Assembly (NCBI GenBank): GCA_937916275.1
Contig: CALFTD010000318.1
Location: forward strand, 27,446 to 91,445
Source of the DNA: an uncultured Planctomicrobium sp.
GTDB lineage: Bacteria; Planctomycetota; Planctomycetia; Planctomycetales; Planctomycetaceae
DNA: 64,000 bases
Reading direction: 5' to 3'
The stretch's first letter is position 1. Every line of letters begins with the position of its first letter. A program made the position numbers and the translations under genes. This document shows positions 1 through 64,000 of this stretch, piece after piece. The notes beneath the pieces were generated by a model. It was not told where the DNA came from. It was given only the letters and a program-made list of their open reading frames with translations, and searched no databases.

Positions 1-290
1 TCTTCGACCTCGAACTCCCCGAGGATCGCGACTTCGATACCCTCGGCGGACTCGTATTCTCCGAGTTAGAAAGAGTACCCAAACAGGGAGAACGATTCGA
101 ATGGAAGGAACTTCAATTTACAGTCATCGAAGCGAGTGACCGTAAAATCAGCCGCATTCAACTTTACAGCCAAGTTCCGTGGCCGACTGCTGAAGCCTCT
201 CATTTGGAATCAGATCATCAAAATGAGAACGAAGAACAACCGTTTCGACTCCTCCAAGAAGAGTCAACTCCCGAAGAACAAGCTTCGTAA
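1..290 (+). CDS. C-terminal fragment of a CorC/HlyC (CNNM/TlyC-type) transporter-associated-domain protein; 5' end outside window
   Basis: Frame 3 is open from the left edge to TAA at 288-290. It is absent from the ORF track because there is no start in the window. The translation ..DTLGGLVFSELERVPKQGERFEWKELQFTVIEASDRKISRIQL.. looks like the CorC_HlyC C-terminal domain. Confidence 0.7.
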   Translation, partial: FDLELPEDRDFDTLGGLVFSELERVPKQGERFEWKELQFTVIEASDRKISRIQLYSQVPWPTAEASHLESDHQNENEEQPFRLLQEESTPEEQAS

Positions 291-590
291 TGATTGAATG
301 AAAATACCAGCACGCACGTTGATTCACTCGCTCGCGCGTCGGGCTGGTAGTTGGTTAAACTTCTCGTACCAATTATGAGACTGTGGCTCTGTGGTTATTA
401 ATTATTACCGAACTCAGCATCTTGATCGACTAGCATGAAGATCAATCAATACTCCTCAATCATCGAATACAATAACCGACCGCAAGAGATTCCTTCACAA
501 TAAACCATGTGATAGAACAGTGTTTGCTTGCGTGTTGCGACGTTGCCGAATACAAACAGTTGATTCAATAACAACATTAGGAGTCCTGGA

Positions 591-2879
591 ATGTCGGAAA
601 GTAACGGTTCAACCACATTAAAGCACCATGATCGTAAGTATCAGGTGATTGGTACGAGACCCGTTCGACATGATGGTGCAGATAAGGTTACCGGTCGAGC
701 GATCTACGGAGCCGATGTTCGTCTGACAGGCATGTTGCAAGGATTTATTCTTCGTAGCCCGATTGCCCATGGAAATATTGTTTCTATCGACACATCTGAA
801 GCTGAAAAGTTTCCCGGTGTGTATGCTGTCATTACTGGTGCTGATTTGCCAGATGCCGAAGATCGCATCGCTGAGTTGGGTGAAGGATCTGTTAACCTGA
901 AGCACTTGAGTGCGAACATTCTCGCTAAAGACAAGGTGCTTTATCACGGTCATGCGATCGCTGCCGTGGCCGCTGAGAATATTCACATTGCTGAAGAGGC
1001 AGCCAAGCTCATCAAAGTAGAGATCGATCCGCTCTCAGTTGAGCTGGATGTCTTACAAGCAATGGAAGAGACAGCGTCTGTCTTGAACTCCGATGTGAAG
1101 ACAACTGAGTTCGGCGAAGTCATCGGTGATAAACCTTCGAATGTCGCGTCGAAATTCGTTTACGACAAAGGCGATGCCGCTTCGGCATTTGCTTCTGCTG
1201 ACGTTGTCGTTGAGAAAGAATTTCGGACAGCTACGGTTCATCAAGGATACATCGAACCACATACTTCAACGGCCCTGTGGCATGGTGATGGTCGCTGTAC
1301 TGTTTGGACGAGTACACAAGGTTCGTTTTCCGTTCGACATCAACTCGCAGAATTACTGGAGATTCCACTCACTTGGATTAAAGTCATCCCAACTGAGATC
1401 GGTGGCGGTTTTGGAGGGAAGATTTCGGTCTACGAACAACCGGTCGCTGTGTTGCTCTCCCAAAAATCTGGTCGACCTGTTCAAGTCACCATGAGTCGCA
1501 CCGATGTTTTTCAAGCAACGGGACCGACTCCCGGATCGTATATTCGCGTCAAGATTGGTGCCAATTCAGATGGAAAGATCGTCGCTGGAGAAGCCTATCT
1601 CGCTTACGAAGCTGGAGCGTATCCCGGTTCTCCGATTAACCCCGGTTGCCTTTGCATCTTCTCATGCTACGACATTCCCAATGCTCGCATTGAAGGCTAC
1701 GACGTCTGTGTGAACAAGCCACGCACGAATGCTTATCGTGCTCCAGGTTCAACAAATGCAGCGTTCGCCATTGAAGCGGTGATTGATGAAGTCGCTGAGA
1801 AGATTGGCGTCGACAAACTTCAGTTCCGCATCGATAACGCCTCGAAAGAAGGAACACGCCGACCCGATGGAGTTGTTTACCCCAAGATTGGACTTGTCGA
1901 GTGCTTAGAAGCAATCCAACAGAGTGATCATTACAAATCCAAGCTAGAAGGTCCGAATCGTGGACGTGGAGTCGCCTCCGGATTTTGGTTCAATGCAGGT
2001 TTGAAATCGAGTGTGACTGTCAACGTCAACAGCGATGGAATGGTGTCACTGATTGAAGGGTCAACAGATATCGGAGGCACGCGAACTTCCCTCTCAATGC
2101 AGCTCGCTGAAACCTTGGGGATCACCGCAGAGGACGTGCAACCGATTGTCGCCGACACCGATAGTGTCGGCTATACCGATGTCACCGGAGGAAGTCGTGT
2201 CACCATGGCGACTGGTATGGCTGTCCACGAAGCGGGTTTGAAAATCCGAGACCTAATGTGTGAGCGGGCAGCGAAGATCTGGGAGTGCGAGACCAGCGAA
2301 GTTCGCTACGAAGACCGTGGAGTGATTTCCGGTCCTAGCGGGAAGCAAGTCTCCTTCAAAGAGTTGGCGAACAAAATTATTTCAACTGGCGAATCGATAA
2401 CGGCTTCAGCGAGCATCAGTGCTCCAGCATCAAGCAACGCTTTCGGTGTGCATTGTGTAGATGTCGAAGTTGATCCTGAAACCGGTAAGGTCGAAATTTT
2501 AAGATATACCGCTGCTCAAGATGCGGGGACAGCGATTCACCCAGCCTATGTCGAAGGACAAATTCAGGGTGGAGTCGTCCAAGGGATTGGCTGGGGATTG
2601 AATGAGGAGTACATCTACAACAATGATGGATTATTGATGAATGCTAATTTCCTCGACTACCGCATGCCGACTTGTTTCGACCTCCCGAATATCGACGCCA
2701 TCATCGTGGAAGTCCCTAACCCAGATCATCCGTATGGAGTTCGCGGAGTGGGAGAAGTTCCTATCTGTCCCCCACCAGCTGCGTTGAATAGTTCCATTCA
2801 CGACGCGGTCGGAGTGAGAATGCAGGTGCTACCGATGTCACCACCGCGAGTGGTTCACGAACTTCTGAAAAAAGAATAA
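591..2879 (+). CDS. xanthine dehydrogenase / aldehyde oxidase family molybdopterin-binding large subunit (CoxL/XdhB-like)
   Basis: 762-aa ORF with AGGAG 7 nt upstream of the ATG. It has the EIGGGFGGK motif, and the hammerhead plus MoCo-binding layout is recognisable along the whole length. Confidence 0.9.
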   Translation: MSESNGSTTLKHHDRKYQVIGTRPVRHDGADKVTGRAIYGADVRLTGMLQGFILRSPIAHGNIVSIDTSEAEKFPGVYAVITGADLPDAEDRIAELGEGSVNLKHLSANILAKDKVLYHGHAIAAVAAENIHIAEEAAKLIKVEIDPLSVELDVLQAMEETASVLNSDVKTTEFGEVIGDKPSNVASKFVYDKGDAASAFASADVVVEKEFRTATVHQGYIEPHTSTALWHGDGRCTVWTSTQGSFSVRHQLAELLEIPLTWIKVIPTEIGGGFGGKISVYEQPVAVLLSQKSGRPVQVTMSRTDVFQATGPTPGSYIRVKIGANSDGKIVAGEAYLAYEAGAYPGSPINPGCLCIFSCYDIPNARIEGYDVCVNKPRTNAYRAPGSTNAAFAIEAVIDEVAEKIGVDKLQFRIDNASKEGTRRPDGVVYPKIGLVECLEAIQQSDHYKSKLEGPNRGRGVASGFWFNAGLKSSVTVNVNSDGMVSLIEGSTDIGGTRTSLSMQLAETLGITAEDVQPIVADTDSVGYTDVTGGSRVTMATGMAVHEAGLKIRDLMCERAAKIWECETSEVRYEDRGVISGPSGKQVSFKELANKIISTGESITASASISAPASSNAFGVHCVDVEVDPETGKVEILRYTAAQDAGTAIHPAYVEGQIQGGVVQGIGWGLNEEYIYNNDGLLMNANFLDYRMPTCFDLPNIDAIIVEVPNPDHPYGVRGVGEVPICPPPAALNSSIHDAVGVRMQVLPMSPPRVVHELLKKE

Positions 2880-2892
2880 CGCTAAAACTTGT

Positions 2893-4140
2893 TTATTTCT
2901 CGAGAGTGATCTCGTTTTTAGCCGTGTCGACATTCGTGACCTTACCGAATTCAATTCGGTCAGCGAATTGCTGAATGCCTTTGACATCATCAAAGACAAT
3001 CCGAGAAGAACCATCGCCAATATTTTCTGGTCGCATGCGAAATGTCTCCGCTGCTGTTCTTAGATCTCTCATGTGTCGAATAGTTTCACTTCTGTTAAAC
3101 CCTTTCAGGATGACGGTGACTGTTTGCTTTTCAGTTTCCACCACGGCGAATGGACTCTTCATTTCTGATGGTTCTGTGGTCGATCCGGTGGCAACGAAAG
3201 GATTCTCCATTTCCTCAGTTGTGCTTGTGTTGCCACTTTGCTGAGTGCTGGAAGGAAAGTTCGTGACATCCTTAAACGGGGAATCAGACTCTTCGGCTTG
3301 TGAAGTGTTTTGGTTTGTCGCATTTTGCTGCGTCGAATTTTCTTGCGAAGCTGGCTGATTAAAGAAATCACCCTGAGGAGCTGAACCAGGGTTCGACGCA
3401 TTCATCATGTCACGATGCGTTTGTTGCATTTGCTGTACAGAGTCATTGTGTCGTTGCATAGCGTCATCATGCATTTGCTCCGCAATGCGGTTCATCTCCG
3501 GCTGTTTCTTTTCGGCGCCTCCAATTGCATTCATTGCAATTCGACCAACGATAAATATCAGTGGAACTCCAAAGACTAAAGCGATAAGTCCAATAGCTCC
3601 CCATTTCACGAATTGAAATCCATTATCGAAGAGCTCCCCCATGTGGTCCTGTAAGTATGAAATAGTAATAAGGACCGCTCCTAGAATCAAAAAACAGACC
3701 CCTCCTAAGGTCTGCATCTCGGGCGACATGGCATTTAAGCCTTTGATTTGTAGTCCTATAAACGGCAGAATGAACGCTCCGACTCCGAACAGGATCATTG
3801 TTCCTCCGAACTTGCGCAATTGTTCGGGGGCAATCGTTGCAGTTTTCGATTTCCTAGATCGCCGTTTTCGCGAAGTTGATTGACGAGAAGAGCCAGCACT
3901 TTTCTTTCTAGCCGGAGTCTCTCCAAAGAGATCATCCTGTTCTTCTTCAAAACCGAACGGGTCTGCTGCGGGTTGACGTTGCTTTGATGTTGAGCGAGAA
4001 GGTTTTGGCTTCGCTGGTCGTACACGATGATCGGCAGCGGTGAAAAGTTCATCACATCTTGGGCAACGAACTTTTTCGATGGCTGACGTTAATTTCATTT
4101 TCGCCTGGCAACCTGGGCATTGAACACGCATTTCTGCCAT
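2893..4140 (-). CDS. hypothetical membrane protein: N-terminal CxxC..CxxC zinc ribbon, K/R/S-rich linker, 3-4 TM helices, Q/N/S/T-rich disordered region, small C-terminal domain
   Basis: 415-aa ORF with ATG at 4138-4140. Zinc-ribbon signature RVQCPGCQAKMKL..VRCPRCDELF. Hydrophobic segments MILFGVGAFILPFIG, GGVCFLILGAVLITISYL and WGAIGLIALVFGVPLIFIVG. It is the last gene of the FHA/Hsp70 block. Confidence 0.6.
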   Translation of the reverse strand: MAEMRVQCPGCQAKMKLTSAIEKVRCPRCDELFTAADHRVRPAKPKPSRSTSKQRQPAADPFGFEEEQDDLFGETPARKKSAGSSRQSTSRKRRSRKSKTATIAPEQLRKFGGTMILFGVGAFILPFIGLQIKGLNAMSPEMQTLGGVCFLILGAVLITISYLQDHMGELFDNGFQFVKWGAIGLIALVFGVPLIFIVGRIAMNAIGGAEKKQPEMNRIAEQMHDDAMQRHNDSVQQMQQTHRDMMNASNPGSAPQGDFFNQPASQENSTQQNATNQNTSQAEESDSPFKDVTNFPSSTQQSGNTSTTEEMENPFVATGSTTEPSEMKSPFAVVETEKQTVTVILKGFNRSETIRHMRDLRTAAETFRMRPENIGDGSSRIVFDDVKGIQQFADRIEFGKVTNVDTAKNEITLEK

Positions 4141-4380
4141 AGCAAAGCTCCTGGAAGTAGATAGTAAACAGAATTAATCATTAACGTACAATAGTACGCC
4201 AATGAGATGCAATCGTAATTTAAAGAACACTTCTGGTATGTCAGCACGACATCACAAGTCTTTAGGTTTAACGGCAAGCCATAGGCGTTGAAGTTTATCG
4301 TTTAACGCAGTCTCCTAGCAGTTAAACGAATTCTCACCAACAACTTGTGAACAGATGCTTAAGTAAATCACTTCTTGTTA

Positions 4381-4407
4381 TTTCACCCTTGCCCCTCGAT
4401 CCCTAGC
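4381..4407 (-). repeat. 27-nt conserved intergenic motif, copy 1 (plus strand tttcacccttgcccctcgatccctagc; minus strand GCTAGGGATCGAGGGGCAAGGGTGAAA)
   Basis: The identical 27-mer recurs at 33754-33780 in the same orientation. Both copies lie 5' of minus-strand genes. Confidence 0.85.
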
Positions 4408-4431
4408 TTCTTGCTCACGCGATTAGCCGCG

Positions 4432-6072
4432 TCAAGATTCTGCCGCTTCATCAAGCATGAATGGCCACTTCATATGGAAGCAAGTCCCGCGACCGAGTTC
4501 GCTGTCGATTGTGATTTCGCCGCCGTGTTCTTTTAATACTTTCTGGCTGACTGAGAGTCCCAGACCCGTTCCTGCGGAACCTTTGCTTGATTCAAAAAGG
4601 TTGAACATTTTGGGCAAGTCAACCGGATCAATACCGGTCCCATTATCCTCGATTTCGAGTTCAAATTTTTCTTCGTTTTGTAAGTATCGACCTCGAATGA
4701 TAATTTTAGGCTGCTCTTGATCCTCAAGCGCATCGATGGCATTGATGATCAGATTTAGAATCGCTCGATGAAAACCTTCGGAATCAATCATCGAGCCTGG
4801 TAAATTGTCAGTGAGCTCAATTTGTAATTCGATTCCATGATCAACAAGCCGCTGCTGCATCAGGTCGGCAACCTCTTGGATGATATCTTCAATTTCCGTT
4901 AAGACGAGCTTCGGCGCGCGGTCTTTACTGTATGCCAGCATGTCCATGACGAGGTTGTAGATTCTTTCCTGATTACGTTCGACGATGGTCCAACCTTTTT
5001 GGATGAGTTCGTTATTCTCTCCTTTCAAGCCCATATCGACCAGATAGCCACCACCCCGGACACCTTGCAGTATGTTCTTAATGTGATGGCTCATGATGGC
5101 AGTCGTTTGACCAACAGCAGCGAGGCGTTCAGCAGAAAGCATTGAATCGTGATAGCGATGGTTTTCAATTGCCAGAGCAGATTGTCGACCTATTGCGATC
5201 AATAGTCGTAAGAGTTGATCATTAAACTGCCCTGGTTGAGAGTCATCGACCTGCATGGCGGAGGTCGTCGTGTCGACATAGATCACTCCCATCAATTCGT
5301 ATCGTCCATGCATCGGAACACACATGACCTCACGAATCCCTGCTTTCAGAATGCTTTGCCCACCGTCAAAGCGGCTATCATGTTGAGCATCAGAGGTCCG
5401 TACGCCTTTGCCATTTTCAATAACATGCTCAACGATTGTTGTCGAAATCGGCATTCGTTGCCCTACGTCAATCCCTGCACGATGACTGACGACCCGAGGT
5501 TCGATGCGATCTGTCTTGCTGTCCGTTACTAACATACAACCGCGATCGGCGCCGACAGTTTTCAACGTCAGATCAAGGATTCGATTAAGCAATTCATCTC
5601 GTGAAGTGGTCGGACGCACCACTTCTTCGGTGATTTGATAAAGCAATTGTAGATTCGCACCTTCTTGCCCCCAGTTTTGTCCTTCTGAACGTACCTGACC
5701 GACAATACGTGAGCGGTCCGACTTTGCGTCTTCTGGGACAATATTGATCTGCACAGCGGCTTCCGAAGAATCGGAAGGGAGCGTTGAGGAAAATAGCAAA
5801 ATCGATCGACCAAGTTGAATCTGATCTCCTTGCTTTAAAGGAGATGATTCGACTTGCTTCCCATTGACAAAAGTTCCATTTGAACTGTTTTTGTCGACAA
5901 TTAACCAGCGATCATTCTCGAAGGTGAAGTCGGCATGTTGCCGGGACATCTCGGTATCTAAGATACGTGAGTCGTTATGGACACCTCGCCCGATACTGAG
6001 CTTATCGGTACTCAGCTCAATGCGACTCCCTTGCCCTGGTCCTTGAATGACCAGTAGTGTCGCTTCTGGCAC
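4432..6072 (-). CDS. FHA + GAF + HisKA/HATPase_c sensor histidine kinase
   Basis: 546-aa ORF with a GTG start and GAGG upstream. N-terminal FHA (LSIGRG..SRQHADF..IVDKNSSNGTFVNG), central GAF, H-box AIMSHHIKNIL, and ATPase G-boxes DNGTGI and GTGLGLS. Confidence 0.85.
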   Translation of the reverse strand: MPEATLLVIQGPGQGSRIELSTDKLSIGRGVHNDSRILDTEMSRQHADFTFENDRWLIVDKNSSNGTFVNGKQVESSPLKQGDQIQLGRSILLFSSTLPSDSSEAAVQINIVPEDAKSDRSRIVGQVRSEGQNWGQEGANLQLLYQITEEVVRPTTSRDELLNRILDLTLKTVGADRGCMLVTDSKTDRIEPRVVSHRAGIDVGQRMPISTTIVEHVIENGKGVRTSDAQHDSRFDGGQSILKAGIREVMCVPMHGRYELMGVIYVDTTTSAMQVDDSQPGQFNDQLLRLLIAIGRQSALAIENHRYHDSMLSAERLAAVGQTTAIMSHHIKNILQGVRGGGYLVDMGLKGENNELIQKGWTIVERNQERIYNLVMDMLAYSKDRAPKLVLTEIEDIIQEVADLMQQRLVDHGIELQIELTDNLPGSMIDSEGFHRAILNLIINAIDALEDQEQPKIIIRGRYLQNEEKFELEIEDNGTGIDPVDLPKMFNLFESSKGSAGTGLGLSVSQKVLKEHGGEITIDSELGRGTCFHMKWPFMLDEAAES

Positions 6073-6145
6073 AGTGCTACCTCGCAGTGAGAAATTTTTA
6101 TCTGCAAAAACACATTCTCTAAGGGGAAATGCGACTTGCCTGAAT

Positions 6146-7186
6146 TTACTTCCAGTATTTTTGAGTTACCCAGAAAGAGGTTCCAATCAAGCAGGCAATC
6201 GCTAATCCGAAGGAGATCAAGTTTGGATACCATGCCAACTTCAGAGCAAGCGAGGGGACCATCATTTTGAGAATCACAGGCAACATCGGGATGATGGCGC
6301 TCCAGCAAATAAACAGGATTCCATACTGCTTACGTTCTTTTTTCTCCTCTGGAGAAAGTTGATCGAAAGAACTGGAAGAAGCCGATGAAGATTTCGTTTT
6401 TCCCGATTTAGAACTTTTCTTTGACGGAACTGCATCCATGTTCGATGACGAGATTTTTGCCTCATCACGCATCCCAGGTGCATAATATTGCGCTATCGCC
6501 TGATTGACTGCCCTGGGTGACACAATGACTGGTCGAATCGGAACACCCGCTCTTAAGCGGAGTTCTTCTTCGGTTTCATGGTCGAGTTGATCAATGCAAG
6601 CAACAAGAAGTTGTCCATCATCGACAAACAAGGGGATGAAGGAATTGCGTTTGACCATGACACGCGGAACAAGATCCAGCGCATCGTCTTCCGGAAACAT
6701 GTCGTCCAGATCAACATAGGAATAGCCAAGTTGGACTGCCAGCGCTTGGGCAGCTTTGGTCGGATTGACAAGCTTCATCTGCACGACAGCATCGCGATGA
6801 CTTAAACCACGTTTGCTGGCAAACTCTTCTGCTTCACCTTGTTGGTCACGTGAAATGTCACCATTTCTCACGAGGACATCCAACAGCGGCTGGCGACCGA
6901 ACTCATCGACTTCTGCTTCGAATTCTCGCCCTAAACCCTCATCGTATTCACGCTTGCGAGTTGTGTCTGTGAGACACAACATCGCCTTCGCCATTTCATT
7001 GAGTAGATCTTGAGACTGAACCGAATATTGTCCGGTCGCGTACTTTCGAACATGACCATTCAACTTCTTATAGTGAGCGCGGATTTTCTCCGAATCATCT
7101 TCAAAGCGTACGATTCTGAGCAATTCATAATGATCCGGAGGACGCGGTCCCTCGGGGATTCCCAACCATTCCTTGTAGACATCCAT
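6146..7186 (-). CDS. membrane-anchored protein: HPD-less J-like module + T2SSE_N (GspE/MshE N-terminal type) domain + S/K-rich linker + C-terminal TM helices
   Basis: 346-aa ORF. WLGIPEGPRPPDHYELLRI..IRAHYKKLNGHVRKY..REYDEGL resembles a J domain but has no HPD. LLDVLVRNGDIS..LGYSYVDLDD..VKRNSFIPLFVDDGQLLVACID fits T2SSE_N. C-terminal hydrophobic segments are ILFICWSAIIPMLPVIL and ISFGLAIACLIGTSFWV. Confidence 0.6.
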   Translation of the reverse strand: MDVYKEWLGIPEGPRPPDHYELLRIVRFEDDSEKIRAHYKKLNGHVRKYATGQYSVQSQDLLNEMAKAMLCLTDTTRKREYDEGLGREFEAEVDEFGRQPLLDVLVRNGDISRDQQGEAEEFASKRGLSHRDAVVQMKLVNPTKAAQALAVQLGYSYVDLDDMFPEDDALDLVPRVMVKRNSFIPLFVDDGQLLVACIDQLDHETEEELRLRAGVPIRPVIVSPRAVNQAIAQYYAPGMRDEAKISSSNMDAVPSKKSSKSGKTKSSSASSSSFDQLSPEEKKERKQYGILFICWSAIIPMLPVILKMMVPSLALKLAWYPNLISFGLAIACLIGTSFWVTQKYWK

Positions 7187-7252
7187 AAATGAAAACTCTC
7201 AATCCGTACCCTGAAAATTCAACTCAAACTTCACTCACACAATTGGCGTCAA

Positions 7253-8830
7253 TTACTCAACTTGGTAATCGCTTGCCAGAGTCTGGAAAGCATCTACATT
7301 TTCATTTGTGAGACCTGAATCTCTGACAATTTCGGTTTTCGCGACGACATTTCCAGTCAACTCAATCGCTGTCGCGGAGAAACGACCGTTCTTATCGTAA
7401 CTGTAAGTGATTTCGACTGGCGATCCGGCAGGAAGGTCAGCAGGCAGGTTTACAATTCGGAAATCTCCAATCGTTGTACAGGCATCTGGATCAGATGCAT
7501 CACCTTCGAGTACACAAACGTGAACACGTTGCTGGTTCGCTGTGTTCGTTTTGAACTTTTGTTTGACTTCGACCGGTAACGATGAATTCTTAGGAATCAT
7601 GATGTGATTAATTTTCCGCGATTTCTCTTGCGGATCACTAATCTTCACTCCAAGAGAGTGAGAATTGACATCGGTTGCAGAAACCAGCCGCAAGCGGTTG
7701 ATCACAGCTTTCGCTAGACGGCTGTCACCACCTGTTGCTCTTGCTTCCAAAATCGCTGCATGAATAGCAGCTCCCTGAGAAACAGCTTCTTCTGGACTGA
7801 CATCACGGGACGGATCTAACCCTGTGACATCTTTCAACATTGTTTCAACGACCGGCATGTAAGTCGATCCACCGACCAGAACGAGCTCATCGAGTTCACC
7901 CTTTCCGACGCCCGCTTGCTGCATCACAAGTTCGGTTGTGTCGCGAGTTCGTTGCATGAGGTCGCCGGTCAGACGCTCGAAATCGCCGCGAGTCAATGCA
8001 ATCGTGACGTTTTTGCCCTTATAGTATGCACTAATCGGGATCTGTGCTCGTTCACTCAAGTCACGTTTTGCCTGCTCACATTCTTGAGTCAGTTGCATCA
8101 ATGTTTCAGGATCTTCACGTGGATCCAATTGATGTTTCGTATGGAATTCTTCAGCGATATGGTCGACGATTCGTCGACTCCAATCGAGTCCACCTAGCAT
8201 GACATCGCCATCTGTAGCGAGCACTTTGAATGTGGTCGCTGTATAGCGAACAACGGTGACATCGAAGGTTCCTCCTCCGAGATCGTAAACCATAATTGTT
8301 CGTTCACCATCAAAGGCATCAGGACGACCGAGATGACCTTTCTGCCAAGCGTAGGCAAGAGTTGCAGCTGTTGGCTCGTTGATGATATCGATCACGTTCA
8401 AGCCAGCGATTTTCCCGGAATCCTGCGTCGCTTTGCGACGTACATCGTTAAAGTAATACGGAACGGTAATGACCGCATTTGCGATGGGACCGATGCTCTT
8501 CTCTGCGTCTTGCTTGAGCTTTTTGATGATCAACGCCGAGACGAATTCTGGAGTCAGTTTCTTGTCTTGATAGACGACAAAGAAATCTTTGTTGCCCATT
8601 TGTCGTTTAATGGCTTCCACGATATTACGAGGATTTTCAATGGACATCCGTTCAAAGGTGGGACCAACGATGACCTTGCCTTCGTCGCTGAGAATGACAA
8701 CTGAAGGAGTGATTGTGGTCCCTTCAGCGTTTTCAACAGCGACAGGGTTGCCCTCTCCGTCGATTTGGGCAATAGCTGAATAGGTCGTGCCGAGATCGAC
8801 GCCGACTGTTTGACCTTCTTGGATTTCCAT
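7253..8830 (-). CDS. atypical Hsp70-family ATPase (NBD + beta-sandwich SBD, no helical lid; HscC-like)
   Basis: 525-aa ORF with Hsp70 signatures VGVDLGTTYS, VYDLGGGTFDV and LVLVGGSTYMPVV. The protein ends shortly after the beta substrate-binding subdomain. Confidence 0.9.
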   Translation of the reverse strand: MEIQEGQTVGVDLGTTYSAIAQIDGEGNPVAVENAEGTTITPSVVILSDEGKVIVGPTFERMSIENPRNIVEAIKRQMGNKDFFVVYQDKKLTPEFVSALIIKKLKQDAEKSIGPIANAVITVPYYFNDVRRKATQDSGKIAGLNVIDIINEPTAATLAYAWQKGHLGRPDAFDGERTIMVYDLGGGTFDVTVVRYTATTFKVLATDGDVMLGGLDWSRRIVDHIAEEFHTKHQLDPREDPETLMQLTQECEQAKRDLSERAQIPISAYYKGKNVTIALTRGDFERLTGDLMQRTRDTTELVMQQAGVGKGELDELVLVGGSTYMPVVETMLKDVTGLDPSRDVSPEEAVSQGAAIHAAILEARATGGDSRLAKAVINRLRLVSATDVNSHSLGVKISDPQEKSRKINHIMIPKNSSLPVEVKQKFKTNTANQQRVHVCVLEGDASDPDACTTIGDFRIVNLPADLPAGSPVEITYSYDKNGRFSATAIELTGNVVAKTEIVRDSGLTNENVDAFQTLASDYQVE

Positions 8831-9052
8831 TATGTTTCCTTTAACGATATATGATTCGCTGGTTTCAGCAATAAGTGATTTTATTAGCTTTGATTAAATC
8901 GACTGAGGATAAATAGTCTGTCTCTTGAACGAGACGAAGTGATTTGATGATCGCATATTCTGACGACGGGTTGCACCATATTCAAGCGAACGCTGATGAA
9001 TCCCTAGCGAATGAAAGAAATGAAGTCGATTTCTCCGACTGAGTACAGTGAA

Positions 9053-10729
9053 TTAAGTTGCTGATCTGCCGAACACCATCATCGTAATGTCGTCATTCTG
9101 TGGTCGACCGTCGGCGTGTTTGCGGACGTCTTCTCGTATTGTTTTTCCCATCACTTTCACATCTGGATCACAATTACAAATCAAATCTCTTAAGCGTTCC
9201 ATTCCATAGAGTTCGCTCTCAAAATTCATGGCCTCGCTGACACCATCTGTATAGAGAACGACAGTCTCCCCAGGAGCGATTCCGCGTTCACGTGTTTCAA
9301 AAGGAAACCCTTCCATGACTCCGATGGGAACTCCGACAGCATCGTCGTCGAATTCTTCCCAGGTTCCGTCAACCTTACGGATAATTGGAGACATGTGCCC
9401 AGAGTTCACGACGGACATGGAATGGTTAACTGTGTCGAGGATGGTGAGCACGAACGTCACAAACCGACCTTCAGTCGCTTTCGCACACATGTGATCGTTA
9501 ATTGCCATGACTGCTTCGCCCGCATCGGTGACGAATTCACTGACGCTGCGTACAACACTGGACATTCTTGACATTACTAATGAAGCAGGAACACCTTTCC
9601 CAGCGACGTCCCCAAACGCGAGCCAGATCTTGCCGTCTCGAGTTGGTATCACATCGTAGTAATCGCCACCAACGGCTTGGGCAGAATCATAAGATGTAAA
9701 AAATGAGTAATCAGGCAGATCGGGCAGAAACTCAGGCAGGAGAGCCTGTTGAACGCCACGAGCGATGTTCATCTCTCCTTCCTGCTTTTGTTTTTCCACA
9801 AAAGATTGCAATAGGCGAGCACTCTCGTAGGCCAGAGCTGCTTGTCCCGCGACAGTGACCATGATTTCGAGGTCTTCGTTCCGAAACTGCATCATCGGGT
9901 TTTGCGTGTCGATATTGATCACGCCGACCGGCTCACCCTGCAAGTCCAGCATCGGGACACACATCATCGACCGAATTGTCAGTGCAGAGATCGACTCGCT
10001 GGCATCGAAACGTGTGTCACTGGCAGCGTCTGCAGAAAGAATTGCTTTTTTCTGTTCCAGAACTGAACTCAAGATCGTTCGACTCAACTTGACTGTGGCG
10101 TCTTCATCTTCCCGGCGATGCTTCATTGCCCGGGGATTCATTTTTCCGGTCTTCGAATCCTTAAGAAGAATGCAACCACGGTCGGCAGCTGGGAAAATTG
10201 TAAATAATGAGTCGAGAATTTTTGGCAAAAGGGTTTCGACCTCTAATGTCCCCGCCAATGCGCGGCTAATGTCCAGGACAGCTTTTAATTTCTCTTGTGG
10301 ACGAGAATCAAGAATGCCGAGTGTTGAACTGTCCAGCGATCCAACAATCGTCGAAGAACCATCATCGGATTCGCTGACCTCCAGAGTTCCCATGTTTGCC
10401 GCGTTTTGCAGGGCATAAGATGCTGAACTGTCATCGTCATCTTGATCCGAATCGAAACGCATTAACATCGGACCAAATTTCACCCGATCATTTGTTTTGA
10501 GTTTTTGGCTCCCCTCAATTTTCTGACCATTCAGAAACGTACCGTTTCCACTTCCCATATCCTCGATAGAGAAATGAGAACCGTCTCTTACTACTTTAGC
10601 GTGCCTTCGAGAAACCATATTGGAAGGCAATTGAATATCGCATTCAGGCAATCGACCGATAACGGTTTCGTCTTGCGTCAATTCAAACGGAGTGGCTTGA
10701 CCATCCTGAAGAAGTACCATCTTGCTCAT
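9053..10729 (-). CDS. FHA + GAF + PP2C/SpoIIE-type serine phosphatase
   Basis: 558-aa ORF. FHA ([34 protein letters not shown]), a GAF core, and SpoIIE/PP2C motifs [29 protein letters not shown] and DDITMMVF. Confidence 0.85.
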
Positions 10730-10852
10730 GAAATTTCTCTCCGAAATGAATCGGTGAAGTTGCCCAAATTACAGTTTAAAGAATCATGACCTGACTGTTT
10801 AATCAGGTACAACAATTCTCATCTTACAATACTTACTGTTACAGTGAAGTTT

Positions 10853-12133
10853 TTAAACATTAAAAATTGTCTCAACATTCCCTCGCAGAATCTGTTTGCC
10901 GAAGTCCAACGCTTGTTCCTCAGTCCAACCTCGTCCAACAACAAAATCTGTAGCAAGAACTTTCGCCAACACTCTTCGATACATGCGGAACTTAGGAAGT
11001 GCGAATTCAAGTTTGTACATGTCGCTGTAGTAGCCGATCTGTTTCGTGCGGGGAACCGCTTCCAGTCGGCTACGTGTGTCAATCTCGATATAGGTTGGGA
11101 TATTGGAATACCACCAGTGACCGTTTGTGACAACATTCGGAAAGATCCACGAATAACTCACAAGCTCTTGATTACTGGTGCTGCCCAATACTGAAACGGG
11201 GAAGGTGACATCAGGGAAGGCATTAAATAGTTGTTTATACTGAAGTAATGAGACACGTTTGTCAAAAAGATCTTGCCCTTGATAGACACCATTTTCGTAA
11301 ACCTTGCGATTCACGCCGATCATCAGATCGAAGGGCAGCTTGTGCTCAGAGCAAAACTCAGCGATGGTCCAGAAGACAAACGACGACAGCATTTCCTGTT
11401 CGGTCGAAGTCAGTCGTTGACCTTTGACAGTTCTCTTAATCACCGCTGCCGCAGCGCCTGCATCAACTTTAGCAGGTGAGAAATTTGGAGGCAGAGAAAT
11501 GGCACATGCTTTCACATTGTTGCTGACGAAATGCGCGAATAACTTACCAATGGCTTCTCTGAAGGAGGCAGCGTCTCCGACTTCAATCCCGGATGCAGCA
11601 TTCAGTCTGTTGCGGACAGACTTTTTCAGGAAGTGAAAGACGAGGTCATCCGTTCTCAAGCAAGGGATGTAAAGATTCGTATCAAATCCTTCGAGCTTGT
11701 CGTCGAAATCATTCGTCAGAAAGACTTTCTCCAGCTTACTCTTTTCGAGAACCTGTTGTTCCCAATTCTCTTCGGACATTTTGGCGAGAGCAGTATCGTA
11801 CAGGTTCTCCCAGTTGTCTTTCGTTATCCGGTCATCCGTGAAGCCGAAAAATTCCCGGCACATGTCCAACAACCAATGGACTTGAATTGTATTATCCAGG
11901 TCGGTCAACTTTTCGACCAGACGCCCCACTTTTGTTTTTGGGTCGAGTCCTTCTTCTTCAATGAGCCCTTTGTCGAGTCCAGCAGAATGCGCCAACTCTG
12001 TGTAATAATGATATCCCATGATATCTGCCAATGTCTTAGAAGCGGCAGCGTGTGGGTCAATATGTGTGTGTGGATCGATCAGAAACAGTTGTTCTAATTC
12101 GTTGAAGAGAGTTGCTTCGAGGGATGTCGTCAT
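10853..12133 (-). CDS. glucuronate isomerase (UxaC)-like protein
   Basis: The ORF track gives a TTG-initiated 449 aa reaching 12202. I prefer the ATG at 12131-12133 (MTTSLEATLF..); the ATG at 12182-12184 is also possible. The IDPHTHIDPH start and the C-terminal GHWWYSN..GYYSDMYKLEF layout parallel UxaC. Confidence 0.55.
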   Translation of the reverse strand: MTTSLEATLFNELEQLFLIDPHTHIDPHAAASKTLADIMGYHYYTELAHSAGLDKGLIEEEGLDPKTKVGRLVEKLTDLDNTIQVHWLLDMCREFFGFTDDRITKDNWENLYDTALAKMSEENWEQQVLEKSKLEKVFLTNDFDDKLEGFDTNLYIPCLRTDDLVFHFLKKSVRNRLNAASGIEVGDAASFREAIGKLFAHFVSNNVKACAISLPPNFSPAKVDAGAAAAVIKRTVKGQRLTSTEQEMLSSFVFWTIAEFCSEHKLPFDLMIGVNRKVYENGVYQGQDLFDKRVSLLQYKQLFNAFPDVTFPVSVLGSTSNQELVSYSWIFPNVVTNGHWWYSNIPTYIEIDTRSRLEAVPRTKQIGYYSDMYKLEFALPKFRMYRRVLAKVLATDFVVGRGWTEEQALDFGKQILRGNVETIFNV

Positions 12134-12198
12134 AGTTTTGGAGACTTCTTTGCAATAAACAATGTATTGCAACAGTTTCGTCATTGACGATGTGGACT

Positions 12199-12690
12199 TC
12201 AACCGTCAGACGACTTCGATTCTTCCGAACTGCAAACCTTATTACGAATCTCCGCCTCACGATCCAATGGACATTTCAGAGAGATTCGCCTAGATGTTTC
12301 GCCAATCGTCTCGATTTCAATACGAATGAGTCTTTTGGGCAACACGTCAGCGACACGATCTGCCCACTCAATCAAACAAATATTATCAGCTCCCAAAAGT
12401 TCATCCGCTCCCAGTTCAAGAAATTCATCCGTGTCGTTTAAGCGATACGCATCGATGTGACAGACAGGTACGTCTCCATCATATTCTTGTATCAAAACAA
12501 ACGTCGGGCTGTTGACCTCTTCCGGGTCGACTCCCAATTGTTTTGCAATTGCCTGGGTCAGATGAGTTTTCCCAGCACCCAGGTCACCAATCAAAGCAAT
12601 CACATCTCCGATCCGCAGAACCTCAGCCAGCTGCACACCAAACAGTTGCGTTTCTTGAAGAGAGTGGACATCAATTGAGAATGTGTGCAT
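12199..12690 (-). CDS. tsaE: tRNA t6A37 threonylcarbamoyl-transfer complex ATPase TsaE
   Basis: 163-aa ORF with P-loop IGDLGAGKTHLTQAIA and the SPTFVLIQEY and HIDAYRL motifs typical of TsaE/YjeE. Confidence 0.85.
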   Translation of the reverse strand: MHTFSIDVHSLQETQLFGVQLAEVLRIGDVIALIGDLGAGKTHLTQAIAKQLGVDPEEVNSPTFVLIQEYDGDVPVCHIDAYRLNDTDEFLELGADELLGADNICLIEWADRVADVLPKRLIRIEIETIGETSRRISLKCPLDREAEIRNKVCSSEESKSSDG

Positions 12691-12766
12691 ATCGGCTGAA
12701 ATGCTGGATCGGGCTTGTCGGAATTTAATAAGAGCTGATGATCTGGTCTCGAAATATCGTTCAACC

Positions 12767-12799
12767 GTTTAGCTGCACACTTAATGTGTGCAGCTAAAC
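12767..12799. repeat. GTTTAGC-type palindromic hairpin (terminator-like), perfect copy
   Basis: gtttagctgcacac-ttaat-gtgtgcagctaaac forms a 14-bp perfect stem with a 5-nt loop. It begins 15 nt after the stop of the radical-SAM gene. No T-tract follows. Confidence 0.85.
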
Positions 12800-12814
12800 C
12801 GCTTGAGTTTCGAA

Positions 12815-14125
12815 TCACGTATACCGAACTTCGCGGTGTTGTTCTTCGAAATACTCTGTCAGCAAGCTATCGGCTTGTAACAAACCTTTTCTGGTCAAGC
12901 GAACGGTGTCGTCTTCGACCGTGAGGTATCCGGCTTTCTCTTGATTCGCTAATGGCTCAGCAAATTCTTTTAACGGGTCAACGCTGAACTTATCTCGGAA
13001 TGGCTGCGCGGGGACGATGCCTTCTTTCATTTGCAGGATCCATTCACGAATGAGTTTTTGATGCTCGGTCGGGACCATTGCACGATTGACCGGTAGCTCT
13101 CCCGATTGAACAGTCGTCATGTAATCTTCGAGTTGGTCTTTGTTCTGATAGTGGACACCTTGTAGATGTCCGAAACTGGATACGCCGACTGCGACCAGGT
13201 CGCTGCCACGGAACAGATTGTCACGATACACGAAACGATCTGTATCCAAGCTTTTTACGAGTTCATTGCCGCTGGAAATTTGATACCCGGCAGCGAGGAA
13301 TTGATCCATCGCTTCACTCGCCCAGCGTCTCTTAGTTGGCCAGTCAGCGACTGGTGATTGGACACCATCTTCCAGGATTTCCTTGGAATAGACGGTATTC
13401 CAGGGGAGTTCCATTTGATAAACGGTGAGGTTATCCGGCTCCATTTCAAGAGCTTTCTCGACACACTTTTGCCAGTTCTCATCTGTCTCACCAACCATCC
13501 CGGCAATCAAGTCAATATTCACTTCAGGGAAACCGACCTGTTGAATCCACTCGTAGGCTTTGAGGATTTCCGGTGAAAGATGCGCGCGACCGTTCTCTTC
13601 AAGCAGTTCGTCATTGAAGTTCTCGACTCCTAATGAGACTCGCGTGACACCGATTTCTTTTAGAGTTTTGACCTTCTCGAGACTGAGCGTACCCGGCTCA
13701 CATTCAAAGGTGACCTCTTCTGCGTTGTCCCAGGAAACAGATTTGCTGAGACGTTCCCGCAGCATGAGAAGTTGTTTCGAACTGAGGTACGAAGGTGTCC
13801 CGCCGCCGAAGTAAACAAACTTCAAGACGCGGTCCTTGATCGCTGGCTGATCGCGCAGCAGTTGCACCTCTTTGTCGAGAGTGTCGACATAGTTCTTAAT
13901 CGTTTCTGCGTTCTGTTGTGTGTAAACACGAAAGTAACAGAACTTGCACCGCTTACGACAGAAAGGAATATGCAGGTACATCCCCATCGGCACGCTGCGA
14001 TCCGGTTCTGCGTTCAGCACTTCATGAAACTTGGGAGCGAGATCCTTCTTCCACTGCGAGAACGGTGGATAGTTCGAAACGAAGTAGCTGCCAATTTCGG
14101 TTGTTGCTGTTGTCTCACTTGCCAT
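12815..14125 (-). CDS. HemN-family radical SAM protein (oxygen-independent coproporphyrinogen III oxidase-like)
   Basis: The ORF is open to GTG at 14137; the first ATG is at 14123-14125. It has the CxxxCxxC site [14 protein letters not shown] and the [10 protein letters not shown] motif. Confidence 0.8.
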
Positions 14126-14400
14126 ATGTTTTATCACATCGAAGAAGAAAAAATCTTTTGAAGGCTATTCCCGCGTAATGCTGGAATTAAAATTATATGC
14201 AACAGCGAGGCGAACTTCGACCCGCAAAGTTTCTTTCTTCAAGCGGATTTAGAATCGAATAAACCAGCTGACTTGTTGTAGTGATAACGAAATTTGTAAG
14301 CTTGAGGATCACCAGAACATCTGTCTGCACATCTCAATTTCGATTAAGGGGTGTGTTGTTGAGTCAGATTATCGACTTCATCTAGTATAAGGGCAAAGAT

Positions 14401-14943
14401 ATGAATCACGGCTACAACTCGATGAAGCAGATCAAGACACCGCCGCTCTTGAAAATGATTGGTCTGTCTGAAATTGGAAACGATTATCACTTCCAGGGTA
14501 AGTTGGGACTAATTCTTGAGTATATGACGCAGACGAAACCTGCACTGAAAGTCGAATCAACGGGAGATCTGCCGGGCAGCACGGACAAAATTGTTGTTGA
14601 TATCAACGATATTGCTCTCACCGCAGTTCAAGAATATCAAAAGGCGGTTGTCTCAGCGACGCCGGGTGCGAATGTTGTCATGGCGTTGAGGGATGCTCTT
14701 AAAAGCTCGAAATCAAAGCCAATGGTCGTCATCTTACGAAATGGAAAAACAGCTCCTCCAGTGACTGCTCCGATTCGCTTTGAAATCAGTTCACCAGCGA
14801 CATTAGCAGAAGTTGCTGAAGGAATTGCAATCGCACTGAAGCCATCTAAGAAAGCTGCTGGGGGTGCTGCAGCAAACAAAGCCGCACAAGTCCTCGTCGC
14901 AGGAGCCAAGACAACTGTTAAAGTCTTGAAATGCTTGGGCTAA
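14401..14943 (+). CDS. hypothetical protein
   Basis: 180-aa ATG-initiated ORF filling the gap between divergent and convergent neighbours. No recognisable domain. The A/K-rich C-terminus ends in KCLG. Confidence 0.4.
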   Translation: MNHGYNSMKQIKTPPLLKMIGLSEIGNDYHFQGKLGLILEYMTQTKPALKVESTGDLPGSTDKIVVDINDIALTAVQEYQKAVVSATPGANVVMALRDALKSSKSKPMVVILRNGKTAPPVTAPIRFEISSPATLAEVAEGIAIALKPSKKAAGGAAANKAAQVLVAGAKTTVKVLKCLG

Positions 14944-14958
14944 CAGAGCGGTAGAAAT

Positions 14959-16743
14959 TTATCTCAGGTGAAAGGCGTTTTGAAGTGACTCAAAACCCGC
15001 TTGACCAGCTTTGGAGTCGACGACGGCACTCATACGGATTTCGCTGGTGTTGATCATTTGGATATTGATATTTGCATCAGCGAGAGCTTTGAACATTCTC
15101 TCTCCGACGCCAGTGTGTGTTCTTAATCCAATGCCGACGACCGTCAGTTTATCGATCTCAGCTTCATGGCTGACGGTGGCGTTCTCCCAACTCGCTGCGA
15201 GGTCTTCGGCGAGTGCTAAACACTTTTGCAAGTCGGTTCTTGGAATAGTGAAAGAGACCTCAGCGTGACCAGTATCGCTAACATTTTGGACGATCATGTC
15301 GACCATGATGTTTTTATTCGCGACAGCACTAAAGAGTTGAGAAGACGAACCGGGAAGATCGGGGATATGATGCAGCGTCACACGCGATTGTGATTCGTCG
15401 AGCAAGACTTCGCTAACAACGATGTCTTCCATGTTCGCCAGTTTTCCGACAATTTCAGAGAGTAACTTCTCGTCGCTATTCACGTCTAAGCGTTGCTCTT
15501 TCGCCTGTTGAATCCCAACTGCGGGTGACTGTGGAAGTTCGGTTTCCATATGGAAACCTTGATGAACTGCCAGCAGTGCTTCATCACAACGATCTCGTTC
15601 GACCAGCACAGAGATTTTGATCTCGCTGGTGGTGATCATCTCCAGGTTGATCCCTTTCTCTAACAACGTCTGAAACATTTGTGCCGCAACTCCCGAGTGG
15701 CTTTGCATCCCGCTCCCGACAACAGAGACCTTAGCGACATTGGTTCCGCTGCGAATCGTGCCTGCTCCCAGAATTTTGACTGCCTCGTTTGCTGCGGTTA
15801 ACGTATCGGCTAAGTCTCCTTCGGGGACAGTAAATGAAACAGTCGCTTTGCCATCGACAGCGACGTTCTGAACAACCATATCCACGGGGATTTTTCGCTT
15901 CGACATGCAAGCGAATATGCTACTTGTCACCCCCGGTTGATCGGGGAGGTCAGCTAATGTGACTCGGGCTTCGTTACGAGCAAGGGCAAGACCTGAAACG
16001 ACACGCGATTCACCCAGATTGGCAATCAGCGTTCCTTCACCATCAGCGAATGAAGGACGAACCCGCAGCGGAACGCGGAATTTCTTCGCGAATTCAATCG
16101 AACGTGAGTGCATGACACCCGCTCCTAAACTGGCAAGTTCCAACATTTCATCATACGCCAGTTGAGAAACCTTTCTCGCTTCGGTAACCACACGAGGGTC
16201 TGTCGTAAAAACTCCCTCGACATCGGTGTAAATCTGACATTCATCAGCTTTCAATGCTGCCGCGAGTGCAGTCGCCGTTGTATCGCTGCCGCCTCTGCCC
16301 AGAGTTGTGATGTTCATTTCAGGATCGACTCCCTGAAATCCGCAAGCGATTACGATCTCACCCGCATCCAAGTGCTTGCGAATTCTCTCTGTAGATATCG
16401 ATTCAATTCGTGCTTTAGAAAATGTGGAGTCGGTAATGATTCCGATTTGACCACCAGTGAGGCTGACAGCTTTTTCGCCCAGCGAGTGAACCGCCATTGC
16501 CATCAGCGAAACTGATTCTTGCTCGCCAGTTGAAAGCAACATGTCCATCTCGCGGGCGGCTGGTTGATCAGACATTTCGGCAGCGAGCCGAACGAGTTCG
16601 TCCGTTTTCTTACCACGAGCGGACACAACCATCACGACCTGATGCCCAGCTTGTTTCGTAGCGACTGCACGGGCAGCGGCTGCGCGAATTTTATCAGCAT
16701 TGGCGACGCTTGTTCCGCCGAATTTTTGTACAATAATAGACAC
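14959..16743 (-). CDS. lysC: aspartate kinase, long form with four ACT domains
   Basis: 594-aa ORF with a GTG start and kinase motifs VQKFGGTSV and GRGGSDTTA. The ACT pair is visibly duplicated (..VTLADLPDQPGVTSSIF.. and ..VTLHHIPDLPGSSSQLF..). Confidence 0.9.
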   Translation of the reverse strand: MSIIVQKFGGTSVANADKIRAAAARAVATKQAGHQVVMVVSARGKKTDELVRLAAEMSDQPAAREMDMLLSTGEQESVSLMAMAVHSLGEKAVSLTGGQIGIITDSTFSKARIESISTERIRKHLDAGEIVIACGFQGVDPEMNITTLGRGGSDTTATALAAALKADECQIYTDVEGVFTTDPRVVTEARKVSQLAYDEMLELASLGAGVMHSRSIEFAKKFRVPLRVRPSFADGEGTLIANLGESRVVSGLALARNEARVTLADLPDQPGVTSSIFACMSKRKIPVDMVVQNVAVDGKATVSFTVPEGDLADTLTAANEAVKILGAGTIRSGTNVAKVSVVGSGMQSHSGVAAQMFQTLLEKGINLEMITTSEIKISVLVERDRCDEALLAVHQGFHMETELPQSPAVGIQQAKEQRLDVNSDEKLLSEIVGKLANMEDIVVSEVLLDESQSRVTLHHIPDLPGSSSQLFSAVANKNIMVDMIVQNVSDTGHAEVSFTIPRTDLQKCLALAEDLAASWENATVSHEAEIDKLTVVGIGLRTHTGVGERMFKALADANINIQMINTSEIRMSAVVDSKAGQAGFESLQNAFHLR

Positions 16744-16823
16744 GTAAACAGCTTTCCGGAATTCCGCGAATCAATGTTTCGAATTCGCTTGAGATCGAAT
16801 CTCTTAATGAGTTAAGCAGACAA

Positions 16824-16849
16824 GTTTAGCTGCACACATTATGTGTGCA
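16824..16849. repeat. GTTTAGC-type hairpin, degenerate copy
   Basis: gtttagctgcacac-attat-gtgtgca has the same left arm as the 12767 copy, and its right outer arm has decayed. It lies 5 nt after the epimerase stop. Confidence 0.7.
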
Positions 16850-16854
16850 AATCC

Positions 16855-17862
16855 TCACGCGTTGTAATAATCGCGATACCACTCAACAAAGCGTTCAATC
16901 CCGACATCAATAGACGTTGATGGAGTGTACCCGGTCGCTTGTTGTAGTGCGTCAATATCCGCATAAGTCGCGGGGACGTCGCCCGGTTGCAATTCGAGCA
17001 AGTTTTTCTCGGCTGTTTTGCCCAGTTCCTTTTCTAATGTTTCAATCATCGTCAGCAATTCCACCGATTGGTGATTGCCGATGTTGTGGATCTTGTACGG
17101 TGCTTTGGATGTCGCTGGATTCGGTTCGTCACCGTTCCATGTCGAATCGGGAGTCGCTGGATTGTCGATGACGCCGCAAACCCCGGAAACGATATCATCA
17201 ATATAGGTGAAGTCGCGTCGCATTTTTCCGTGGTTGAAAACGTCGATAGGTTTCCCTTCCAGGATCGCCTTTGTAAACAGGAACAAAGCCATATCGGGGC
17301 GCCCCCAAGGACCATAGACGGTGAAGAATCGCAATCCGGTTGTCGGCAATCCGTACAAATGGCTGTAAGAGTGTGCCATCAGTTCGTTCGATTTCTTTGA
17401 AGCTGCATATAAGCTGACAGGATGATCGACGTTATCGCTGACGGAAAATGGCATTTGAGTGTTTGACCCGTAAACAGAACTGCTCGACGCATAGACGAGA
17501 TGTTTCACGTTATTGTGACGGCAACCCTCCAACACATTCAAAAAGCCAACGATATTACTTGAGATGTAGGAATGCGGATTGGTCAACGAATAACGGACCC
17601 CAGCTTGGGCTGCCAGATTCACCACGACGTCAAATTTTTCTTCCTGGAAGAGTTCTGACATCACGGTCTGATCGACCAAGTCAATCTTTTCGAAGCGGAA
17701 TGATTCATGCGGCGAAAGCTCTGCTAGCCGAGCTTCTTTCAATTCAACGCTGTAGTAATCATTCAGATTATCAATGCCGACGACTTCCTCACCTCGCTCG
17801 AGTAACTTTCGCGAGAGATGAAATCCAATAAACCCTGCGGCGCCTGTGACCAGAATTTTCAT
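16855..17862 (-). CDS. NAD-dependent sugar-nucleotide epimerase (UDP-glucuronate 4-epimerase-like extended SDR)
   Basis: 335-aa ORF with Rossmann motif VTGAAGFIGFHL and catalytic YAASK. Overall it resembles GalE/Cap1J-type epimerases. Confidence 0.85.
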   Translation of the reverse strand: MKILVTGAAGFIGFHLSRKLLERGEEVVGIDNLNDYYSVELKEARLAELSPHESFRFEKIDLVDQTVMSELFQEEKFDVVVNLAAQAGVRYSLTNPHSYISSNIVGFLNVLEGCRHNNVKHLVYASSSSVYGSNTQMPFSVSDNVDHPVSLYAASKKSNELMAHSYSHLYGLPTTGLRFFTVYGPWGRPDMALFLFTKAILEGKPIDVFNHGKMRRDFTYIDDIVSGVCGVIDNPATPDSTWNGDEPNPATSKAPYKIHNIGNHQSVELLTMIETLEKELGKTAEKNLLELQPGDVPATYADIDALQQATGYTPSTSIDVGIERFVEWYRDYYNA

Positions 17863-18026
17863 TGAAGATTTTATTCCTGATGAATTTATGCGGTGACTAA
17901 TCCCGCATTGCTTCGAATGTGAGTCGTACTGAAAGTCGCTTCGTCAATGTTGACACGCTCGATAATTTCCGTCCTGACCGCTAGTCTACCGGCTATTGGT
18001 AATAATGAAAATCAACGGAACTCAGC

Positions 18027-19607
18027 ATGACTGCACAACCAGTATTGATCAACGGGAAATGGCGAGCTTCCAGCGGAGCAGATTCATTTCAGGCAACGAA
18101 TCCGGCGACAAAGGAGCAACTCTCTGAAGTTTATCCTGTTAGCCCCTGGTCTGAAATCGAAGAGGCTCTCACAGCGGCAGCGACCGCCTTTAAGACGGTT
18201 CGTTCATTCTCAGGTAGTCGATTCGCCGATTTTCTCGAAGCCTACGCAGCTGAGATTGAACTGAGAATCGACGAGATTGTCGAAGCAGCCCATCAAGAGA
18301 CAGCGTATCCAATTTCGCCGCGTCTGAAAGACGGCGAGATGGTTCGCACGTTGGATCAACTGCGACAGGCTGCGAATTCTGCAAGATCAGAAACTTGGAC
18401 GCTGCCGACTATCGACACGAAAACCAACATCCGTTCGATGCTGGGGCCGATCGGTCCGGTCGCTGTCTTTGGTCCTAATAATTTCCCGCTCGCGTTTAAT
18501 TCGATTTCTGGAGGAGACTTTGCCGCGGCGATTGCTGCGGGGAATCCAGTCATTGCGAAAGGACATTCGTCTCATCCGAGAACGACTCAACTCTTTGCGG
18601 AAGCTGCTCAAAATGCCTGCGAGACGACCGGAATGCCCGATGGTTTCATTCAATTGATTTATCGGACTTCACACGAGGATGGAGCCAAGCTTGTTTCGCA
18701 TCCGTTGCTGGGAGCCTCAGGATACACTGGTTCTCGACATGCTGGGCTTGTCTTGAAAGAAGCTGCTGACAAAGGTGGGAATCCAATTTACTTGGAGCTT
18801 TCCAGTATCAATCCAGTCTTCATTCTTCCTGGGGCACTCACCGAACGATCCGCAGAGATCGTGGACGAATTCTCAGCCAGTTGTTTAATGGGAACAGGGC
18901 AATTCTGCACGAACCCCGGTCTTGTTGTTGTTAAAGCAGGTGAGCAAGCTGAATCATTTATCGCTGCTGTTGCAGAGAAGTTTTCGAACGCACCAGCCGG
19001 AACCTTACTCGGTGAGGGTGTCGAACGAAGTTTGCGAGCGGGGATTGTCGCCATTCAAAGAACCGGGGCACATATTGTGACCGGCAATCAACCTGTAGAT
19101 GGCGACCGTTGCTGCTACGCCAACACACTCCTAAGAGCGACAGGAAAATCGTTCCTCGAAGATCCTGCCGGTCATCAGTCGGAAGCATTTGGTAACGCCT
19201 CGCTTATCGTTGTCGCTGAGACCGATGAGGAAATGCTCAGGATCGCTGAGCACCTGGAAGGCAATCTCACCGGCTGCATCTATTCCGCGACTGACAACAG
19301 CGACGATGCCCTCTACGACAAAATCGGTGAAGAACTGCTGCAACATGTTGGTCGCTTACTCAACGACAAAATGCCGACCGGCGTCGCAGTCAGCCGAGCG
19401 ATGAACCATGGTGGACCATATCCAGCGACGGGACATCCAGGCTTTACAGCTGTCGGAATTCCGGCGTCGTTACGACGTTTTGGAACGTTGGATTGTTACG
19501 ACAATGTCCGCGAACACCGTTTGCCAACGGCATTACAAAACAATAATCCACACGATGATTTGTATCGTGATATCGATGGGACAATGACAATCGATTATAT
19601 TGCGTAA
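18027..19607 (+). CDS. NADP-dependent aldehyde dehydrogenase (alpha-ketoglutaric semialdehyde / 2,5-dioxovalerate dehydrogenase-like)
   Basis: 526-aa ORF with an ALDH layout, the glutamate motif YLELSSINP and the catalytic Cys context GTGQFCTNPG. Confidence 0.8.
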   Translation: MTAQPVLINGKWRASSGADSFQATNPATKEQLSEVYPVSPWSEIEEALTAAATAFKTVRSFSGSRFADFLEAYAAEIELRIDEIVEAAHQETAYPISPRLKDGEMVRTLDQLRQAANSARSETWTLPTIDTKTNIRSMLGPIGPVAVFGPNNFPLAFNSISGGDFAAAIAAGNPVIAKGHSSHPRTTQLFAEAAQNACETTGMPDGFIQLIYRTSHEDGAKLVSHPLLGASGYTGSRHAGLVLKEAADKGGNPIYLELSSINPVFILPGALTERSAEIVDEFSASCLMGTGQFCTNPGLVVVKAGEQAESFIAAVAEKFSNAPAGTLLGEGVERSLRAGIVAIQRTGAHIVTGNQPVDGDRCCYANTLLRATGKSFLEDPAGHQSEAFGNASLIVVAETDEEMLRIAEHLEGNLTGCIYSATDNSDDALYDKIGEELLQHVGRLLNDKMPTGVAVSRAMNHGGPYPATGHPGFTAVGIPASLRRFGTLDCYDNVREHRLPTALQNNNPHDDLYRDIDGTMTIDYIA

Positions 19608-19618
19608 GTAAGAATCAT

Positions 19619-19650
19619 GTTTAGCCGGACACTAAAAGTGTCCGGCTAAA
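19619..19650. repeat. GTTTAGC-type palindromic hairpin between convergent genes
   Basis: gtttagccggacac-taaaa-gtgtccggctaaa forms a 13-bp stem between the ALDH stop (19605-19607) and the NRAMP-like stop (19659-19661). Confidence 0.85.
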
Positions 19651-19658
19651 TAATTCTT

Positions 19659-21311
19659 CTACAGCACCTTCGAAATTTTGTAGCACACTCCCCAAACTCC
19701 GGCGATGAGCAATCCCAGAAACGACAGTATCAACATCACGTCCCAGGCTTTGCTGGGAGCGAGTCGGGAATCGGTCGAAGTGTAGCGGAGATACAATGCG
19801 CCGAAGCCGATCATAGGCAGCATCGTTGCTTGCATTAACCCCGAGAGTAATACCGCTTGAACCGGGTTAATTCCGGTCCAGTGCAGTGCAACACAGGTGA
19901 TCGGAATTAGCACGCAAAACACTCGCAACGAGCGGTCATGAGCCTTTTGATCGTTGCGGTCGATGTATCCAAAAATTTTCAGCGCATCTGTATACATCCG
20001 TGAATGTCCCCCATTCGCGACCAGAAATGTGGAGTACAGCACAGCGATGGCTCCGGAGAGAAACATCCATTTTGCATAGTCTCCAAAAATCGGGACATAC
20101 GCTGACGAGAGAGTGCTAACCATTCGCATTCCGTCGGGGTTACGTCCTTCTCGATACAAGACAGCGACTCCCATAATGAAGAATGCCATCGTCGCGAGGG
20201 TGTAAATCACCATCGAGAGAAAGGCGTCATAGTGCATGACCCGCATCCAGCCACGAGCTCGTTTCGCCCAAGCATCGTCGTCAGTTCTTCTTCCTGTGTA
20301 ACGTGCGTACCCCTTCTCGATACACCAGTACGGGTACGTAATGAGTTCGGTCGCTCCGACTCCGATGATTCCGAAAGTCGCTAATGCAATTGATAACGAT
20401 TCCCATTTATCGCCAGTCTTGGGGAGACCAAACGAAAGTCCTTTCATGAACTCTGCAGTCGATAAGCTCCAATCTTCTGTCATCTGTAAAGCGACGACAT
20501 TACCAATCGTTAAAAACGTAAACGAGATGACAAGCACGGTTGATATCGATTGAATCATCCCATACCGCCCGTTGTACAGTAGAGCGATGGTGATGAGGCC
20601 GACGAGTGTCGACCAAAGTCTGTCATCGAGAGTCCAGGGATCTTTGATTTTTCCACCTGCGCGTACGGTTGAGATGGCTGTCGTGCCACGTTCGCCTATA
20701 TCATTCAAGGCAGTACCAATGCGGACATGTCCCTGCCGGATGCGTTCTTGCTGTTCTAGCGAGAGTTTCTTGAGTTCGACTTCTCCGTTAGCGAAGTCGT
20801 CGGTCCATTGATTATAGAACTTAATTTCTCCCGTATCCGGGAGTGCAATGGCTTCTTTGAGATCTCCGGTAATCGGCATCGCGATTGCCATCGCTTGCCC
20901 AACTCCTCCGACAATTCCGCCCAGCTGCAAGATGCCAGCCATCATCATGAGAAACCAAAACCAAATGATCCAGTTCGCTGGTCCTAGTTTTCCCGGAACG
21001 CGATTCAGAGCGGTAAGGGTCGTCTCACCATGAACGATTGAATAGCGACCGAGTTCGATCTGCACAAAGACCTTGATCAGGCAGCCAATAATAATCAGCC
21101 ATAGTAAGGCAATCCCGGCGTGTGCACCAGTTTTCGTCGTCGCGATGAGTTCACCCGAACCGACGATACTGCCAGCGACAACTAAGCCTGGACCAAGCTT
21201 GAGAATCGTCGCCCAGAAAGTTTTGGGTGGCGTTTCAGTCCCCGCTATGAGTTCTTGATCAAACTCTGGCGGAACTGTATCGACGGGTTCCAGTTGGTCG
21301 TCGTTTGACAT
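19659..21311 (-). CDS. NRAMP-family-like divalent metal transporter (polytopic membrane protein)
   Basis: 550-aa ORF with about 11-12 hydrophobic segments. The N-terminal LGPGLVVAGSIVGSGELIATT resembles the NRAMP TM1 region. Confidence 0.65.
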   Translation of the reverse strand: MSNDDQLEPVDTVPPEFDQELIAGTETPPKTFWATILKLGPGLVVAGSIVGSGELIATTKTGAHAGIALLWLIIIGCLIKVFVQIELGRYSIVHGETTLTALNRVPGKLGPANWIIWFWFLMMMAGILQLGGIVGGVGQAMAIAMPITGDLKEAIALPDTGEIKFYNQWTDDFANGEVELKKLSLEQQERIRQGHVRIGTALNDIGERGTTAISTVRAGGKIKDPWTLDDRLWSTLVGLITIALLYNGRYGMIQSISTVLVISFTFLTIGNVVALQMTEDWSLSTAEFMKGLSFGLPKTGDKWESLSIALATFGIIGVGATELITYPYWCIEKGYARYTGRRTDDDAWAKRARGWMRVMHYDAFLSMVIYTLATMAFFIMGVAVLYREGRNPDGMRMVSTLSSAYVPIFGDYAKWMFLSGAIAVLYSTFLVANGGHSRMYTDALKIFGYIDRNDQKAHDRSLRVFCVLIPITCVALHWTGINPVQAVLLSGLMQATMLPMIGFGALYLRYTSTDSRLAPSKAWDVMLILSFLGLLIAGVWGVCYKISKVL

Positions 21312-21592
21312 ATATTTGTTATCGAATGGAGATGGGAGAATGTTTCGAAGACAGCACTCGCGTTCTCACTTGTGACAGTGTACTTAAAGTCTTTTGAACC
21401 ATTCTTTTTCGCGGACTCAAAAAGCACGAAGGTGCTCAAGCAAGACCTCGACTTATAACGGTATATTGATTTGTCAGCAATTGGGGAGACATAATCGACT
21501 TTCTAAGGTTGAGACTCCAAAGGTCATTATTTCGCAATTCCTTCGTTTGAAAGCATTCTGGAATTCAATTAGTAAAATATTTCCAATGAGTG

Positions 21593-21670
21593 ACTGAGGC
21601 ACGGAGAAATGAAACGGTGCGTAGTTTTCGATCCAGATTGTCCTCAGTGCTCTTCGTGGCGTTTCATTTC
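21593..21670. repeat. intergenic word-array pair (region F)
   Basis: actgaggcacggagaaatgaaacg at 21593-21616 and cctcagtgctcttcgtggcgtttcatttc at 21642-21670. gaaatgaaacg pairs with cgtttcatttc as an 11-bp complement, and actgagg pairs with cctcagt. Confidence 0.75.
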
Positions 21671-21740
21671 AGAGAATGGTCGCAGCGACTAAACTCTCGG
21701 ACAAACCATCATTCCATATCTTTTTAAAGCTCTTCATCCT

Positions 21741-22721
21741 ATGCGCATCGGCATCATTGCTTTCCTTCACGAAACGAACACATTTTCGAACCAACCTACA
21801 ACGATTCAATCGTTTCGCGAAAATTTGTTGTTATCAGGCGAAGCAATCCGAAGTACTTTGACCGACGCAGACCATGAAGTCGGAGGATTTCTGGAAGGGC
21901 TGAAATCTGAGGGTGCTGAAGCTGTCCCGTTGTTTGCTGCTCAAGCGTTGCCGGCTGGTCCGATTGAGTCCGCAGATTTTGATGCACTAATGCTGCATCT
22001 CTTGAATTCGATTCATAATGGTGGAACGCTCGATGGAATCTTAGTTGCTTCTCACGGAGCAGCCGTCAGTGAGAACCACTCCGATGCGGATGGCTATTGG
22101 TTCAGCGAATTACGTAAAGAACTGGGGAAAGAGCTTCCCATTATCGGCACGATTGACGCCCATGCCAATTTATCTCCGCTAATGGTCGAAAGTTGTAATG
22201 CCTTGATTGCATCTCGAACCAATCCTCCTCGTGATCAAAGAGAGAGAGGCGTCGAAGCTGCCAAGCTGATGGTCCGCAGAGTCAAAAAAGAAGTCCTTCC
22301 AATGATGTCGATGGTTTCATTGCCATTGCTCGTCAGTGATGATCGACGAAGTACTGAAGAGCTGGATCTCGAACCGTTACACCAGTTTGCAGATAAGCAA
22401 CTCAAAATAGGAGGGATCCTAAGTAACAGTATCGTCTTGGGATTCCCTTCTGCTGATGTCGAAGAAATGGGCTCCAGCGTGATTGCTGTCACAGACAATC
22501 AAGAACTGCTTGCGAAACATTTTGCGGGTGAATTAGCACAAAAGGTGTGGGACAATCGCGCCGAACTCGCTGGCAAATTCACCACTGTAGAAGAGTTCAT
22601 CCGCGTGGATACTGATAGTTCCAAGAGTGCAAATTCAGAACGCTTAGAATATCAGCACCGCCGGCGACCGATGTATCCCTTCGAACCAGAGTGTGACTTC
22701 AATTTGAAGGAAGCATTTTGA
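21741..22721 (+). CDS. M81/MlrC-family N-terminal domain (DUF1485) protein, probably C-terminally truncated
   Basis: 326-aa ORF starting MRIGIIAFLHETNTFS, typical of the MlrC family. Recognisable similarity ends near ..TTVEEFIR, followed by a tail with no family resemblance. No MlrC C-terminal domain is present. A repeat element starts 17 nt after the stop. Confidence 0.6.
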   Translation: MRIGIIAFLHETNTFSNQPTTIQSFRENLLLSGEAIRSTLTDADHEVGGFLEGLKSEGAEAVPLFAAQALPAGPIESADFDALMLHLLNSIHNGGTLDGILVASHGAAVSENHSDADGYWFSELRKELGKELPIIGTIDAHANLSPLMVESCNALIASRTNPPRDQRERGVEAAKLMVRRVKKEVLPMMSMVSLPLLVSDDRRSTEELDLEPLHQFADKQLKIGGILSNSIVLGFPSADVEEMGSSVIAVTDNQELLAKHFAGELAQKVWDNRAELAGKFTTVEEFIRVDTDSSKSANSERLEYQHRRRPMYPFEPECDFNLKEAF

Positions 22722-22737
22722 GAGTTGCAGGCAACAT

Positions 22738-22937
22738 GTAGGTTGGGTGAAGCGAGATGAAAAATAACGGTAATTCAAAGCAACTAATGTGAAGGTCTTT
22801 GTTGAAGTGAATTCTATCGAGAGACAAGCGTAACCCAACATCTGCGATCTAGAGTTGGCGTGAAGTGACAGCGATCCTGATCTTCCGAATGGCTTACTCC
22901 GGTCGTGCTGGGTTTCGCTCCGCTGCACCCAACCTAC
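22738..22937 (+). repeat. 200-bp REPIN/MITE-like element, copy 1
   Basis: Terminal inverted repeats gtaggttgggtgaagcg and cgctgcacccaacctac, with internal gcgtaacccaaca and gggtttcgctccgctgcaccc hairpin modules. The element begins with GTAG, like REP sequences. Confidence 0.85.
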
Positions 22938-23389
22938 AAGGCTTTCCGATCACTCTGACCAGCTTTATTGGTCACCGCATACAATAGAAATGCTGCACTT
23001 GCAGCTGAGAAGACTGAGTAATCGAGAGGTGGTTTCAGACCGAATGCAGCGAGCATTGTGATTCCAAAGAGGCTCAACAGAATACCGGCAGCGAGTGCAA
23101 ACCAACGTAACTGCCAGCCGATGATTAGTCCTACTGCAATCACAATTTCTGCAACAGTAGCCATCCAGCCCAGCATCGGGATGAGCGAAGCTGGAATGAA
23201 CCAGTTCAACAATGCAACATAGCTCTCGTAGTTTTGAATATCTCCCCACACGACTCCTTCAGCCCCAGGTGGTCCCCATATTCCAAAACGATCTGCAACG
23301 GCGGATAGAAAAGCCGCCGCAAGAGCAAGTCGTACAAAATACGTTGCGAAGCGAGTTCTTTGACCTTCGTTGGAAGTGGTGTTTTCCAT
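22934..23389 (-). CDS. DoxX-family small membrane protein
   Basis: 151-aa ATG-initiated ORF with four hydrophobic segments. Its TAG stop at 22934-22936 lies inside the terminal repeat of the 22738-22937 element. Confidence 0.6.
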   Translation of the reverse strand: MENTTSNEGQRTRFATYFVRLALAAAFLSAVADRFGIWGPPGAEGVVWGDIQNYESYVALLNWFIPASLIPMLGWMATVAEIVIAVGLIIGWQLRWFALAAGILLSLFGITMLAAFGLKPPLDYSVFSAASAAFLLYAVTNKAGQSDRKAL

Positions 23390-23402
23390 AGTTGTCTACT
23401 GA

Positions 23403-24383
<981 letters not shown>

Positions 24384-24403
24384 CTCAATAGTTGAAATAA
24401 AAT

Positions 24404-24603
24404 GTAGGTTGGGTGAAGCGCGGTAAATATTGAAGCTCAATCAAAGCTAATAATGCTAAGCTCTTTGTTGAAATAATCTGGAAGGAGAGATGAGCGTAAC
24501 CCAACACCTGCGAATTAATTTTGGTGTTAGGTGACTGCGATCTCATTCTTCCAAGTGACCTACTTCGATTATGTTGGGTTTCGCTCCGCTGCACCCAACC
24601 TAC
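24404..24603 (+). repeat. 200-bp REPIN/MITE-like element, copy 2
   Basis: Same length, termini and orientation as 22738-22937. By my manual ungapped alignment it is about 70 percent identical, with the termini and the gcgtaacccaaca core identical. Confidence 0.85.
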
Positions 24604-24614
24604 GATTTTAATCA

Positions 24615-25940
24615 TTAAACGTCGGGATATTCCCATTCGCCGCGATATTCACGTTTGAGCAGCGCGTTGGCTTCTGCGTCTCCGGGGATCAATTCCTTCT
24701 CTCCGTCCCAGTCGATGCTGCGACCGAGTTTGTAGGAAAGCATCCCTAGCAGCGAAAGATTGGTCGCGAGATGACCGATCTCCGCACTGGCGACAGGCGT
24801 CCGTCCGGTTTCAATACATTCCAGGAAATCCTGCCAGAGCGGTGGGACGTTATGGCCATCTTTTTCGTTATCGAAGCTGGGGTCTTGATGGACATTCTTC
24901 GCTCCCCCTTTGCTGGGGTAGAAGGTCCAACCGTCTCGCCAGCCCATGTGGAAGACTCCATTTGTTCCGTAAAAATAACAGCCATACGGATGCGGTTGCG
25001 GACCTTTTCCACCGAAGCGATTGTGCTCCCAGGTCGCTGTGAAGTTTTCGAATTCGTAGACTGCTGATTGATGATCAGGGGAATCGCTGGTCTGCCCGCG
25101 ATCATCGTTGACCGCTTCTCCACGAATGGGACGTCCCCCTGTTGAGAAGACTCTCTTTGGTGCTTTCTCATCGGTCCACCAGAGAACCTGATCGAGCCAA
25201 TGCACTCCCCAATCACCTAAGGTTCCGTTCGCATAGTCAAGAAAATGTCGAAAACCACCGGGATGAATCTTCCGGTTAAATGGACGTAGTTCTGAAGGAC
25301 CGCAGTACATGTCCCAATCGAGATCGCGCGGAGGTTCGCTGTTAGGGGTTGGTGATTCCGATCCTCCACCGCCATGCACAAACATTCTGACGAGACCGAT
25401 GTCTCCGACGTTGCCAGATTTCAAAAAGTCCATACCTGACACATGATGCGGACCGATGCGACGATGTAGACCGACTTGGACGACACGATCTGCTTGTTCC
25501 GCAGCTTTCACAATTGCTCGACTCTCTTTGACAGTATGCCCCGTCGGTTTTTCCAGAAAGACATGTGCTCCCGCTTCGAGGGCGGCGATTGTGTTGAGAG
25601 CGTGCCAGTGATCGGGAGTCGCGATGATGACGATCTCGATATCTTCTATTTCGAACATCTCGCGAAAGTCGCTGTAGAGTGCGGGTTCATCATCGGTCAA
25701 AGCTGAAATTTCATCGGCACAAACTTCAGCTTGTGACATGTCAACATCGCACAAGGCGACAACTTTTGATTGTCCTGCCTTGATCGCTTCGACGAGAATA
25801 TTCGTTCCCCACCAACCGGAACCGATCAAAGCAGTGCGGTACTTTTTCGCTTTCGATTGAGCATGAACAGCGGGGGCAGCGAATGAAAGCGCCGTTGCAG
25901 CCGCGGAGGTCGCGATAAACTTTCTTCGATTGATCGGCAT
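24615..25940 (-). CDS. Gfo/Idh/MocA-family oxidoreductase with Tat signal peptide
   Basis: Twin-arginine signal MPINRRKFIATSAAATALSFAAPAVHA, Rossmann motif ALIGSGWWG and EKP motif FLEKPTGH. The ORF-track GTG at 25952 was replaced by ATG 25938-25940. Confidence 0.85.
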   Translation of the reverse strand: MPINRRKFIATSAAATALSFAAPAVHAQSKAKKYRTALIGSGWWGTNILVEAIKAGQSKVVALCDVDMSQAEVCADEISALTDDEPALYSDFREMFEIEDIEIVIIATPDHWHALNTIAALEAGAHVFLEKPTGHTVKESRAIVKAAEQADRVVQVGLHRRIGPHHVSGMDFLKSGNVGDIGLVRMFVHGGGGSESPTPNSEPPRDLDWDMYCGPSELRPFNRKIHPGGFRHFLDYANGTLGDWGVHWLDQVLWWTDEKAPKRVFSTGGRPIRGEAVNDDRGQTSDSPDHQSAVYEFENFTATWEHNRFGGKGPQPHPYGCYFYGTNGVFHMGWRDGWTFYPSKGGAKNVHQDPSFDNEKDGHNVPPLWQDFLECIETGRTPVASAEIGHLATNLSLLGMLSYKLGRSIDWDGEKELIPGDAEANALLKREYRGEWEYPDV

Positions 25941-25964
25941 AGAAGCGAACACTTTTTATTGAAT

Positions 25965-25996
25965 GTATAGCCCCACACTTGAAGTGTGGGGCAAAC
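25965..25996. repeat. GTTTAGC-type hairpin, variant copy
   Basis: gtatagccccacac-ttgaa-gtgtggggcaaac has a 9-bp perfect core stem (gccccacac/gtgtggggc) and lies 22 nt after the DUF1549/1553 gene stop. Confidence 0.75.
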
Positions 25997-26017
25997 GATT
26001 GAATCTGAATTCAAAAA

Positions 26018-28519
26018 CTAATGATTAAAGATAAACTCGCGACTCGTCATCAACGACCAGAAAAGATCTTCAATCACAACTTGTAGTTCATCAGCAGCGG
26101 TTTCGTTAAGAATGACTGCGTACTGAGATCGCTCATCTTTAGTCGGATACCGACTTAAGCACCATAGGAAGGATTCATCTATCAAGGAGTCGAGAGACAT
26201 CCCGTTCACGATTTGAGCATGAAGTGAGCTAACACGACCGGCGGCGTCCTCCATTTTTTCATTGATGGTGGACCCGTTAGAGAGATGAAGAACCTGAACC
26301 ATGCTCGGCTCGTTTGAGCGTTCACATTCGCAAACGATATTACGGGTATTTCGTCCAAACGCTTTCAGGAAGTATGATTCCACCGCTGAGTCATAGAGTT
26401 GAATCGCTCGGGTTCCGACAGGGTAGAAATCTGTTTTCTGGAAATCGGCTCCCGGGAACTCGACTCGCTCGAACTTCGTTGGAACTCCCGTCGCTTGGAC
26501 AAGGGAGTCATGAATCACCTCAGCGATGAGTCGTCTTGGGAAGTATCTCGAATAGAATCGAGTATCGGCTTCGTTACCTGCAACAGGGAGGCTTGATCGC
26601 TGATATGCATTTGATTGAAGAATTGTTTTCATCAGAGGTTTAAGATCGAATTTATTTTCGATCACAAAATCAGCAGCGGCTTCCAGAAGCTCTTCGTTGC
26701 TTGCAGGATTCGAGACACGCATATCGTCAATCGATTCTACTAATCCGACGCCATAGAAATTTGCCCAAATTCGATTGGTGATCGACTTTGCAAAGTAAGG
26801 GTTCTCTGGTGATGTCATCCACTCAGCAAGATATCCTCGACGGTCTTCAGTGCTCTCAAACGGAATGGGTTCACCGTCCAATGGAGTCGGCGGTTGCGGT
26901 TTCCCAGTCCGTGGCTGATAGAGTTCTCCTTCATCTGAAACGAAGACTGTTCGTAATCCATCCCCGTTTCGGCGGTCTCCACCCCAACCTTTCGCACGAA
27001 CTCGAGAGAAGATATTTGCCATCCCGTAGTATTGATCGTTGGTCCATTTCTCAAGCGGATGATTGTGACATTTCGCACAACCAATACTTAATCCCATAAA
27101 TGCCTGGCAAGCATTTTCTGTCATGTCTTCTGGGGTTTCGTAAAGAGAATAGAAGTTCGCAGCGCCGTTTTCATAAGTGCTGCCCGTCGCTGTTAAAATC
27201 TCCTGTACAAACTGATCCCAGGGAGTGTTTTTCTCGACTCGCTCGTGAACCCAGTTGTAATAGGCTTTTAAGGCGACAGGTCTGAGCAGAGTTCCATTCA
27301 GCATTAGCAAGTCGGACCATTTATATGTCCAATAATCGACGAATTCTGGTCGATCCAGTAAATGATCAATCAGCAAATCACGTTTATTCTCTGTCGAATC
27401 AGCGAGGAAATCTTTGACTTCCTGGGGAGTTGGAGGCAACCCAATTGTGTCGAGATAAGCTCGGCGTATGAACGTGGCATCATCACACATGGGAGATGGA
27501 GGCAGGTTGATGTTCTGTAGCTGTTTGTTGATGATTTCATCTAGGAAGTTCGCAGGCTTGAGTGACGCATAGACTTCTGGAGGAACCTCATTTACGTACG
27601 GGACAGTGATGCGAGTGACTGAAATCTTGGAAGAAAACCAGCCGACGATAGCACCTTCACCGGGACCGACAATATCTACTTTTCCTGTTGAATCTACCGT
27701 GCAAACGGCTTCATTCGTTGATGTCCAGCGAACCCATTCGGTGACGTCACTTTTTGAGTCGTCACTGTAGTGAGCGTACCCCAAGAGTTGCTGTGTCTGA
27801 CCTTTTACGAGCTGAACACGCTTGGGCAAAACTGCAATCGAATCAATCTTTACATCTTCCTCGGTGGGCGGAGTCGCTCCGTTTGCGATCCACTCAGAAA
27901 GAATCCGATAATCACGCGAGTCGTTATCGAGTTTGAGGCCTCCTTTGTGTGGAATCGCCCCCGATGGTTTCGCCAAAAACAGACTTCTGCCGGGGTCAGC
28001 GAATTCAATTCTCCGTCCCAGATCCTGTTTCGTAATATTGAAGTAATCGGACTGCGGATCGTACATCCCCAATGAGAGTCGAAAGCCTCCCTTACCAGCG
28101 AGTGCTCCGTGACACGCACCGACGTTACACCCAGCTTTTGTGATCGCCGGTTCGACATGGTTGCGAAAACTCCATTGAAATGGCTCTTGCATTGAAGAGA
28201 CGTTCACTTTGGCAGAGACCGTATTGCCATCGACGTTAGCGATGATATTCGCCTCACCGTTTCCATGAGGAGTTACAACGCCTTGGCTATTCACCGTCGC
28301 AATGTTTTCGTCGCTGCTCGTCCATATGATCGATGTATGGTCGACTTGCCCTTGAACCGTATCACCTTGCTTTTTCTGCACAATGAGATGAGCTGTGCTT
28401 TCCGCCCCTCGCAGGGAGACTGCATCCGGTATCAGAATCAATTCTTCGGCAGACGAGAGCCTTCCGAACAACAAACAAGTGAGGAAGAGTGCCTGGAGTG
28501 TTCGTTGAAGTGTTATCAT
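26018..28519 (-). CDS. secreted DUF1549/DUF1553 (PSD1-type) protein with Big_2-like N-terminal domain
   Basis: About 833 aa from ATG 28517-28519 (MITLQRTLQALFLTCLLFG signal). It has the GCAKCHNHPLEKW (CxxCH) motif of DUF1549 and a DUF1553-like C-terminus. This is a typical planctomycete family. Confidence 0.8.
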   Translation of the reverse strand: MITLQRTLQALFLTCLLFGRLSSAEELILIPDAVSLRGAESTAHLIVQKKQGDTVQGQVDHTSIIWTSSDENIATVNSQGVVTPHGNGEANIIANVDGNTVSAKVNVSSMQEPFQWSFRNHVEPAITKAGCNVGACHGALAGKGGFRLSLGMYDPQSDYFNITKQDLGRRIEFADPGRSLFLAKPSGAIPHKGGLKLDNDSRDYRILSEWIANGATPPTEEDVKIDSIAVLPKRVQLVKGQTQQLLGYAHYSDDSKSDVTEWVRWTSTNEAVCTVDSTGKVDIVGPGEGAIVGWFSSKISVTRITVPYVNEVPPEVYASLKPANFLDEIINKQLQNINLPPSPMCDDATFIRRAYLDTIGLPPTPQEVKDFLADSTENKRDLLIDHLLDRPEFVDYWTYKWSDLLMLNGTLLRPVALKAYYNWVHERVEKNTPWDQFVQEILTATGSTYENGAANFYSLYETPEDMTENACQAFMGLSIGCAKCHNHPLEKWTNDQYYGMANIFSRVRAKGWGGDRRNGDGLRTVFVSDEGELYQPRTGKPQPPTPLDGEPIPFESTEDRRGYLAEWMTSPENPYFAKSITNRIWANFYGVGLVESIDDMRVSNPASNEELLEAAADFVIENKFDLKPLMKTILQSNAYQRSSLPVAGNEADTRFYSRYFPRRLIAEVIHDSLVQATGVPTKFERVEFPGADFQKTDFYPVGTRAIQLYDSAVESYFLKAFGRNTRNIVCECERSNEPSMVQVLHLSNGSTINEKMEDAAGRVSSLHAQIVNGMSLDSLIDESFLWCLSRYPTKDERSQYAVILNETAADELQVVIEDLFWSLMTSREFIFNH

Positions 28520-28900
28520 AAATATCAATGAACTCTAATGATGGGGAAATGGTCAGTAGAATATGACACAACAGACCAGTTGCTAAATGCGTTCGTATCG
28601 AACACATCTATTCTCGCATATCATAGTCATTTCAACAGTCGCAGTGCAGTCAACAATTTACGGAGTCCGGAAAATTCCCCGCCATGTTAAGATTTTAAGG
28701 AAAGTGACAGATTCAGGCTCGCGAGTTTGTGAAGGTGTGATAATCTCCTGATAGACAACATGAGCCTGAACTTTTCAATACTATTGAGTGAAATCACTAG
28801 AGCAAATTCAATATTCATTAAACTGTTCTGTCTCGTGGCACCAGCGTGTCAATTTTTGGAAACGTAACCCGTGGACAAGAGAAGTATTGGAAATGCTCTC

Positions 28901-31012
28901 ATGAGCCAGACAAATTATTTCGATCGGGAACTGAGTTGGTTAGAATTTAATCAACGGGTTTTGAATGAGGCTCATAATAAGAGTGTTCCTCTGCTGGAAA
29001 GGTTAAAATTCCTCGCTATTACGAGTTCGAATCTGGATGAGTTTTTCCGGGTGCGCGTCGGAGCATTGACGCGACTTATTGAATCAGACGCAGCGAAGAA
29101 AGCACCTTCAGGTCTGACGCCTACCGAGCAGTTGGCGGCTGTTCAAGCTCGAATCAAAAAGATGGTCGAAGAGCAATACGACTGCCTCTTGAACGAGATC
29201 GCTCCGATATTGCTTGAACATGAGATTCGTCAGCTGACTGAGGATGAACTGAATTCGACTCAAAAAATGATGTTGAAGCAGGTCTTCGAAACGGAGATCC
29301 TGTCAGTCTTAACGCCGATGTCAGTCGGAGAAGGAGTTCAGTTTCCATTGTTGGCGAATCAGATCCTTAATCTTTGTATTCGCCTCGCTCCGCGACCATT
29401 TGAATCCAATTCGGAAAACACGACAGATCGATTCGCTGTGATTCCTTTTGGGAGAACACTCTCACGTTTTTATTCCTTACCTTCCGAGTCTGGATTTGCC
29501 TACATGCCTTTGGAGGACATTGTTTGCATGTTCATCCATGAATTTTTTCCAGGTGAAGAGGTTCTTGAGTTTTGCCCGTTTCGATTGACTCGCAATGCGG
29601 AAGTTGAAGTGCAGGAGTTCACTCCGCAAGGGTTGGCAGTGAATATGGCAGAAGTCATTCTCGCGCGAACCGAAGCCGACTGTTTGCGTCTGGAAGTGCA
29701 TGAGAGCGTCTCAAATGAACTCGTCGAATTTATGAAATCCGAAGTTCAGGTCACTGATGAGCAGATTCATCGAGTTCCGGGACCAGTCGATTTGGGAGCC
29801 TTTATGGAACTCGCAGGTCGTAGGGGATTCGAAAATTTGAAGTATGAACCTTGGCCGCCTGTGAGATCGCCTGAAGTTCCGGCGGAAGAATTGTTATTCG
29901 ATTCAATTGCGGAAAAAGACATCCTGCTGTTTCACCCATATGAAAGCTTTGAACCAGTCGTTCGGTTTGTAGAAGAAGCTGCGGAAGATCCTGATGTGAT
30001 TGCAATCAAACAGACGTTGTACCGCATCAGCAGGGACAGTCGCATTGTTCGTGCTTTAAAGCGAGCAGTCGATAACGGCAAACATGTGACCGTTTTATTA
30101 GAACTTAAAGCCCGCTTCGATGAAGAACGCAACCTGAAGCAAGCGCGCGAACTCGAAGCGATCGGAGCTCAAGTAATTCATGGAGTGAAAGGACTTAAAA
30201 CGCACGCCAAGGTTTGTATTGTCGTCAGGCGTGAACCGGGCGGAGTGCAGCGATACGTCCATTTTGGAACGGGTAACTACAACGAATCAACAGCGAAGCT
30301 TTACAGCGACGCCTCATTACTCTCATGCAATGAAGAACTCGGTGCCGATGCGATTGCCTTCTTCAATTCCATCGCTGGCGATTCACAACCACCGCAAAAC
30401 TATCGCAAACTCGAATCAGCACCATTGCGATTAAGATCGGAATTGATTGAGCTGATTCAAGCTGAAGTGAAACGAGCTAAAGCTGGCAATGAAGCCAAAA
30501 TTATGGTCAAGGTCAATGCTCTGACAGACACAGCTTTAATTGATACTCTTTATTCGGCTTCGCAAGCGGGTGTCAAAATATTTTTGAACATTCGTGGCAT
30601 CTGCTGTTTGAAACCTGGGGTTCCGGGGCTGAGTGAAAACATTCGAGTAACAAGCATCGTCGACCGTTTTCTCGAACATGCTCGTGTGATTTACTTACAC
30701 CATGGTGGCGATCCTCAAGTTTACATTTCGAGCGCCGATTGGATGCCGCGAAATTTAGATCAGCGAAAAGAACTATTGGTTCCGATTACAGATTCGAAAT
30801 GTCGCAGACAGTTGATACACATTCTCGATTCATTCCGTAAAGATAATACGAATGCATCCCATCTTCACCCTGATGGCACTTACTCCAAGAAAGTACTTGG
30901 AGTGGATGAGGAACCGTTTCGTGCGCAAGAAACACTTTACGAAGAAGCACGGATTGCTACAAATCGGATTGCGAAGAAACAGCGCACGATGTTTGAACCG
31001 CATCATTTTTAA
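28901..31012 (+). CDS. ppk1: polyphosphate kinase 1
   Basis: MSQTNYFDRELSWLEFNQRVLNEA matches the canonical PPK1 N-terminus. The PLD-like HAK motif (LKTHAKVCIV) is present. The ORF-track GTG at 28871 is probably upstream of the true start. Confidence 0.95.
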   Translation: MSQTNYFDRELSWLEFNQRVLNEAHNKSVPLLERLKFLAITSSNLDEFFRVRVGALTRLIESDAAKKAPSGLTPTEQLAAVQARIKKMVEEQYDCLLNEIAPILLEHEIRQLTEDELNSTQKMMLKQVFETEILSVLTPMSVGEGVQFPLLANQILNLCIRLAPRPFESNSENTTDRFAVIPFGRTLSRFYSLPSESGFAYMPLEDIVCMFIHEFFPGEEVLEFCPFRLTRNAEVEVQEFTPQGLAVNMAEVILARTEADCLRLEVHESVSNELVEFMKSEVQVTDEQIHRVPGPVDLGAFMELAGRRGFENLKYEPWPPVRSPEVPAEELLFDSIAEKDILLFHPYESFEPVVRFVEEAAEDPDVIAIKQTLYRISRDSRIVRALKRAVDNGKHVTVLLELKARFDEERNLKQARELEAIGAQVIHGVKGLKTHAKVCIVVRREPGGVQRYVHFGTGNYNESTAKLYSDASLLSCNEELGADAIAFFNSIAGDSQPPQNYRKLESAPLRLRSELIELIQAEVKRAKAGNEAKIMVKVNALTDTALIDTLYSASQAGVKIFLNIRGICCLKPGVPGLSENIRVTSIVDRFLEHARVIYLHHGGDPQVYISSADWMPRNLDQRKELLVPITDSKCRRQLIHILDSFRKDNTNASHLHPDGTYSKKVLGVDEEPFRAQETLYEEARIATNRIAKKQRTMFEPHHF

Positions 31013-31022
31013 GATTTGCTTC

Positions 31023-31051
31023 TTTGTCTCACACATGAAGTGTGAGGCAAA
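31023..31051. repeat. GTTTAGC-family hairpin, divergent copy
   Basis: tttgtctcacac-atgaa-gtgtgaggcaaa forms a 12-bp stem including one G-T pair. It begins 11 nt after the ppk1 stop. Confidence 0.7.
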
Positions 31052-31093
31052 ACAAGATTTCTGATTTAACGTACTTTAGTATTGATTGATTTC

Positions 31094-32350
31094 ATGAGTG
31101 AATTGCAAGAATACACCTCGAAAGTCGCCCGACAAGCGAAAGCTGCATCACGCGCTTTAGGAGTCGCCACGGGCAATCAGAAAAACAACTGGCTTAAGAA
31201 GTCCGCTGAACGTATTCGCGAACGTGCGAGTCACCTCATCGAAGAGAACAAAAAAGATCTGGAAAAGGCACCTGAGTACGGACAGACAGACGCTCAGATT
31301 GACCGTCTTCGATTAACTGAAGAACGACTGGAAGGGATTGCCGCTGCTCTCGAAGAAGTCGCGCTTTTGCCAGACCCGATTGGCGAAGTCATCGGCAGCA
31401 ATCCACGTCCCAATGGGCTGATGGTCACACAGGTTCGTGTTCCTCTGGGCGTTGTTTTCTTTATTTATGAATCACGTCCCAATGTGACCGCTGATGCAGC
31501 TGCTTTGTGCGTTAAAAGTGGAAACGCAGTTATCTTACGCGGCGGGAAAGAAGCCTTTCACAGTAATATTGCAATCTATAAATTGCTCTCAGAGACATTG
31601 AAAGAAGAAGGACTCCCCGAACACGCGGTGCAACTTGTCGAGACGACTGACCGTGAAGCTGTTGGACATTTCCTGAAGATGGACGAGTATATCGATGTCA
31701 CTATTCCAAGAGGTGGAAAGTCACTGATCGAACGTGTTTCCAGCGAAGCGACCATGCCTGTCATCAAGCACTTTGATGGAGTCTGTCACGTCTATGTTGA
31801 TGACTCCGCTGATCTGGAGATGGCAAAACAAATCCTCGTGAACAGCAAATGTCACCGCACAGGGGTCTGCAACGCTGCTGAATCGTTTCTAGTTCACTCT
31901 GCCATTGCAGACAAGTTCCTGCCGATCGCAGGCGAGGCGCTTGGCGAACAAGGTGTCGAAATCAGGGGAGACGAGAAAGTACGCGCGTCAATACCCGCTG
32001 CCATCGCTGCCAGTGAAGAAGATTATCGCACCGAATATCTCGCATTAAAAATCTCAGCCAAGGTGGTCGATACCATCGACGCGGCAATAGAGCACATCAA
32101 CGAATACGGCTCGCATCACACCGATGTTATCGTCACTTCAGACTATGCAGCGTCTCGCAAATTCACAGGGATGATCGATTCATCAGCCGTGATCATCAAT
32201 GCCAGTACACGCTTCAATGATGGCGGAGAATTCGGACTCGGTGCGGAGATCGGCATCAGCACAGATAAGTTCCACGCCCGCGGACCATGCGGACTAAAAG
32301 AACTGACCAGCTACAAATATATCGCCTACGGTAATGGACAAATTCGGTAA
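31094..32350 (+). CDS. proA: glutamate-5-semialdehyde dehydrogenase
   Basis: Full-length resemblance to ProA, including [13 protein letters not shown] and the catalytic-Cys context TGVCNAAE. The ATG at 31094 is preferred over the track's TTG at 31082. Confidence 0.95.
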
Positions 32351-32461
32351 CCTGATCTTGGTCATCTAAACTGATAGAACTGACTGCCTTGCAAGCAAGT
32401 CAATAATCTTCCAAACTTAACGCTTTCAAGTGTAAGTTTTCTGTTTGTGGAGATAATTATA

Positions 32462-32956
32462 ATGGCTTTCTTCAGTAAGTTTTTTGGAAATTCTGATTCG
32501 GACTCAGACGATGACAATCCAATCGCATGGTTCAAGGGTGAAGACCCGGGGATGCAGAAGGCGATTGAGCTTGCTCAACAGAACTATCCCAAGTTTGCCA
32601 GCGCTGTCAAAAAAGATGCTCAACGAATCGTCCCCGCCGCCGAAGCAACTCTCATGAAGTATGCGTTTCCCGCTCAGAAACGAGGAGTGGAAGTTGAGCA
32701 TATGTTTTTAGGCGACATCTATTTCGACGGTGAGAACATTGTCGGCACACTCGCCAGTGAGCCGATGTATACCCGCAAGGTGAAAGAAGGAGACGAAGTT
32801 ATTGTCAATCCAGAAAGGGTGACCGATTGGGTAATCGTGATCGACGGCAAATGCCACGGCGGATACACATTCAAATTTATGTGGAAGAACTTCTCAAAAG
32901 AAGAACGTCGCATGTACGCGGAGCATCCACCTTTTGAGTGGATGGATTTGGATTGA
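32462..32956 (+). CDS. DUF2314-like protein
   Basis: About 164 aa from ATG 32462. The ..VEHMFLGDIYFDGENIVGTLASEP.. pattern resembles DUF2314 (YegJ-like). Confidence 0.45.
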   Translation: MAFFSKFFGNSDSDSDDDNPIAWFKGEDPGMQKAIELAQQNYPKFASAVKKDAQRIVPAAEATLMKYAFPAQKRGVEVEHMFLGDIYFDGENIVGTLASEPMYTRKVKEGDEVIVNPERVTDWVIVIDGKCHGGYTFKFMWKNFSKEERRMYAEHPPFEWMDLD

Positions 32957-33010
32957 TTTCTAAGGTCCGTTGTTTTAGCCAATCTATTGAGCTTCACCAC
33001 AACTAATCAT

Positions 33011-33691
33011 TTATACGGGTGGTGCATCTGCCTTCTCTTCAGCGGCACTCCGTCGAATGTAGTGTGGTTCGACTGTCCACAAGTCATCGCTTTCCTGTCG
33101 CTGAACTTTCTGCTCACCGATCAATGCGATTTGAACAGCTTGGGGTGAGCGAAATTGCTCTTCTCCGAGATGTAGACCCGTTAGTCCTTCTTTCAGTTTA
33201 GTGACACCTGGTCCCGTCACGAGTTCACCTGCTGTGAGTATTTCTCGGAATTGTTCTAGTGAGATGAGGGCTGGCTGTTGTTGAGAGATCAGGTTGCCAT
33301 TCTCTAACTTGTATTTCCCGGCATAGACATCGCCTCTGAGTGCATCGTCGATCACCCAAATCGATTGGTCTATTTTAAGTTGGCTCGCTGCGATTGCCTC
33401 GAAGGTATCAACTGCGATCAGTGGTTTCTTAAGAGCGTAAGCGAGGGTTTTGGCGCAGACGACTCCGACTCTTAGACCTGTAAAGCTTCCCGGTCCGATG
33501 CTGACTGTGATTCCATCGAGGTCAGTCAGCTTGAGGTTGAGGTGTTGCAGCAATTGACCTATCTCCGGCACCAATGTACGGGCGTGACGGCGACCTGTTG
33601 CAGAGAGTTCTGTCCCTGCGAGTTCCGATTCATCTTCTACGACAGAGATCGTGCCCGAGCGACCAGAAGTTTCGATTCCGAGGATTTTCAT
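33011..33691 (-). CDS. tsaB: tRNA t6A37 threonylcarbamoyl-transfer complex protein TsaB
   Basis: 226-aa ORF with the MKILGIETSGRSGTISV N-terminus and the GPGSFTGLRVG motif typical of TsaB/YeaZ. Confidence 0.85.
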   Translation of the reverse strand: MKILGIETSGRSGTISVVEDESELAGTELSATGRRHARTLVPEIGQLLQHLNLKLTDLDGITVSIGPGSFTGLRVGVVCAKTLAYALKKPLIAVDTFEAIAASQLKIDQSIWVIDDALRGDVYAGKYKLENGNLISQQQPALISLEQFREILTAGELVTGPGVTKLKEGLTGLHLGEEQFRSPQAVQIALIGEQKVQRQESDDLWTVEPHYIRRSAAEEKADAPPV

Positions 33692-33753
33692 TAAATCAGA
33701 TGGCTTTGACTTATAAGTTCTTGAAACTAATTATGATCAATCGGGTGTTGATT

Positions 33754-33780
33754 TTTCACCCTTGCCCCTCGATCCCTAGC
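33754..33780 (-). repeat. 27-nt conserved intergenic motif, copy 2
   Basis: Identical to 4381-4407. It lies about 60 nt upstream of the tsaB start codon on the same (minus) strand. Confidence 0.85.
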
Positions 33781-33860
33781 GCCTTGACCAGCGACCTCAG
33801 ATGACTCTCCCTTTTTTAACAGATACAATCCTTAGGTCGCTTTGAGAGTTATAGCAAATT

Positions 33861-33895
33861 TCTCGGTTAATGGTCTCGGTTATTCCCGGTCAATG
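33861..33895 (+). repeat. 13-bp tandem direct repeat (about 2.7 copies) in a divergent promoter region
   Basis: tctcggttaatgg tctcggttattcc cggtcaatg, lying about 95 nt upstream of the halogenase-like gene start. Confidence 0.7.
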
Positions 33896-33989
33896 TAAAT
33901 ATGGTTGCACATCAGTTACTCAATTGTGGACCTTTTTGCAGAATTGGCTATCATCGGTAGGTTCGAATTTTTAACAATTGTTGCACATT

Positions 33990-35285
33990 ATGATACAGGC
34001 AAATTACCCCGCTGACAGTTCATTCTTGAGCCCGATCCTCGATAGCTACGATGTGGTTGTCATCGGTGGAGGCCCTGCCGGTGCGACTGTCTCTGCGTTG
34101 CTGGCAGAGCAGGGTCATTCGGTTGTTGTCCTGGAACGTGGCACCATTCCGCGTTTTCATGTTGGGGAATCTCTTATTCCGGAAACTTATTGGTCGCTGC
34201 AACGTTTGGGACTGATCGACAAGTTGAAAGCGAGTTCGTTTCCGAAAAAATTCAGTGTGCAGTTTGTTTCGGATGGCTGGAAGGAATCGGCTCCATTTTA
34301 TTTTGACATGCACAACTCGCATGAAAGCTCACAGACATGGCAAGTCGAGCGGGCAGACTTCGACAAAATGCTGCTCGACAATGCTGTTGAGAAAGGGGCT
34401 CAAGTTCGCATGAACGCCCAGGTGCTGGAAGTTCTATTCGAAGGCGAACGTGCAACCGGTGTGAAAGTAAAACTCAGCGATGGTTCAGGAAATTCGGAAT
34501 CAAAAGTCGTCAACGCGAAAGTGGTTGTTGATTGTTCGGGGACATCTGCCTTTCTTTCCAATCGCTTGAAATTAAGATCCTCGGATCCGCATCTTCTCAA
34601 AGGGACGATATGGACTTATTGGAAAGGTGCTTATCGGGATGAAGGTAAAGATGAGGGAGCGACTCTCATTATGCAGACAGAAGGAAAGAAGACTTGGTTC
34701 TGGTATATCCCTCTCAGTGATGATGTTGTCAGCGTCGGCTGCACCGGAGAGATGAGTTACATGTTCCCCAAAGGCTCGACTGCCGAATCAACATACCAGC
34801 GAGAACTAGAATGCTGCCCAGCTCTCGAAAAGCGGTTAGAAAATGCTGAACAGTGTATGGAGTATTACGCAACTAAGGACTACTCATATACATCGAAAGA
34901 GGCAGCTGGCGACGGTTGGGTGCTATGTGGCGACGCATTTGGCTTCATCGATCCTGTCTATTCATCGGGGGTTTATCTGGCGATGAAAGGTGGAGAGTTC
35001 GTGGCTGATGCGGTGCATGATGCACTCGCTTTAGGAGACACATCCGCTGCCCGACTTGGTGCCTGGAAGGAAACGTATTCCGCTGGCGTCGAGAACTTTC
35101 GCAAACTGGTTTACGCCTTCTACTCACCCGGCTTCAACTTTGGTTCGTTTCTAAGAGAGTATCCGCAATTCAAGTCGAATCTCGTTGACATTCTCATTGG
35201 GGCAGTCTTTAAGCCCGAGCACGATGCGATGTTCGAAGCCATGGGGGAAATTATCCCACCAATGGAAGAGGCTGAGTCTGCATGA
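33990..35285 (+). CDS. FAD-dependent oxidoreductase with flavin-dependent-halogenase signatures
   Basis: GxGxxG (VVIGGGPAGA), HVGESLIP, FPKKF, the WxWxIP motif (WFWYIP) and FxxPxxSxG (FIDPVYSSG). The ATG at 33990 is preferred over the TTG at 33978. Confidence 0.7.
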   Translation: MIQANYPADSSFLSPILDSYDVVVIGGGPAGATVSALLAEQGHSVVVLERGTIPRFHVGESLIPETYWSLQRLGLIDKLKASSFPKKFSVQFVSDGWKESAPFYFDMHNSHESSQTWQVERADFDKMLLDNAVEKGAQVRMNAQVLEVLFEGERATGVKVKLSDGSGNSESKVVNAKVVVDCSGTSAFLSNRLKLRSSDPHLLKGTIWTYWKGAYRDEGKDEGATLIMQTEGKKTWFWYIPLSDDVVSVGCTGEMSYMFPKGSTAESTYQRELECCPALEKRLENAEQCMEYYATKDYSYTSKEAAGDGWVLCGDAFGFIDPVYSSGVYLAMKGGEFVADAVHDALALGDTSAARLGAWKETYSAGVENFRKLVYAFYSPGFNFGSFLREYPQFKSNLVDILIGAVFKPEHDAMFEAMGEIIPPMEEAESA

Positions 35286-35360
35286 TTTGTAGTGGCTATC
35301 AGCTTCTCGCGAAGTTTGTCATAGTTCGGCATTCTTCACGATTAAAACAAGCTGCATGAC

Positions 35361-35987
35361 ATGAGTGTTCCCCGATTAAAGATTGAAGGTCCGAAACGAG
35401 CTAAGAAAGCCGTTGTCTTAACGCACGGCGCTGGCGAGAGTTCGGAATCTGCTTTTCTCAGCTACTTTGCTGAAGCTCTGGTGAAACTTCACTACAAAGT
35501 GATTCGCTTCGATTTTCCATACATGGAAGAACGTTCTTCGACGGGGCGAAAGCGACCACCAGACAAAGAAGTCATCTTGCGAGAGACATGGCTGGCAGTT
35601 CTGGATGAAGTGAAGCAAGAGAAAGTTGTCATCGGCGGGAAATCGATGGGCGGCAGGATCGCGAGCTTAATCGCTGACGAGTCGCGCGCCGACGGACTAC
35701 TCTGTCTTGGATATCCGTTTCATCCGACTGGAAAACCAGAGAAGTTACGAACGGAACATCTCGCAGAGTTAGAGACACCAACCTTGATTATTCAGGGTGA
35801 GAAGGATGTTTTCGGCACGAGAGAAGAAGTCGAAAGCTACCATCTCTCAGAGAATATTCGTGTCCACTGGGCGATTGATGGAGATCACAGCTTCCGCCCC
35901 AAACGAGGCAGTAATCGCACCTTCGAATCGAATATGAAGAACACCATGCGCGCGATTGAGAAGTTTCTCTTCGAACTCTGGGCGTGA
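35361..35987 (+). CDS. alpha/beta-fold hydrolase (KANL3/Tex30, COG3571-like)
   Basis: 208-aa ORF with nucleophile elbow GGKSMGGR and C-terminal IDGDHSF. Confidence 0.7.
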   Translation: MSVPRLKIEGPKRAKKAVVLTHGAGESSESAFLSYFAEALVKLHYKVIRFDFPYMEERSSTGRKRPPDKEVILRETWLAVLDEVKQEKVVIGGKSMGGRIASLIADESRADGLLCLGYPFHPTGKPEKLRTEHLAELETPTLIIQGEKDVFGTREEVESYHLSENIRVHWAIDGDHSFRPKRGSNRTFESNMKNTMRAIEKFLFELWA

Positions 35988-36006
35988 TAATGTCGATTTC
36001 GTTGAG

Positions 36007-36051
36007 CGTTTATCGTTGAGACAGAATCAGAAGGACTCTCAACGCTAAACG
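36007..36051. repeat. GTTTA-C...GCTAAAC hairpin between convergent genes (long-loop variant)
   Basis: cgtttatcgttgaga-(15 nt)-tctcaacgctaaacg forms a 15-position stem with one mismatch. The outer stem matches the GTTTAGC family. Confidence 0.7.
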
Positions 36052-36124
36052 GAATTTACAAACAACTCGCCGTGCGGAAGATGTCCACCACGCTACGCTT
36101 CTGGTATTCGGGAATGTCGACTAC

Positions 36125-36964
36125 TTAATACATCCGACTTGTTCGCAGTGCAGTCGAAGTAGACGAAGGTCGTGAGAACATTCCTTTTGCTGACTTCGCT
36201 GGTGCGAATTGTTCGAAGCTCTGGAGTTCGATTTTCGCTGGAGCTTCAACCTTTTCGGAAGCAGCGTTCTTCTGAGGAACTTTCACCCAGTTTTCCGCTT
36301 GCGGCTTAGCAGTCGTTTGTGGTGCGGGAACTGGTTTTGCGATTGGAGCTTGAGCAACTGTCGTCGGGGGAATCGTGCTGACTAATGGAGTTGGCATCGC
36401 GGAGAAGACATTGGACTGGCAACATGGCTTTCTCATCGCGATCGTCTGTGGTCGGTAAGCAATCGTCTGCTGCGGCACAATTCGAGTATGCACTTGTGGA
36501 ACATTCTCTACGACTTGATAAGGGACATCGCGGTACTGAACTTGCTTTTGAATGGTTGTTTGAGCCACGGTTTTGGTTGTCATCTTAGGAACCCAAACCA
36601 TTTTGTAACCGCCTTCATCAACAGTCACCTGCTTTTGTGTCGTCACCGGGACGTTCACTTGCACTGCTTCACGACGAACGTGAGTTCGCGTAACCGGTTG
36701 ATAAGTCGTGAACTGTTGCTGGCGATAAGTCGTTTGTACCTGAGGGCAATGTGAAACAACTGGAGGAGCCACATAAGGGACAAATGCCTGTCGCTTCGCC
36801 TGACACGTATTACAGCGACTCCGTGGAACACCGAACTGTGCATCTGCGGTCGATGGTAGAACGAAAACTAAAAGCAGCCAGAAGAAGTTGTAACGAACCA
36901 TGATCCCTATCCAATTCAAATTGCTCGCGCTCATCGCAGGCAAATACTTAGTAGTCTTCGCCAT
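36125..36964 (-). CDS. hypothetical secreted Q/T/V/P-rich protein
   Basis: 279-aa ORF. The internal ATG at 36899-36901 gives a better signal peptide (MVRYNFFWLLLVFVLPSTADA). The sequence has recurring ..V(Q/T)xxVxxPV(T/Q)T.. type segments. Confidence 0.45.
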   Translation of the reverse strand: MAKTTKYLPAMSASNLNWIGIMVRYNFFWLLLVFVLPSTADAQFGVPRSRCNTCQAKRQAFVPYVAPPVVSHCPQVQTTYRQQQFTTYQPVTRTHVRREAVQVNVPVTTQKQVTVDEGGYKMVWVPKMTTKTVAQTTIQKQVQYRDVPYQVVENVPQVHTRIVPQQTIAYRPQTIAMRKPCCQSNVFSAMPTPLVSTIPPTTVAQAPIAKPVPAPQTTAKPQAENWVKVPQKNAASEKVEAPAKIELQSFEQFAPAKSAKGMFSRPSSTSTALRTSRMY

Positions 36965-37045
36965 GGTCAGAGTTTTGAATTGAGAGGGAATATGCAGTTA
37001 ATTGTGAGTTCTGGAGACTTGGGTGGTTTCCACGGAATTTGATGA

Positions 37046-37927
37046 TTATGCGTGTGAAGCAGGAGCCGTCCCTTTCACAACAGGATTGGTCAGAGTTCCA
37101 ATGCCTGATATAGAAATCGAGACGATGTCGCCATCTTCCAGTGTAAAGTCATCGTCCGGAACGATTCCGGTTCCGGTGAGTAAGAAGGCTCCGTTTGGAA
37201 ATTCATCTTCCTTTCCCAACCAGTCCGCGAGCTCAGGAAGCTTGCGGTACAACTGTCCTAGATCAGTTGAGTCAGTGTGAACAGTTTCATTATTTCTCTT
37301 GATCTCAAGTTCGACTTTCGTCTCGACAAGATCGAGCTCTTCGGTTGCCAAAGTGATGACCGGTCCTAACGCACAGCACTGCCGATAGACTTTTGCTTGC
37401 GGAAGATAGAGCGGATTCTCGCCTTCAATATCGCGCGCCGACATATCATTGCCAATGGTGTAACCAACGATTTGCAGGCGTGAATTCAAGACCAAAGTGA
37501 ACTCTGGCTCAGGGACAGACCACTCGCTGTCGTAGCGAACCCGAACCGGATCACCCGGGTTGGAAATTCGGTTTGGAGTTGCCTTAAAGAAAATCTCTGG
37601 ACGGTCAGCGGTGTAGACCATGTCGTAGTGAGAAGCCCCTGCTTCTGATTCTTCCATTCTGGCGACTTGACTTCGCTTGTAGGTGACACCTGCTGCCCAT
37701 GTTTCCTGTTGATCGACGGGAGCAAGGAATTTTAGATCGGCGACATCGAGAGGTGGTTCATCGGAGACAAGCGAATTCGCTGTCGCTGAGGCGTCTTTCG
37801 AGTTCAAGATATCCGCTAGAGAATTGATCTCAGCAGACTTATTAAGATCGAGTAATTGAGCAGCGTCGCCTTCAATAATTGCGACTCGTATTTCTCCAGA
37901 ACCTGTCGATATTTTGGCGAGTTTCAT
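37046..37927 (-). CDS. fumarylacetoacetate hydrolase (FAH) family protein
   Basis: 293-aa ORF. The C-terminal FAH-fold region (..FKATPNR..IGNDMSARD..GTGIVPDDDF..GD) is recognisable. Confidence 0.75.
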   Translation of the reverse strand: MKLAKISTGSGEIRVAIIEGDAAQLLDLNKSAEINSLADILNSKDASATANSLVSDEPPLDVADLKFLAPVDQQETWAAGVTYKRSQVARMEESEAGASHYDMVYTADRPEIFFKATPNRISNPGDPVRVRYDSEWSVPEPEFTLVLNSRLQIVGYTIGNDMSARDIEGENPLYLPQAKVYRQCCALGPVITLATEELDLVETKVELEIKRNNETVHTDSTDLGQLYRKLPELADWLGKEDEFPNGAFLLTGTGIVPDDDFTLEDGDIVSISISGIGTLTNPVVKGTAPASHA

Positions 37928-37996
37928 CTCTCAGTCTTTCTGTATTTCAAATCTTCAGTGAACTTCATAGCGAATATGCGCGACGAGAAAATGATA

Positions 37997-38454
37997 TCAC
38001 CACGGAGGCACGGAGAACACTGAGGAGAAAACGATTGAAGAAATTTCGTGTCAGTTCACAGACTTAAAAGAATCGTAAGCGTTCACAACTTCTGATTAAA
38101 AAATGAACAGGAGGACGCGAAGGGAGCAGAGAATTAACTTGATCTAGACCTTCTTAATCACAAAGGTAAATAGCAGGGTTCTGCGCCCCCCCCCCCTGAA
38201 GGTCAATGTTTGATCAAGATACTAAGCTGTGGAAGTAATAAGTCTCAGAACCAATTCAAAAAACGTCCTCTGCTCTCTCTGATTCCTCCTGTTTAATCTT
38301 TTAGCTTGAACGGTTACAAAGAATCGACAGTTTCTTGACCACGAAAAGCACGAATCACGCGAAAGAAAAGAGACGGGATCAACATGCTGCTATACAGGAT
38401 AGAACGGGAAGTAAGATGAAATCTTATCTCCGTGCCTCTGCGTCTCCGTGGTGA
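37997..38454. repeat. composite intergenic repeat region A: nested inverted arrays of 9-bp-periodic words
   Basis: Outer pair: A1 37997-38031 tcaccacggaggcacggagaacactgaggagaaaa and A1' 38427-38454 (rc tcaccacggagacgcagaggcacggaga). Inner pair: A2 38106-38132 aacaggaggacgcgaagggagcagaga and A2' 38264-38294 (rc aaacaggaggaatcagagagagcagaggacg). An extra array A3 lies at 38337-38365. Confidence 0.8.
38186..38196 (+). repeat. C11 homopolymer tract
   Basis: ctgcg-ccccccccccc-tgaagg lies in the centre of repeat region A. Confidence 0.9.
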
Positions 38455-38479
38455 ATTTCTTTTACCGTTGCACCAGGTT

Positions 38480-39481
38480 CTATGATTTCTGAGAACTTCT
38501 GTACTTTTGAAGTGCTTCGAGTGTGTTCTGGAAATCTGTTGGCAACGGAGCTTCGAACTCCATGATGGCGTCAGTTGTGGGGTGGCGAATCGACAAGCGG
38601 AAAGCATGTAATGCTTGTCGTGCGAGGATCGGTTGCTCGTCAGGGAGTTGCTCGGTCTGTGCGAGTTCAGAGGCGAAAACTTTTTCGTGTCCCGCGTAGA
38701 GTCGATCAGCCATGATCGGTGTTTTCAGATGTTGTAGATGGACACGTAATTGATGTGTACGACCTGTTTCGGGGAGGAGTTGCACATGCGTGTATCCATG
38801 AAATCGTTCGAGGACATGATACTTTGTTACCGCTTCCCGGGATTTCTCTTCGGGTGGGCAGACAATCATCTTCTCTCGGACCTTAGGGTGCGTCTTCAGG
38901 TGAGTGCGAATGTAATCGTTGTCTCGGTCGATCACACCTTGCGTCAACGCTCGGTATTCTTTCTTAACAGTTCGCTGTTCAAACTGCTTGGTAAGTTGAT
39001 GGTGGACCTGATTGTTTTTCGCAATCACGATACAGCCAGTAGTGTCTCGGTCGAGGCGATGTACGATTCCCGGTCGAAGTTGACCAGCGATGTCGCTGAG
39101 TTGATCGAAGTGATACTGAACAGCGGATGCCAGTGTCCCTGTGTAGTTAGATTTCCCAGGATGCGTTACCAAATCGGCATGTTTGTTGATGACTGCAATG
39201 TCGTCATCTTCGTATATGACTTCAATCGGAATGTTTTCCGCAGCGATCCCACTGTCGGGTTCTTCTGGAAGTTTGACAGAAATCCGATCATTCACACGCA
39301 ATCGTCGCGAGGGTTTGACAGACAATCCGTTGACGAGGACTGCGTCTTGTTCGATGGCGCGTTGAAATTGTCCCCGGCTGTGATTGGGGAAGATGCGGCT
39401 GAGATAGTGGTCAACCCGCCAACCATGAGCGCGCCCCTCGACGGTGAGAGTTTGAGGGGTTTTCGTGAGGTCTTCGCTCAT
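38480..39481 (-). CDS. rluD: RluA-family 23S rRNA pseudouridine synthase (RluD-like)
   Basis: 333-aa ORF with an S4-like N-terminus (RVDHYLS), catalytic HRLDRDTTG, and the HQLRVH motif. Confidence 0.85.
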   Translation of the reverse strand: MSEDLTKTPQTLTVEGRAHGWRVDHYLSRIFPNHSRGQFQRAIEQDAVLVNGLSVKPSRRLRVNDRISVKLPEEPDSGIAAENIPIEVIYEDDDIAVINKHADLVTHPGKSNYTGTLASAVQYHFDQLSDIAGQLRPGIVHRLDRDTTGCIVIAKNNQVHHQLTKQFEQRTVKKEYRALTQGVIDRDNDYIRTHLKTHPKVREKMIVCPPEEKSREAVTKYHVLERFHGYTHVQLLPETGRTHQLRVHLQHLKTPIMADRLYAGHEKVFASELAQTEQLPDEQPILARQALHAFRLSIRHPTTDAIMEFEAPLPTDFQNTLEALQKYRSSQKS

Positions 39482-39506
39482 TGGTGGCTTGCAATAATTT
39501 CTCGGT

Positions 39507-39535
39507 GTTTAGCCAGCCACTTAAAGTGGCTGCTA
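39507..39535. repeat. GTTTAGC-type hairpin, variant copy
   Basis: gtttagccagccac-ttaaa-gtggctgcta has a 7-bp core that extends with one bulge. It abuts the TAA (39536-38) of the upstream gene. Confidence 0.7.
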
Positions 39536-40663
39536 TTAGCTTTCATCAGATGTTTCAGAATCTGATTCATCTGCCGGAGCTGGCTCGGGTTTGGCGTCTT
39601 CTTCAGCTTTTTCTGGAGTTTCTGCTGGAGCAGGCTCAGGTGTCGCCTCTGGCTTTGGAGATTCAGTCTTTTCAGGTGTCTCCACAGGCTTATCTGTTTC
39701 AGTAGGTTTAGCTTCTTCGGTGGGCTTATCTGTCTTTGGTGCAGCAGGCTTAGCATCTTCAGGCTTTGCTTTGCCTTCAGGAGCCGGGAAAGGCTTCGCA
39801 GGTTTTGAATCCTTCTCAGCCTCTTCTTTTGCTTTCATTTCTTCATCGGTCGGAACGGTGTTCTCGTTCTCGGCACCGGTTCCAGTCGGTGGTAATATCA
39901 GGCTTGGGTCACTGAGAAGATCCAGATCGCTGGTTTCGGGAGGCTCAGGGAGATTGTTTAGTAAGTCTGATGGAAGTTGGCGATCAGACGGTTTTGGATT
40001 CTGCTCACGAAACCAGGCGTAGAATTCTTGAGTCGGCTTCTTCTCTAGCACTAAGATTCTTTGTTCAACCCAAGCCTTATGGATTGACTCAGGAAATTCC
40101 TTCATAAGCTTTTGGTAAGCTTCAATTGCTGGTGCGGGATCGGAACCTGATAGGACTTCACGGGCGGTTCCTAATCCGAAGAGGGCTTCTTCACGAGCTT
40201 TCGCAGGCGCTTTGCTGTTCTTTAGAAGTTCTTCGAATGCTTCAACTGCTTCGTTCAAACGAGTGTCACTCACTTCGCGATTCGAAAGAGCGTTGCTCAT
40301 TCCTTCCTGAAGGTAACCTTTGCCAGCTTGCAGGAGAGCCCAGGAACCAACAGCGGAGCCCGAGTCTTTTTCAGCGAGTTGTGAAAAGTCTTCAGGAGCA
40401 CTGTAAGAAACAAACTTTTCCCATTGCTCAGCGGAGCCAGAATTCGAAGAGTTGGTCACAAACAAAACGGTGACGACCACTACTGCGAGAGCGATGCTAC
40501 CCAGCAAAATTTGATTTGCATAAGGCTTCAGCTTCTTACCGAGCGTGGTCAACCACTTTTCGAGTTCTGTTTTTTCAGCCTCGTGGTGGTAGTGATGCTC
40601 CGGTGGAGCATTTGGGTCATCCGAAGTGACTGGGGCAGGTGGTTGTGTAGTTTGTTCGCTCAT
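39536..40663 (-). CDS. hypothetical single-pass membrane protein, YfgM/TPR-like middle, P/E/K/T/A-rich acidic tail
   Basis: 375-aa ORF with one TM segment (ILLGSIALAVVVVTVLFV), a helical TPR-like region and a low-complexity C-terminus (PEKTESPKPEATPEPAPAETPEKAEED). Confidence 0.45.
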   Translation of the reverse strand: MSEQTTQPPAPVTSDDPNAPPEHHYHHEAEKTELEKWLTTLGKKLKPYANQILLGSIALAVVVVTVLFVTNSSNSGSAEQWEKFVSYSAPEDFSQLAEKDSGSAVGSWALLQAGKGYLQEGMSNALSNREVSDTRLNEAVEAFEELLKNSKAPAKAREEALFGLGTAREVLSGSDPAPAIEAYQKLMKEFPESIHKAWVEQRILVLEKKPTQEFYAWFREQNPKPSDRQLPSDLLNNLPEPPETSDLDLLSDPSLILPPTGTGAENENTVPTDEEMKAKEEAEKDSKPAKPFPAPEGKAKPEDAKPAAPKTDKPTEEAKPTETDKPVETPEKTESPKPEATPEPAPAETPEKAEEDAKPEPAPADESDSETSDES

Positions 40664-40853
40664 GGCGGTCCGACATCCTGGCGTCTGAATACGTCATCCG
40701 TGCTCAAGAGATTCGTGAAATTACAAATCTTCGAGTAACATAAATTATCTGTCTCAAAGTCCCAGTATAAGTAGGTTTATGAAAACTGGTCAAGCTGCGG
40801 TCTTCTGGAAGACTATTCCATCTCAGAAAATCCCTGAATTTACCTGCTCTGGC

Positions 40854-41158
40854 GTTAGCCCAATGGTATCTACATAGTCTCTACTCCGAAGGAGTTTCAG
40901 CCATTAGCCGGTGGTTTTGAGCGCAGCGACACCACCGGTTCATTGATCTTCAGCGAGTGCATCCTGAAGGGATGCCAGCAGATGAAGTGTAAGTGATCCT
41001 CTTGTTTCTCAGGTGTTTGCACGTTCAAAGCTGTGATCCCTCCGGGATAATGTGGACGGTGTGACCTCATTCCGGTGGTGACGCTGCGCTCACCACCGGC
41101 TAATCGCTACGACCCCGCCGGGGTTAAGTTCACACAAAGTCGACGACATTGGGCTAAC
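40854..41158. mobile_element. 305-bp MITE-like long imperfect palindrome
   Basis: 12-bp perfect termini gttagcccaatg (40854-65) and cattgggctaac (41147-58). Sub-terminal mirrored modules are attagccggtggt..gagcgcagcg.caccaccgg (40908-38 and 41072-99). Small hairpins are ctccgaaggag, gcatcctgaagggatgc, atccctccgggat and ccccgccgggg. Confidence 0.7.
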
Positions 41159-41302
41159 ACTCGATAACCATAAGTTCCGCAGTGAACTTGCTTTCGGTGA
41201 TTGCCCTGTGACAGTTCTCTTGGTAGCTTGGAAGAATAATGCAAACAGGATTTGCCGCTGAAACGTATCGAGTTGCGTCATCTGCGGTTCAACATCCCTT
41301 TG

Positions 41303-42916
41303 ATGAGGCATTTTCGCATGTTCAATCTGAAAATTTCTACTGCAACTGTGGTAGCGTTCGCCTGTTGTCTCACCTTGCTTACCGCGAATCCATTGGCTGC
41401 GCAGAGTGGATCTCCTTCCAAACTGCTGTTCTTAGGACCGAATCGTCCGGTATTATTCGAGATGGAATTTATTGCAGGGCGTTTTAGTATCGCAGAGATG
41501 CGTAGTCGCTACGCTGCTGAGGTCTTTAAACAGCTGGACACGAATGAAGACCAACAATTAGACGCAGAAGAAGCGAAGCAAATTCCTAGTGAAGGACGGC
41601 TGCAAGTCGGGGTTGATCGGCTTGGCGACAAATGGACAACGGTTGATGTCTCGCCACAAGACGGGAAAGTTTCACTTGAAGAACTCTCAACGTATATCAG
41701 TTCTGCACTTGGTCCGACGCTCTCGATAGAACGCGCACCTCCAAAACTGGCAGCCACAGTACGTTTGTTTTCCGATCTCGATGGCAATCAAGACGGGAAA
41801 ATTTCCGCCACCGAAGTGGAACAAGGTCTTCAGATATTGAAGTCGTTTGATTTTGATGATGACGAAACCTTGAGCGTCGCGGAGCTGCAACCGTTTCCAC
41901 TTTCTGTCATTCAGGCACAACAAGTAGAACAAGCAGGTGAAGAACCGGTTCCCATGTTTTTCCTGAAGGATGATGAAGATGTCGAGGCAGCGATAGCGGG
42001 CGTTTTCTCTCACTATCGAACAAGTGAAAAGATTCCCGCAACTACCTTTTCTGGACTCACCGAGCGTGAGTTTTCTCGCTTTGATTTGAACGATGACCAT
42101 GCCTGGGATCACGATGACCTGGAACTCTACCTCAAGCGGGCACCAACCGATTATATGATGGAAGTCTCGCTCTCTCCGCCGCGAGTGAGTGTTAAAAAGG
42201 GGGAGTACACTGGTGAATCGAGACCGTCGACTCTTGTAGGCGGGTTGCCTGTGGAGTGGATTGCCCGGAATAATGCTTATCAACAGTTCGATGCGACTCG
42301 ACTCTATCTAATTCGGTTCATCATGTCTGATATGGACAAGAACAAGTACCTCGACCCGATGGAATTTACTGGGCTGCAAGCGAACGTTTCTTTTGAAGCG
42401 GTCGATCTTGATGCGAATCAGCAAGTCACACGAGAGGAGATCAAGTTCTTCTTTTCGATGGATGGCCTGGCTGCGCAAAGTCGTCTCATCCTGTCGCTGT
42501 CCAATGAAACGAAAACTCTCTTTGAAATTTTAGATGCGAATCTTGACCGCCGATTGAATCCCCGAGAATTTATGAATGGTCGAAATAGTCTCGCAGAATA
42601 TGATCTCAACAAGGATGAAGCCTTGTTGCCGGATGAACTCAATTCACAATTCCGAGTGACATTCACGCAGCCTAAGCTATTCGAGACAGACCCAACTCGT
42701 GCTCAAAACAATATGATGAATCAACGGCAAGGGATCGTACGACCTGAAACCTCTGGGCCGGTCTGGTTTGGCAGGATGGATGACAACCTGGACGGGGAAG
42801 TTTCGTGGAGAGAATTCCTTGGACCTCGTGAGAAGTTTGACGAACTCGACCTAAACAACGATAACTTCCTTGAACTCTCTGAAGCAGAAGCAGCGGAGGT
42901 GCAGCGCGGCCTTTGA
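41303..42916 (+). CDS. secreted multi-EF-hand calcium-binding protein
   Basis: About nine EF-loop-like DxDxDG-type segments (DTNEDQQLDAEE, DLDGNQDGKISATE, DMDKNKYLDPMEF, DLDANQQVTREE, DDNLDGEVSWREF, DLNNDNFLELSE and others). The signal peptide follows ATG 41303 or 41318; the track start at 41252 is probably too far upstream. Confidence 0.7.
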   Translation: MRHFRMFNLKISTATVVAFACCLTLLTANPLAAQSGSPSKLLFLGPNRPVLFEMEFIAGRFSIAEMRSRYAAEVFKQLDTNEDQQLDAEEAKQIPSEGRLQVGVDRLGDKWTTVDVSPQDGKVSLEELSTYISSALGPTLSIERAPPKLAATVRLFSDLDGNQDGKISATEVEQGLQILKSFDFDDDETLSVAELQPFPLSVIQAQQVEQAGEEPVPMFFLKDDEDVEAAIAGVFSHYRTSEKIPATTFSGLTEREFSRFDLNDDHAWDHDDLELYLKRAPTDYMMEVSLSPPRVSVKKGEYTGESRPSTLVGGLPVEWIARNNAYQQFDATRLYLIRFIMSDMDKNKYLDPMEFTGLQANVSFEAVDLDANQQVTREEIKFFFSMDGLAAQSRLILSLSNETKTLFEILDANLDRRLNPREFMNGRNSLAEYDLNKDEALLPDELNSQFRVTFTQPKLFETDPTRAQNNMMNQRQGIVRPETSGPVWFGRMDDNLDGEVSWREFLGPREKFDELDLNNDNFLELSEAEAAEVQRGL

Positions 42917-43031
42917 ATGTCATAACACGAGTGACAGTTGATCTGTGGCCGCTGGATGGAGGGTCAAGGGGAAGAAACGGAAATTGATAATGCCTACTCG
43001 AACTACCCATCAGAGAAAGTTTTCCCCCTTA

Positions 43032-43066
43032 TTCTCCTCCGTGTCTCAGTGCCTCCGTGGTGAATA
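43032..43066 (-). repeat. solo word array (region E)
   Basis: The rc reads atattcaccacggaggcactgagacacggaggagaa, the same family as A1 and B1. Confidence 0.75.
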
Positions 43067-43149
43067 TCTTTATTGAATGATCGCAACTGCTATAATTTAC
43101 AGATGAACCCAACTCACTGACTGCACTATTGATATACGAAGGAAATACA

Positions 43150-43383
43150 ATGTCTGAAGATTCTCTGGTTCCGATTTATAAGACTCGCAACATCGGCAAA
43201 GCTGAAGTCATTCGTGCTAGCCTTGAAGGTGAAGGGATTCGCTGCGAGATTGAAAACGAACATCAAGCTGGTTTCACCGGAGTCACAAATGTTCGGCTCT
43301 TCGTGTTAGAGAAAGACAAAGACGCCGCTGTCGAATTCATCGACATGCACTCAGAAGGTGGAGAAACCGACGATCCAGCGTAG
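43150..43383 (+). CDS. DUF2007-like small protein (putative signal-transducing domain)
   Basis: 77 aa from ATG 43150. The ..AEVIRASLEGEGIRCEIENE..VLEKDKDAAVEFI.. pattern fits DUF2007. Confidence 0.45.
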   Translation: MSEDSLVPIYKTRNIGKAEVIRASLEGEGIRCEIENEHQAGFTGVTNVRLFVLEKDKDAAVEFIDMHSEGGETDDPA

Positions 43384-43449
43384 TATGCTGCGAAGCGATG
43401 AATCGCGATTTACTAATTCTTAATTCCTAATATCTAATTCCTATTGAAA

Positions 43450-44055
43450 ATGTCCGAGCGAGATCCGATTCCGCGTGAGTTCTATTCAGAATACACTGAG
43501 CTACCATTCTCGACCTGTATCGATTGCGAGTGTTCGCTTCTCGATGAAGAAACGGTTTACTCTGTCGTCAAGCATATTGTTGGCAAAGAGATTGTCTTCG
43601 AAATGGCAATTTGTATGCCCTGTGCTGCGAAGATGCGAGAAGAGTACTCCGAGGAAACATCCGAGAACATCCAGGGATACATTGAGCAGAAACTTCAGGA
43701 AAAACTGAATAAGCTCATGGACAGTATGCCTCCCTCTCTGGAGATGGAAGATGAGGAAGAATCATTCACTCTCGAAGAAGGGTTAGCAACGTGCGCCTTC
43801 TGCAAAAAGCCGCGCAGCGAGTGCCACCGCTATGAAATGGTCGGGCTATTTCAAGAAGACGAAATCCTACTGGAATCGGGACACGGCATCAGCTTCAGTT
43901 CACCCATGATGCTCTGTCAAGATTGCAACTCCGAAGTTTCGAAGTTGATCTCCAAGAAAACCCGCGATACCTGGGACCGCTTCATCGAAGAACATTTCGA
44001 CGGTCCCCCTGGGATTGAGATCGATGGTCCGAAAATGGAACCGATTCTGTTTTAA
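43450..44055 (+). CDS. hypothetical Cys-rich (putative zinc-binding) protein
   Basis: About 201 aa from ATG 43450 with four CxxC pairs (CIDCEC, CMPCAAK, CAFCKK, CQDCNS). Confidence 0.45.
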   Translation: MSERDPIPREFYSEYTELPFSTCIDCECSLLDEETVYSVVKHIVGKEIVFEMAICMPCAAKMREEYSEETSENIQGYIEQKLQEKLNKLMDSMPPSLEMEDEEESFTLEEGLATCAFCKKPRSECHRYEMVGLFQEDEILLESGHGISFSSPMMLCQDCNSEVSKLISKKTRDTWDRFIEEHFDGPPGIEIDGPKMEPILF

Positions 44056-44064
44056 TAACTCTTC

Positions 44065-44096
44065 GTTTTGCCGGACACTTCAAGTGTCCGGCTAAC
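44065..44096. repeat. GTTTAGC-type hairpin, CCGGACAC subfamily
   Basis: gttttgccggacac-ttcaa-gtgtccggctaac has a 9-bp perfect core and begins 10 nt after the preceding stop. Confidence 0.8.
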
Positions 44097-44132
44097 CACA
44101 CTTGATTCATGTAAACACATTGAAATCCAATC

Positions 44133-45125
44133 ATGCCCAAACAAAAAGTTGTTGTCACTGATTTTATCAATCCTCCGCTGAATCATGAAGAAAACATTCT
44201 TGGTGATGTCGCGAGCGTGACTGCGCTGAATGCTTATTCCGAGGATGACCTTGTTGGTCAAATCGAAGATGCTGATGCGATTATGCTGTATCACTTTATT
44301 TCGCTTAGCGAGAAGACAATCAACTCTTTAACGAACTGTAAGTTGATTGTTCGCTGTGGGGTTGGATTCGATAACGTCGATTGGAAACTCGCTCGACAGA
44401 AAGGGATCGATGTTGCCAATGTTCCTGATTACGGAACCGAGGAAGTCGCCGATTCCGCTATCGGCATGATGCTGACGCTGGCTCGCGGGGTGCATTACAT
44501 GAACAACCGTCTGCAACGCGGAGCCGGTCCCTGGATCTACGAACAGGTGAAGCCAACCCATCGCCTGCGGGGGCGAACCTTCGGCATCATCGGAGTCGGA
44601 CGAATCGGGACCGCAACTGCCTTGCGGGCGAAAGCTTTGGGGATGCGTGTCATCTATTACGATCCCCACGTCCCAGATGGCAGAGATAAGTCTCTAGGGA
44701 TCGAACGTATCGAAACTCTCAGCGAGTTGCTCGCTCAATCAGATGTTGTCAGTGCTCACTGCCCGCGCAGCGATGAAACCCAGCACATGCTAAATGATGA
44801 GACAATTGCACAAATGAAACCGGGGTCGTTCCTCGTTAATACTGCTCGGGGCGGAGTTGTCGACGCACATGCCGTGTTGCGGGCAATCGAAGGCAATCAC
44901 TTACGAGGTGCAGCCTTGGATGTGTTGGAAACGGAACCTCCGACGGAGGATGACCCCTTAATGGTTGCTTGGCGAGACCCATCTCATCCGGCATATGACC
45001 GCATCATTATCAATCCTCATGCAGCTTTTTATTCAGAAGAGGGATTGGATGACATGCGGATTAAAGGGAGTCAGAATTGCCTGCGAGTTTTGACTGGGCA
45101 GTCAGCAAGAAACGTGGTAAACTGA
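44133..45125 (+). CDS. D-isomer-specific 2-hydroxyacid dehydrogenase (CtBP-like)
   Basis: 330-aa ORF with NAD motif GIIGVGRIGTA and catalytic R..E..H contexts (NTARGGVVD, INPHAAFYS). Confidence 0.8.
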   Translation: MPKQKVVVTDFINPPLNHEENILGDVASVTALNAYSEDDLVGQIEDADAIMLYHFISLSEKTINSLTNCKLIVRCGVGFDNVDWKLARQKGIDVANVPDYGTEEVADSAIGMMLTLARGVHYMNNRLQRGAGPWIYEQVKPTHRLRGRTFGIIGVGRIGTATALRAKALGMRVIYYDPHVPDGRDKSLGIERIETLSELLAQSDVVSAHCPRSDETQHMLNDETIAQMKPGSFLVNTARGGVVDAHAVLRAIEGNHLRGAALDVLETEPPTEDDPLMVAWRDPSHPAYDRIIINPHAAFYSEEGLDDMRIKGSQNCLRVLTGQSARNVVN

Positions 45126-45328
45126 ACGCACGATCAGTAATTAAGTGTGAGTCTGAGCGAAGTCGTTCGCTTTTCAGTGAAAAAGTCAGCTCCTGCCTTG
45201 CGGAGAGACTTGACGATTCCTGTTTCAAACGACATGATTCGCGTTTCCCCAGAGAAAATGTTTGGGGAAGGTCTATATTAAACTACTGTTATTGATGTAA
45301 GTAGAGAATCTTACGGGAATTAGGTTGA

Positions 45329-45937
45329 ATGGGACGTTACACCGGACCAAAAGCAAGAATCAATCGTCGCCTCGGCTTTCAAGTCTTTGAAAGTGCTGGA
45401 GCGATTCGTGCTTCTGAACGTAAAGAGTATCCTCCGGGAATGGCTCAAAGACGACGAAAAACCAGTAACTATGGTTTGGCTCTCGTTGAGAAGCAAAAAA
45501 TTAAATTCTATTACGGTTTTCGTGAAAAGCACTTACGTCGATATTTCGATAAAGCTCGCCGAACAAAAGGGAACACTGGTGAAAACCTGATGATCCTTTG
45601 CGAACGTCGGCTCGATAACGTCGTACGGCGAGCAGGGTTCTCGAAAACCCGACCACAATCACGTCAGGGAATTGTGCATGGTCACTTCCTTGTGAATGGA
45701 AGACGGGTTGACCGACCCTCATTCATTGTAAAAGCCGGTGATCGTATTACTGTCAAGAATCGACCAAACCTGAAACAACTCTACAAAGAGCAGAGTGAAG
45801 ATTCAGGCGATACTTCAGTCAGTTGGATCAACTTCGACAACACCGACCTGACAGCGATCGTTACTTCGCTGCCAACTTTTGATGATGTCAGCCTGCCGGT
45901 TGACGTTGGTCAAGTTGTGGCGTTCTTGTCACGATAA
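45329..45937 (+). CDS. rpsD: 30S ribosomal protein S4
   Basis: Has the MGRYTGPKARINRRLG N-terminus, and the S4 RNA-binding domain (RLDNVVRRAGF) is present. Confidence 0.95.
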   Translation: MGRYTGPKARINRRLGFQVFESAGAIRASERKEYPPGMAQRRRKTSNYGLALVEKQKIKFYYGFREKHLRRYFDKARRTKGNTGENLMILCERRLDNVVRRAGFSKTRPQSRQGIVHGHFLVNGRRVDRPSFIVKAGDRITVKNRPNLKQLYKEQSEDSGDTSVSWINFDNTDLTAIVTSLPTFDDVSLPVDVGQVVAFLSR

Positions 45938-45954
45938 TCATTGCAGAATCAAAT

Positions 45955-45990
45955 CGGCAATCTGGAGTTTCTCTAGGTTGCCGTTTTTTT
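45955..45990 (+). terminator. Rho-independent terminator of rpsD
   Basis: cggcaatctggag-ttt-ctctaggttgccg forms a 13-bp stem with two G-T pairs, followed by T7. Confidence 0.8.
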
Positions 45991-46059
45991 ATGCGCGATT
46001 GAGACTCCACAACTATGTCACTGGCAAATTAGTTTTCACTTTTACAGACTGGTTCGAAC

Positions 46060-47019
46060 ATGCTGGAACAAAAAATATCTCGCAGAGATTGGCTGACCCA
46101 AGCGGCTCTCTTGGGCATGGTTGGAACCGGTGGGCTTGCTCTCGCTCAAGATCTTCAACCAGCTGAATCGACTACTGAGAAAGCAAAGCGAAAACCTCGC
46201 ATCGCGACGTCGACCTACTCTTACTGGCGATATCGCAAAGACTCCAAGCTGTCCATCGTCAATTGCATCGATCTTGCAGCTGAGGCAAGTTTTGATGGAG
46301 TCGAAGTCTTGCATGTTCAAATGCAGGACGAATCAAATGCAGCCTTGCAAAAAATCAAACAGCGAGCCTTTAGCAACGGTCTCGACTTGTGTGGATTTTC
46401 GACTCATCAATCTTTTGTCTCGCCCGATGCTGAAGTTCGTCAAAAAAACATCGAGCATACAATTCACTGTATTGAGCTTGCTTATGCGATGGGAATTCCC
46501 ACGATGCGAGTCAATACCGGACGCTGGGGAACGATCAAGAGTTTCGACGAATTGATGGCCAACAAAGGAATCGAACCAATCTTACCCGGTCACACTGAAG
46601 ATGAAGGATTCAAATGGGTCATCGATTCCTTAGAGAAATGCTTACCGAAAGCTGAAGAGTGTGGAGTCGTCCTCGGTTTGGAAAATCACTGGGGACTGGG
46701 GCGAACCGCTGAGGGAGTCATTCGAGTTATCGATGCGATTGATTCACCATGGCTGAGAGCCACACTAGATACAGGTAATTTTCTGGAACGGCAATACGAG
46801 CAGTATGAACAACTTGCTCCGTACGCTGCGTTTGTGCAAGCGAAAACCTACATCGGCGGAGGAACGTGGTACACGCTGGACGTTGACTACGAACGAGTTG
46901 CAAAATTGCTCAACGACGTCGATTACTCGGGGTATATTTCGCTTGAATTTGAAGGACAAGCGAAGCACGAGACAGCCATTCCACAAAGTCTGAGAATGCT
47001 CCGCAAAGCTTTTAGTTGA
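46060..47019 (+). CDS. xylose-isomerase-like TIM-barrel protein (sugar phosphate isomerase/epimerase family) with Tat signal
   Basis: 319-aa ORF with twin-arginine signal SRRDWLTQAALLGMVGTGGLALA and the TIM-barrel motifs GLENH and DTGN. Confidence 0.75.
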   Translation: MLEQKISRRDWLTQAALLGMVGTGGLALAQDLQPAESTTEKAKRKPRIATSTYSYWRYRKDSKLSIVNCIDLAAEASFDGVEVLHVQMQDESNAALQKIKQRAFSNGLDLCGFSTHQSFVSPDAEVRQKNIEHTIHCIELAYAMGIPTMRVNTGRWGTIKSFDELMANKGIEPILPGHTEDEGFKWVIDSLEKCLPKAEECGVVLGLENHWGLGRTAEGVIRVIDAIDSPWLRATLDTGNFLERQYEQYEQLAPYAAFVQAKTYIGGGTWYTLDVDYERVAKLLNDVDYSGYISLEFEGQAKHETAIPQSLRMLRKAFS

Positions 47020-47028
47020 TCTGCCGAC

Positions 47029-48156
47029 ATGCCTGAGAAATTGGAGAGTCAATTCACACATTCTGAATTGATCAGTTTGCGCAGGCGGTTGAACCACTGG
47101 TTCCGCAAGCATGGTCGACAACTCCCCTGGAGAGAAACTCGCGATCCGTATCTCATCTGGATCAGCGAAATCATGCTGCAACAAACGACTGTCAAAGCTG
47201 TTGTTCCTTATTTCGAACGCTTCATCAATCGATTCCCTACAGCTCATGAACTCGCAGCTGCGAGTGAGGAAGAAGTTCTTCAGTACTGGGAAGGACTCGG
47301 GTACTACAGCCGTGGTCGAAACATTCGCAAAACTGCAATTTTGATCAGAGATCAGTACGACGGAGTTTTCCCAAAGAGTCTGATTGAACTTCAAAAGCTT
47401 CCCGGAATCGGTCGCTACACTGCCGGTGCGATTCGCTCTTTCGCCTTTGACTTACCTGCACCAATCGTCGAAGCGAACACTTTACGACTCTATTGCCGAC
47501 TGCTGAATTTCGAAGGTGACCCACGCAGCCGGGATGGAGAAAATCTCTTGTGGACCCTAGCTGAAGAACTGCAACCGAAATCCAAAGCAGGACAAGTCAA
47601 TCAGGCACTGATGGAGCTTGGTTCACAAGTCTGCACGCCGGTCGAACCGAAATGTGAAACATGCTCAATCTCGATGTACTGTCATGCGTTTGAGTGCGGA
47701 ACACAAAATGAAATCCCTCTCAAAAAAGTCCGCCCCAAGGTAACGCAAGTTGTTGAGGCGACAGTCGCTGTTCACCATCAGGGGGAATACCTGGTAAGGC
47801 AAAGGCAACCAGAAGAACGCTGGGCAGGGATGTGGGACTTCGTTCGTTTCCCGATTAAGAGTGTCACTTTCAAAGATAAAATAACGAAAGCAAGACAATC
47901 TCAATTGCAGTCAGAGATCCAGAATGTATTAACCGAGGAATACCATCTCAGTATTGAATCACTACAAGTCGTCACGGAAATCAAACACAGTGTCACACGC
48001 TATCGGATTCGACTTTTATGCTGTGAGGCAGAGCTTAATTCGAAGATGAATTCTGTTGAGATCGAGAATACTCAATGGCTGACGTTAGCCGAACTAGAAA
48101 ACCTCCCCATGCCGATCACCGGTCGTCAGTTCTCGCAAGAACTTGCGAGAACGTGA
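47029..48156 (+). CDS. mutY: A/G-specific adenine DNA glycosylase
   Basis: 375-aa ORF with the HhH-GPD region (LPGIGRYTAGAI), the 4Fe-4S loop CTPVEPKCETCSISMYC, and a NUDIX-like C-terminal domain. Confidence 0.9.
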   Translation: MPEKLESQFTHSELISLRRRLNHWFRKHGRQLPWRETRDPYLIWISEIMLQQTTVKAVVPYFERFINRFPTAHELAAASEEEVLQYWEGLGYYSRGRNIRKTAILIRDQYDGVFPKSLIELQKLPGIGRYTAGAIRSFAFDLPAPIVEANTLRLYCRLLNFEGDPRSRDGENLLWTLAEELQPKSKAGQVNQALMELGSQVCTPVEPKCETCSISMYCHAFECGTQNEIPLKKVRPKVTQVVEATVAVHHQGEYLVRQRQPEERWAGMWDFVRFPIKSVTFKDKITKARQSQLQSEIQNVLTEEYHLSIESLQVVTEIKHSVTRYRIRLLCCEAELNSKMNSVEIENTQWLTLAELENLPMPITGRQFSQELART

Positions 48157-48161
48157 GTAAC

Positions 48162-48998
48162 TTAATCTCCAAAATGTTCGGGGAAATCTTTTTTGTATCG
48201 CTGTAAGAGTTTGTCGACGTCTGCTGGCACAATGTAAATCTTTCCAAGTACCTTCTTTGTCTCACCCGGTTTGAGACCTCCTAAACGAAAGTCTGAATGC
48301 AGGCAAACTGCGACTCCCTGAAAGAGTTCCTGGTATGGGTCGAATGCAGTGGCGAAGATCATTGATTCATCACCAGAGAAGCAACCAATCAAACCGTTAC
48401 TAGGAACCAAATCACTTAACGGGCGAGGGTTCACATCATTGCGGTTCACACCGGCGGGAGCCCAAACTTGTCCGGGGATGTACCTCGCCTTGGTTGCCCA
48501 TTTACGGGTAGGCATTCGTGTGAGTTCTTCATCAAGGAAGATGAAAGACTTACCGAGATACGTTTCCTGATCTGCACCAGTAAAGTCAGCCAGACGCACA
48601 CATGGCTGCGCCCAAACGGCTTCGGAGCGTTTCTTCGTCGGATTATGAGCAGTTAGCTCGAAGGTCACCGTATCTTCGGTTGATGAAATGACGTGTTCAA
48701 CAATCAGCCCGTCATTTACGACACAACGCAACTTCAACTTCGTCTTATCTTCGTTCACTTCGAGAAGCTTCGTCTCATGCTGCATCCGGGTATGTTTCAC
48801 CCAGTCCGCATCAGTTGAGCCAGCACGGCAATACGCTTCGAGGTAGTGAATGCGAATCTCTTTGCCCGGAATCTGGTCACCAGAAATTGTGAGCCAGTTC
48901 TTCTCCCAACTCAGCTTCAGCGGTTCAGCGCCCGCAGAAATCTGGCAGACATTGAGTATCAATAGAACGACGCTTAGAAGCATTTGGTAATGAGACAT
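48162..48998 (-). CDS. hypothetical secreted protein
   Basis: About 278 aa from ATG 48996-48998 (MSHYQMLLSVVLLILNVCQISAGA signal). No recognisable domain. It lies 26 nt downstream of the histidine kinase gene. Confidence 0.45.
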   Translation of the reverse strand: MSHYQMLLSVVLLILNVCQISAGAEPLKLSWEKNWLTISGDQIPGKEIRIHYLEAYCRAGSTDADWVKHTRMQHETKLLEVNEDKTKLKLRCVVNDGLIVEHVISSTEDTVTFELTAHNPTKKRSEAVWAQPCVRLADFTGADQETYLGKSFIFLDEELTRMPTRKWATKARYIPGQVWAPAGVNRNDVNPRPLSDLVPSNGLIGCFSGDESMIFATAFDPYQELFQGVAVCLHSDFRLGGLKPGETKKVLGKIYIVPADVDKLLQRYKKDFPEHFGD

Positions 48999-49030
48999 GT
49001 ACAAACTCGAATTGAAGGGTTTGATGAAAA

Positions 49031-49951
49031 TTATCCTGGTGGTGGGTCTGTTCGATTTGGAAATTCCATTTCAAAGGTACAGCCAGTTGCTCCTCCTTGT
49101 CGGTCTTTGACTTGAATTCGTCCGCCTGATTTCTTGACAAGTGTGTTCACAATGTACAAGCCGAGCCCTGTCCCCTTACGGCGACGTTCGAGTTCGCTGC
49201 CGCCGCGATAGAAGATAGTAAAGACTTTTTTGCGGTCATCGAGAGAGATACCTGATCCGTTATTCGAGATGTGAATCTGTACTCGACTGCGACCGTGGGG
49301 TCTGACTTTGACCGTAACTTCAGGTTGCTCGCCGCTGTATTTGACGGCGTTGTCAATCAGATTCGAAAAGATGAGATCAACAACGATTTTCTTTGCTCGT
49401 ATTGTGACAGGCTCCACATCGAAAGTGAAAACCTCGTCCAACTTGACCTTCCAATTGAGGCAGGCTGTTTCCGCATATTGCCTAAGCAACGTGGTGACTT
49501 CGATGTCATCAGGTTCGTCGTTATCACCGAGAGCATCGAGTCTCCCGACTTCAAGGAGTTGACTGATGAGGCTGTCGAGTCGTTGTAACTCATTCGCCAT
49601 GATTCCTTGAAACTCTTCCCGCTTCTCATCAGAAAGATCCCGCATTCGCAATGTTTCTAAATAGAGTTGCAGTGCTGCGATCGGTGATTTCAATTCATGG
49701 GTGACACTATCTACAAAGTTCGCCTGCCGATTGTTAAGGCCGATCTCCTTGAGAGTCAGCACCAGCCAAGCTGAAAGACCAGCGAGAATCAGGGTGAATG
49801 CCAGCACGCCAATTGTCAACGCACCCCACAGCGAACGATGAGAGAGCACAATGATCCAACAAACCATCAACGTGACATTGAGCACCATCAGGCTGACACT
49901 CAACGTAATCGGAAGATGGATTTTGCTCCGTTTGCGGAAGTATGTCGCCAT
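49031..49951 (-). CDS. two-TM sensor histidine kinase (HisKA + HATPase_c)
   Basis: 306-aa ORF with H-box SVTHELKSPIAAL and the N and G boxes NLIDNAVKY, NNGSGI and GTGLGLYIV. No response regulator is adjacent. Confidence 0.8.
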   Translation of the reverse strand: MATYFRKRSKIHLPITLSVSLMVLNVTLMVCWIIVLSHRSLWGALTIGVLAFTLILAGLSAWLVLTLKEIGLNNRQANFVDSVTHELKSPIAALQLYLETLRMRDLSDEKREEFQGIMANELQRLDSLISQLLEVGRLDALGDNDEPDDIEVTTLLRQYAETACLNWKVKLDEVFTFDVEPVTIRAKKIVVDLIFSNLIDNAVKYSGEQPEVTVKVRPHGRSRVQIHISNNGSGISLDDRKKVFTIFYRGGSELERRRKGTGLGLYIVNTLVKKSGGRIQVKDRQGGATGCTFEMEFPNRTDPPPG

Positions 49952-50004
49952 GAAAGAGTAGTTCTTGGGGAATTTGAAAAGTCGAATTCAATTTAAGTGA
50001 AATA

Positions 50005-50374
50005 TTACCACGGAGGCACGGAGAGCACTGAGGAGAAAGATAATTCGTGAGTCGCAATTTACTGAGGGGCATCAACTTTCTGAAAGAGGTTAAAATTTTG
50101 AAGATGTTGTTTAACCACGAAACACACAAATGACACGAAAAATTAGTGATTGAACTGCTGACCGTGTCTGTTTCAATAGGAAGACTCAAATAACATTGGA
50201 GTGGTCAATTTTACGATTCATCTTACAAATCCAGAATTTTCATCCAGTAGATCATGTTCATCCTGTTTCTTTTCTTTCGTATAGTTCGTGCTTTTCGTGG
50301 TTAAAGATTGTTGAGCCTCATAAGTCCGTGAATGGCATCAACTTTCTTTCCTCCGTGTCCTCTGTGCCTCCGTG
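50005..50374. repeat. composite intergenic repeat region B: nested inverted arrays of 9-bp-periodic words
   Basis: Outer pair: B1 50005-50039 ttaccacggaggcacggagagcactgaggagaaag and B1' 50346-50374 (rc cacggaggcacagaggacacggaggaaag). Inner pair: B2 50111-50142 ttaaccacgaaacacacaaatgacacgaaaaa and B2' 50271-50304 (rc ttaaccacgaaaagcacgaactatacgaaagaaa). Confidence 0.85.
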
Positions 50375-50398
50375 TTTCATTCTCATTGCTTTATCGAA

Positions 50399-51727
50399 TC
50401 ACTCAGCTCGTGGTGGCAAAAGTGGTCCGTTTGCTGGTGGTTCTGGGCTGGGGAACGCAGGAGTTGGCAAGTCCTTGTTTAAGTCTTCAGGCTGCGCAGG
50501 TATCAAACTGGGAGTTTTCTCGAAAACTCTCCTCGCGCGCTCTTCGCCTACAATTTCTCCTCGGTCTCCTGCCTCTGGAGCGGGAGGAACGAAGCCGGGT
50601 TGCAATTTCTTACCTGGTTCAAAAACACGTGGTGAAACAACAGGTGTGGGGACAGGTTCGTTACCCGCTGTCGAGGACTCATCAACGAGTGGTCGCAGGA
50701 ATGCGACGAGATGTCGCTCGACGCCGTTCAATTGAACGGCTGTCTCTAACAACCCTTTCGCACGCACATCCCCGTCGAGCATCATGACGGCTGCTAGTAG
50801 GAACAGTCGGTTAGGATCTCGAACGTCTCGATTTGTCCATTCTGCGATCCGAGTTTTGATGCGATTCTTTTCGTCACGCTTCATCCAGTCATTTGGATCA
50901 TGGAGACCGTAGAGTTGGTCGAGTGTGACGCCCTGTGATGGCCAATCCATGTCGAGTTCAGTAGCGATTTTTAATTGATCGACTGCTTCATCAAAACGAC
51001 TGCGGGCAGCGAGCGATAACGCATATCGATAGCGAGGGTCTGCTTGATCTGGAGCGAGATTCATCGCATCCCGATAGTGTTCGCCCGCTCGGCGATAATC
51101 GGTTTTGGCGAAAGCTTCATCCCCTAAGACACGCTCCCGGAGAGAACGCTCTCGCTGGGCTGGTGTTGATTGGTCGACGATTGGTGTCGGCTCGATCTGA
51201 TTATTGAACTGTTGTGGATTTTGAGCTTGAAACGGATTCGGTTGGAACCCTCGACCGATCATTGTTTGACCATTCGCACCATTTTGATATGGGACATGGT
51301 TAATGGTCGGCACTCCGGGGATGTCGCCAAACAACCCATAGGTGCCGTATTGAGGATAAACTGGTCCCGGGTAAACCAGATTTGGTGTCGCGAAGTAGGG
51401 TCTGTTCAATCCGTAAATCGGAGAATACTCGGGGTATGCGTATGGTGAATAAAAATTTAAGCCCGGGGTGTAGATATTCACCGAGGAACGACCGGAGTAA
51501 ATTCTGGAGCCATTGACTCCAGAATGAAACGAAGATCCGCCACCATTCCAGGGTCGACCGTATCGCAATTGATATTGGTAGTGTGACTGCGTTGGACCGT
51601 AGGGACGTCCGGTTGCTCCGTAAACAAGCGGATAAGATTTCCGAGATTTGCGGGGAGGGTCAGCGGATGTGATGTTCGCCATTCCGAGGATGAGCAAAAG
51701 ACTCAAAAGGCTGGTGAAATAATTCAT
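50399..51727 (-). CDS. hypothetical secreted protein: Y/G/P/N-rich region + TPR-like helical repeats + proline-rich tail
   Basis: The ORF is open to 51835. The ATG at 51725-51727 gives the signal peptide MNYFTSLLSLLLILGMANITSA. It has TPR-like AEHYRDAMNLAPD..YALSLAA. Confidence 0.5.
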   Translation of the reverse strand: MNYFTSLLSLLLILGMANITSADPPRKSRKSYPLVYGATGRPYGPTQSHYQYQLRYGRPWNGGGSSFHSGVNGSRIYSGRSSVNIYTPGLNFYSPYAYPEYSPIYGLNRPYFATPNLVYPGPVYPQYGTYGLFGDIPGVPTINHVPYQNGANGQTMIGRGFQPNPFQAQNPQQFNNQIEPTPIVDQSTPAQRERSLRERVLGDEAFAKTDYRRAGEHYRDAMNLAPDQADPRYRYALSLAARSRFDEAVDQLKIATELDMDWPSQGVTLDQLYGLHDPNDWMKRDEKNRIKTRIAEWTNRDVRDPNRLFLLAAVMMLDGDVRAKGLLETAVQLNGVERHLVAFLRPLVDESSTAGNEPVPTPVVSPRVFEPGKKLQPGFVPPAPEAGDRGEIVGEERARRVFEKTPSLIPAQPEDLNKDLPTPAFPSPEPPANGPLLPPRAE

Positions 51728-51968
51728 AGAGCATTCCCAATGCTTCTGTTGTCCTCGAAGTACGTTTTCGCACTTTGGATCGTTGATCTCACGCGACATT
51801 TCGGCGGAGTCGAATTTTGAATTTGCTATCGTCATCAGATGTTCCTATTTTGCCCGTGCAGATGAATTATACCCGCAAAATTCACTGAGATGGTAGGATT
51901 CTCTTGCGAAAAAAGTGTGTCATCCAAAAACAGTTCCTTGCATGCAACCCATATTTTACCGAAACCGT

Positions 51969-53207
51969 ATGATTCAACGTCTGCTTGGTTGTTTCACCTT
52001 GCTTTTGCTGGTGGTGACACACGCTCTGTGGGGATCGCCTCCGACGGTCGATAATCCTCAGATTCCGTGGTTTGCTTGGGGAATCGATGCTCCTTTTGGA
52101 GTTGATATCTGTTCGGTGTTTTTGCTTTCGACTGCTTCGCTTGGGCTTTGTTTGTTCAGTATGAGAAACCGAACAACACGAGCATTTTTCCTGATCTATA
52201 CAATTAGTTTCAGTATTTTGATTTTGCTTGATCAACACCGTTTGCAACCGTGGGTTCTGCAATTCCTTCTGATGACGATCGTGCTGGGGCTTTCAAAGCA
52301 TCACCTCGGAATGAAGTGTTGCCGCTGGATCGTCTTGACGATCTACTTCTACTCGGCGCTTTCCAAACTCGACACATCGTTCTATGAAAGTCACGGACAA
52401 CTGCTGCTCGATGGACTATTGAAGGCGGTTCATATCGATGGTTCTTTCTGGTCTGACAATTTTCGGAACCTGTTGGCAATGTTGTTCCCGCTTGGGGAAC
52501 TGCTTATTGTATCTTTGCTTTTGTTCAGGCGAACGTGTCGCTGCGGAGTCGTATTTTCTTGGGTCATGCACAGTGCGATTATTTTGGCAGTTGGACCGCT
52601 CGGTTTGAATCATGAATTTGGAGTTCTACTTTGGAACGTATACTTTATTCTGCAAAACTATATTCTCTTCTGGGCGCATCAAGATAAGCGCGAAGAAGAG
52701 GCAACCCTTCCACCCAGCAGGATTCAAATTGGCAATCGACTTGCCGTGTCGCTGACGATCTTGTTTGCAGTGTTGCCAGTATTGGAGAACTGGGGTTGGT
52801 ACGATCACTGGCCAGCTTGGGCAGTCTATTCCTCGCGATCGGAGAGTGTGGTTATTCTTGTCGATCAAGAAGCAGCTGAGGAGTTCCCCAACTTTCTGAA
52901 GGAGCTTTGTGGTCGACCAATTTTGTTTGAAGAGAAGGTTCCGGTATCGCTCGACCGCTGGTCGTTCGAGAAGAGAAACTGTCCGATCTACCCGCAGATG
53001 CGCTATCGTCTGGCATTAGCAAAGGCATTGATTCAGGAATGGACATCAGAAGACGAAATCGAATTCAAAATTGAATCGACACCACAGCGATGGACTGGAG
53101 AGAGAGAAACAATCACTCTGGTAGGGTGGAGTGAATTAGAGCGTTATCTCTCTGCTACTTTTTACTTGAATACAAAAGCACGAAGAGTTTCAGCTGACGA
53201 AAGATAA
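51969..53207 (+). CDS. hypothetical polytopic membrane protein (possibly HTTM/DoxX-like N-terminal half)
   Basis: About 412 aa from ATG 51969 (MIQRLLGCFTLLLLVV), with 7-8 hydrophobic segments followed by a soluble C-terminal region. Confidence 0.5.
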   Translation: MIQRLLGCFTLLLLVVTHALWGSPPTVDNPQIPWFAWGIDAPFGVDICSVFLLSTASLGLCLFSMRNRTTRAFFLIYTISFSILILLDQHRLQPWVLQFLLMTIVLGLSKHHLGMKCCRWIVLTIYFYSALSKLDTSFYESHGQLLLDGLLKAVHIDGSFWSDNFRNLLAMLFPLGELLIVSLLLFRRTCRCGVVFSWVMHSAIILAVGPLGLNHEFGVLLWNVYFILQNYILFWAHQDKREEEATLPPSRIQIGNRLAVSLTILFAVLPVLENWGWYDHWPAWAVYSSRSESVVILVDQEAAEEFPNFLKELCGRPILFEEKVPVSLDRWSFEKRNCPIYPQMRYRLALAKALIQEWTSEDEIEFKIESTPQRWTGERETITLVGWSELERYLSATFYLNTKARRVSADER

Positions 53208-53741
53208 ACAGCAGCTGAACGGTATTGCAGTCCACGTTCCTGATTTGATTCAAACGAACGAAGATCTCAATAATCGAGTGTGACAATTTTTGGTGCTGGA
53301 TTGCTGTCATTTCCACTTGGGCAAGCATGACAACCACCGCAAGAGTTTTCTTCTTTTGCGGTTACGAAACTCCACAACCTTCTCCAAACCCGCCAAGCTG
53401 CGAAGAGGATAATCAGTATTGTGATGCTCGTTTGCCAATCCATATCGGGTTTTGGTCCTAAATGCTTTCGTATGGATAAACTTTACGCGGCTGAAATTAG
53501 AAGTCAACGGTCTTCAGGGTGTTACATTGTGTCAAGGTGTGTGGTAAATACAGTCGTCCGAGCATAAAGTTGTTTTGCCAAATGCGAGCACGAGTCTTAA
53601 TGCTCACTTGCTTGTGCTGCGTGCTGGTACTCTTATTCAGGGAAGTTATTCAGTAACACTGCTGAGTGACAACTTGATGATTTTTTTACAATTCGACTCT
53701 GTCCATTTCACCGGCAAGAGTCTTTTCTGTCGGAGTTTAAT

Positions 53742-55199
53742 ATGCAATTACTGCCATTGAAATTACTACCTTTGAGATGTTCAATGTTTTTTGCATTGAT
53801 TTTGACTTGTGGATATCTTCTAGACTCGTCTGCTGTTGTCTTAGCGGAGTCGCCGAACATTGTGATCGTGTTCACGGATGATCAAGGCTATGGAGATGTC
53901 GGCTGCTTTGGGGCACAGGGTTTTGAGACTCCGAACCTGGATCGAATGGCAGCGGAAGGTCGAAAGTTTACGAACTTCTATGTTTCTCAAGCTGTTTGTG
54001 GTGCATCTCGTGCGTCCTTATTAACGGGATGCTATTCGAATCGGATTGGAATGCTTGGCGCTCCGAGTCATCGTTCAACACACGGCATCAATTCGAATGA
54101 AGTTTTAATTTCAGAACTTTGCAAGCAGAAAGGTTATGCGACCGCTGCCTATGGGAAGTGGCATTTAGGGCATCATGAACAGTTTCTGCCGATGCAAAAT
54201 GGATTCGATGATTACTTCGGCTTGCCTTACTCGAACGACATGTGGCCATTCCATCCGACGAGTAAAGCCTTTCCCGATTTACCGCTGTTCGATGGGAACA
54301 AAATCGTCAACCCTAAAGTGACTCCAGAAGATCAGGTTCATCTGACCACCTGGTACACTGAGCACGCTGTCGATTTTATCGACAAACATCATGCTGAACC
54401 ATTCTTCTTATACGTGGCTCACTCGATGCCACACGTTCCATTGTTTGCTTCGGAGAAATACAAAGGCAAAAGCGATCAGGGTTTATACGGCGATGTGATT
54501 ATGGAAATCGACTGGTGCGTAGGTGAAATCCTCAAGCGACTCAAGAAGCACAACATTGATGACAACACACTCGTTATTTTTACTTCCGATAATGGTCCCT
54601 GGCTGAGTTACGGAAATCATGCAGGCTCAGCAGGTCCACTCCGAGAAGGAAAAGGAACTGCCTGGGAAGGTGGTGTTCGCGAGCCATGTATCATGCGCTG
54701 GCCGGGACAAATTCCTGCTGGAACAACCTGTAATGAACTCGCAGCGACCATTGATCTCTTCCCTACAATTGCAGGTTTGATTGATGCCGAGTTGCCAACG
54801 CATCAGATTGATGGTCTCGACATTTGGCCTCTGATTAGCGGTGAGGACGAGGCGAAAACTCCACATGAATACTATTGCTACTACTGGGGAAATGAGTTGC
54901 AGTGCATTCGTTCAGGCGATTGGAAGCTCCACTTTCCACACAGTTATCGCAGCCTGACAGGAGAACCAGGCAAAGATGGTCTTCCCAATGGATACACGCA
55001 AGCGAAAACAGGACTCGCTCTTTATAACTTGAAAAGTGATATTGGTGAGGAAAACGATGTCAAAAGCGAACACCCTGAAGTCGTTGCGAAACTGAAGAAA
55101 TACGCCGAAGAAGCTCGTCAAGAACTCGGAGATTCTCGTCTTAAAATCAAAGGCAGCGGCTACAGAGAACCAGGCAGACTACAGGCTGTCAGTCTATAA
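53742..55199 (+). CDS. arylsulfatase-family protein (formylglycine type)
   Basis: 485-aa ORF with a signal peptide, [15 protein letters not shown], and the active-site CxAxR context [15 protein letters not shown]. Confidence 0.85.
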
Positions 55200-55501
55200 A
55201 TCGTAAACATTTGTACTGAGATCGTGTTTAGACGAGAACAAAACTCGAAAGTCAAATGTTTTTCTGAATTCAGCCATAATGTTTTTAGTCTGATTAATAA
55301 TTGGCTAGAATGATCCAGAAAAGTCATTTATTCAGAGTGACTCTCTGTTTCGCAATAGTCGATATTGAGCGTCCCTTGTGGAGTGAATCCTGTTGAAATT
55401 TGCAGGTGTTGCCTAATCACAATAGCCGGTTCTATTTGGCGTAGTAGGTTTCGAAAAGTCTATTCACCTATCTAACTCCCATCTCTCAACTGGTTATCCC
55501 G

Positions 55502-56644
55502 ATGCGTGTGCAGGCACTTAGCCCCACAAACAACCCGGTCTCTACGACTCCCTCTTCAGGTTGGAGTTTGTTGGGGTGTTTACCACCTCAAAAAACGTTG
55601 TGTGAGTTGGAACTAAAGAACGCCAGCAACCTAATCGGTCGAGGCGATGGGATGGACCTCAAAATCGGTTCTCCGCGCGTTTCTGGACGCCATGCTGAAT
55701 TGATCTTTATTGGAGACACGCTTTTCTTACGTGATTTAGGCAGCACGAACGGAACATTTATCAATCGAGAAAGAGTTATTCAGCCGGTCGCTGTGCAAGA
55801 CGGTGACCATATTGAATTGGCAGACGTTGAGTTTCTTGTTCGCTACCAGCAGCCTCAGCAAAATATCAATATTGATCGACTTGCCGAATTAAAAAAGACC
55901 GTTCAAGATGCGAGTGCGATTAAAGAAGACTGGATGCTCAGCCAGTTTAATGAATTCCTTCTAAACAGAAGAGTAACACCTCATTATCAGATCATCGTCG
56001 ATCTACAAACTTCTCAGATCAGCGGATACGAGAGTCTGGCAAGAAGCGACGTCCCCGGACTCGAACATCCCGGGAAAATGTTCCATGCGGCTGAGTTGGT
56101 CAACCGTGAAATCGCTCTCAGTATCATCTGTCGTGAGCGTGCTATTGAAGTTGCTGCCGATTTGAATTTGCAAAAACCAATCTTCATGAATACGCACCCT
56201 CATGAAAATTTTGACCTAGATGTCTTGCCTTCAATTGTCAGCCTCAGGCATCTCTGTCCAGAAGTTGCAATCGTCATTGAATTTCACGAGAAGACGATTG
56301 AAAGCGCCGCTTCCATGCTCAAGCATAAAGCGATACTGGACGAAGTTGATGTCAAAATCGCCTATGACGATTTTGGTGCAGGACAATCACGATTGCTAGA
56401 ATTAATCAAAGCACCGCCGCATTATCTAAAGTTTGATCGCTGCCTGATTCAAGATATCAATCAAGCGAGTTCGCAGCAGTTGAAGATGATTAAATCACTG
56501 GTCGACGCTGCTCAAGATGCAGGGATTACGACTCTCGCAGAGGGTATCGAAACTCAAGAAGAGGCAGCGGTCTGTTGTGATATGGGTTTCCAACTCGGAC
56601 AAGGATATTTCTACGGTTACCCTGAAGCGAATCCGATTTCTTAG
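55502..56644 (+). CDS. FHA + EAL domain protein (putative c-di-GMP phosphodiesterase)
   Basis: 380-aa ORF. FHA (LIGRGDG..VSGRHAEL..LRDLGSTNGTFINR). EAL-domain residues are GYESLAR, FMNTHP, VIEFHE, YDDFGAGQS, LKFD, AEGIET and GQGYFYG. Confidence 0.8.
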   Translation: MRVQALSPTNNPVSTTPSSGWSLLGCLPPQKTLCELELKNASNLIGRGDGMDLKIGSPRVSGRHAELIFIGDTLFLRDLGSTNGTFINRERVIQPVAVQDGDHIELADVEFLVRYQQPQQNINIDRLAELKKTVQDASAIKEDWMLSQFNEFLLNRRVTPHYQIIVDLQTSQISGYESLARSDVPGLEHPGKMFHAAELVNREIALSIICRERAIEVAADLNLQKPIFMNTHPHENFDLDVLPSIVSLRHLCPEVAIVIEFHEKTIESAASMLKHKAILDEVDVKIAYDDFGAGQSRLLELIKAPPHYLKFDRCLIQDINQASSQQLKMIKSLVDAAQDAGITTLAEGIETQEEAAVCCDMGFQLGQGYFYGYPEANPIS

Positions 56645-56698
56645 AGCATTCCCAATGCACTATGAATTGTGGTTACTCTTCCTTCATTGCATAAAACA

Positions 56699-57051
56699 GC
56701 CACAGAGTTCACCGAGGACTCAGAGAAGAAAAATTGATGTCGTTCTGAACTGAACTCATGGAAATGGTCACAATCTTGACTGATTTTTTAGAACGCAGAT
56801 ACTCGCGGATGATGCGGATTTCCACAGATAAAAAGGAAGTGTCATTCGGCTTCTCCCAATCTGTGACAATCCGTTTCATCCGTGACGATCTGTGTTCTCC
56901 TTATTGATATTGATCTCCTCTGTGGATATTGAGTGACTTTCAGTCAACACTCGATCCTAGACAACTTCAGACGGCTGATGTTTTACGATAAAGCGTTGCT
57001 TTCAGCGCACAGTTTTTCTCTTTTCTCCGTGTCTCAGCGCCTTCGCGGTAA
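56699..57051. repeat. composite intergenic repeat region D: nested inverted arrays of 9-bp-periodic words
   Basis: Outer pair: D1 56699-56733 gccacagagttcaccgaggactcagagaagaaaaa and D1' 57013-57051 (rc ttaccgcgaaggcgctgagacacggagaaaagagaaaaa). Inner pair: D2 56793-56834 acgcagatactcgcggatgatgcggatttccacagataaaa and D2' 56859-56894 (rc cacagatcgtcacggatgaaacggattgtcacagat). Confidence 0.8.
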
Positions 57052-57098
57052 TTTTATTTATCTTAGCCGCAAAATCACCAGAAGAATCTGCCATGACT

Positions 57099-57854
57099 TC
57101 AGATATTTGAACTGATACAGGTTCTTCTCAACTCAAATATTTGAAATCCTTCAGAAGACGGGATTTCAATTTCGTTTAATTCTTTGTTGAGAATACGGAC
57201 TTGATAGGTTCGGCTGAGCGCCAATCGGTAAAAATCGGGAGAGAGATATCTACCGGGGTCGCCGAACCAGCAGACTCCTTCCGGTTTCAACATTTTATCA
57301 CAAAGATCAAGAATCACTGTGTGCATGGGGGCATCGTAGGTGACTTCACAACCGATGATCGCATCGTACTGCTCATCGATTGGCTGCCTCCAATCCAACT
57401 GTAAAACACTTGGATCTGGAAGACCATTTTTAATGGAACTCATTCGACAGACGTGCAAAGCTGTTGGATCGTAGTCGCTGAATGTGACTTCATCACCACG
57501 CTTTAATGCCGCTAAGCCGACTAGCCCTAAACCCGAACCTAATTCAAGGACGGAACTTCCTGATTCCCATGGTGCTTGATCCATGAGACTCGCCATCTGA
57601 ATCGCTGATGGCCACAAGAAGGTCCAGAATGGCATGTAATCATTCTTTTCATTTGCAGCCATGACATCGTTGTCATCCAGAAACAAGTCGGGATCAGCCG
57701 GACAATAAATGGAGAGAGACTTCTTCCCAAATTCATACTCCACTGTTTTCCATCCACCAGGAATCGCTGGTAGTTCAGTGAGATCATCCGCCAATACGGG
57801 AAAGGCAGAAGCCTGGGATTGGAATTCGTTTTCGGGTGTTTGCTTCGCTGCCAT
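57099..57854 (-). CDS. class I SAM-dependent methyltransferase (Methyltransf_16 / protein-lysine MTase-like)
   Basis: 251-aa ORF with SAM motif I VLELGSGLGLVGLAAL and post-I DEVTFSDYD. Confidence 0.7.
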   Translation of the reverse strand: MAAKQTPENEFQSQASAFPVLADDLTELPAIPGGWKTVEYEFGKKSLSIYCPADPDLFLDDNDVMAANEKNDYMPFWTFLWPSAIQMASLMDQAPWESGSSVLELGSGLGLVGLAALKRGDEVTFSDYDPTALHVCRMSSIKNGLPDPSVLQLDWRQPIDEQYDAIIGCEVTYDAPMHTVILDLCDKMLKPEGVCWFGDPGRYLSPDFYRLALSRTYQVRILNKELNEIEIPSSEGFQIFELRRTCISSNI

Positions 57855-58052
57855 GGTGATTTGTAAAAACTCTTTTCTTGAAAAATGAGATTACGAATAG
57901 AGTTCTGATTGAATTGAGTAACGGGATGAGAATTCCGAAAGAGAATCATACCGAATCTTGACGACACCTAAACTTCTGTAGAACAATTCTGTTATAAAAC
58001 CGTACATATGATTGGTCCAGAAGGACAATGACCATGGAAGAATTTTAAGAAA

Positions 58053-58646
58053 ATGTTTGGTGACTGGATTTACTACCCTGCAATAATTCTACTGCTGGTC
58101 GCAAATCTCGCCAGCTGGGCAGGGAATTTCTATCGCCTCCAAGGAAACTGGCTCATCGTCGCCAATTCAACACTCTTCCTATGCCTGTTGCCTCCCACTG
58201 AATCAGGGTTAGGAGTCAGTTGGTTCTCGATTTGCCTCATCATTGCACTCGCGGTTCTAGGTGATGCGTTCAATTACGCTTCCAAAAGGCATCAAATTTT
58301 CTCCGCTGAAGCGAATCCACCTGTCAGACAACGAGTCTTAGTCGGTGCAGGAATTGGCAGTTTGACCTGTGTACTCGCAGGCATGAGTGTCCCTATTATT
58401 GGATCGCTGCTTGCTGTGATCGGCGCCGTTGGTGGAGCAGCTGGAGGAGCATGGTTGGGGGCTGTTATTTCTCCTTATCAGCAATCTTTTCACACTGAAC
58501 TGAGTAAAACCTCTCCGTTAACGAGTTCTCAACCTGCCCACAAACGACTCTCTCGTTTTTTGACCGACCAACAGATTCGTTTGATTCCTAAGCTGCTCGC
58601 TGGGTTCATGATGATGATCGTGATTGCCTATTCCTCTCTTTTTTGA
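58053..58646 (+). CDS. hypothetical membrane protein (DUF456-like)
   Basis: 197-aa ATG-initiated ORF with 4-5 hydrophobic segments. The family assignment is tentative. Confidence 0.4.
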   Translation: MFGDWIYYPAIILLLVANLASWAGNFYRLQGNWLIVANSTLFLCLLPPTESGLGVSWFSICLIIALAVLGDAFNYASKRHQIFSAEANPPVRQRVLVGAGIGSLTCVLAGMSVPIIGSLLAVIGAVGGAAGGAWLGAVISPYQQSFHTELSKTSPLTSSQPAHKRLSRFLTDQQIRLIPKLLAGFMMMIVIAYSSLF

Positions 58647-58660
58647 TGATTCAGTCGACA

Positions 58661-58692
58661 TTTTCGGGACAATCGTTTCATCATTCTCAGTC
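58661..58692 (-). repeat. solo word array (region H)
   Basis: ttttcgggacaatcgtttcatcattctcagtc shares gacaatc(c)gtttcatc with D2' and the word set actgag/atgaaacg with region F. Confidence 0.65.
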
Positions 58693-58857
58693 TTTTGTAT
58701 GGAGAGTGCTGACTTAGAGAACTTTAATGGAATCCTTTGCATTTTCTGAAAAATTAGCGATGATTGTTTGTTCAATATACCTCACGCATCTCACCCACAT
58801 TACCAACCAGCTCGATGCGATGATTCCTTCCAGAATATTTTCGGAGTAGAAATCAAG

Positions 58858-59598
58858 ATGAGATTCGCCCTACTTGCCTTGTTGGCTTTCACTTCGGTCA
58901 ATGTATGTTCTTCAGTCGAAGCCGGTCGTCGACTCGCTCGAATTACTAACAACAACTGTGTACCAGCGACTGTCAAATGCCAGACCAGTTGCGTTCCGCA
59001 ACAGTCGGGAGCCTCTTTCGATCTGACAGCCAAGCATCTCTATGAAGCCCGTGAAAGCGAAAAGCAACTCAAAGCAACGGTTGCCATTTCGAATGCAGAG
59101 TTAGAAATTTTGAAAGCACAACTTGCTTCTCTTCAGAATGCTAACAAGAAGCTAAAAAAGAACCTTGCTGACTCAAAGAACCAAGTTGAAAGTCAGAAGA
59201 AGGAAATTGCTGGATTAAAATCAGCTTCCGAGCAACAAGCGAAAGCACTCGCTGCCGAGAAAGAAAAGAGTGACAAAGCCAAAGCTGCGGCAATTCTAGC
59301 GAAGGCTGAAGCCGAGAAGGGAGCCGCTCTTGCTCAAAAGCAGAAGCAGCTTGCTGAAGCGAGTCAAAAGGAAGCCGCACAACAATTGGCTGCCGCGAAA
59401 AAGCAACTGGACCTCGCCAATAAAAACGAAGAACAAGCCAAAAAGAATTCCGCCCAGTTGCAGCAACAAGTTCAAGCACTGAAGCTAGCTGCGATGAAGG
59501 CTGAAGAAGCTAAAGTTGACGAACCGGAAGCTGACCAAGAAGCAGATGGAAACGATCTTCCACCTTCGCCTGAAACACCGGAAGAAACAGTAAACTAA
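58858..59598 (+). CDS. hypothetical secreted coiled-coil protein (A/K/E/Q-rich)
   Basis: The ATG at 58858 is preceded by GGAG and gives the signal MRFALLALLAFTSVNVCSSVEA. A long heptad-like A/K/E/Q region follows. The ORF-track start at 58768 is probably upstream of the true start. Confidence 0.5.
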   Translation: MRFALLALLAFTSVNVCSSVEAGRRLARITNNNCVPATVKCQTSCVPQQSGASFDLTAKHLYEARESEKQLKATVAISNAELEILKAQLASLQNANKKLKKNLADSKNQVESQKKEIAGLKSASEQQAKALAAEKEKSDKAKAAAILAKAEAEKGAALAQKQKQLAEASQKEAAQQLAAAKKQLDLANKNEEQAKKNSAQLQQQVQALKLAAMKAEEAKVDEPEADQEADGNDLPPSPETPEETVN

Positions 59599-59637
59599 CT
59601 CTTTAGTTACTCAAGAAACCTATTCTACTCAATCATT

Positions 59638-59670
59638 AAAACCCGCTCTTCTTTGGGACAGCGGGTTTTT
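59638..59670 (+). terminator. Rho-independent terminator
   Basis: The core stem is acccgct/agcgggt, extended by A-T pairs, with a 12-nt loop and a T5 tail. It begins 40 nt after the stop at 59596-98. Confidence 0.75.
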
Positions 59671-59803
59671 CGCTGCGCTGTCGGCAATCAATCTCGATTC
59701 AATGTTTGAGTTTCGTCGATCTAATTAAAACAGACTTGAATCGGTTTGGTACCCATGCTGCCGATACTCAACCTGCTTTGAATCGAAAAAAGATCGCAGT
59801 CAT

Positions 59804-60751
59804 ATGCCTCCACGTCGGCGACCAACGAAAAAGTCTGGATCCTCAGAGATTCACCATCTTCATCCCAACCAGTTTTTAGAGTCATTTCTCTCTTATCTGG
59901 AGGCGGAATGTGGCATGTCGTTGAATACCGTCAAAGCTTATCGAAATGATGTTGAGCAATTCATCAGCTGGATGAACGAGGCAAATGTAGGTTCCGTTTT
60001 GGATGTGGACCTGGGAGTTTTGTCACAGTTTCTGGGATCGCTCCACGAAAGAGAACTGAAGGCGACCACAATTTCCCGTCGACTTGTCGCTTTGAAAATG
60101 TTCTTTCGCTATCTCGTATTAGAAGGCGTCGTCGCAGAGAGTAGCGTCGAGTTGATGTCTTCTCCAAAACTTTGGCAGTACTTGCCCACCGTGCTCAGTC
60201 CTGAAATGGTCGACCGCTTGCTGGAAGCTCCGACATGGGAAGACAGTTTCCCCAAGCGAGATCGTGCGATACTTGCAATCCTCTATGCAACAGGTTGCCG
60301 AGCGTCAGAGGTGAGCGGAATGCGACTTAGGGATATCCGCCTGGAAGAGAACTACTGTCGTTGCCTGGGGAAAGGAAACAAAGAACGGATCGTCAATCTG
60401 AATCCGTTCGCAAAGAAGACGATCGAAACCTTCCTGGAGAAAGAACGTCCCAAGCTGCTCCGCAATAGGGAAAGTGAATACCTCTTTCTGACGAGAACAG
60501 GTCGATCTATTAGTCGCATCATGGTCTGGCAAGTCGTTAAGAAATACGCTGCCCGAATCGGGTGCAGCGACAAAATTAGCCCACACACACTCCGGCATAG
60601 TTTCGCCACTCACATGCTCGCTGGTGGAGCGGAAATTCGGGCGTTACAAGAAATGCTGGGGCATGCCAGTATTCGTACAACTCAAATCTACACTCAAGTT
60701 GAACATAGTCGTTTGAAGTCGATCCATTCGAGTTGTCATCCGCGCGGATGA
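59804..60751 (+). CDS. xerD: tyrosine site-specific recombinase XerD
   Basis: 315-aa ORF with N-terminal SAM-like domain and catalytic motifs ATGCRASE, HTLRHSFATHML and LGHASIRTTQIYT. Confidence 0.85.
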   Translation: MPPRRRPTKKSGSSEIHHLHPNQFLESFLSYLEAECGMSLNTVKAYRNDVEQFISWMNEANVGSVLDVDLGVLSQFLGSLHERELKATTISRRLVALKMFFRYLVLEGVVAESSVELMSSPKLWQYLPTVLSPEMVDRLLEAPTWEDSFPKRDRAILAILYATGCRASEVSGMRLRDIRLEENYCRCLGKGNKERIVNLNPFAKKTIETFLEKERPKLLRNRESEYLFLTRTGRSISRIMVWQVVKKYAARIGCSDKISPHTLRHSFATHMLAGGAEIRALQEMLGHASIRTTQIYTQVEHSRLKSIHSSCHPRG

Positions 60752-60754
60752 GAT

Positions 60755-60787
60755 GTGATGCCGGACACTTTAAGTGTCCGGCAAAAC
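60755..60787. repeat. GTTTAGC-type hairpin, CCGGACAC subfamily, between convergent genes
   Basis: gtgatgccggacac-tttaa-gtgtccggcaaaac has a 9-bp perfect core identical to the copies at 19619 and 44065. Confidence 0.8.
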
Positions 60788-60794
60788 GACGAAT

Positions 60795-62654
60795 TTACTT
60801 GAGTAGATAATCTAAGCGTCTCTTTACAGTATCGTTTTTCAGAACTTCTTTAGCGAAATCTTCTCTATTGAGTTCAAATTCATAACGAGGCTCGCTGTCT
60901 CGCAACAAGACCAGTGAATTCAAAATCAATCCGGTCTCAATACCCGACTTTGAATCCTTCAAGGCTTGCTTGAAAACAGCCTGCGGCTTAGCTGCCGAGA
61001 TGAGTGCCAGAAACTCCGCTGCGCGTATGCGAACAAGCGGTTCCGGATCTTGCTGAGTGATGGCACTTGCCCGCAAAGCAAACTCTTGAGCTTCCTTGCC
61101 GAAACTGCTGCACACAATCAATCCCCAATATCGAATCCAGGGATCTTTCGACTGAAGAGCTTTCTCAATAGCAACCTTTGCGTTTTCAAACGGAAGCAGA
61201 CTCAAGTCAGCGACTTTGACCAGCAAGGCAATCTCCTCTTGATGTTCTTTTCCAAACTCGACAGGCGCAGTGAACGCTTCCTCCGCGAGTACGCTTTCGG
61301 GATAAAAGCTAAGATCAGGCAGTTCAGCTACAAAGCTTGATAGCTCATCTCGCAGCTCTTTTAATGTTTCGGCATGTTCAGGATCGTTGGCCAGATTCTT
61401 GACTTCGTGTGGATCAGCTTCGACGTCGTACAATTCCTCAGCACCACGAGATTCAAAGAAATGACTTTGTGCTTCGTTCAGCTTCCCAGCTTCGTAGAGT
61501 TCTCTCCATTCCTGAAAAGCGAGCATTCGATAACGGTAGTTGTTTTGCAAACCATCAACATTGAAAGGTTGATAGTTGCGAATATATTCGTAACGACCTT
61601 TCCGCCAAGTTCGGACAAGATCATATTTCTCATCAAATCTATCAGCGTATCCGAAGACGGTGTTGCGTTGATTGACTTCCGATGATTGAACACCCTTGCC
61701 CAGGAAAGGTTTCCCATCGACCTGTTTAGGAACTTTAAGACCCGCAAGTTTCAGGGCAGTTGGACCGAAGTCGATAAAACTGACGAAGCCTTCCTGTCGG
61801 CTTCCCAGTTCCGCATCGACCAAGTGTTTGAATTTTTCCGGGACTCGAACTACAAGCGGGACATGCAAACCACTTTCATAGGCGTAACCTTTTCCCCTTG
61901 GTAAGACCCCTCCATGGTCGCCGAAGTAGAAAATGAAGGTCTCTTCGAGTAAGCCATCTTTCTCTAGTTGATCAACAACTTGCCCGATCTGCTGGTCAAC
62001 TTTTTTAATGTTGTCCCGGTAGCGAGCATTGGTGTAACGGAATGTTTCTGTATCTGGATGGTAAGGTGCAACGAATACTTTCTCCGGATCAGTCTCAGTT
62101 TTTTGTTTCTCCATTTGCTCACTAGAGAAGTGCAGCGAACTTTCATGAGTTGTACCGAAACTTTGTTTGTAAAAGAACGGTTGGTTCGGCTCACGGTTTC
62201 TCCAACTCGCTTTCTTTGAAGAGTTGTCCCAGACTCCTTTGCCTTCGATGGCGTTGTAGTCTTTCTTGCTGTTGTTCGCTGTGTAATAGCCGGCATCACG
62301 CAGATATGCCGGGAACATTTTCAATCCCGGTGGCATTGGGACCATGACCGATCGACGGTGATATTGAGTTCCGATGCGGGGACCGTAACAACCGGTAATC
62401 AATGTCGTGCGTGCGACACTACAAACGGGAGCATTTGAAAACGCGTGGTCGTAAATGAGACCATGTTCTGCGAGTTCTTCAATATGAGGCGTCTCTGCAC
62501 CGTGTTCATCGAACATCTTTAAATAGTGATGAGAATTGTCTTCTGAAATCAGCCAAACGATATTCGGTTGGTCGGCAGCTTCAATGAATTGTGATACAGA
62601 AAGAATCGCGAAGCCGACGTAGAGTAAGAGAGTGCGAGTCATTAAATTTGCCAT
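60795..62654 (-). CDS. sulfatase-family protein fused to a C-terminal HEAT/ARM-like helical repeat region
   Basis: The ATG at 62652-62654 gives the signal MANLMTRTLLLYVGFAILSV. It has PNIVWLISEDN and active-site context APVCSVARTTLITG. The C-terminal roughly 170 aa are helical repeats (DPWIRYWGLIV.., EPLVRIRAAEFLA). Confidence 0.8.
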   Translation of the reverse strand: MANLMTRTLLLYVGFAILSVSQFIEAADQPNIVWLISEDNSHHYLKMFDEHGAETPHIEELAEHGLIYDHAFSNAPVCSVARTTLITGCYGPRIGTQYHRRSVMVPMPPGLKMFPAYLRDAGYYTANNSKKDYNAIEGKGVWDNSSKKASWRNREPNQPFFYKQSFGTTHESSLHFSSEQMEKQKTETDPEKVFVAPYHPDTETFRYTNARYRDNIKKVDQQIGQVVDQLEKDGLLEETFIFYFGDHGGVLPRGKGYAYESGLHVPLVVRVPEKFKHLVDAELGSRQEGFVSFIDFGPTALKLAGLKVPKQVDGKPFLGKGVQSSEVNQRNTVFGYADRFDEKYDLVRTWRKGRYEYIRNYQPFNVDGLQNNYRYRMLAFQEWRELYEAGKLNEAQSHFFESRGAEELYDVEADPHEVKNLANDPEHAETLKELRDELSSFVAELPDLSFYPESVLAEEAFTAPVEFGKEHQEEIALLVKVADLSLLPFENAKVAIEKALQSKDPWIRYWGLIVCSSFGKEAQEFALRASAITQQDPEPLVRIRAAEFLALISAAKPQAVFKQALKDSKSGIETGLILNSLVLLRDSEPRYEFELNREDFAKEVLKNDTVKRRLDYLLK

Positions 62655-62818
62655 AGAGTCAGAAATGGTTTGAATCTTATTCACATCTTGCAAAGATCGC
62701 TCGCTGGAAGCAACTGAACTAGAGTGAAGAAGTGGGATGTGTTTTGGACATACGCGAGACTGGGGATGTCGTACTCTTTGGTTTATAACCGTTCAAAGGC
62801 CGAAAGTTCGACGGTCTC

Positions 62819-62936
62819 TTAACCACGAAAATCACGAACCACACGAAAAAAAACATAATGAAATAGACATGTTCAGCGGTGCAAGCAGCTTTGCCTGCCG
62901 CGACACTCTTTTCGTGTCATTTGTGTATTTCGTGAC
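62819..62936. repeat. intergenic repeat region C: inverted pair of CACGAAA-type arrays
   Basis: C1 62819-62853 ttaaccacgaaaatcacgaaccacacgaaaaaaaa pairs with C1' 62907-62936 (rc gtcacgaaatacacaaatgacacgaaaaga). C1' rc matches B2 at 25 of 26 positions. Confidence 0.8.
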
Positions 62937-63059
62937 TAGGCAATAGTGTCAATGTCGTAAACTCTTACCTTCCTCTGCGGTGATTCAATATTTAGAATTT
63001 TTGGAATTACATATAGTGGGAAGGCTCAAAGTGATTCACAAAAAGTAAACCTACAAAAC

Positions 63060-63111
63060 TCCTCTGCTCTCTCTGCTTCCTTCTGTTCAATGTTTTTTCA
63101 TGAACGGTTAC
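63060..63111 (+). repeat. 52-bp module shared with region A (38266-38317)
   Basis: tcctctgctctctctgcttccttctgttcaat...tgaacggttac compares with region A tcctctgctctctctgattcctcctgtttaat...tgaacggttac. That is 29 of 32 positions plus an identical 11-mer at the same 41-nt offset. Confidence 0.8.
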
Positions 63112-63224
63112 TTTGATTCTTTCTTTCGTTCCATCACAATAATAATTGTGGTGATCCACAAGGTTAGTCAAGTCTCTTGTTAGCAGTCGTTAACACGGCA
63201 GTTTAGAGAAGAGGTCTTTCATCC

Positions 63225-64000
63225 ATGCGAATTAATAACAAGCGAATTGAAACCATGACACGTATATTTCTGATGCTTTTGCTAATCCCGTTTACGAGTT
63301 CAATCTTCGCTGAAGATCGGATTCCCGTGAAACATCTTATTGATACTCATATCCATCTCTTTGATACTCGTAGAGATATCGAAATGGCTTGGCCGAGTAA
63401 GGATGATAAAGTTCTCTTTAAGCCTCATTTGGCGCCCGAATATTCCAAACTCGCGAAGGCGTCTGGAGTCACTGGAGTGGTCATTGTTGAGGCGAGTGAT
63501 CACTTGGAAGACAATCAATGGGTTCTTGATGAGGTCGATGGAGACGAGTTTTATCTCGGTCTCGTTGGCAACATTGATGTCTATCGTAAAGACTTCGAAC
63601 AACAACTTTTGCGGTTCAAGAAGGACAAACGATTTGTCGGTGTGCGACCAAGAGGCGCAAAAACAATTGACTTCAAAGATAGCCTTGTCCTGGATAATCT
63701 CAGGCTCTTGGCAAAGCATAATCTGACTATGGATTATCTAACAAATGGTGGCGGTATCGCTGGAATTCAGATTGTCGACGGCGTGGCGCAGGCAATTCCA
63801 AATCTTCAAATTGTTGTCAATCATTGCCTTGGTTATGACTTCGACGGAAAGGCTCCGAATAAAAAATGGAAGGCAGCCGTTAAAAGTTTGGCAAAGAATA
63901 AGAACGTCTATTGCAAAATCTCCGGTCTTTACCAACGCTCAATTCCTCAACCCGCACCTCAAAATATTGATCACTATCAATCTGTACTTGAGGTGCTCTG
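63225..64000 (+). CDS. amidohydrolase-2 family (metal-dependent TIM-barrel hydrolase) protein, 3' end outside window
   Basis: The frame opens at ATG 63225 (alternative ATG 63255) and runs to the window edge, so it is absent from the ORF track. It has a signal-like MTRIFLMLLLIPFTSSIFA and then the IDTHIHLFD metal-binding start typical of Amidohydro_2. Confidence 0.65.
   Translation, partial: MRINNKRIETMTRIFLMLLLIPFTSSIFAEDRIPVKHLIDTHIHLFDTRRDIEMAWPSKDDKVLFKPHLAPEYSKLAKASGVTGVVIVEASDHLEDNQWVLDEVDGDEFYLGLVGNIDVYRKDFEQQLLRFKKDKRFVGVRPRGAKTIDFKDSLVLDNLRLLAKHNLTMDYLTNGGGIAGIQIVDGVAQAIPNLQIVVNHCLGYDFDGKAPNKKWKAAVKSLAKNKNVYCKISGLYQRSIPQPAPQNIDHYQSVLEVL

Follow-up and report, generated by a model that had tools for sequence, protein, structure and literature searches.

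A conserved planctomycete gene pair encoding a lid-less Hsp70 and a putative membrane-anchored J-like protein without HPD

Results

Gene content and conservation of the locus

We analysed a 64,000-nt stretch of DNA, the window, from an uncultured Planctomicrobium sp. Its minus strand carries five co-directional ORFs between positions 2893 and 10729, separated by spacers of 222, 66, 73 and 291 nt. In order of transcription, these encode an FHA-GAF-PP2C (SpoIIE) phosphatase (9053–10729), a lid-less specialised Hsp70 (7253–8830), a membrane-anchored J-like/MshEN protein (6146–7186), an FHA-GAF-histidine kinase (4432–6072) and a Zn-ribbon membrane protein (2893–4140). According to Pfam and the ORF coordinates, the preliminary description of these genes and their domains was correct. 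It had also noted the lack of response-regulator, STAS and Ser/Thr kinase genes next to the cluster, and a scan of the ORFs to ∼35 kb (at least 200 aa in length beyond 16 kb) likewise revealed none.

The Hsp70 and J-like genes had been proposed to belong together, and comparison of 118 related loci with enough flanking sequence agreed: in 102 (60 of 69 genome loci and 42 of 49 metagenome loci), the J-like/MshEN gene immediately followed that of the Hsp70, and in 16 the Hsp70 gene was non-adjacent. In the window, the two genes are in the same reading frame, separated by three in-frame stop codons. In the recurring loci, the two genes were always on the same strand, ∼1.6–1.8 kb apart, and the pair was kept down to ∼45% (J-like) and ∼53% (Hsp70) identity. 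Loci of distant branches were searched for using a 9-sequence alignment, alignment A2 being too diverse. All-against-all clustering of 1569 ORFs identified no third conserved gene, the next commonest neighbour occurring at 13 loci, and no pilus or secretion genes that recur beside the pair. An apparent neighbour family at 42 loci proved to consist of shadow ORFs on the opposite strand of the Hsp70 gene. No GrpE gene was found near the pair.

The remaining genes did not share this conservation. The kinase gene was next to the pair in 3 of 55 genome loci and none of 36 metagenome loci (3/91 overall), the phosphatase gene in 1 of 58 and none of 37 (1/95), and the Zn-ribbon gene in none of the 65 related loci with enough downstream DNA. 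In related genomes, the five genes were not found together within ∼10 kb, and only the Hsp70/J-like pair recurred. The non-random arrangement is limited to this pair, and the functional unit is probably a module of two genes rather than five. A literature search found neither the pair nor the five-gene set described, and PADLOC returned no match for any of the five proteins. A conflict or defence system was considered and rejected: the Hsp70-containing conflict systems of the Aravind-lab papers are GTPase/tubulin/Hsp70 sets and are unrelated.

The lid-less Hsp70

The Hsp70 (525 aa; Pfam HSP70, 1e-119) was aligned to the DnaK proteins of Mtb and E. coli. Its C-terminus falls near DnaK residue ∼530, indicating that the α-helical lid is missing. 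More specifically, the protein ends ∼20 residues past the β domain, helices A–E and the C-terminal tail are absent, and the median length of the orthologues is also 525 aa. The actin-like ATPase domain is present, with catalytic residues D8, K70, E171, D194, T199 and D201 invariant among 88 orthologues. The β-sandwich substrate-binding domain aligns through DnaK residue ∼507, with F426 and P419 invariant. P419, N170, T173 and R151 (DnaK numbering) are retained, and polar residues take the place of M404 and A429 in the arch. The interdomain linker, LVSATDV, has lost the hydrophobic LLL of the DnaK sequence VLLLD; canonical allostery may therefore not apply.

In DnaK, R167 and Q378 form hydrogen bonds with D35 in the HPD of DnaJ, and D477 forms a salt bridge with the J domain (PMC8215388). 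The R167 position is occupied by Asp148 in the window protein (codon at 8387–8389, minus strand) and by Asp in 86 of 88 orthologues, while the Q378 position is His in all 88. The acidic J-domain-binding loop (DnaK 206–218) is replaced by a de-acidified loop, RYTATTFKV (8222–8248, minus strand), shortened by a 4-residue deletion. Family-wide, the substitutions in this loop are E206 to R, D208 to T, E209 to P, D211 to H, N or Q, and E217 to R, Q or K. D477 and D481 have also been lost, position 477 being Ser or Ala. Overall, the DnaK-type set of J-docking residues, comprising R167, Q378, the acidic loop 206–217 and D477, is not found among the 88 orthologues.

The J-like/MshEN protein

The 346-aa partner protein has 1747 homologues, with at least one present in 419 species genomes, and its AlphaFold2 model had a mean pLDDT of 86.7. 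The N-terminal domain (aa 1–87; 6926–7186, minus strand) was modelled as a four-helix J fold with pLDDT >90 across aa 20–80. According to Foldseek, it matched solved J domains with TM-scores of 0.74–0.84 (for 6rzy, 1.6 Å over 69 columns). In the model, an extra N-terminal helix, YKEWLGI, precedes helices at residues 19–22, 32–47, 55–73 and 75–84. The Pfam DnaJ match was sub-threshold (16.5 bits versus a cut-off of 27.8).

As had been pointed out, the domain lacks HPD. At the end of helix II, the HPD site of J domains, it carries instead a near-invariant basic loop, His45-Val46-Arg47-Lys48-Tyr49 (HVRKY; 7040–7054, minus strand). V46 and R47 were each conserved in 117 of 118 orthologues, K48 in 108 and G52 in all. 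The HPD tripeptide that marks JDPs occurred in none of these 118 orthologues and none of 143 related domains, 122 of which have Arg or Lys at the third position. An HPD-less J-like domain of the same type recurs in many other planctomycete proteins. The register in which Y39KKL matches Y25KRL of DnaJ places R47-K48-Y49 on H33-P34-D35, so the residue replacing D35 is uncertain, and a 'charge swap' is something we infer. Helix II is still basic (R36, K40 and K41), and the Hsp70 loop that would face it is now basic or neutral, which favours a changed docking geometry over a simple swap.

Residues 98–240 (6467–6895, minus strand) form an MshEN-fold domain, with a Pfam MshEN match of 2.5e-19 and Foldseek TM-scores of 0.75–0.84 to MshE-N, PilF GSPII and PilB-N (0.82–0.84 to 5htl). 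MshEN receptors are defined by two RLGxxLVxxGILxxxxLxxxLxxQ motifs with 5 residues between them (PMC10519070). Among the 118 orthologues, Arg at position 1 was present in 1 (motif 1) and 0 (motif 2), Gly at position 3 in 4 and 0, and Gln at position 24 in 0 and 15, respectively. On motif grounds, we rejected a role of the domain as a c-di-GMP receptor. It shares its fold and Pfam match with the c-di-GMP receptors MshE of V. cholerae, PilF of T. thermophilus and NfrB, but does not conserve the two 24-residue motifs and is unattached to a secretion ATPase or glycosyltransferase. It has a conserved surface of its own, comprising R131, D132, A133, Q136 and K138. The protein gave a weak partial match to NfrB, and the NCBI name of its orthologues, 'bacteriophage N4 adsorption protein B', most likely reflects the shared MshEN domain only. 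The AlphaFold2 model and a hydropathy scan predict a C-terminal membrane anchor of two hydrophobic helices, at approximately aa 287–311 and 317–341 (6155–6352, minus strand).

The flanking genes

The phosphatase has Pfam matches to FHA (7e-21), GAF (2e-13) and SpoIIE (4e-42), the last (144.8 bits) marking its PP2C catalytic domain. Its FHA-GAF module is paralogous to that of the kinase, as suggested previously (33% identity over 323 aa, E 2e-36). No STAS-domain or anti-sigma partner was found in the window region or at loci L164 and L165. The single locus at which the phosphatase gene adjoins the pair is in Thalassoglobus. In Planctomicrobium SH661 and Caulifigura, orthologues with 62–72% identity lie 2.4–2.5 Mb from the pair, their neighbours being TsaE-UxaC or PgpA: in SH661, the order is TsaE-UxaC-PP2C without the pair, the phosphatase following TsaE-UxaC as in the window, and in Caulifigura the gene is at yet another site. 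The phosphatase gene is part of the TsaE-UxaC block that lies upstream, and Thalassoglobus is the only lineage that has it beside the pair.

The kinase combines FHA and GAF domains with a weak HisKA match and a HATPase_c domain (2e-24), and contains the His box and the N, G1 and G2 boxes (SHHIKN, NLIINAID, DNGTG and GTGLGL). No receiver-domain gene that could encode its response regulator was found to ∼35 kb (ORFs of at least 200 aa beyond 16 kb) or at loci L002, L166 and L167. The kinase gene is located 3′ of the pair in T. neptunius, at loci L006 and L008, and in Planctomicrobium SH661, a placement limited to the Thalassoglobus/Planctomicrobium sub-clade. Conservation in this sub-clade also extends to the gene downstream, 3keto-disac_hyd, which is unrelated; inherited gene order thus explains the kinase adjacency as well as function does. 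In Maioricimonas rarisocia, the kinase orthologue lies beside a Ser/Thr kinase gene and more than 8 kb from any Hsp70 or J-like gene, and the pair's locus in Maioricimonas sp. JC845 has no kinase of the FHA-GAF type. Given the 73-nt spacer, the kinase gene is probably co-transcribed with the pair in the window and its close relatives. We read it as a passenger specific to its lineage or as an optional regulator, outside the conserved core. The kinase resembles EspA and EspC of Myxococcus xanthus, in which FHA is also fused to a histidine kinase, and the Ser/Thr kinase beside the M. rarisocia orthologue adds to the likeness. It gave partial NCBIfam matches to both, but these were far below the equivalog cut-offs, and the window kinase has GAF instead of PAS and no receiver domain.

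The Zn-ribbon protein has three hydrophobic segments and an MJ0042-type zinc ribbon whose score was under the Pfam cut-off and over that of NCBIfam. Its gene is an unrelated neighbour and probably its own transcription unit. A consensus scan placed a 12-pair terminator-like hairpin (4178–4205, minus strand) and a promoter-like site in the 291-nt spacer between the kinase and Zn-ribbon genes, the number of promoter and terminator sites in the region not being above that in shuffles. Heat-shock or RNA control of the locus was rejected: there was no CIRCE element, and no Rfam family matched within 2500–11500.

Discussion

The domains of the two proteins, the conservation of their genes as a pair and the pattern of substitutions were observed directly. 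From these we infer a physical interaction, a membrane topology, control of the ATPase and insulation, and judge that a private, membrane-tethered Hsp70/J-like pair is the likely explanation. The Hsp70 would be a specialised, active ATPase with a substrate-binding β domain and no lid. The J-like/MshEN protein would be its dedicated co-chaperone, with the two C-terminal helices in the cytoplasmic membrane and the J-fold and MshEN-fold domains facing the cytoplasm. Docking of the J-like domain on the Hsp70 would keep the latter at the membrane. On each partner, the HPD-Arg167 contact would have been exchanged for another: the J-like protein has the basic HVRKY loop, and the Hsp70 has Asp at the Arg167 site and His at the Gln378 site and no longer has the acidic helix-II docking loop. 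Such a pair would be insulated from the housekeeping DnaK/DnaJ. The MshEN domain could act as a protein-binding adaptor that brings in a client or regulator.

Two other readings of the pair are less easily reconciled with the data. The J-like protein might be a non-stimulating pseudo-J protein like Pam16/Tim16 that acts as a tether or restraint on the Hsp70, or fails to bind it, while an HPD-containing J protein encoded elsewhere drives the ATPase. The lack of HPD in every orthologue is consistent with this, as every system tested needed HPD to stimulate the ATPase (PMC8215388), and so is the polar linker. We nevertheless consider it unlikely: an Hsp70 that has lost the HPD-reading residues R167 and Q378 and the acidic docking loop should respond poorly to a canonical J protein, and the near-invariance of the replacement loop favours a selected function. 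It is more improbable still that, through its MshEN domain, the pair serves as an accessory to a type IV pilus or a type II secretion-like system, or as a c-di-GMP effector. That domain resembles the N-domains of PilB, PilF, MshE and XpsE and weakly matches the EpsE-N1/GspE-N domain complexed with the cytoplasmic domain of GspL (2bh1 and 4pht). Against this, the c-di-GMP motif is missing family-wide, pilus and secretion genes do not recur beside the pair, and the protein has no PilB/GspE-type ATPase domain.

The private-pair reading also has to be weighed against those that involve the flanking genes. The preliminary description viewed the five genes as one system, in which an FHA-gated histidine kinase and a PP2C phosphatase sharing a sensor module are opposed on the membrane-tethered Hsp70/J-like machine or on each other. 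The co-directional genes and short spacers, the paralogous FHA-GAF modules, the absence of other substrate genes nearby and the position of the kinase gene 3′ of the pair in one sub-clade agree with such a system. Both enzymes also appear catalytically intact, and both FHA domains, read from the translations, retain the phosphothreonine-binding residues GR...SR.H...NGT. This proposal fails the test set with it, however: the orthologues are scattered without conserved synteny, an outcome that its authors had themselves named as decisive against it. The phosphatase orthologues lie megabases away, the kinase occurs elsewhere in Maioricimonas and the Zn-ribbon gene accompanies the pair at none of the 65 related loci. 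Moreover, a histidine kinase and a Ser/Thr phosphatase target different phospho-residues, and the 222 nt between the phosphatase and Hsp70 genes could accommodate a separate promoter and contain a weak terminator-like site. Synteny has largely refuted the five-gene reading, which we regard as very improbable, and the tidy cluster of signalling and chaperone genes is mostly a lineage-specific juxtaposition of separate blocks. A narrower proposal, that solely in the Thalassoglobus/Planctomicrobium clade the kinase was recruited as the third component of an Hsp70-J-like-kinase operon, as client or regulator of the chaperone pair, is doubtful. The 73-nt spacer without a terminator-like site and the shared gene order in the sub-clade speak for it, as do ∼25 J-like and kinase homologues whose longest contigs, judged by eye, have the same length, many being ≤15 kb. 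By contrast, the conserved 3keto-disac_hyd gene indicates that general synteny explains the adjacency, and none of the more distant loci has the kinase gene, despite the presence of kinase orthologues in those lineages. With the adjacency kept across two genera and many metagenome contigs, a functional link between kinase and pair is possible.

The closest known analogue of the pair is HscC (Hsc62)-DjlC/DjlB of E. coli, in which a specialised Hsp70 gene is also beside that of a dedicated J protein with a C-terminal membrane anchor. DjlC likewise has a non-canonical motif, HPE, and in comparisons with DnaJ, CbpA and HscB, HscC was stimulated by DjlC only (PMC8215388). HscC-type proteins are characterised by a deletion in the D211 loop and a 4–8 residue insertion in loop L1,2 (PMC8215388). 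The window Hsp70 has both: like HscC, it lacks 4 residues of the DnaK 206–217 loop and has 6 extra residues in loop L1,2 of the β domain. By contrast, HscC (556 aa) still has Arg167, a hydrophobic linker and a lid, though a shortened one, where the window protein has Asp148, His at the Gln378 site and no lid; DjlC keeps the H-P and has no MshEN domain. We rejected membership of HscC for the window protein, which has 525 aa versus 550–580 aa, has no lid and is nearer to DnaK (39% identity) than to HscC (30%).

Compared with DnaK-DnaJ (PDB 5NRO), the window pair shares the conserved ATPase catalytic residues and the four-helix J fold but lacks HPD, the acidic loop, D477, D481, the lid and the LLL linker, and has R167 and Q378 replaced by Asp and His. 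Mitochondrial Pam16/Tim16 likewise has a J fold without HPD and partners a dedicated Hsp70 at the membrane. Pam16 acts on an ordinary Hsp70 by way of Pam18, a canonical J protein, whereas in the window pair the Hsp70 surface itself is altered and no HPD partner is encoded nearby.

Large surveys of JDPs discarded sequences without HPD (PMC10410713) and would therefore have missed this J-like family and its many multidomain planctomycete relatives. Tentatively, the pair could represent a second, insulated Hsp70 network of planctomycetes, in which Asp167-type lid-less Hsp70s respond to a large set of 'WLGI...HVR' J-like domains without HPD, and not to HPD J proteins. Polarity at the contact between J domain and Hsp70 would then be reversed, with the basic loop on the J side and Asp on the Hsp70 side, amounting to a natural orthogonal chaperone/co-chaperone code. 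If the private-pair reading itself holds, the supposedly universal HPD-Arg167 contact would have been naturally rewritten on both partners, offering a handle on the insulation of Hsp70 networks and a template for engineered orthogonal pairs. The membrane-anchored MshEN protein beside the Hsp70 would be the founding partner in this network, other 'WLGI...HVR' domains often being tandem and fused to WD40 propellers, protein kinases, lectin-like domains and MshEN domains.

Composition of the gene cluster

The five genes of the preliminary description correspond exactly to ORFs on the minus strand of the window, and Pfam agreed with the domains assigned to them: an FHA-GAF phosphatase (9053-10729; FHA, GAF and SpoIIE/PP2C), an Hsp70 of 525 aa (7253-8830; HSP70, E 1e-119), a J-like/MshEN protein (6146-7186; MshEN and a sub-threshold DnaJ match), an FHA-GAF kinase (4432-6072; FHA, GAF, a weak HisKA and HATPase_c) and a Zn-ribbon protein (2893-4140; MJ0042-type zinc ribbon). 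The structural peculiarities that had been ascribed to these proteins were also borne out. The Hsp70 stops ∼20 residues past its β-sandwich domain and therefore has no lid; the J-like protein lacks the HPD motif and carries two hydrophobic helices at its C-terminus; and the FHA-GAF modules of the kinase and phosphatase are paralogous, sharing 33% identity over 323 aa (E 2e-36). As read from the sequence, the phosphothreonine-binding residues are kept in both FHA domains, and the catalytic motifs of both enzymes are intact. No partner signalling gene adjoins the cluster, as had been claimed: receiver, STAS, anti-sigma and Ser/Thr kinase genes were all absent from the ORFs scanned to ∼35 kb, those past 16 kb being of at least 200 aa.

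The Hsp70 and J-like ORFs share a reading frame and are separated by 66 nt (7187-7252); three stop codons lie in frame if that of the Hsp70 gene itself is included. The two genes are in frame in approximately one third of related loci, which is the chance expectation. Further upstream, a PSCyt2/PSD1 (DUF1549/DUF1553) protein (26018-28528) and a polyphosphate kinase (28871-31012) are ordinary gene content, unlinked to the chaperone pair.

Conservation of the Hsp70/J-like pair

As the most specific marker, the J-like/MshEN protein served as the locus anchor. Its homologues number 1747, and a relative is present in 419 species-level genomes. We retrieved 80 genome loci and 80 metagenome loci. For the metagenome set, the search alignment was made up of more distant family members and so sampled a deeper branch (∼45% and ∼53% identity for the J-like protein and Hsp70, respectively). 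Every locus was searched by tblastn with all window proteins, and counts refer only to loci with enough flanking DNA. The Hsp70 gene lay directly upstream of the J-like gene, on the same strand, in 60 of 69 genome loci and 42 of 49 metagenome loci. These data indicate that the two genes belong together and that their adjacency holds over deep divergence. By the same search, the kinase was near the pair in 3/55 genome and 0/36 metagenome loci, the phosphatase in 1/58 and 0/37, and the Zn-ribbon protein in 0/38 and 0/27. When all 1569 ORFs around the pair were clustered, no third gene emerged as conserved; after the pair, the most widespread genuine family occurred in only 13 loci.

Sixteen loci, some named Fuerstiella, have a J-like/MshEN gene without an upstream Hsp70 (L046, L047, L056, L058, L064, L072, L075, L076, L081, L087-L089, L114, L123, L154 and L161). 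At one of these, metagenome locus L087, a 690-aa ORF (6956-9028) encloses the J-like gene; it may represent an N-terminal extension or a fusion, or else an artefact of calling ORFs in DNA of high G+C content.

Flanking genes outside the conserved core

Kinase and phosphatase genes that are missing near the pair are still encoded elsewhere in those genomes. In Planctomicrobium SH661, the phosphatase orthologue (72% identical) follows TsaE-UxaC, exactly the order of the window, and is 2.4 Mb away from the Hsp70-J-like-kinase block. In Caulifigura coniformis, it adjoins PgpA, and 2.5 Mb separate it from the pair. In Maioricimonas rarisocia (L167, 8001-13900), the kinase orthologue is tail to tail with a gene for a 1367-aa Ser/Thr kinase, and no Hsp70 or J-like gene occurs within 8 kb of it; the pair locus of Maioricimonas sp. 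JC845 (L012) has no FHA-GAF kinase. Given these other sites and the low neighbour counts, the window consists of separate blocks placed side by side. One block, AspK-rSAM-TsaE-UxaC-phosphatase, is joined to a second, the Hsp70-J-like pair, only in Thalassoglobus. The kinase stands behind the pair only in the Thalassoglobus/Planctomicrobium sub-clade, in which the unrelated next gene, 3keto-disac_hyd, is likewise conserved. The Zn-ribbon gene is specific to the window (0/65 related loci), and the 291-nt spacer ahead of it contains a hairpin and a promoter-like site.

The order TsaE-UxaC-like-FHA-GAF-PP2C is common to the window (10853-12690 and 9053-10729), T. neptunius and Planctomicrobium SH661 (L165, 5648-9683). 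The phosphatase thus has as its stable neighbours a gene for tRNA modification and one for a glucuronate-isomerase-like amidohydrolase, rather than the chaperone pair.

The preliminary description had proposed all five genes as one system, in which an FHA-gated kinase/phosphatase toggle acts on a membrane-tethered Hsp70, and took scattered orthologues in a neighbourhood check as evidence against this model. Such scattering is what the relatives show. The chaperone pair is real, as judged by its conserved adjacency; the toggle is not supported, and apart from the order of genes at the locus in a small number of lineages, nothing specific ties the kinase and phosphatase to the pair. Each enzyme belongs to a well-conserved orthologous group across the Planctomycetaceae. 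Both carry the FHA-GAF sensor module, and they may well answer the same signal, and Ser/Thr kinases via their FHA domains. The Maioricimonas 1367-aa Ser/Thr kinase is a plausible source of phosphothreonine for the FHA domain of the kinase. The window kinase also gave partial matches to the Myxococcus kinases EspA/EspC.

The Hsp70 has a rebuilt J-docking surface

We aligned 88 Hsp70 orthologues to E. coli DnaK, in a numbering that reproduces R167, Q378, L391, P419 and D477 as named in the Mayer review (PMC8215388). The catalytic residues D8, K70, E171, D194, T199 and D201 are invariant, as are N170, T173, R151, P419 and F426. In DnaK, the Asp of HPD (D35) forms hydrogen bonds with R167 and Q378, and a salt bridge links D477 to the J domain (PMC8215388). 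The R167 position is Asp in 86 of the 88 orthologues and the Q378 position is His in all 88; D477 and D481 are replaced by S/A/N. The acidic loop 206-217 has lost four residues, and its E/D/E/D/E have become R/T/P/H/R. The hydrophobic LLL of the DnaK linker VLLLD is lost, the window linker being LVSATDV. At the level of sequence, the predicted J-domain-reading surface is thus rebuilt across the whole family.

HscC of E. coli MG1655 has the same loop deletion as the window Hsp70, and both have an L1,2 insertion. The two differ in that HscC retains R167 as well as a lid, and the window Hsp70 resembles DnaK (39%) more than HscC (30%), which makes it a type of its own.

The J-like protein lacks HPD and a c-di-GMP motif

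An AlphaFold2 model of the J-like protein, built on a 31-sequence alignment, was confident (mean pLDDT 86.7). In this model, an additional helix at the N-terminus (YKEWLGI) precedes a J fold of four helices (aa 19-84); an MshEN fold follows (aa 101-235), and then come a disordered linker rich in Ser and Lys and two long hydrophobic helices. According to Foldseek, the N-terminal domain matches solved J domains at TM-scores of 0.74-0.84 (6rzy, 1.6 Å over 69 columns), and the middle domain matches MshE-N, PilF-GSPII and PilB-N at 0.75-0.84. The HPD site is occupied by a near-invariant loop, N-x-H-V-R-K-Y-A-T-G, in which V46 and R47 are each conserved in 117 of 118 orthologues and G52 in all 118.

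The c-di-GMP motif of MshEN domains is RLGxxLVxxGILxxxxLxxxLxxQ, present twice (PMC10519070). This motif was not found in the J-like MshEN domain, its Arg, Gly and Gln positions being almost never filled among the 118 orthologues; R131, D132, A133, Q136 and K138 are nearly invariant instead. Some orthologues (P0011, P0114) are named 'bacteriophage N4 adsorption protein B' by NCBI. Since the only resemblance detected is to the MshEN part of the NfrB model, and this match is weak and partial (39 bits versus a cut-off of 1170), the name is most likely misleading.

A specialised chaperone pair

The core of the locus is a specialised Hsp70/J-protein pair with an apparently rewritten interface: an Hsp70 with an intact ATPase domain and a rebuilt docking surface, and a protein that combines a J fold, in which a conserved basic loop replaces HPD, with an adaptor-like domain and a membrane anchor. 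What makes the locus of interest is this pair, together with the family of its J-like domain, rather than the cluster of five genes. No description of the pair was found in the searchable literature; among known systems, HscC comes closest, with its partner DjlC, which has a C-terminal anchor and carries HPE.

In such a pair, the J-like protein would tether the Hsp70 at the membrane, on the cytoplasmic side, and would control it via the rewritten contact, and the changes on both partners should insulate them from DnaK/DnaJ. The MshEN domain would bind a client or another protein instead of c-di-GMP, and an Hsp70 without a lid would be expected to exchange its clients quickly. In sequence register, R47-K48-Y49 of the J-like protein fall on H33-P34-D35 of DnaJ, which leaves the replacement for D35 ambiguous. 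Helix II of the J-like domain is still basic, whereas the Hsp70 loop opposite it has lost its acidic character; docking may follow a geometry other than that of 5NRO. The polar Hsp70 linker may reflect non-canonical allostery.

An HPD-less J-like domain family

Among the 1.84 billion representative proteins searched, many longer ones also contain the J-like domain. A domain profile identified 143 copies in 107 of the best 150 representatives, 31 of these proteins having two or more. None of the 143 copies contains HPD, and the third loop position is R or K in 122. Fusion partners include WD40 propellers, a protein kinase, Laminin_G_3, PA14/β-helix, and MshEN with WD40. Large J-protein surveys discarded HPD-less sequences (PMC10410713). 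Speculatively, all these HPD-less J-like domains might work with the Hsp70 that carries Asp at the DnaK R167 position. The domain, equivalent to window 6926-7186, occurs often in tandem in a large planctomycete family (retrieved proteins P0146, P0156 and P0185-P0268), and the consensus is FDPYxxWLGI...HYxLLG..FE.D...HVR.Y..G...LLNEL..A..CL...K..YD.

What the first reader, a model, noticed from the sequence alone, without database searches (positions are those of the whole stretch)
50005..50374. Nested inverted arrays of 9-bp-periodic CACGGAG / CACGAAA words (region B): a dispersed intergenic repeat family
The 447-bp spacer between the histidine kinase and the TPR-like gene has the structure B1 ... 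B2 ... B2' ... B1'. B1 is ttaCCACGGAGgCACGGAGagCACTGAGgagaaag, three words spaced 9 bp apart. B2 is ttaaCCACGAAAcACACAAAtgACACGAAAaa. The primed copies are imperfect reverse complements. The same word families recur in at least six other spacers of this window: 21593-21670, 37997-38454, 43032-43066, 56699-57051, 58661-58692 and 62819-63111. None lies in a coding region. B1 and A1 (37997) agree at 31 of 32 positions. Candidate explanations are a MITE family whose terminal repeats are built from periodic words, arrays of binding sites for a DNA-binding protein phased every 9 bp, or long imperfect RNA hairpins acting as insulators or RNase targets. I am not aware of a formal description of these elements.
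Basis: seen in the sequence. Interest (0 to 1): 0.65.

Follow-up and report, generated by a model that had tools for sequence, protein, structure and literature searches.

The report
Empty wrappers of GxxExxY nuclease cassettes
The nested inverted repeats between the kinase and TPR-like genes are real, were inserted in this lineage, and are a gene-less copy of a very widespread inverted-repeat "wrapper" that in other bacteria encloses a small GxxExxY nuclease gene; I found no description of this link in Rfam or the searchable papers.

Summary
Region B is a two-tier inverted repeat: outer CACGGAG-type arms at 50003-50038 and 50344-50380, inner CACGAAA-type arms at 50110-50142 and 50275-50305. 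Word spacing is 8-9 nt, not a uniform 9. Four of the six other sites are solid, 21593-21670 is marginal, and 58661-58692 is not supported.

The element is an insertion. The same spacer is 104-140 bp in two related planctomycetes, which have no arms in 3 x 21 kb. The inner arm is about 100-fold repeated in this organism's metagenomes.

The family is not lineage-specific. The outer-arm pattern hit the 120-locus limit in both genome and viral collections, across more than 10 phyla. Arms usually face each other around loops of 0-600 nt, and GAG-type arms enclose AAR-type arms (6 cases to 0).

Long loops hold GxxExxY (PD-(D/E)XK, PF13366) genes. Conversely, 58 of 74 GxxExxY genes chosen by protein alone are bracketed by the same word-array arms. 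A profile built only from those arms finds the window's arms.

I found no target-site duplications, no G-U bias, no gene remnants, no Rfam family and no literature.

Best reading: a non-autonomous DNA element of a GxxExxY-cassette family, analogous to MITE/IS or REPIN/RAYT. The mobilising enzyme is inferred, not shown.

The parts
50003..50038 (+). Outer arm B1, GAG-type word array: ttaCCACGGAGgCACGGAGagCACTGAGgagaaag. The CCAC end faces outward and the purine-rich end faces inward.
   Evidence: F1 profile E 1.9e-8. Profile built only from GxxExxY-cassette arms E 2.6e-6.
50110..50142 (+). Inner arm B2, AAR-type word array: tttaaCCACGAAAcaCACAAAtgaCACGAAAaa.
   Evidence: Summed contig depth here is 95-110 times the unique depth in four metagenomes.
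50143..50274 (.). Central loop. It is non-coding and is not shared with other copies.
   Evidence: other copies join the two inner arms after as little as 3 nt. No GxxExxY remnant.
50275..50305 (-). Inner arm B2', the reverse complement of the AAR-type array.
   Evidence: Depth about 14-19 times the unique depth.
50344..50380 (-). Outer arm B1', the reverse complement of the GAG-type array.
   Evidence: E 8e-7 with the F1 profile and 1.8e-4 with the cassette-arm profile.
37995..38030 (+). Element A, outer GAG-type arm.
   Evidence: E 2e-8 and 7e-7.
38098..38131 (+). Element A, inner arm of a third word type (CAGGAGG / CGCGAAGG / CAGAGAA).
   Evidence: 34 nt, 76% complementary to 38268-38301. 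(match to 63062-63100).
38268..38301 (-). Element A, partner of the third-type inner arm.
38324..38386 (+). Element A, unpaired AAR-type arm with its conserved outer flank.
   Evidence: 85% to 62808-62853 and to 50253-50304.
38424..38457 (-). Element A, outer GAG-type arm.
   Evidence: E 5e-9 and 5e-7.
43033..43066 (-). Solo or truncated GAG-type arm C. Only a remnant (ccatCAGAGAAAG) of a partner lies upstream.
   Evidence: E 7e-10. The relative L129 has a 15-bp spacer here.
56700..56735 (+). Degenerate outer GAG-type arm (CCACAGAGttCACCGAGgaCTCAGAG).
   Evidence: Cassette-arm profile E 5e-4.
56790..56829 (+). Inner arm of a fourth word type (CGCAGAT / CGCGGAT / TGCGGAT / CACAGAT).
   Evidence: 40 nt, 80% complementary, 29-nt loop.
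56859..56898 (-). Partner of the fourth-type inner arm.
57021..57061 (-). Degenerate outer GAG-type arm.
   Evidence: E 3e-4 with the cassette-arm profile.
62819..62853 (+). AAR-type arm of a short-loop pair.
62909..62934 (-). AAR-type partner arm. The loop is 59 nt.
   Evidence: 26 nt, 81% complementary.
63055..63111 (-). Solo arm of the third word type.
   Evidence: 84% over 57 nt to 38261-38317.
21593..21671 (.). Marginal, rearranged relative: two GAG-type words, a short inverted repeat, and an inverted 11-mer in non-nested order.
   Evidence: E 0.1-2 only.

Best explanation
Region B is a roughly 375-bp non-coding DNA element that was inserted between the TPR-like gene and the histidine-kinase gene in this planctomycete's lineage.

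Its ends are arrays of three 7-nt words (C-R-C-N-R-A-R) spaced 8-9 nt apart. They sit in inverted orientation, with the CCAC end outward and a purine-rich end inward. There are two tiers: GAG-type arms outside and AAR-type arms inside.

These arms are the signature inverted repeats of a very widespread family. Its complete members are compact cassettes of the form arm, GxxExxY PD-(D/E)XK nuclease gene, arm. Region B and its sister elements in the window are gene-less members of that family.

I infer that they spread at the DNA level, with the word arrays acting as cis sites recognised in trans by a GxxExxY-type nuclease. This would be analogous to MITEs with an IS transposase, or REPINs with RAYT. 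Their hairpin potential in transcripts would then be a by-product.

Shown:
- the architecture
- insertion relative to related species
- high copy number
- cross-phylum and viral-contig distribution
- tight physical association of such arms with GxxExxY genes
- conserved nesting order
- intact catalytic D...ExK residues in the protein family

Inferred:
- that the protein binds or cuts the words
- that it mobilises gene-less copies
- that this genome encodes such a protein
For: - Architecture and non-randomness.
- Insertion. The TPR-HK spacer is 447 bp here, 140 bp in L126 and 104 bp in L129. Spacer A (552 bp) corresponds to abutting genes in L129. There are no arms in 3 x 21 kb of relatives.
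- Copy number. Depth over B2 is 95-110 times the unique depth in four samples whose unique depth ranges from 5.6 to 64. The extra copies therefore track this organism (repeated). Short metagenome contigs break inside B1 and B2.
- Distribution. The pattern has about 17 chance matches expected in genome contigs. Matches share flanks outside the pattern (ttCA prefix, AAAA suffix). The AAR-type pattern also hit the limit.
- Pairing rule. Facing (+-) arm pairs number 64, against 7, 6 and 3 for the other orientations.
- Gene link, forward. Loop ORFs in L102 and L037 match TIGR04256 / PF13366 (E 1e-40 to 1e-45). GxxExxY is the only small-ORF family found next to arms in three or more loci; one other family, BCCP-like, occurred in two.
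- Gene link, converse. 58 of 74 protein-selected GxxExxY genes are bracketed by an inverted repeat scoring at least 18 (shuffles: mean 9.5, maximum 17). Nearly all of the listed arms are word arrays of this grammar. With an independent profile, 61 of 67 arms lie within 300 nt of the gene.
- Cross-validation. A profile built only from those cassette arms finds seven window arms at E 5e-7 to 5e-4, all intergenic.
- Conserved two-tier order. GAG-type encloses AAR-type in 5 unrelated loci plus the window, and never the reverse. The CAC or CGC flavour is the same in both tiers in all five.
- Nuclease residues D83, E93 and K95 are 99-100% conserved in 77 sequences.
Against: - No GxxExxY gene or remnant lies in the 64-kb window. 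I could not show that this genome has one.
- Arms far outnumber genes. There are 4 genes in about 1 Mb of arm-selected bacterial loci and none in 1.07 Mb of viral loci holding 346 arms.
- No gene remnants occur in 78 loops, so gene-less copies are not recently decayed cassettes.
- No target-site duplication of 5 nt or more, and no empty site was seen within the population. The element's ends and the transposition chemistry are therefore undefined.
- One cassette (L210 and L211-216) sits at the same operon position in related strains, which is vertical inheritance rather than recent movement.
- Association does not give direction. The gene could instead be a passenger that targets pre-existing hairpins.
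Confidence: 0.55

Rival explanations
1. RNA-level wrapper. The arms act as long double-stranded RNA stems, processed by RNase III or acting as insulators, as in 23S rRNA intervening sequences. They would let a promoter-less cassette be cut out of host transcripts, or shield it from them. Gene-less copies would be terminators, insulators or stabilisers retained for the host.
For: - Strong predicted folds on both strands.
- The cassette in L210 sits between genes of one operon.
- Metatranscriptome contigs cover B1, B1' and other inner-arm copies.
- The last word of the upstream arm lies 0-11 nt before the start codon in 13 of 38 cassettes, a Shine-Dalgarno-like position. The downstream arm starts 1-19 nt after the stop in 24 of 32.
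- The Coxiella IVS has the same layout: a 28-bp terminal stem, a small ORF and RNase III cleavage (PMC4990558).
Against: - Arm mismatches show no preference for G-U on the sense strand (77 against 94, p 0.22), and transversions are as common (195).
- Elements also lie in divergent promoter regions (tandem 29, convergent 16, divergent 10, and window sites 21593 and 62819).
- Only one terminator-like site was found, inside B1.
- An RNA stem alone does not explain why the same words are kept across phyla, nor the insertion pattern.
- No Rfam family matches.
Confidence: 0.2
2. Classical MITE. It would be a deletion derivative of a DDE-type insertion sequence whose transposase binds the terminal inverted repeats.
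For: Terminal inverted repeats, small size, no coding capacity, multiple copies, intergenic location and insertion polymorphism between species.
Against: - No target-site duplication above chance in 58 cassettes and 64 pairs.
- Interiors are unrelated between copies and loop length runs continuously from 0 to 600 nt.
- No transposase gene was found between arms. In a screen of loci that included the 80 chosen for GxxExxY, 18 of 20 inverted-repeat-bracketed ORFs of 80-260 aa were GxxExxY; one of the other two was a Y1 transposase-like gene flanked by unrelated REP-type palindromes. In the arm-selected loci the loop ORFs were GxxExxY (L102, L037) and DUF6335 (L007).
Confidence: 0.1
3. Homing target. 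The word-array hairpins are an independent repeat family, and GxxExxY is a free-standing homing endonuclease gene that cuts empty hairpins and is copied into their loops.
For: - The gene sits inside the loop of a pair.
- There are no target-site duplications.
- Many empty hairpins exist.
- The catalytic triad is conserved.
- Some loci show hairpin-gene-hairpin or arm-gene-arm-loop-arm layouts.
Against: - It leaves unexplained how the empty hairpins themselves spread and stay conserved across phyla.
- Arms of 30-35 nt are short homology for repair-mediated copying.
Confidence: 0.1
4. Host regulatory DNA: phased binding sites for a host DNA-binding protein, or invertible promoter switches flanked by inverted repeats.
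For: Periodic words and inverted pairs in intergenic DNA. A tyrosine recombinase gene lies at 59804-60751.
Against: - The elements are absent from the same spacers in related species.
- They occur in viral contigs and in more than 10 phyla.
- A spacing of 8 nt does not keep sites on one face of B-DNA.
- No strand-switch joints at the arms appear in contigs from eight metagenomes.
Confidence: 0.04

Closest known systems
REPIN / REP sequences with their RAYT transposase (REPtrons), and the TIR-flanked variants (TIRtrons) of Di Nocera et al. 2013 (PMC3733652)
   Same: Many short gene-less inverted doublets that can form hairpins, plus a few copies in which the same repeats flank a small nuclease-type gene. 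Both are intergenic and are found as singles, dimers and clusters (for the published description).
   Different: - Each arm here is a tandem word array, not a palindrome.
- There is no GTAG or CGTC tag.
- The associated gene is a PD-(D/E)XK GxxExxY protein, not a Y1/HUH transposase.
- The one Y1-like gene seen (L026) is flanked by ordinary REP-type palindromes, not word arrays.
- Loops reach hundreds of nt and are nested.
MITEs (for example Correia/NEMIS, RUP, Nezha, ERIC)
   Same: Small, non-coding, multi-copy, intergenic elements with terminal inverted repeats. They can fold in transcripts.
   Different: No target-site duplication. Interiors are not conserved. No DDE parent element was found. 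The same terminal sequence is kept across phyla.
23S rRNA intervening sequences carrying a small ORF (Coxiella IVS with S23p; PMC4990558)
   Same: A cassette of about 430-550 nt with terminal inverted repeats of about 28-30 bp around one small ORF of a large family of unknown function. Long suspected to be a relic of a mobile element.
   Different: The elements here are not in rRNA, and no rRNA lies in any of the loci. The ORF family differs (GxxExxY, not the four-helix-bundle S23p). RNase III cleavage was not tested here. The IVS arms were not available for comparison.
Cyanobacterial STRR heptamer repeats and BIME-type mosaic elements (from my own knowledge, not tested)
   Same: Short tandem words of 7-9 nt in intergenic DNA, and a mosaic build from several motif types.
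   Different: STRRs are longer direct arrays that are not defined by inverted pairing. The arms here have three words and come in facing pairs with a fixed polarity.

Membership tests
   B1, B1', A1, A1' and C match the profile built only from cassette arms at E 5e-7 to 2e-4.
   Window pairs A and B have this polarity. Family-wide, +- is 64 against 7 for -+ and 93 against 34 in viral loci.
   There is no gene or remnant in the window. The window copies are gene-less members, as are most arm pairs elsewhere.
   Region B has it, as do L238, L255, L278, L319 and L365. The reverse order was never seen.
MITE | Terminal inverted repeats, small size, no ORF, multiple copies. | tested here: met
MITE | Target-site duplication flanking the element. 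| tested here: not met
   Direct repeats of 5 nt or more at the ends are no more frequent than in shuffled pairings. Duplications of 2-4 nt cannot be excluded.
MITE | Copies share a conserved internal sequence derived from a parent IS that carries a transposase. | tested here: not met
   Only the arms are shared. No transposase was found between arms. No gene remnants occur in loops.
REP / REPIN-RAYT | Each unit is a 20-40 nt imperfect palindrome tagged by GTAG or CGTC (PMC3733652). | tested here: not met
   The arms are direct word arrays, are not self-complementary, and begin with CCACG.
REP / REPIN-RAYT | An associated Y1/HUH (RAYT) gene flanked by the repeats. | tested here: not met
   The flanked genes are GxxExxY and DUF6335. 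The Y1-like gene in L026 has different flanks.
23S rRNA intervening sequence | Located in helix 25 or 45 of the 23S rRNA gene. | tested here: not met
   The window elements lie between protein genes. There is no rRNA similarity in any fetched locus.
23S rRNA intervening sequence | The terminal stem is cleaved by RNase III. | not testable with these tools
   Only assembled metatranscriptome contigs were available.
Invertible promoter (inverton) | Both orientations of the segment between the inverted repeats exist in a population. | tested here: not met
   No strand-change joints at the arms appear in contigs of eight metagenomes. Contigs drop rare variants, so this test is weak.
Rfam RNA families | A match at the gathering score. 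| tested here: not met
   No hits in the window. Only noise at E up to 10 on region B. No family lies on 18 hairpin-bearing loci.

The most novel reading that the evidence does not exclude
A previously undescribed, cross-phylum class of mobile DNA. In it a roughly 125-aa PD-(D/E)XK (GxxExxY) nuclease, rather than a DDE, HUH, serine or tyrosine enzyme, recognises 8-9-nt word arrays. It would spread both its own compact cassette and very large numbers of gene-less, two-tier hairpin elements through bacterial and phage genomes. This would give a function to a large orphan protein family (19,550 clusters at 50% identity) and to unexplained intergenic repeats in Planctomycetota, Acidobacteriota, Gemmatimonadota, Verrucomicrobiota, Chloroflexota, Bacteroidota and others.
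Probability: 0.3. Interest if true: 0.85.

Novelty: new variant of a known kind. Interest (0 to 1): 0.7.

Why it matters
If the link holds, it connects two orphan things. One is a huge family of small nucleases of unknown function (PF13366 / TIGR04256). The other is a class of intergenic repeats that inflate spacers, break metagenome assemblies and sit inside operons and phage genomes.

It would add an enzyme type to the short list of proteins known to spread miniature repeats. It also gives a concrete, testable recognition code: three 7-nt words, spaced 8-9 nt apart, in two tiers.

For annotation, the arm profile marks inserted, non-orthologous DNA in spacers. It also explains contig ends in planctomycete and acidobacterial MAGs.

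Tried and rejected
- Cyanobacterial origin and HIP1: only one GCGATCGC in the window.
- Rfam: nothing at gathering score in the window, only noise at E up to 10 on region B, and nothing on 18 hairpin loci.
- Literature: exact-word search gave 0 papers. GxxExxY / PF13366 gave 5 papers, none on repeats. IVS-protein terms gave nothing on these arms.
- The first genome scan with a 31-nt pattern found nothing. The degenerate pattern was needed.
- Target-site duplications: none above control.
- RNA wobble-pair signature: none.
- Decayed GxxExxY genes in the window or in 78 loops: none.
- rRNA context (IVS): none.
- Inversion or empty-site variants in metagenome contigs: none. The reported joints are other genomic copies with shorter loops.
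- Same exact cassette protein in different contexts: P0052 was found only at one orthologous operon site.
- Solved structures similar to GxxExxY by sequence: none.
- Annotated plasmids: a single unannotated match, in Gemmatirosa.
- Structure prediction was not run.
- The Y1 transposase-like gene in L026 was checked as a possible mobiliser. It was rejected because its flanks are ordinary REP-type palindromes.
Full report
**What is at the coordinates**

The 447-bp spacer lies between the histidine-kinase gene (49031-49951, minus strand; HisKA + HATPase_c) and the TPR-like gene (50399-51835, minus strand). It holds the described nested inverted repeat.
- The outer arms are 50009-50034 and 50349-50374 (26 nt, 85% complementary).
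- The inner arms are 50110-50140 and 50275-50305 (31 nt, 81% complementary).
- Either strand of 49995-50385 folds better than all 100 dinucleotide shuffles (z -4.3 and -5.6).

The stated 9-bp period is not exact. In B1 the words start 8 and then 9 nt apart. The single heptamers are weakly or not over-represented (CACGGAG 15 found against 6.7 expected; CACGAAA 21 against 16). The arrays are what is non-random. Words of the form CRCNRAR that follow each other at 8-9 nt occur 15 times in 9.7 kb of intergenic DNA and once in 54 kb of coding DNA.

**Census in the window**

An all-against-all comparison of the spacers and inverted-repeat scans give four word types.
- GAG-type: 37995-38030 (+), 38424-38457 (-), 43033-43066 (-), 50003-50038 (+), 50344-50380 (-), and a degenerate pair at 56700-56735 (+) / 57021-57061 (-).
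- AAR-type: 38324-38386 (+), 50110-50142 (+), 50275-50305 (-), 62819-62853 (+), 62909-62934 (-).
- A third type: 38098-38131 (+), 38268-38301 (-), 63055-63111 (-).
- A fourth, CGGAT-type: 56790-56829 (+), 56859-56898 (-).

Only the arms, and in some subfamilies a few tens of nt next to them, are shared between copies. The interiors are unrelated. Site 21593-21670 is a marginal, rearranged relative. Site 58661-58692 is not supported.

**It is an insertion and it is highly repeated**

The organism is a marine or estuarine member of the Planctomycetaceae near Thalassoglobus and Planctomicrobium. Syntenic loci of two relatives (TPR-like orthologues 78% and 64% identical) have TPR-HK spacers of 140 and 104 bp.

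In L129 the pseudouridine-synthase and FAA-hydrolase genes abut, where the window has the 552-bp spacer A. The spacer that holds arm C is 15 bp there. No arm of either type was found by regular expression or profile in 3 x 21 kb of relatives.

Logan contigs of four metagenomes were laid on the region. The summed depth over B2 is 95-110 times the unique depth, over B2' 14-19 times, over B1 about 8 times and over B1' 2-3 times. These ratios hold while the unique depth varies from 5.6 to 64, so the extra copies belong to this organism or travel with it (repeated).

The "joints" in those tables are other copies, in which the two inner arms are separated by as little as 3 nt, or the two outer arms abut. 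No contig skips the whole element and none changes strand at the arms. Short public contigs end inside B1 and B2.

**The family is not lineage-specific**

Hits came from Planctomycetota, Acidobacteriota, Gemmatimonadota, Verrucomicrobiota, Chloroflexota, Bacteroidota, Proteobacteria, Nitrospirota, Cyanobacteria and some Firmicutes. They include the isolates Geothrix limicola and Lewinella cohaerens. The matches share sequence outside the pattern (ttCA before CCACGG, AAAA after the last word).

A profile of these arms finds 210 arms in those loci.
- 168 arms have three words. Spacings are 8 nt (311 times) and 9 nt (86 times).
- Neighbouring arms within 650 nt are oriented +- 64 times, against 7, 6 and 3 for the other combinations.
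- The distance between paired arms runs continuously from 0 to 608 nt.

IMG/VR can contain host fragments. By a crude ORF map, elements sit in tandem (29), convergent (16) and divergent (10) gene contexts.

**Link to a gene**

The three longest loops hold small ORFs. Two (L102, and L037 from a Chitinophagaceae MAG) are GxxExxY proteins (TIGR04256, E 2e-40 and 4e-45; PF13366 PDDEXK_3). One (L007) is DUF6335.

GxxExxY is the only small-ORF family found next to arms in three or more loci; a BCCP-like pair in two loci is probably coincidence. A fourth GxxExxY gene (L015) is flanked by hairpins built from another word.

For the converse test I fetched 80 metagenome loci chosen only by GxxExxY protein patterns.
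- Of 74 with enough flank, 58 (78%) have an inverted repeat bracketing the gene with a local score of at least 18. Shuffles give a mean of 9.5 and a maximum of 17.
- Nearly all of the listed arms are word arrays of the same grammar, TTCACCACGGAGrCACGGAGrrCACGGAG. Word variants include CACAGAG, CGCAGAG, CGCGGAG, CACGAAG, CACGGAA, CGCAAAG and CGCCGAG.
- With the independent genome-derived profile, 61 of 67 arms in these loci lie within 300 nt of the gene.
- A profile built only from these cassette arms recovers seven of the window's arms at E 5e-7 to 5e-4, all intergenic.

The protein family is large: 19,550 clusters at 50% identity with E up to 1e-3. It keeps an invariant D...ExK triad. It has no solved relative by sequence. 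The PD-(D/E)XK survey lists its function as unknown (PMC3424549).

**The nesting is a conserved architecture**

- 39% of loops of 60-450 nt contain a further inverted repeat (z above 3), against 0 of 66 control segments.
- Where both arm types occur together, the GAG-type pair encloses the AAR-type pair in L238, L255, L278, L319 and L365, as in region B. The reverse never occurs.
- The CAC or CGC flavour of the words is the same in the outer and inner tiers of each of these five elements. The two tiers therefore belong to one evolving unit rather than to chance nested insertions. This last point is my reading of five sequences, not a statistic.

**Tests bearing on mechanism**

- No direct repeats of 5 nt or more at the ends above shuffled controls.
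- Mismatches between the two arms of a cassette show no excess of G-U on the sense strand (77 against 94) and as many transversions (195). I see no selection for RNA pairing.
- No GxxExxY remnants in the window or in 78 loops.
- No Rfam family.
- No rRNA in any locus.
- Metatranscriptome contigs cover B1 with the kinase 5' end (49845-50076), B1' with the TPR-like 3' end (50313-50601), and other inner-arm copies. These are assembled contigs that may include DNA.
- In cassettes the wrapper is tight. The downstream arm starts 1-19 nt after the stop in 24 of 32. The last upstream word lies 0-11 nt before the start in 13 of 38.
- One cassette sits between genes of a CO-dehydrogenase-like operon and is inherited vertically in related strains.

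**Interpretation**

The evidence shows that region B is a gene-less member of the inverted word-array family that wraps GxxExxY genes. It also shows that it arrived by insertion and is multi-copy.

I infer that the arms are DNA-level cis sites for a GxxExxY-type nuclease acting in trans, by analogy with MITE/IS and REPIN/RAYT. The reasons are:
- arms and protein are conserved together across phyla
- the arms hug the gene
- each arm is kept as a sequence rather than merely as a pairing partner
- nothing points to a host factor

Several things weaken this.
- Arms vastly outnumber genes, and there are no genes in 1.07 Mb of arm-rich viral loci.
- I could not show such a gene in this genome.
- The ends and the chemistry are undefined.

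Alternatives kept open are an RNA-processing wrapper of the IVS type, a homing endonuclease gene that targets pre-existing hairpins, and a classical MITE.

**Comparison with known systems and novelty**

The closest analogues are:
- REPIN/RAYT and the TIR-flanked transposase genes of PMC3733652
- MITEs
- ORF-bearing 23S rRNA intervening sequences (PMC4990558)

The defining features of each were tested and at least one was not met (see the membership table). I recall that curators noted GxxExxY and four-helix-bundle genes as multi-copy and sometimes IVS-borne. That is memory and was not checked here.

Searches of 8 million open papers and bioRxiv found no description of these arms or of their link to GxxExxY. 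Subscription literature was not searched. I rate it a new variant of a known kind: a miniature inverted-repeat element with an unusual candidate enzyme and an unusual, conserved two-tier word-array end.

Noticed in passing
window 12767-12799, 16824-16849, 19617-19650, 25964-25995, 31023-31054, 39502-39528, 44060-44098, 60753-60792: A second, unrelated repeat family. It is a roughly 30-nt near-perfect palindrome, GTTTAGCCGGACACTTnAAGTGTCCGGCTAAAC, in eight short spacers. It looks REP-like or terminator-like.
   Followed up: partly
window 56756 / 57779 (locus L002, positions 1009-1016): A near-identical MAG contig joins window 57779 to 56756 in opposite orientation with only 8 nt of overlap, and ends at the other junction. 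This is either a roughly 1-kb inversion spanning the methyltransferase gene and the element at 56700-57061, or a chimeric fold-back assembly.
   Followed up: no
window 40854-41158: A roughly 300-nt long imperfect palindrome (arms of 33, 32 and 26 nt) in the 588-bp spacer 40664-41251. It is not of the word-array type and has no Rfam match.
   Followed up: no
window 22775-22933 and 24441-24599: A 159-nt direct repeat at 76% identity beside two minus-strand genes. It may be paralogous upstream regions or gene starts.
   Followed up: no
window 4366-4413 and 33739-33786: A 48-nt direct repeat at 83% identity in two distant spacers.
   Followed up: no
window 38187-38197: A run of 11 C at the centre of element A.
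   Followed up: no
window 50384-50401 (L001 9553): In MAG GCA_028270085.1 an indel makes the TPR-like gene 483 rather than 478 codons, so that it ends inside arm B1'.
   Followed up: partly
L026 4700-5500: In a Pirellulales MAG, a Y1_Tnp-like gene is flanked by ordinary REP-type palindromes (ttcggcctggcggccgacgctaa...). This is a REPtron-like unit unrelated to the word arrays, in a genome that also has GAG-type arms.
   Followed up: partly
L122 5795-5880; L062 2387-2467; L077 1146-1184; L012 5920-5960; L015 2598-2730 and 3150-3230: Other 7-8-nt word arrays (AAGTCAC, AATCCGC, GAACTGA, TGCAAAA, AGCAGCGA) in other phyla. Several form inverted pairs, and the L015 one flanks a GxxExxY gene. The word-array grammar is broader than the types in the window.
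   Followed up: partly
L007 1614-2283: A GAG-type arm pair encloses a DUF6335 gene (PF19861, E 4e-23) instead of GxxExxY, so the wrapper can carry other small cargo.
   Followed up: no
L210 1449-2007: The cassette layout here is arm(+), gene, arm(+), 11-nt loop, arm(-). The last arm can pair either locally or across the gene, giving two mutually exclusive structures.
   Followed up: no
proteins P0160-P0171 and others: Some GxxExxY representatives are 266-295 aa with two matched stretches, that is, tandem-domain forms.
   Followed up: no
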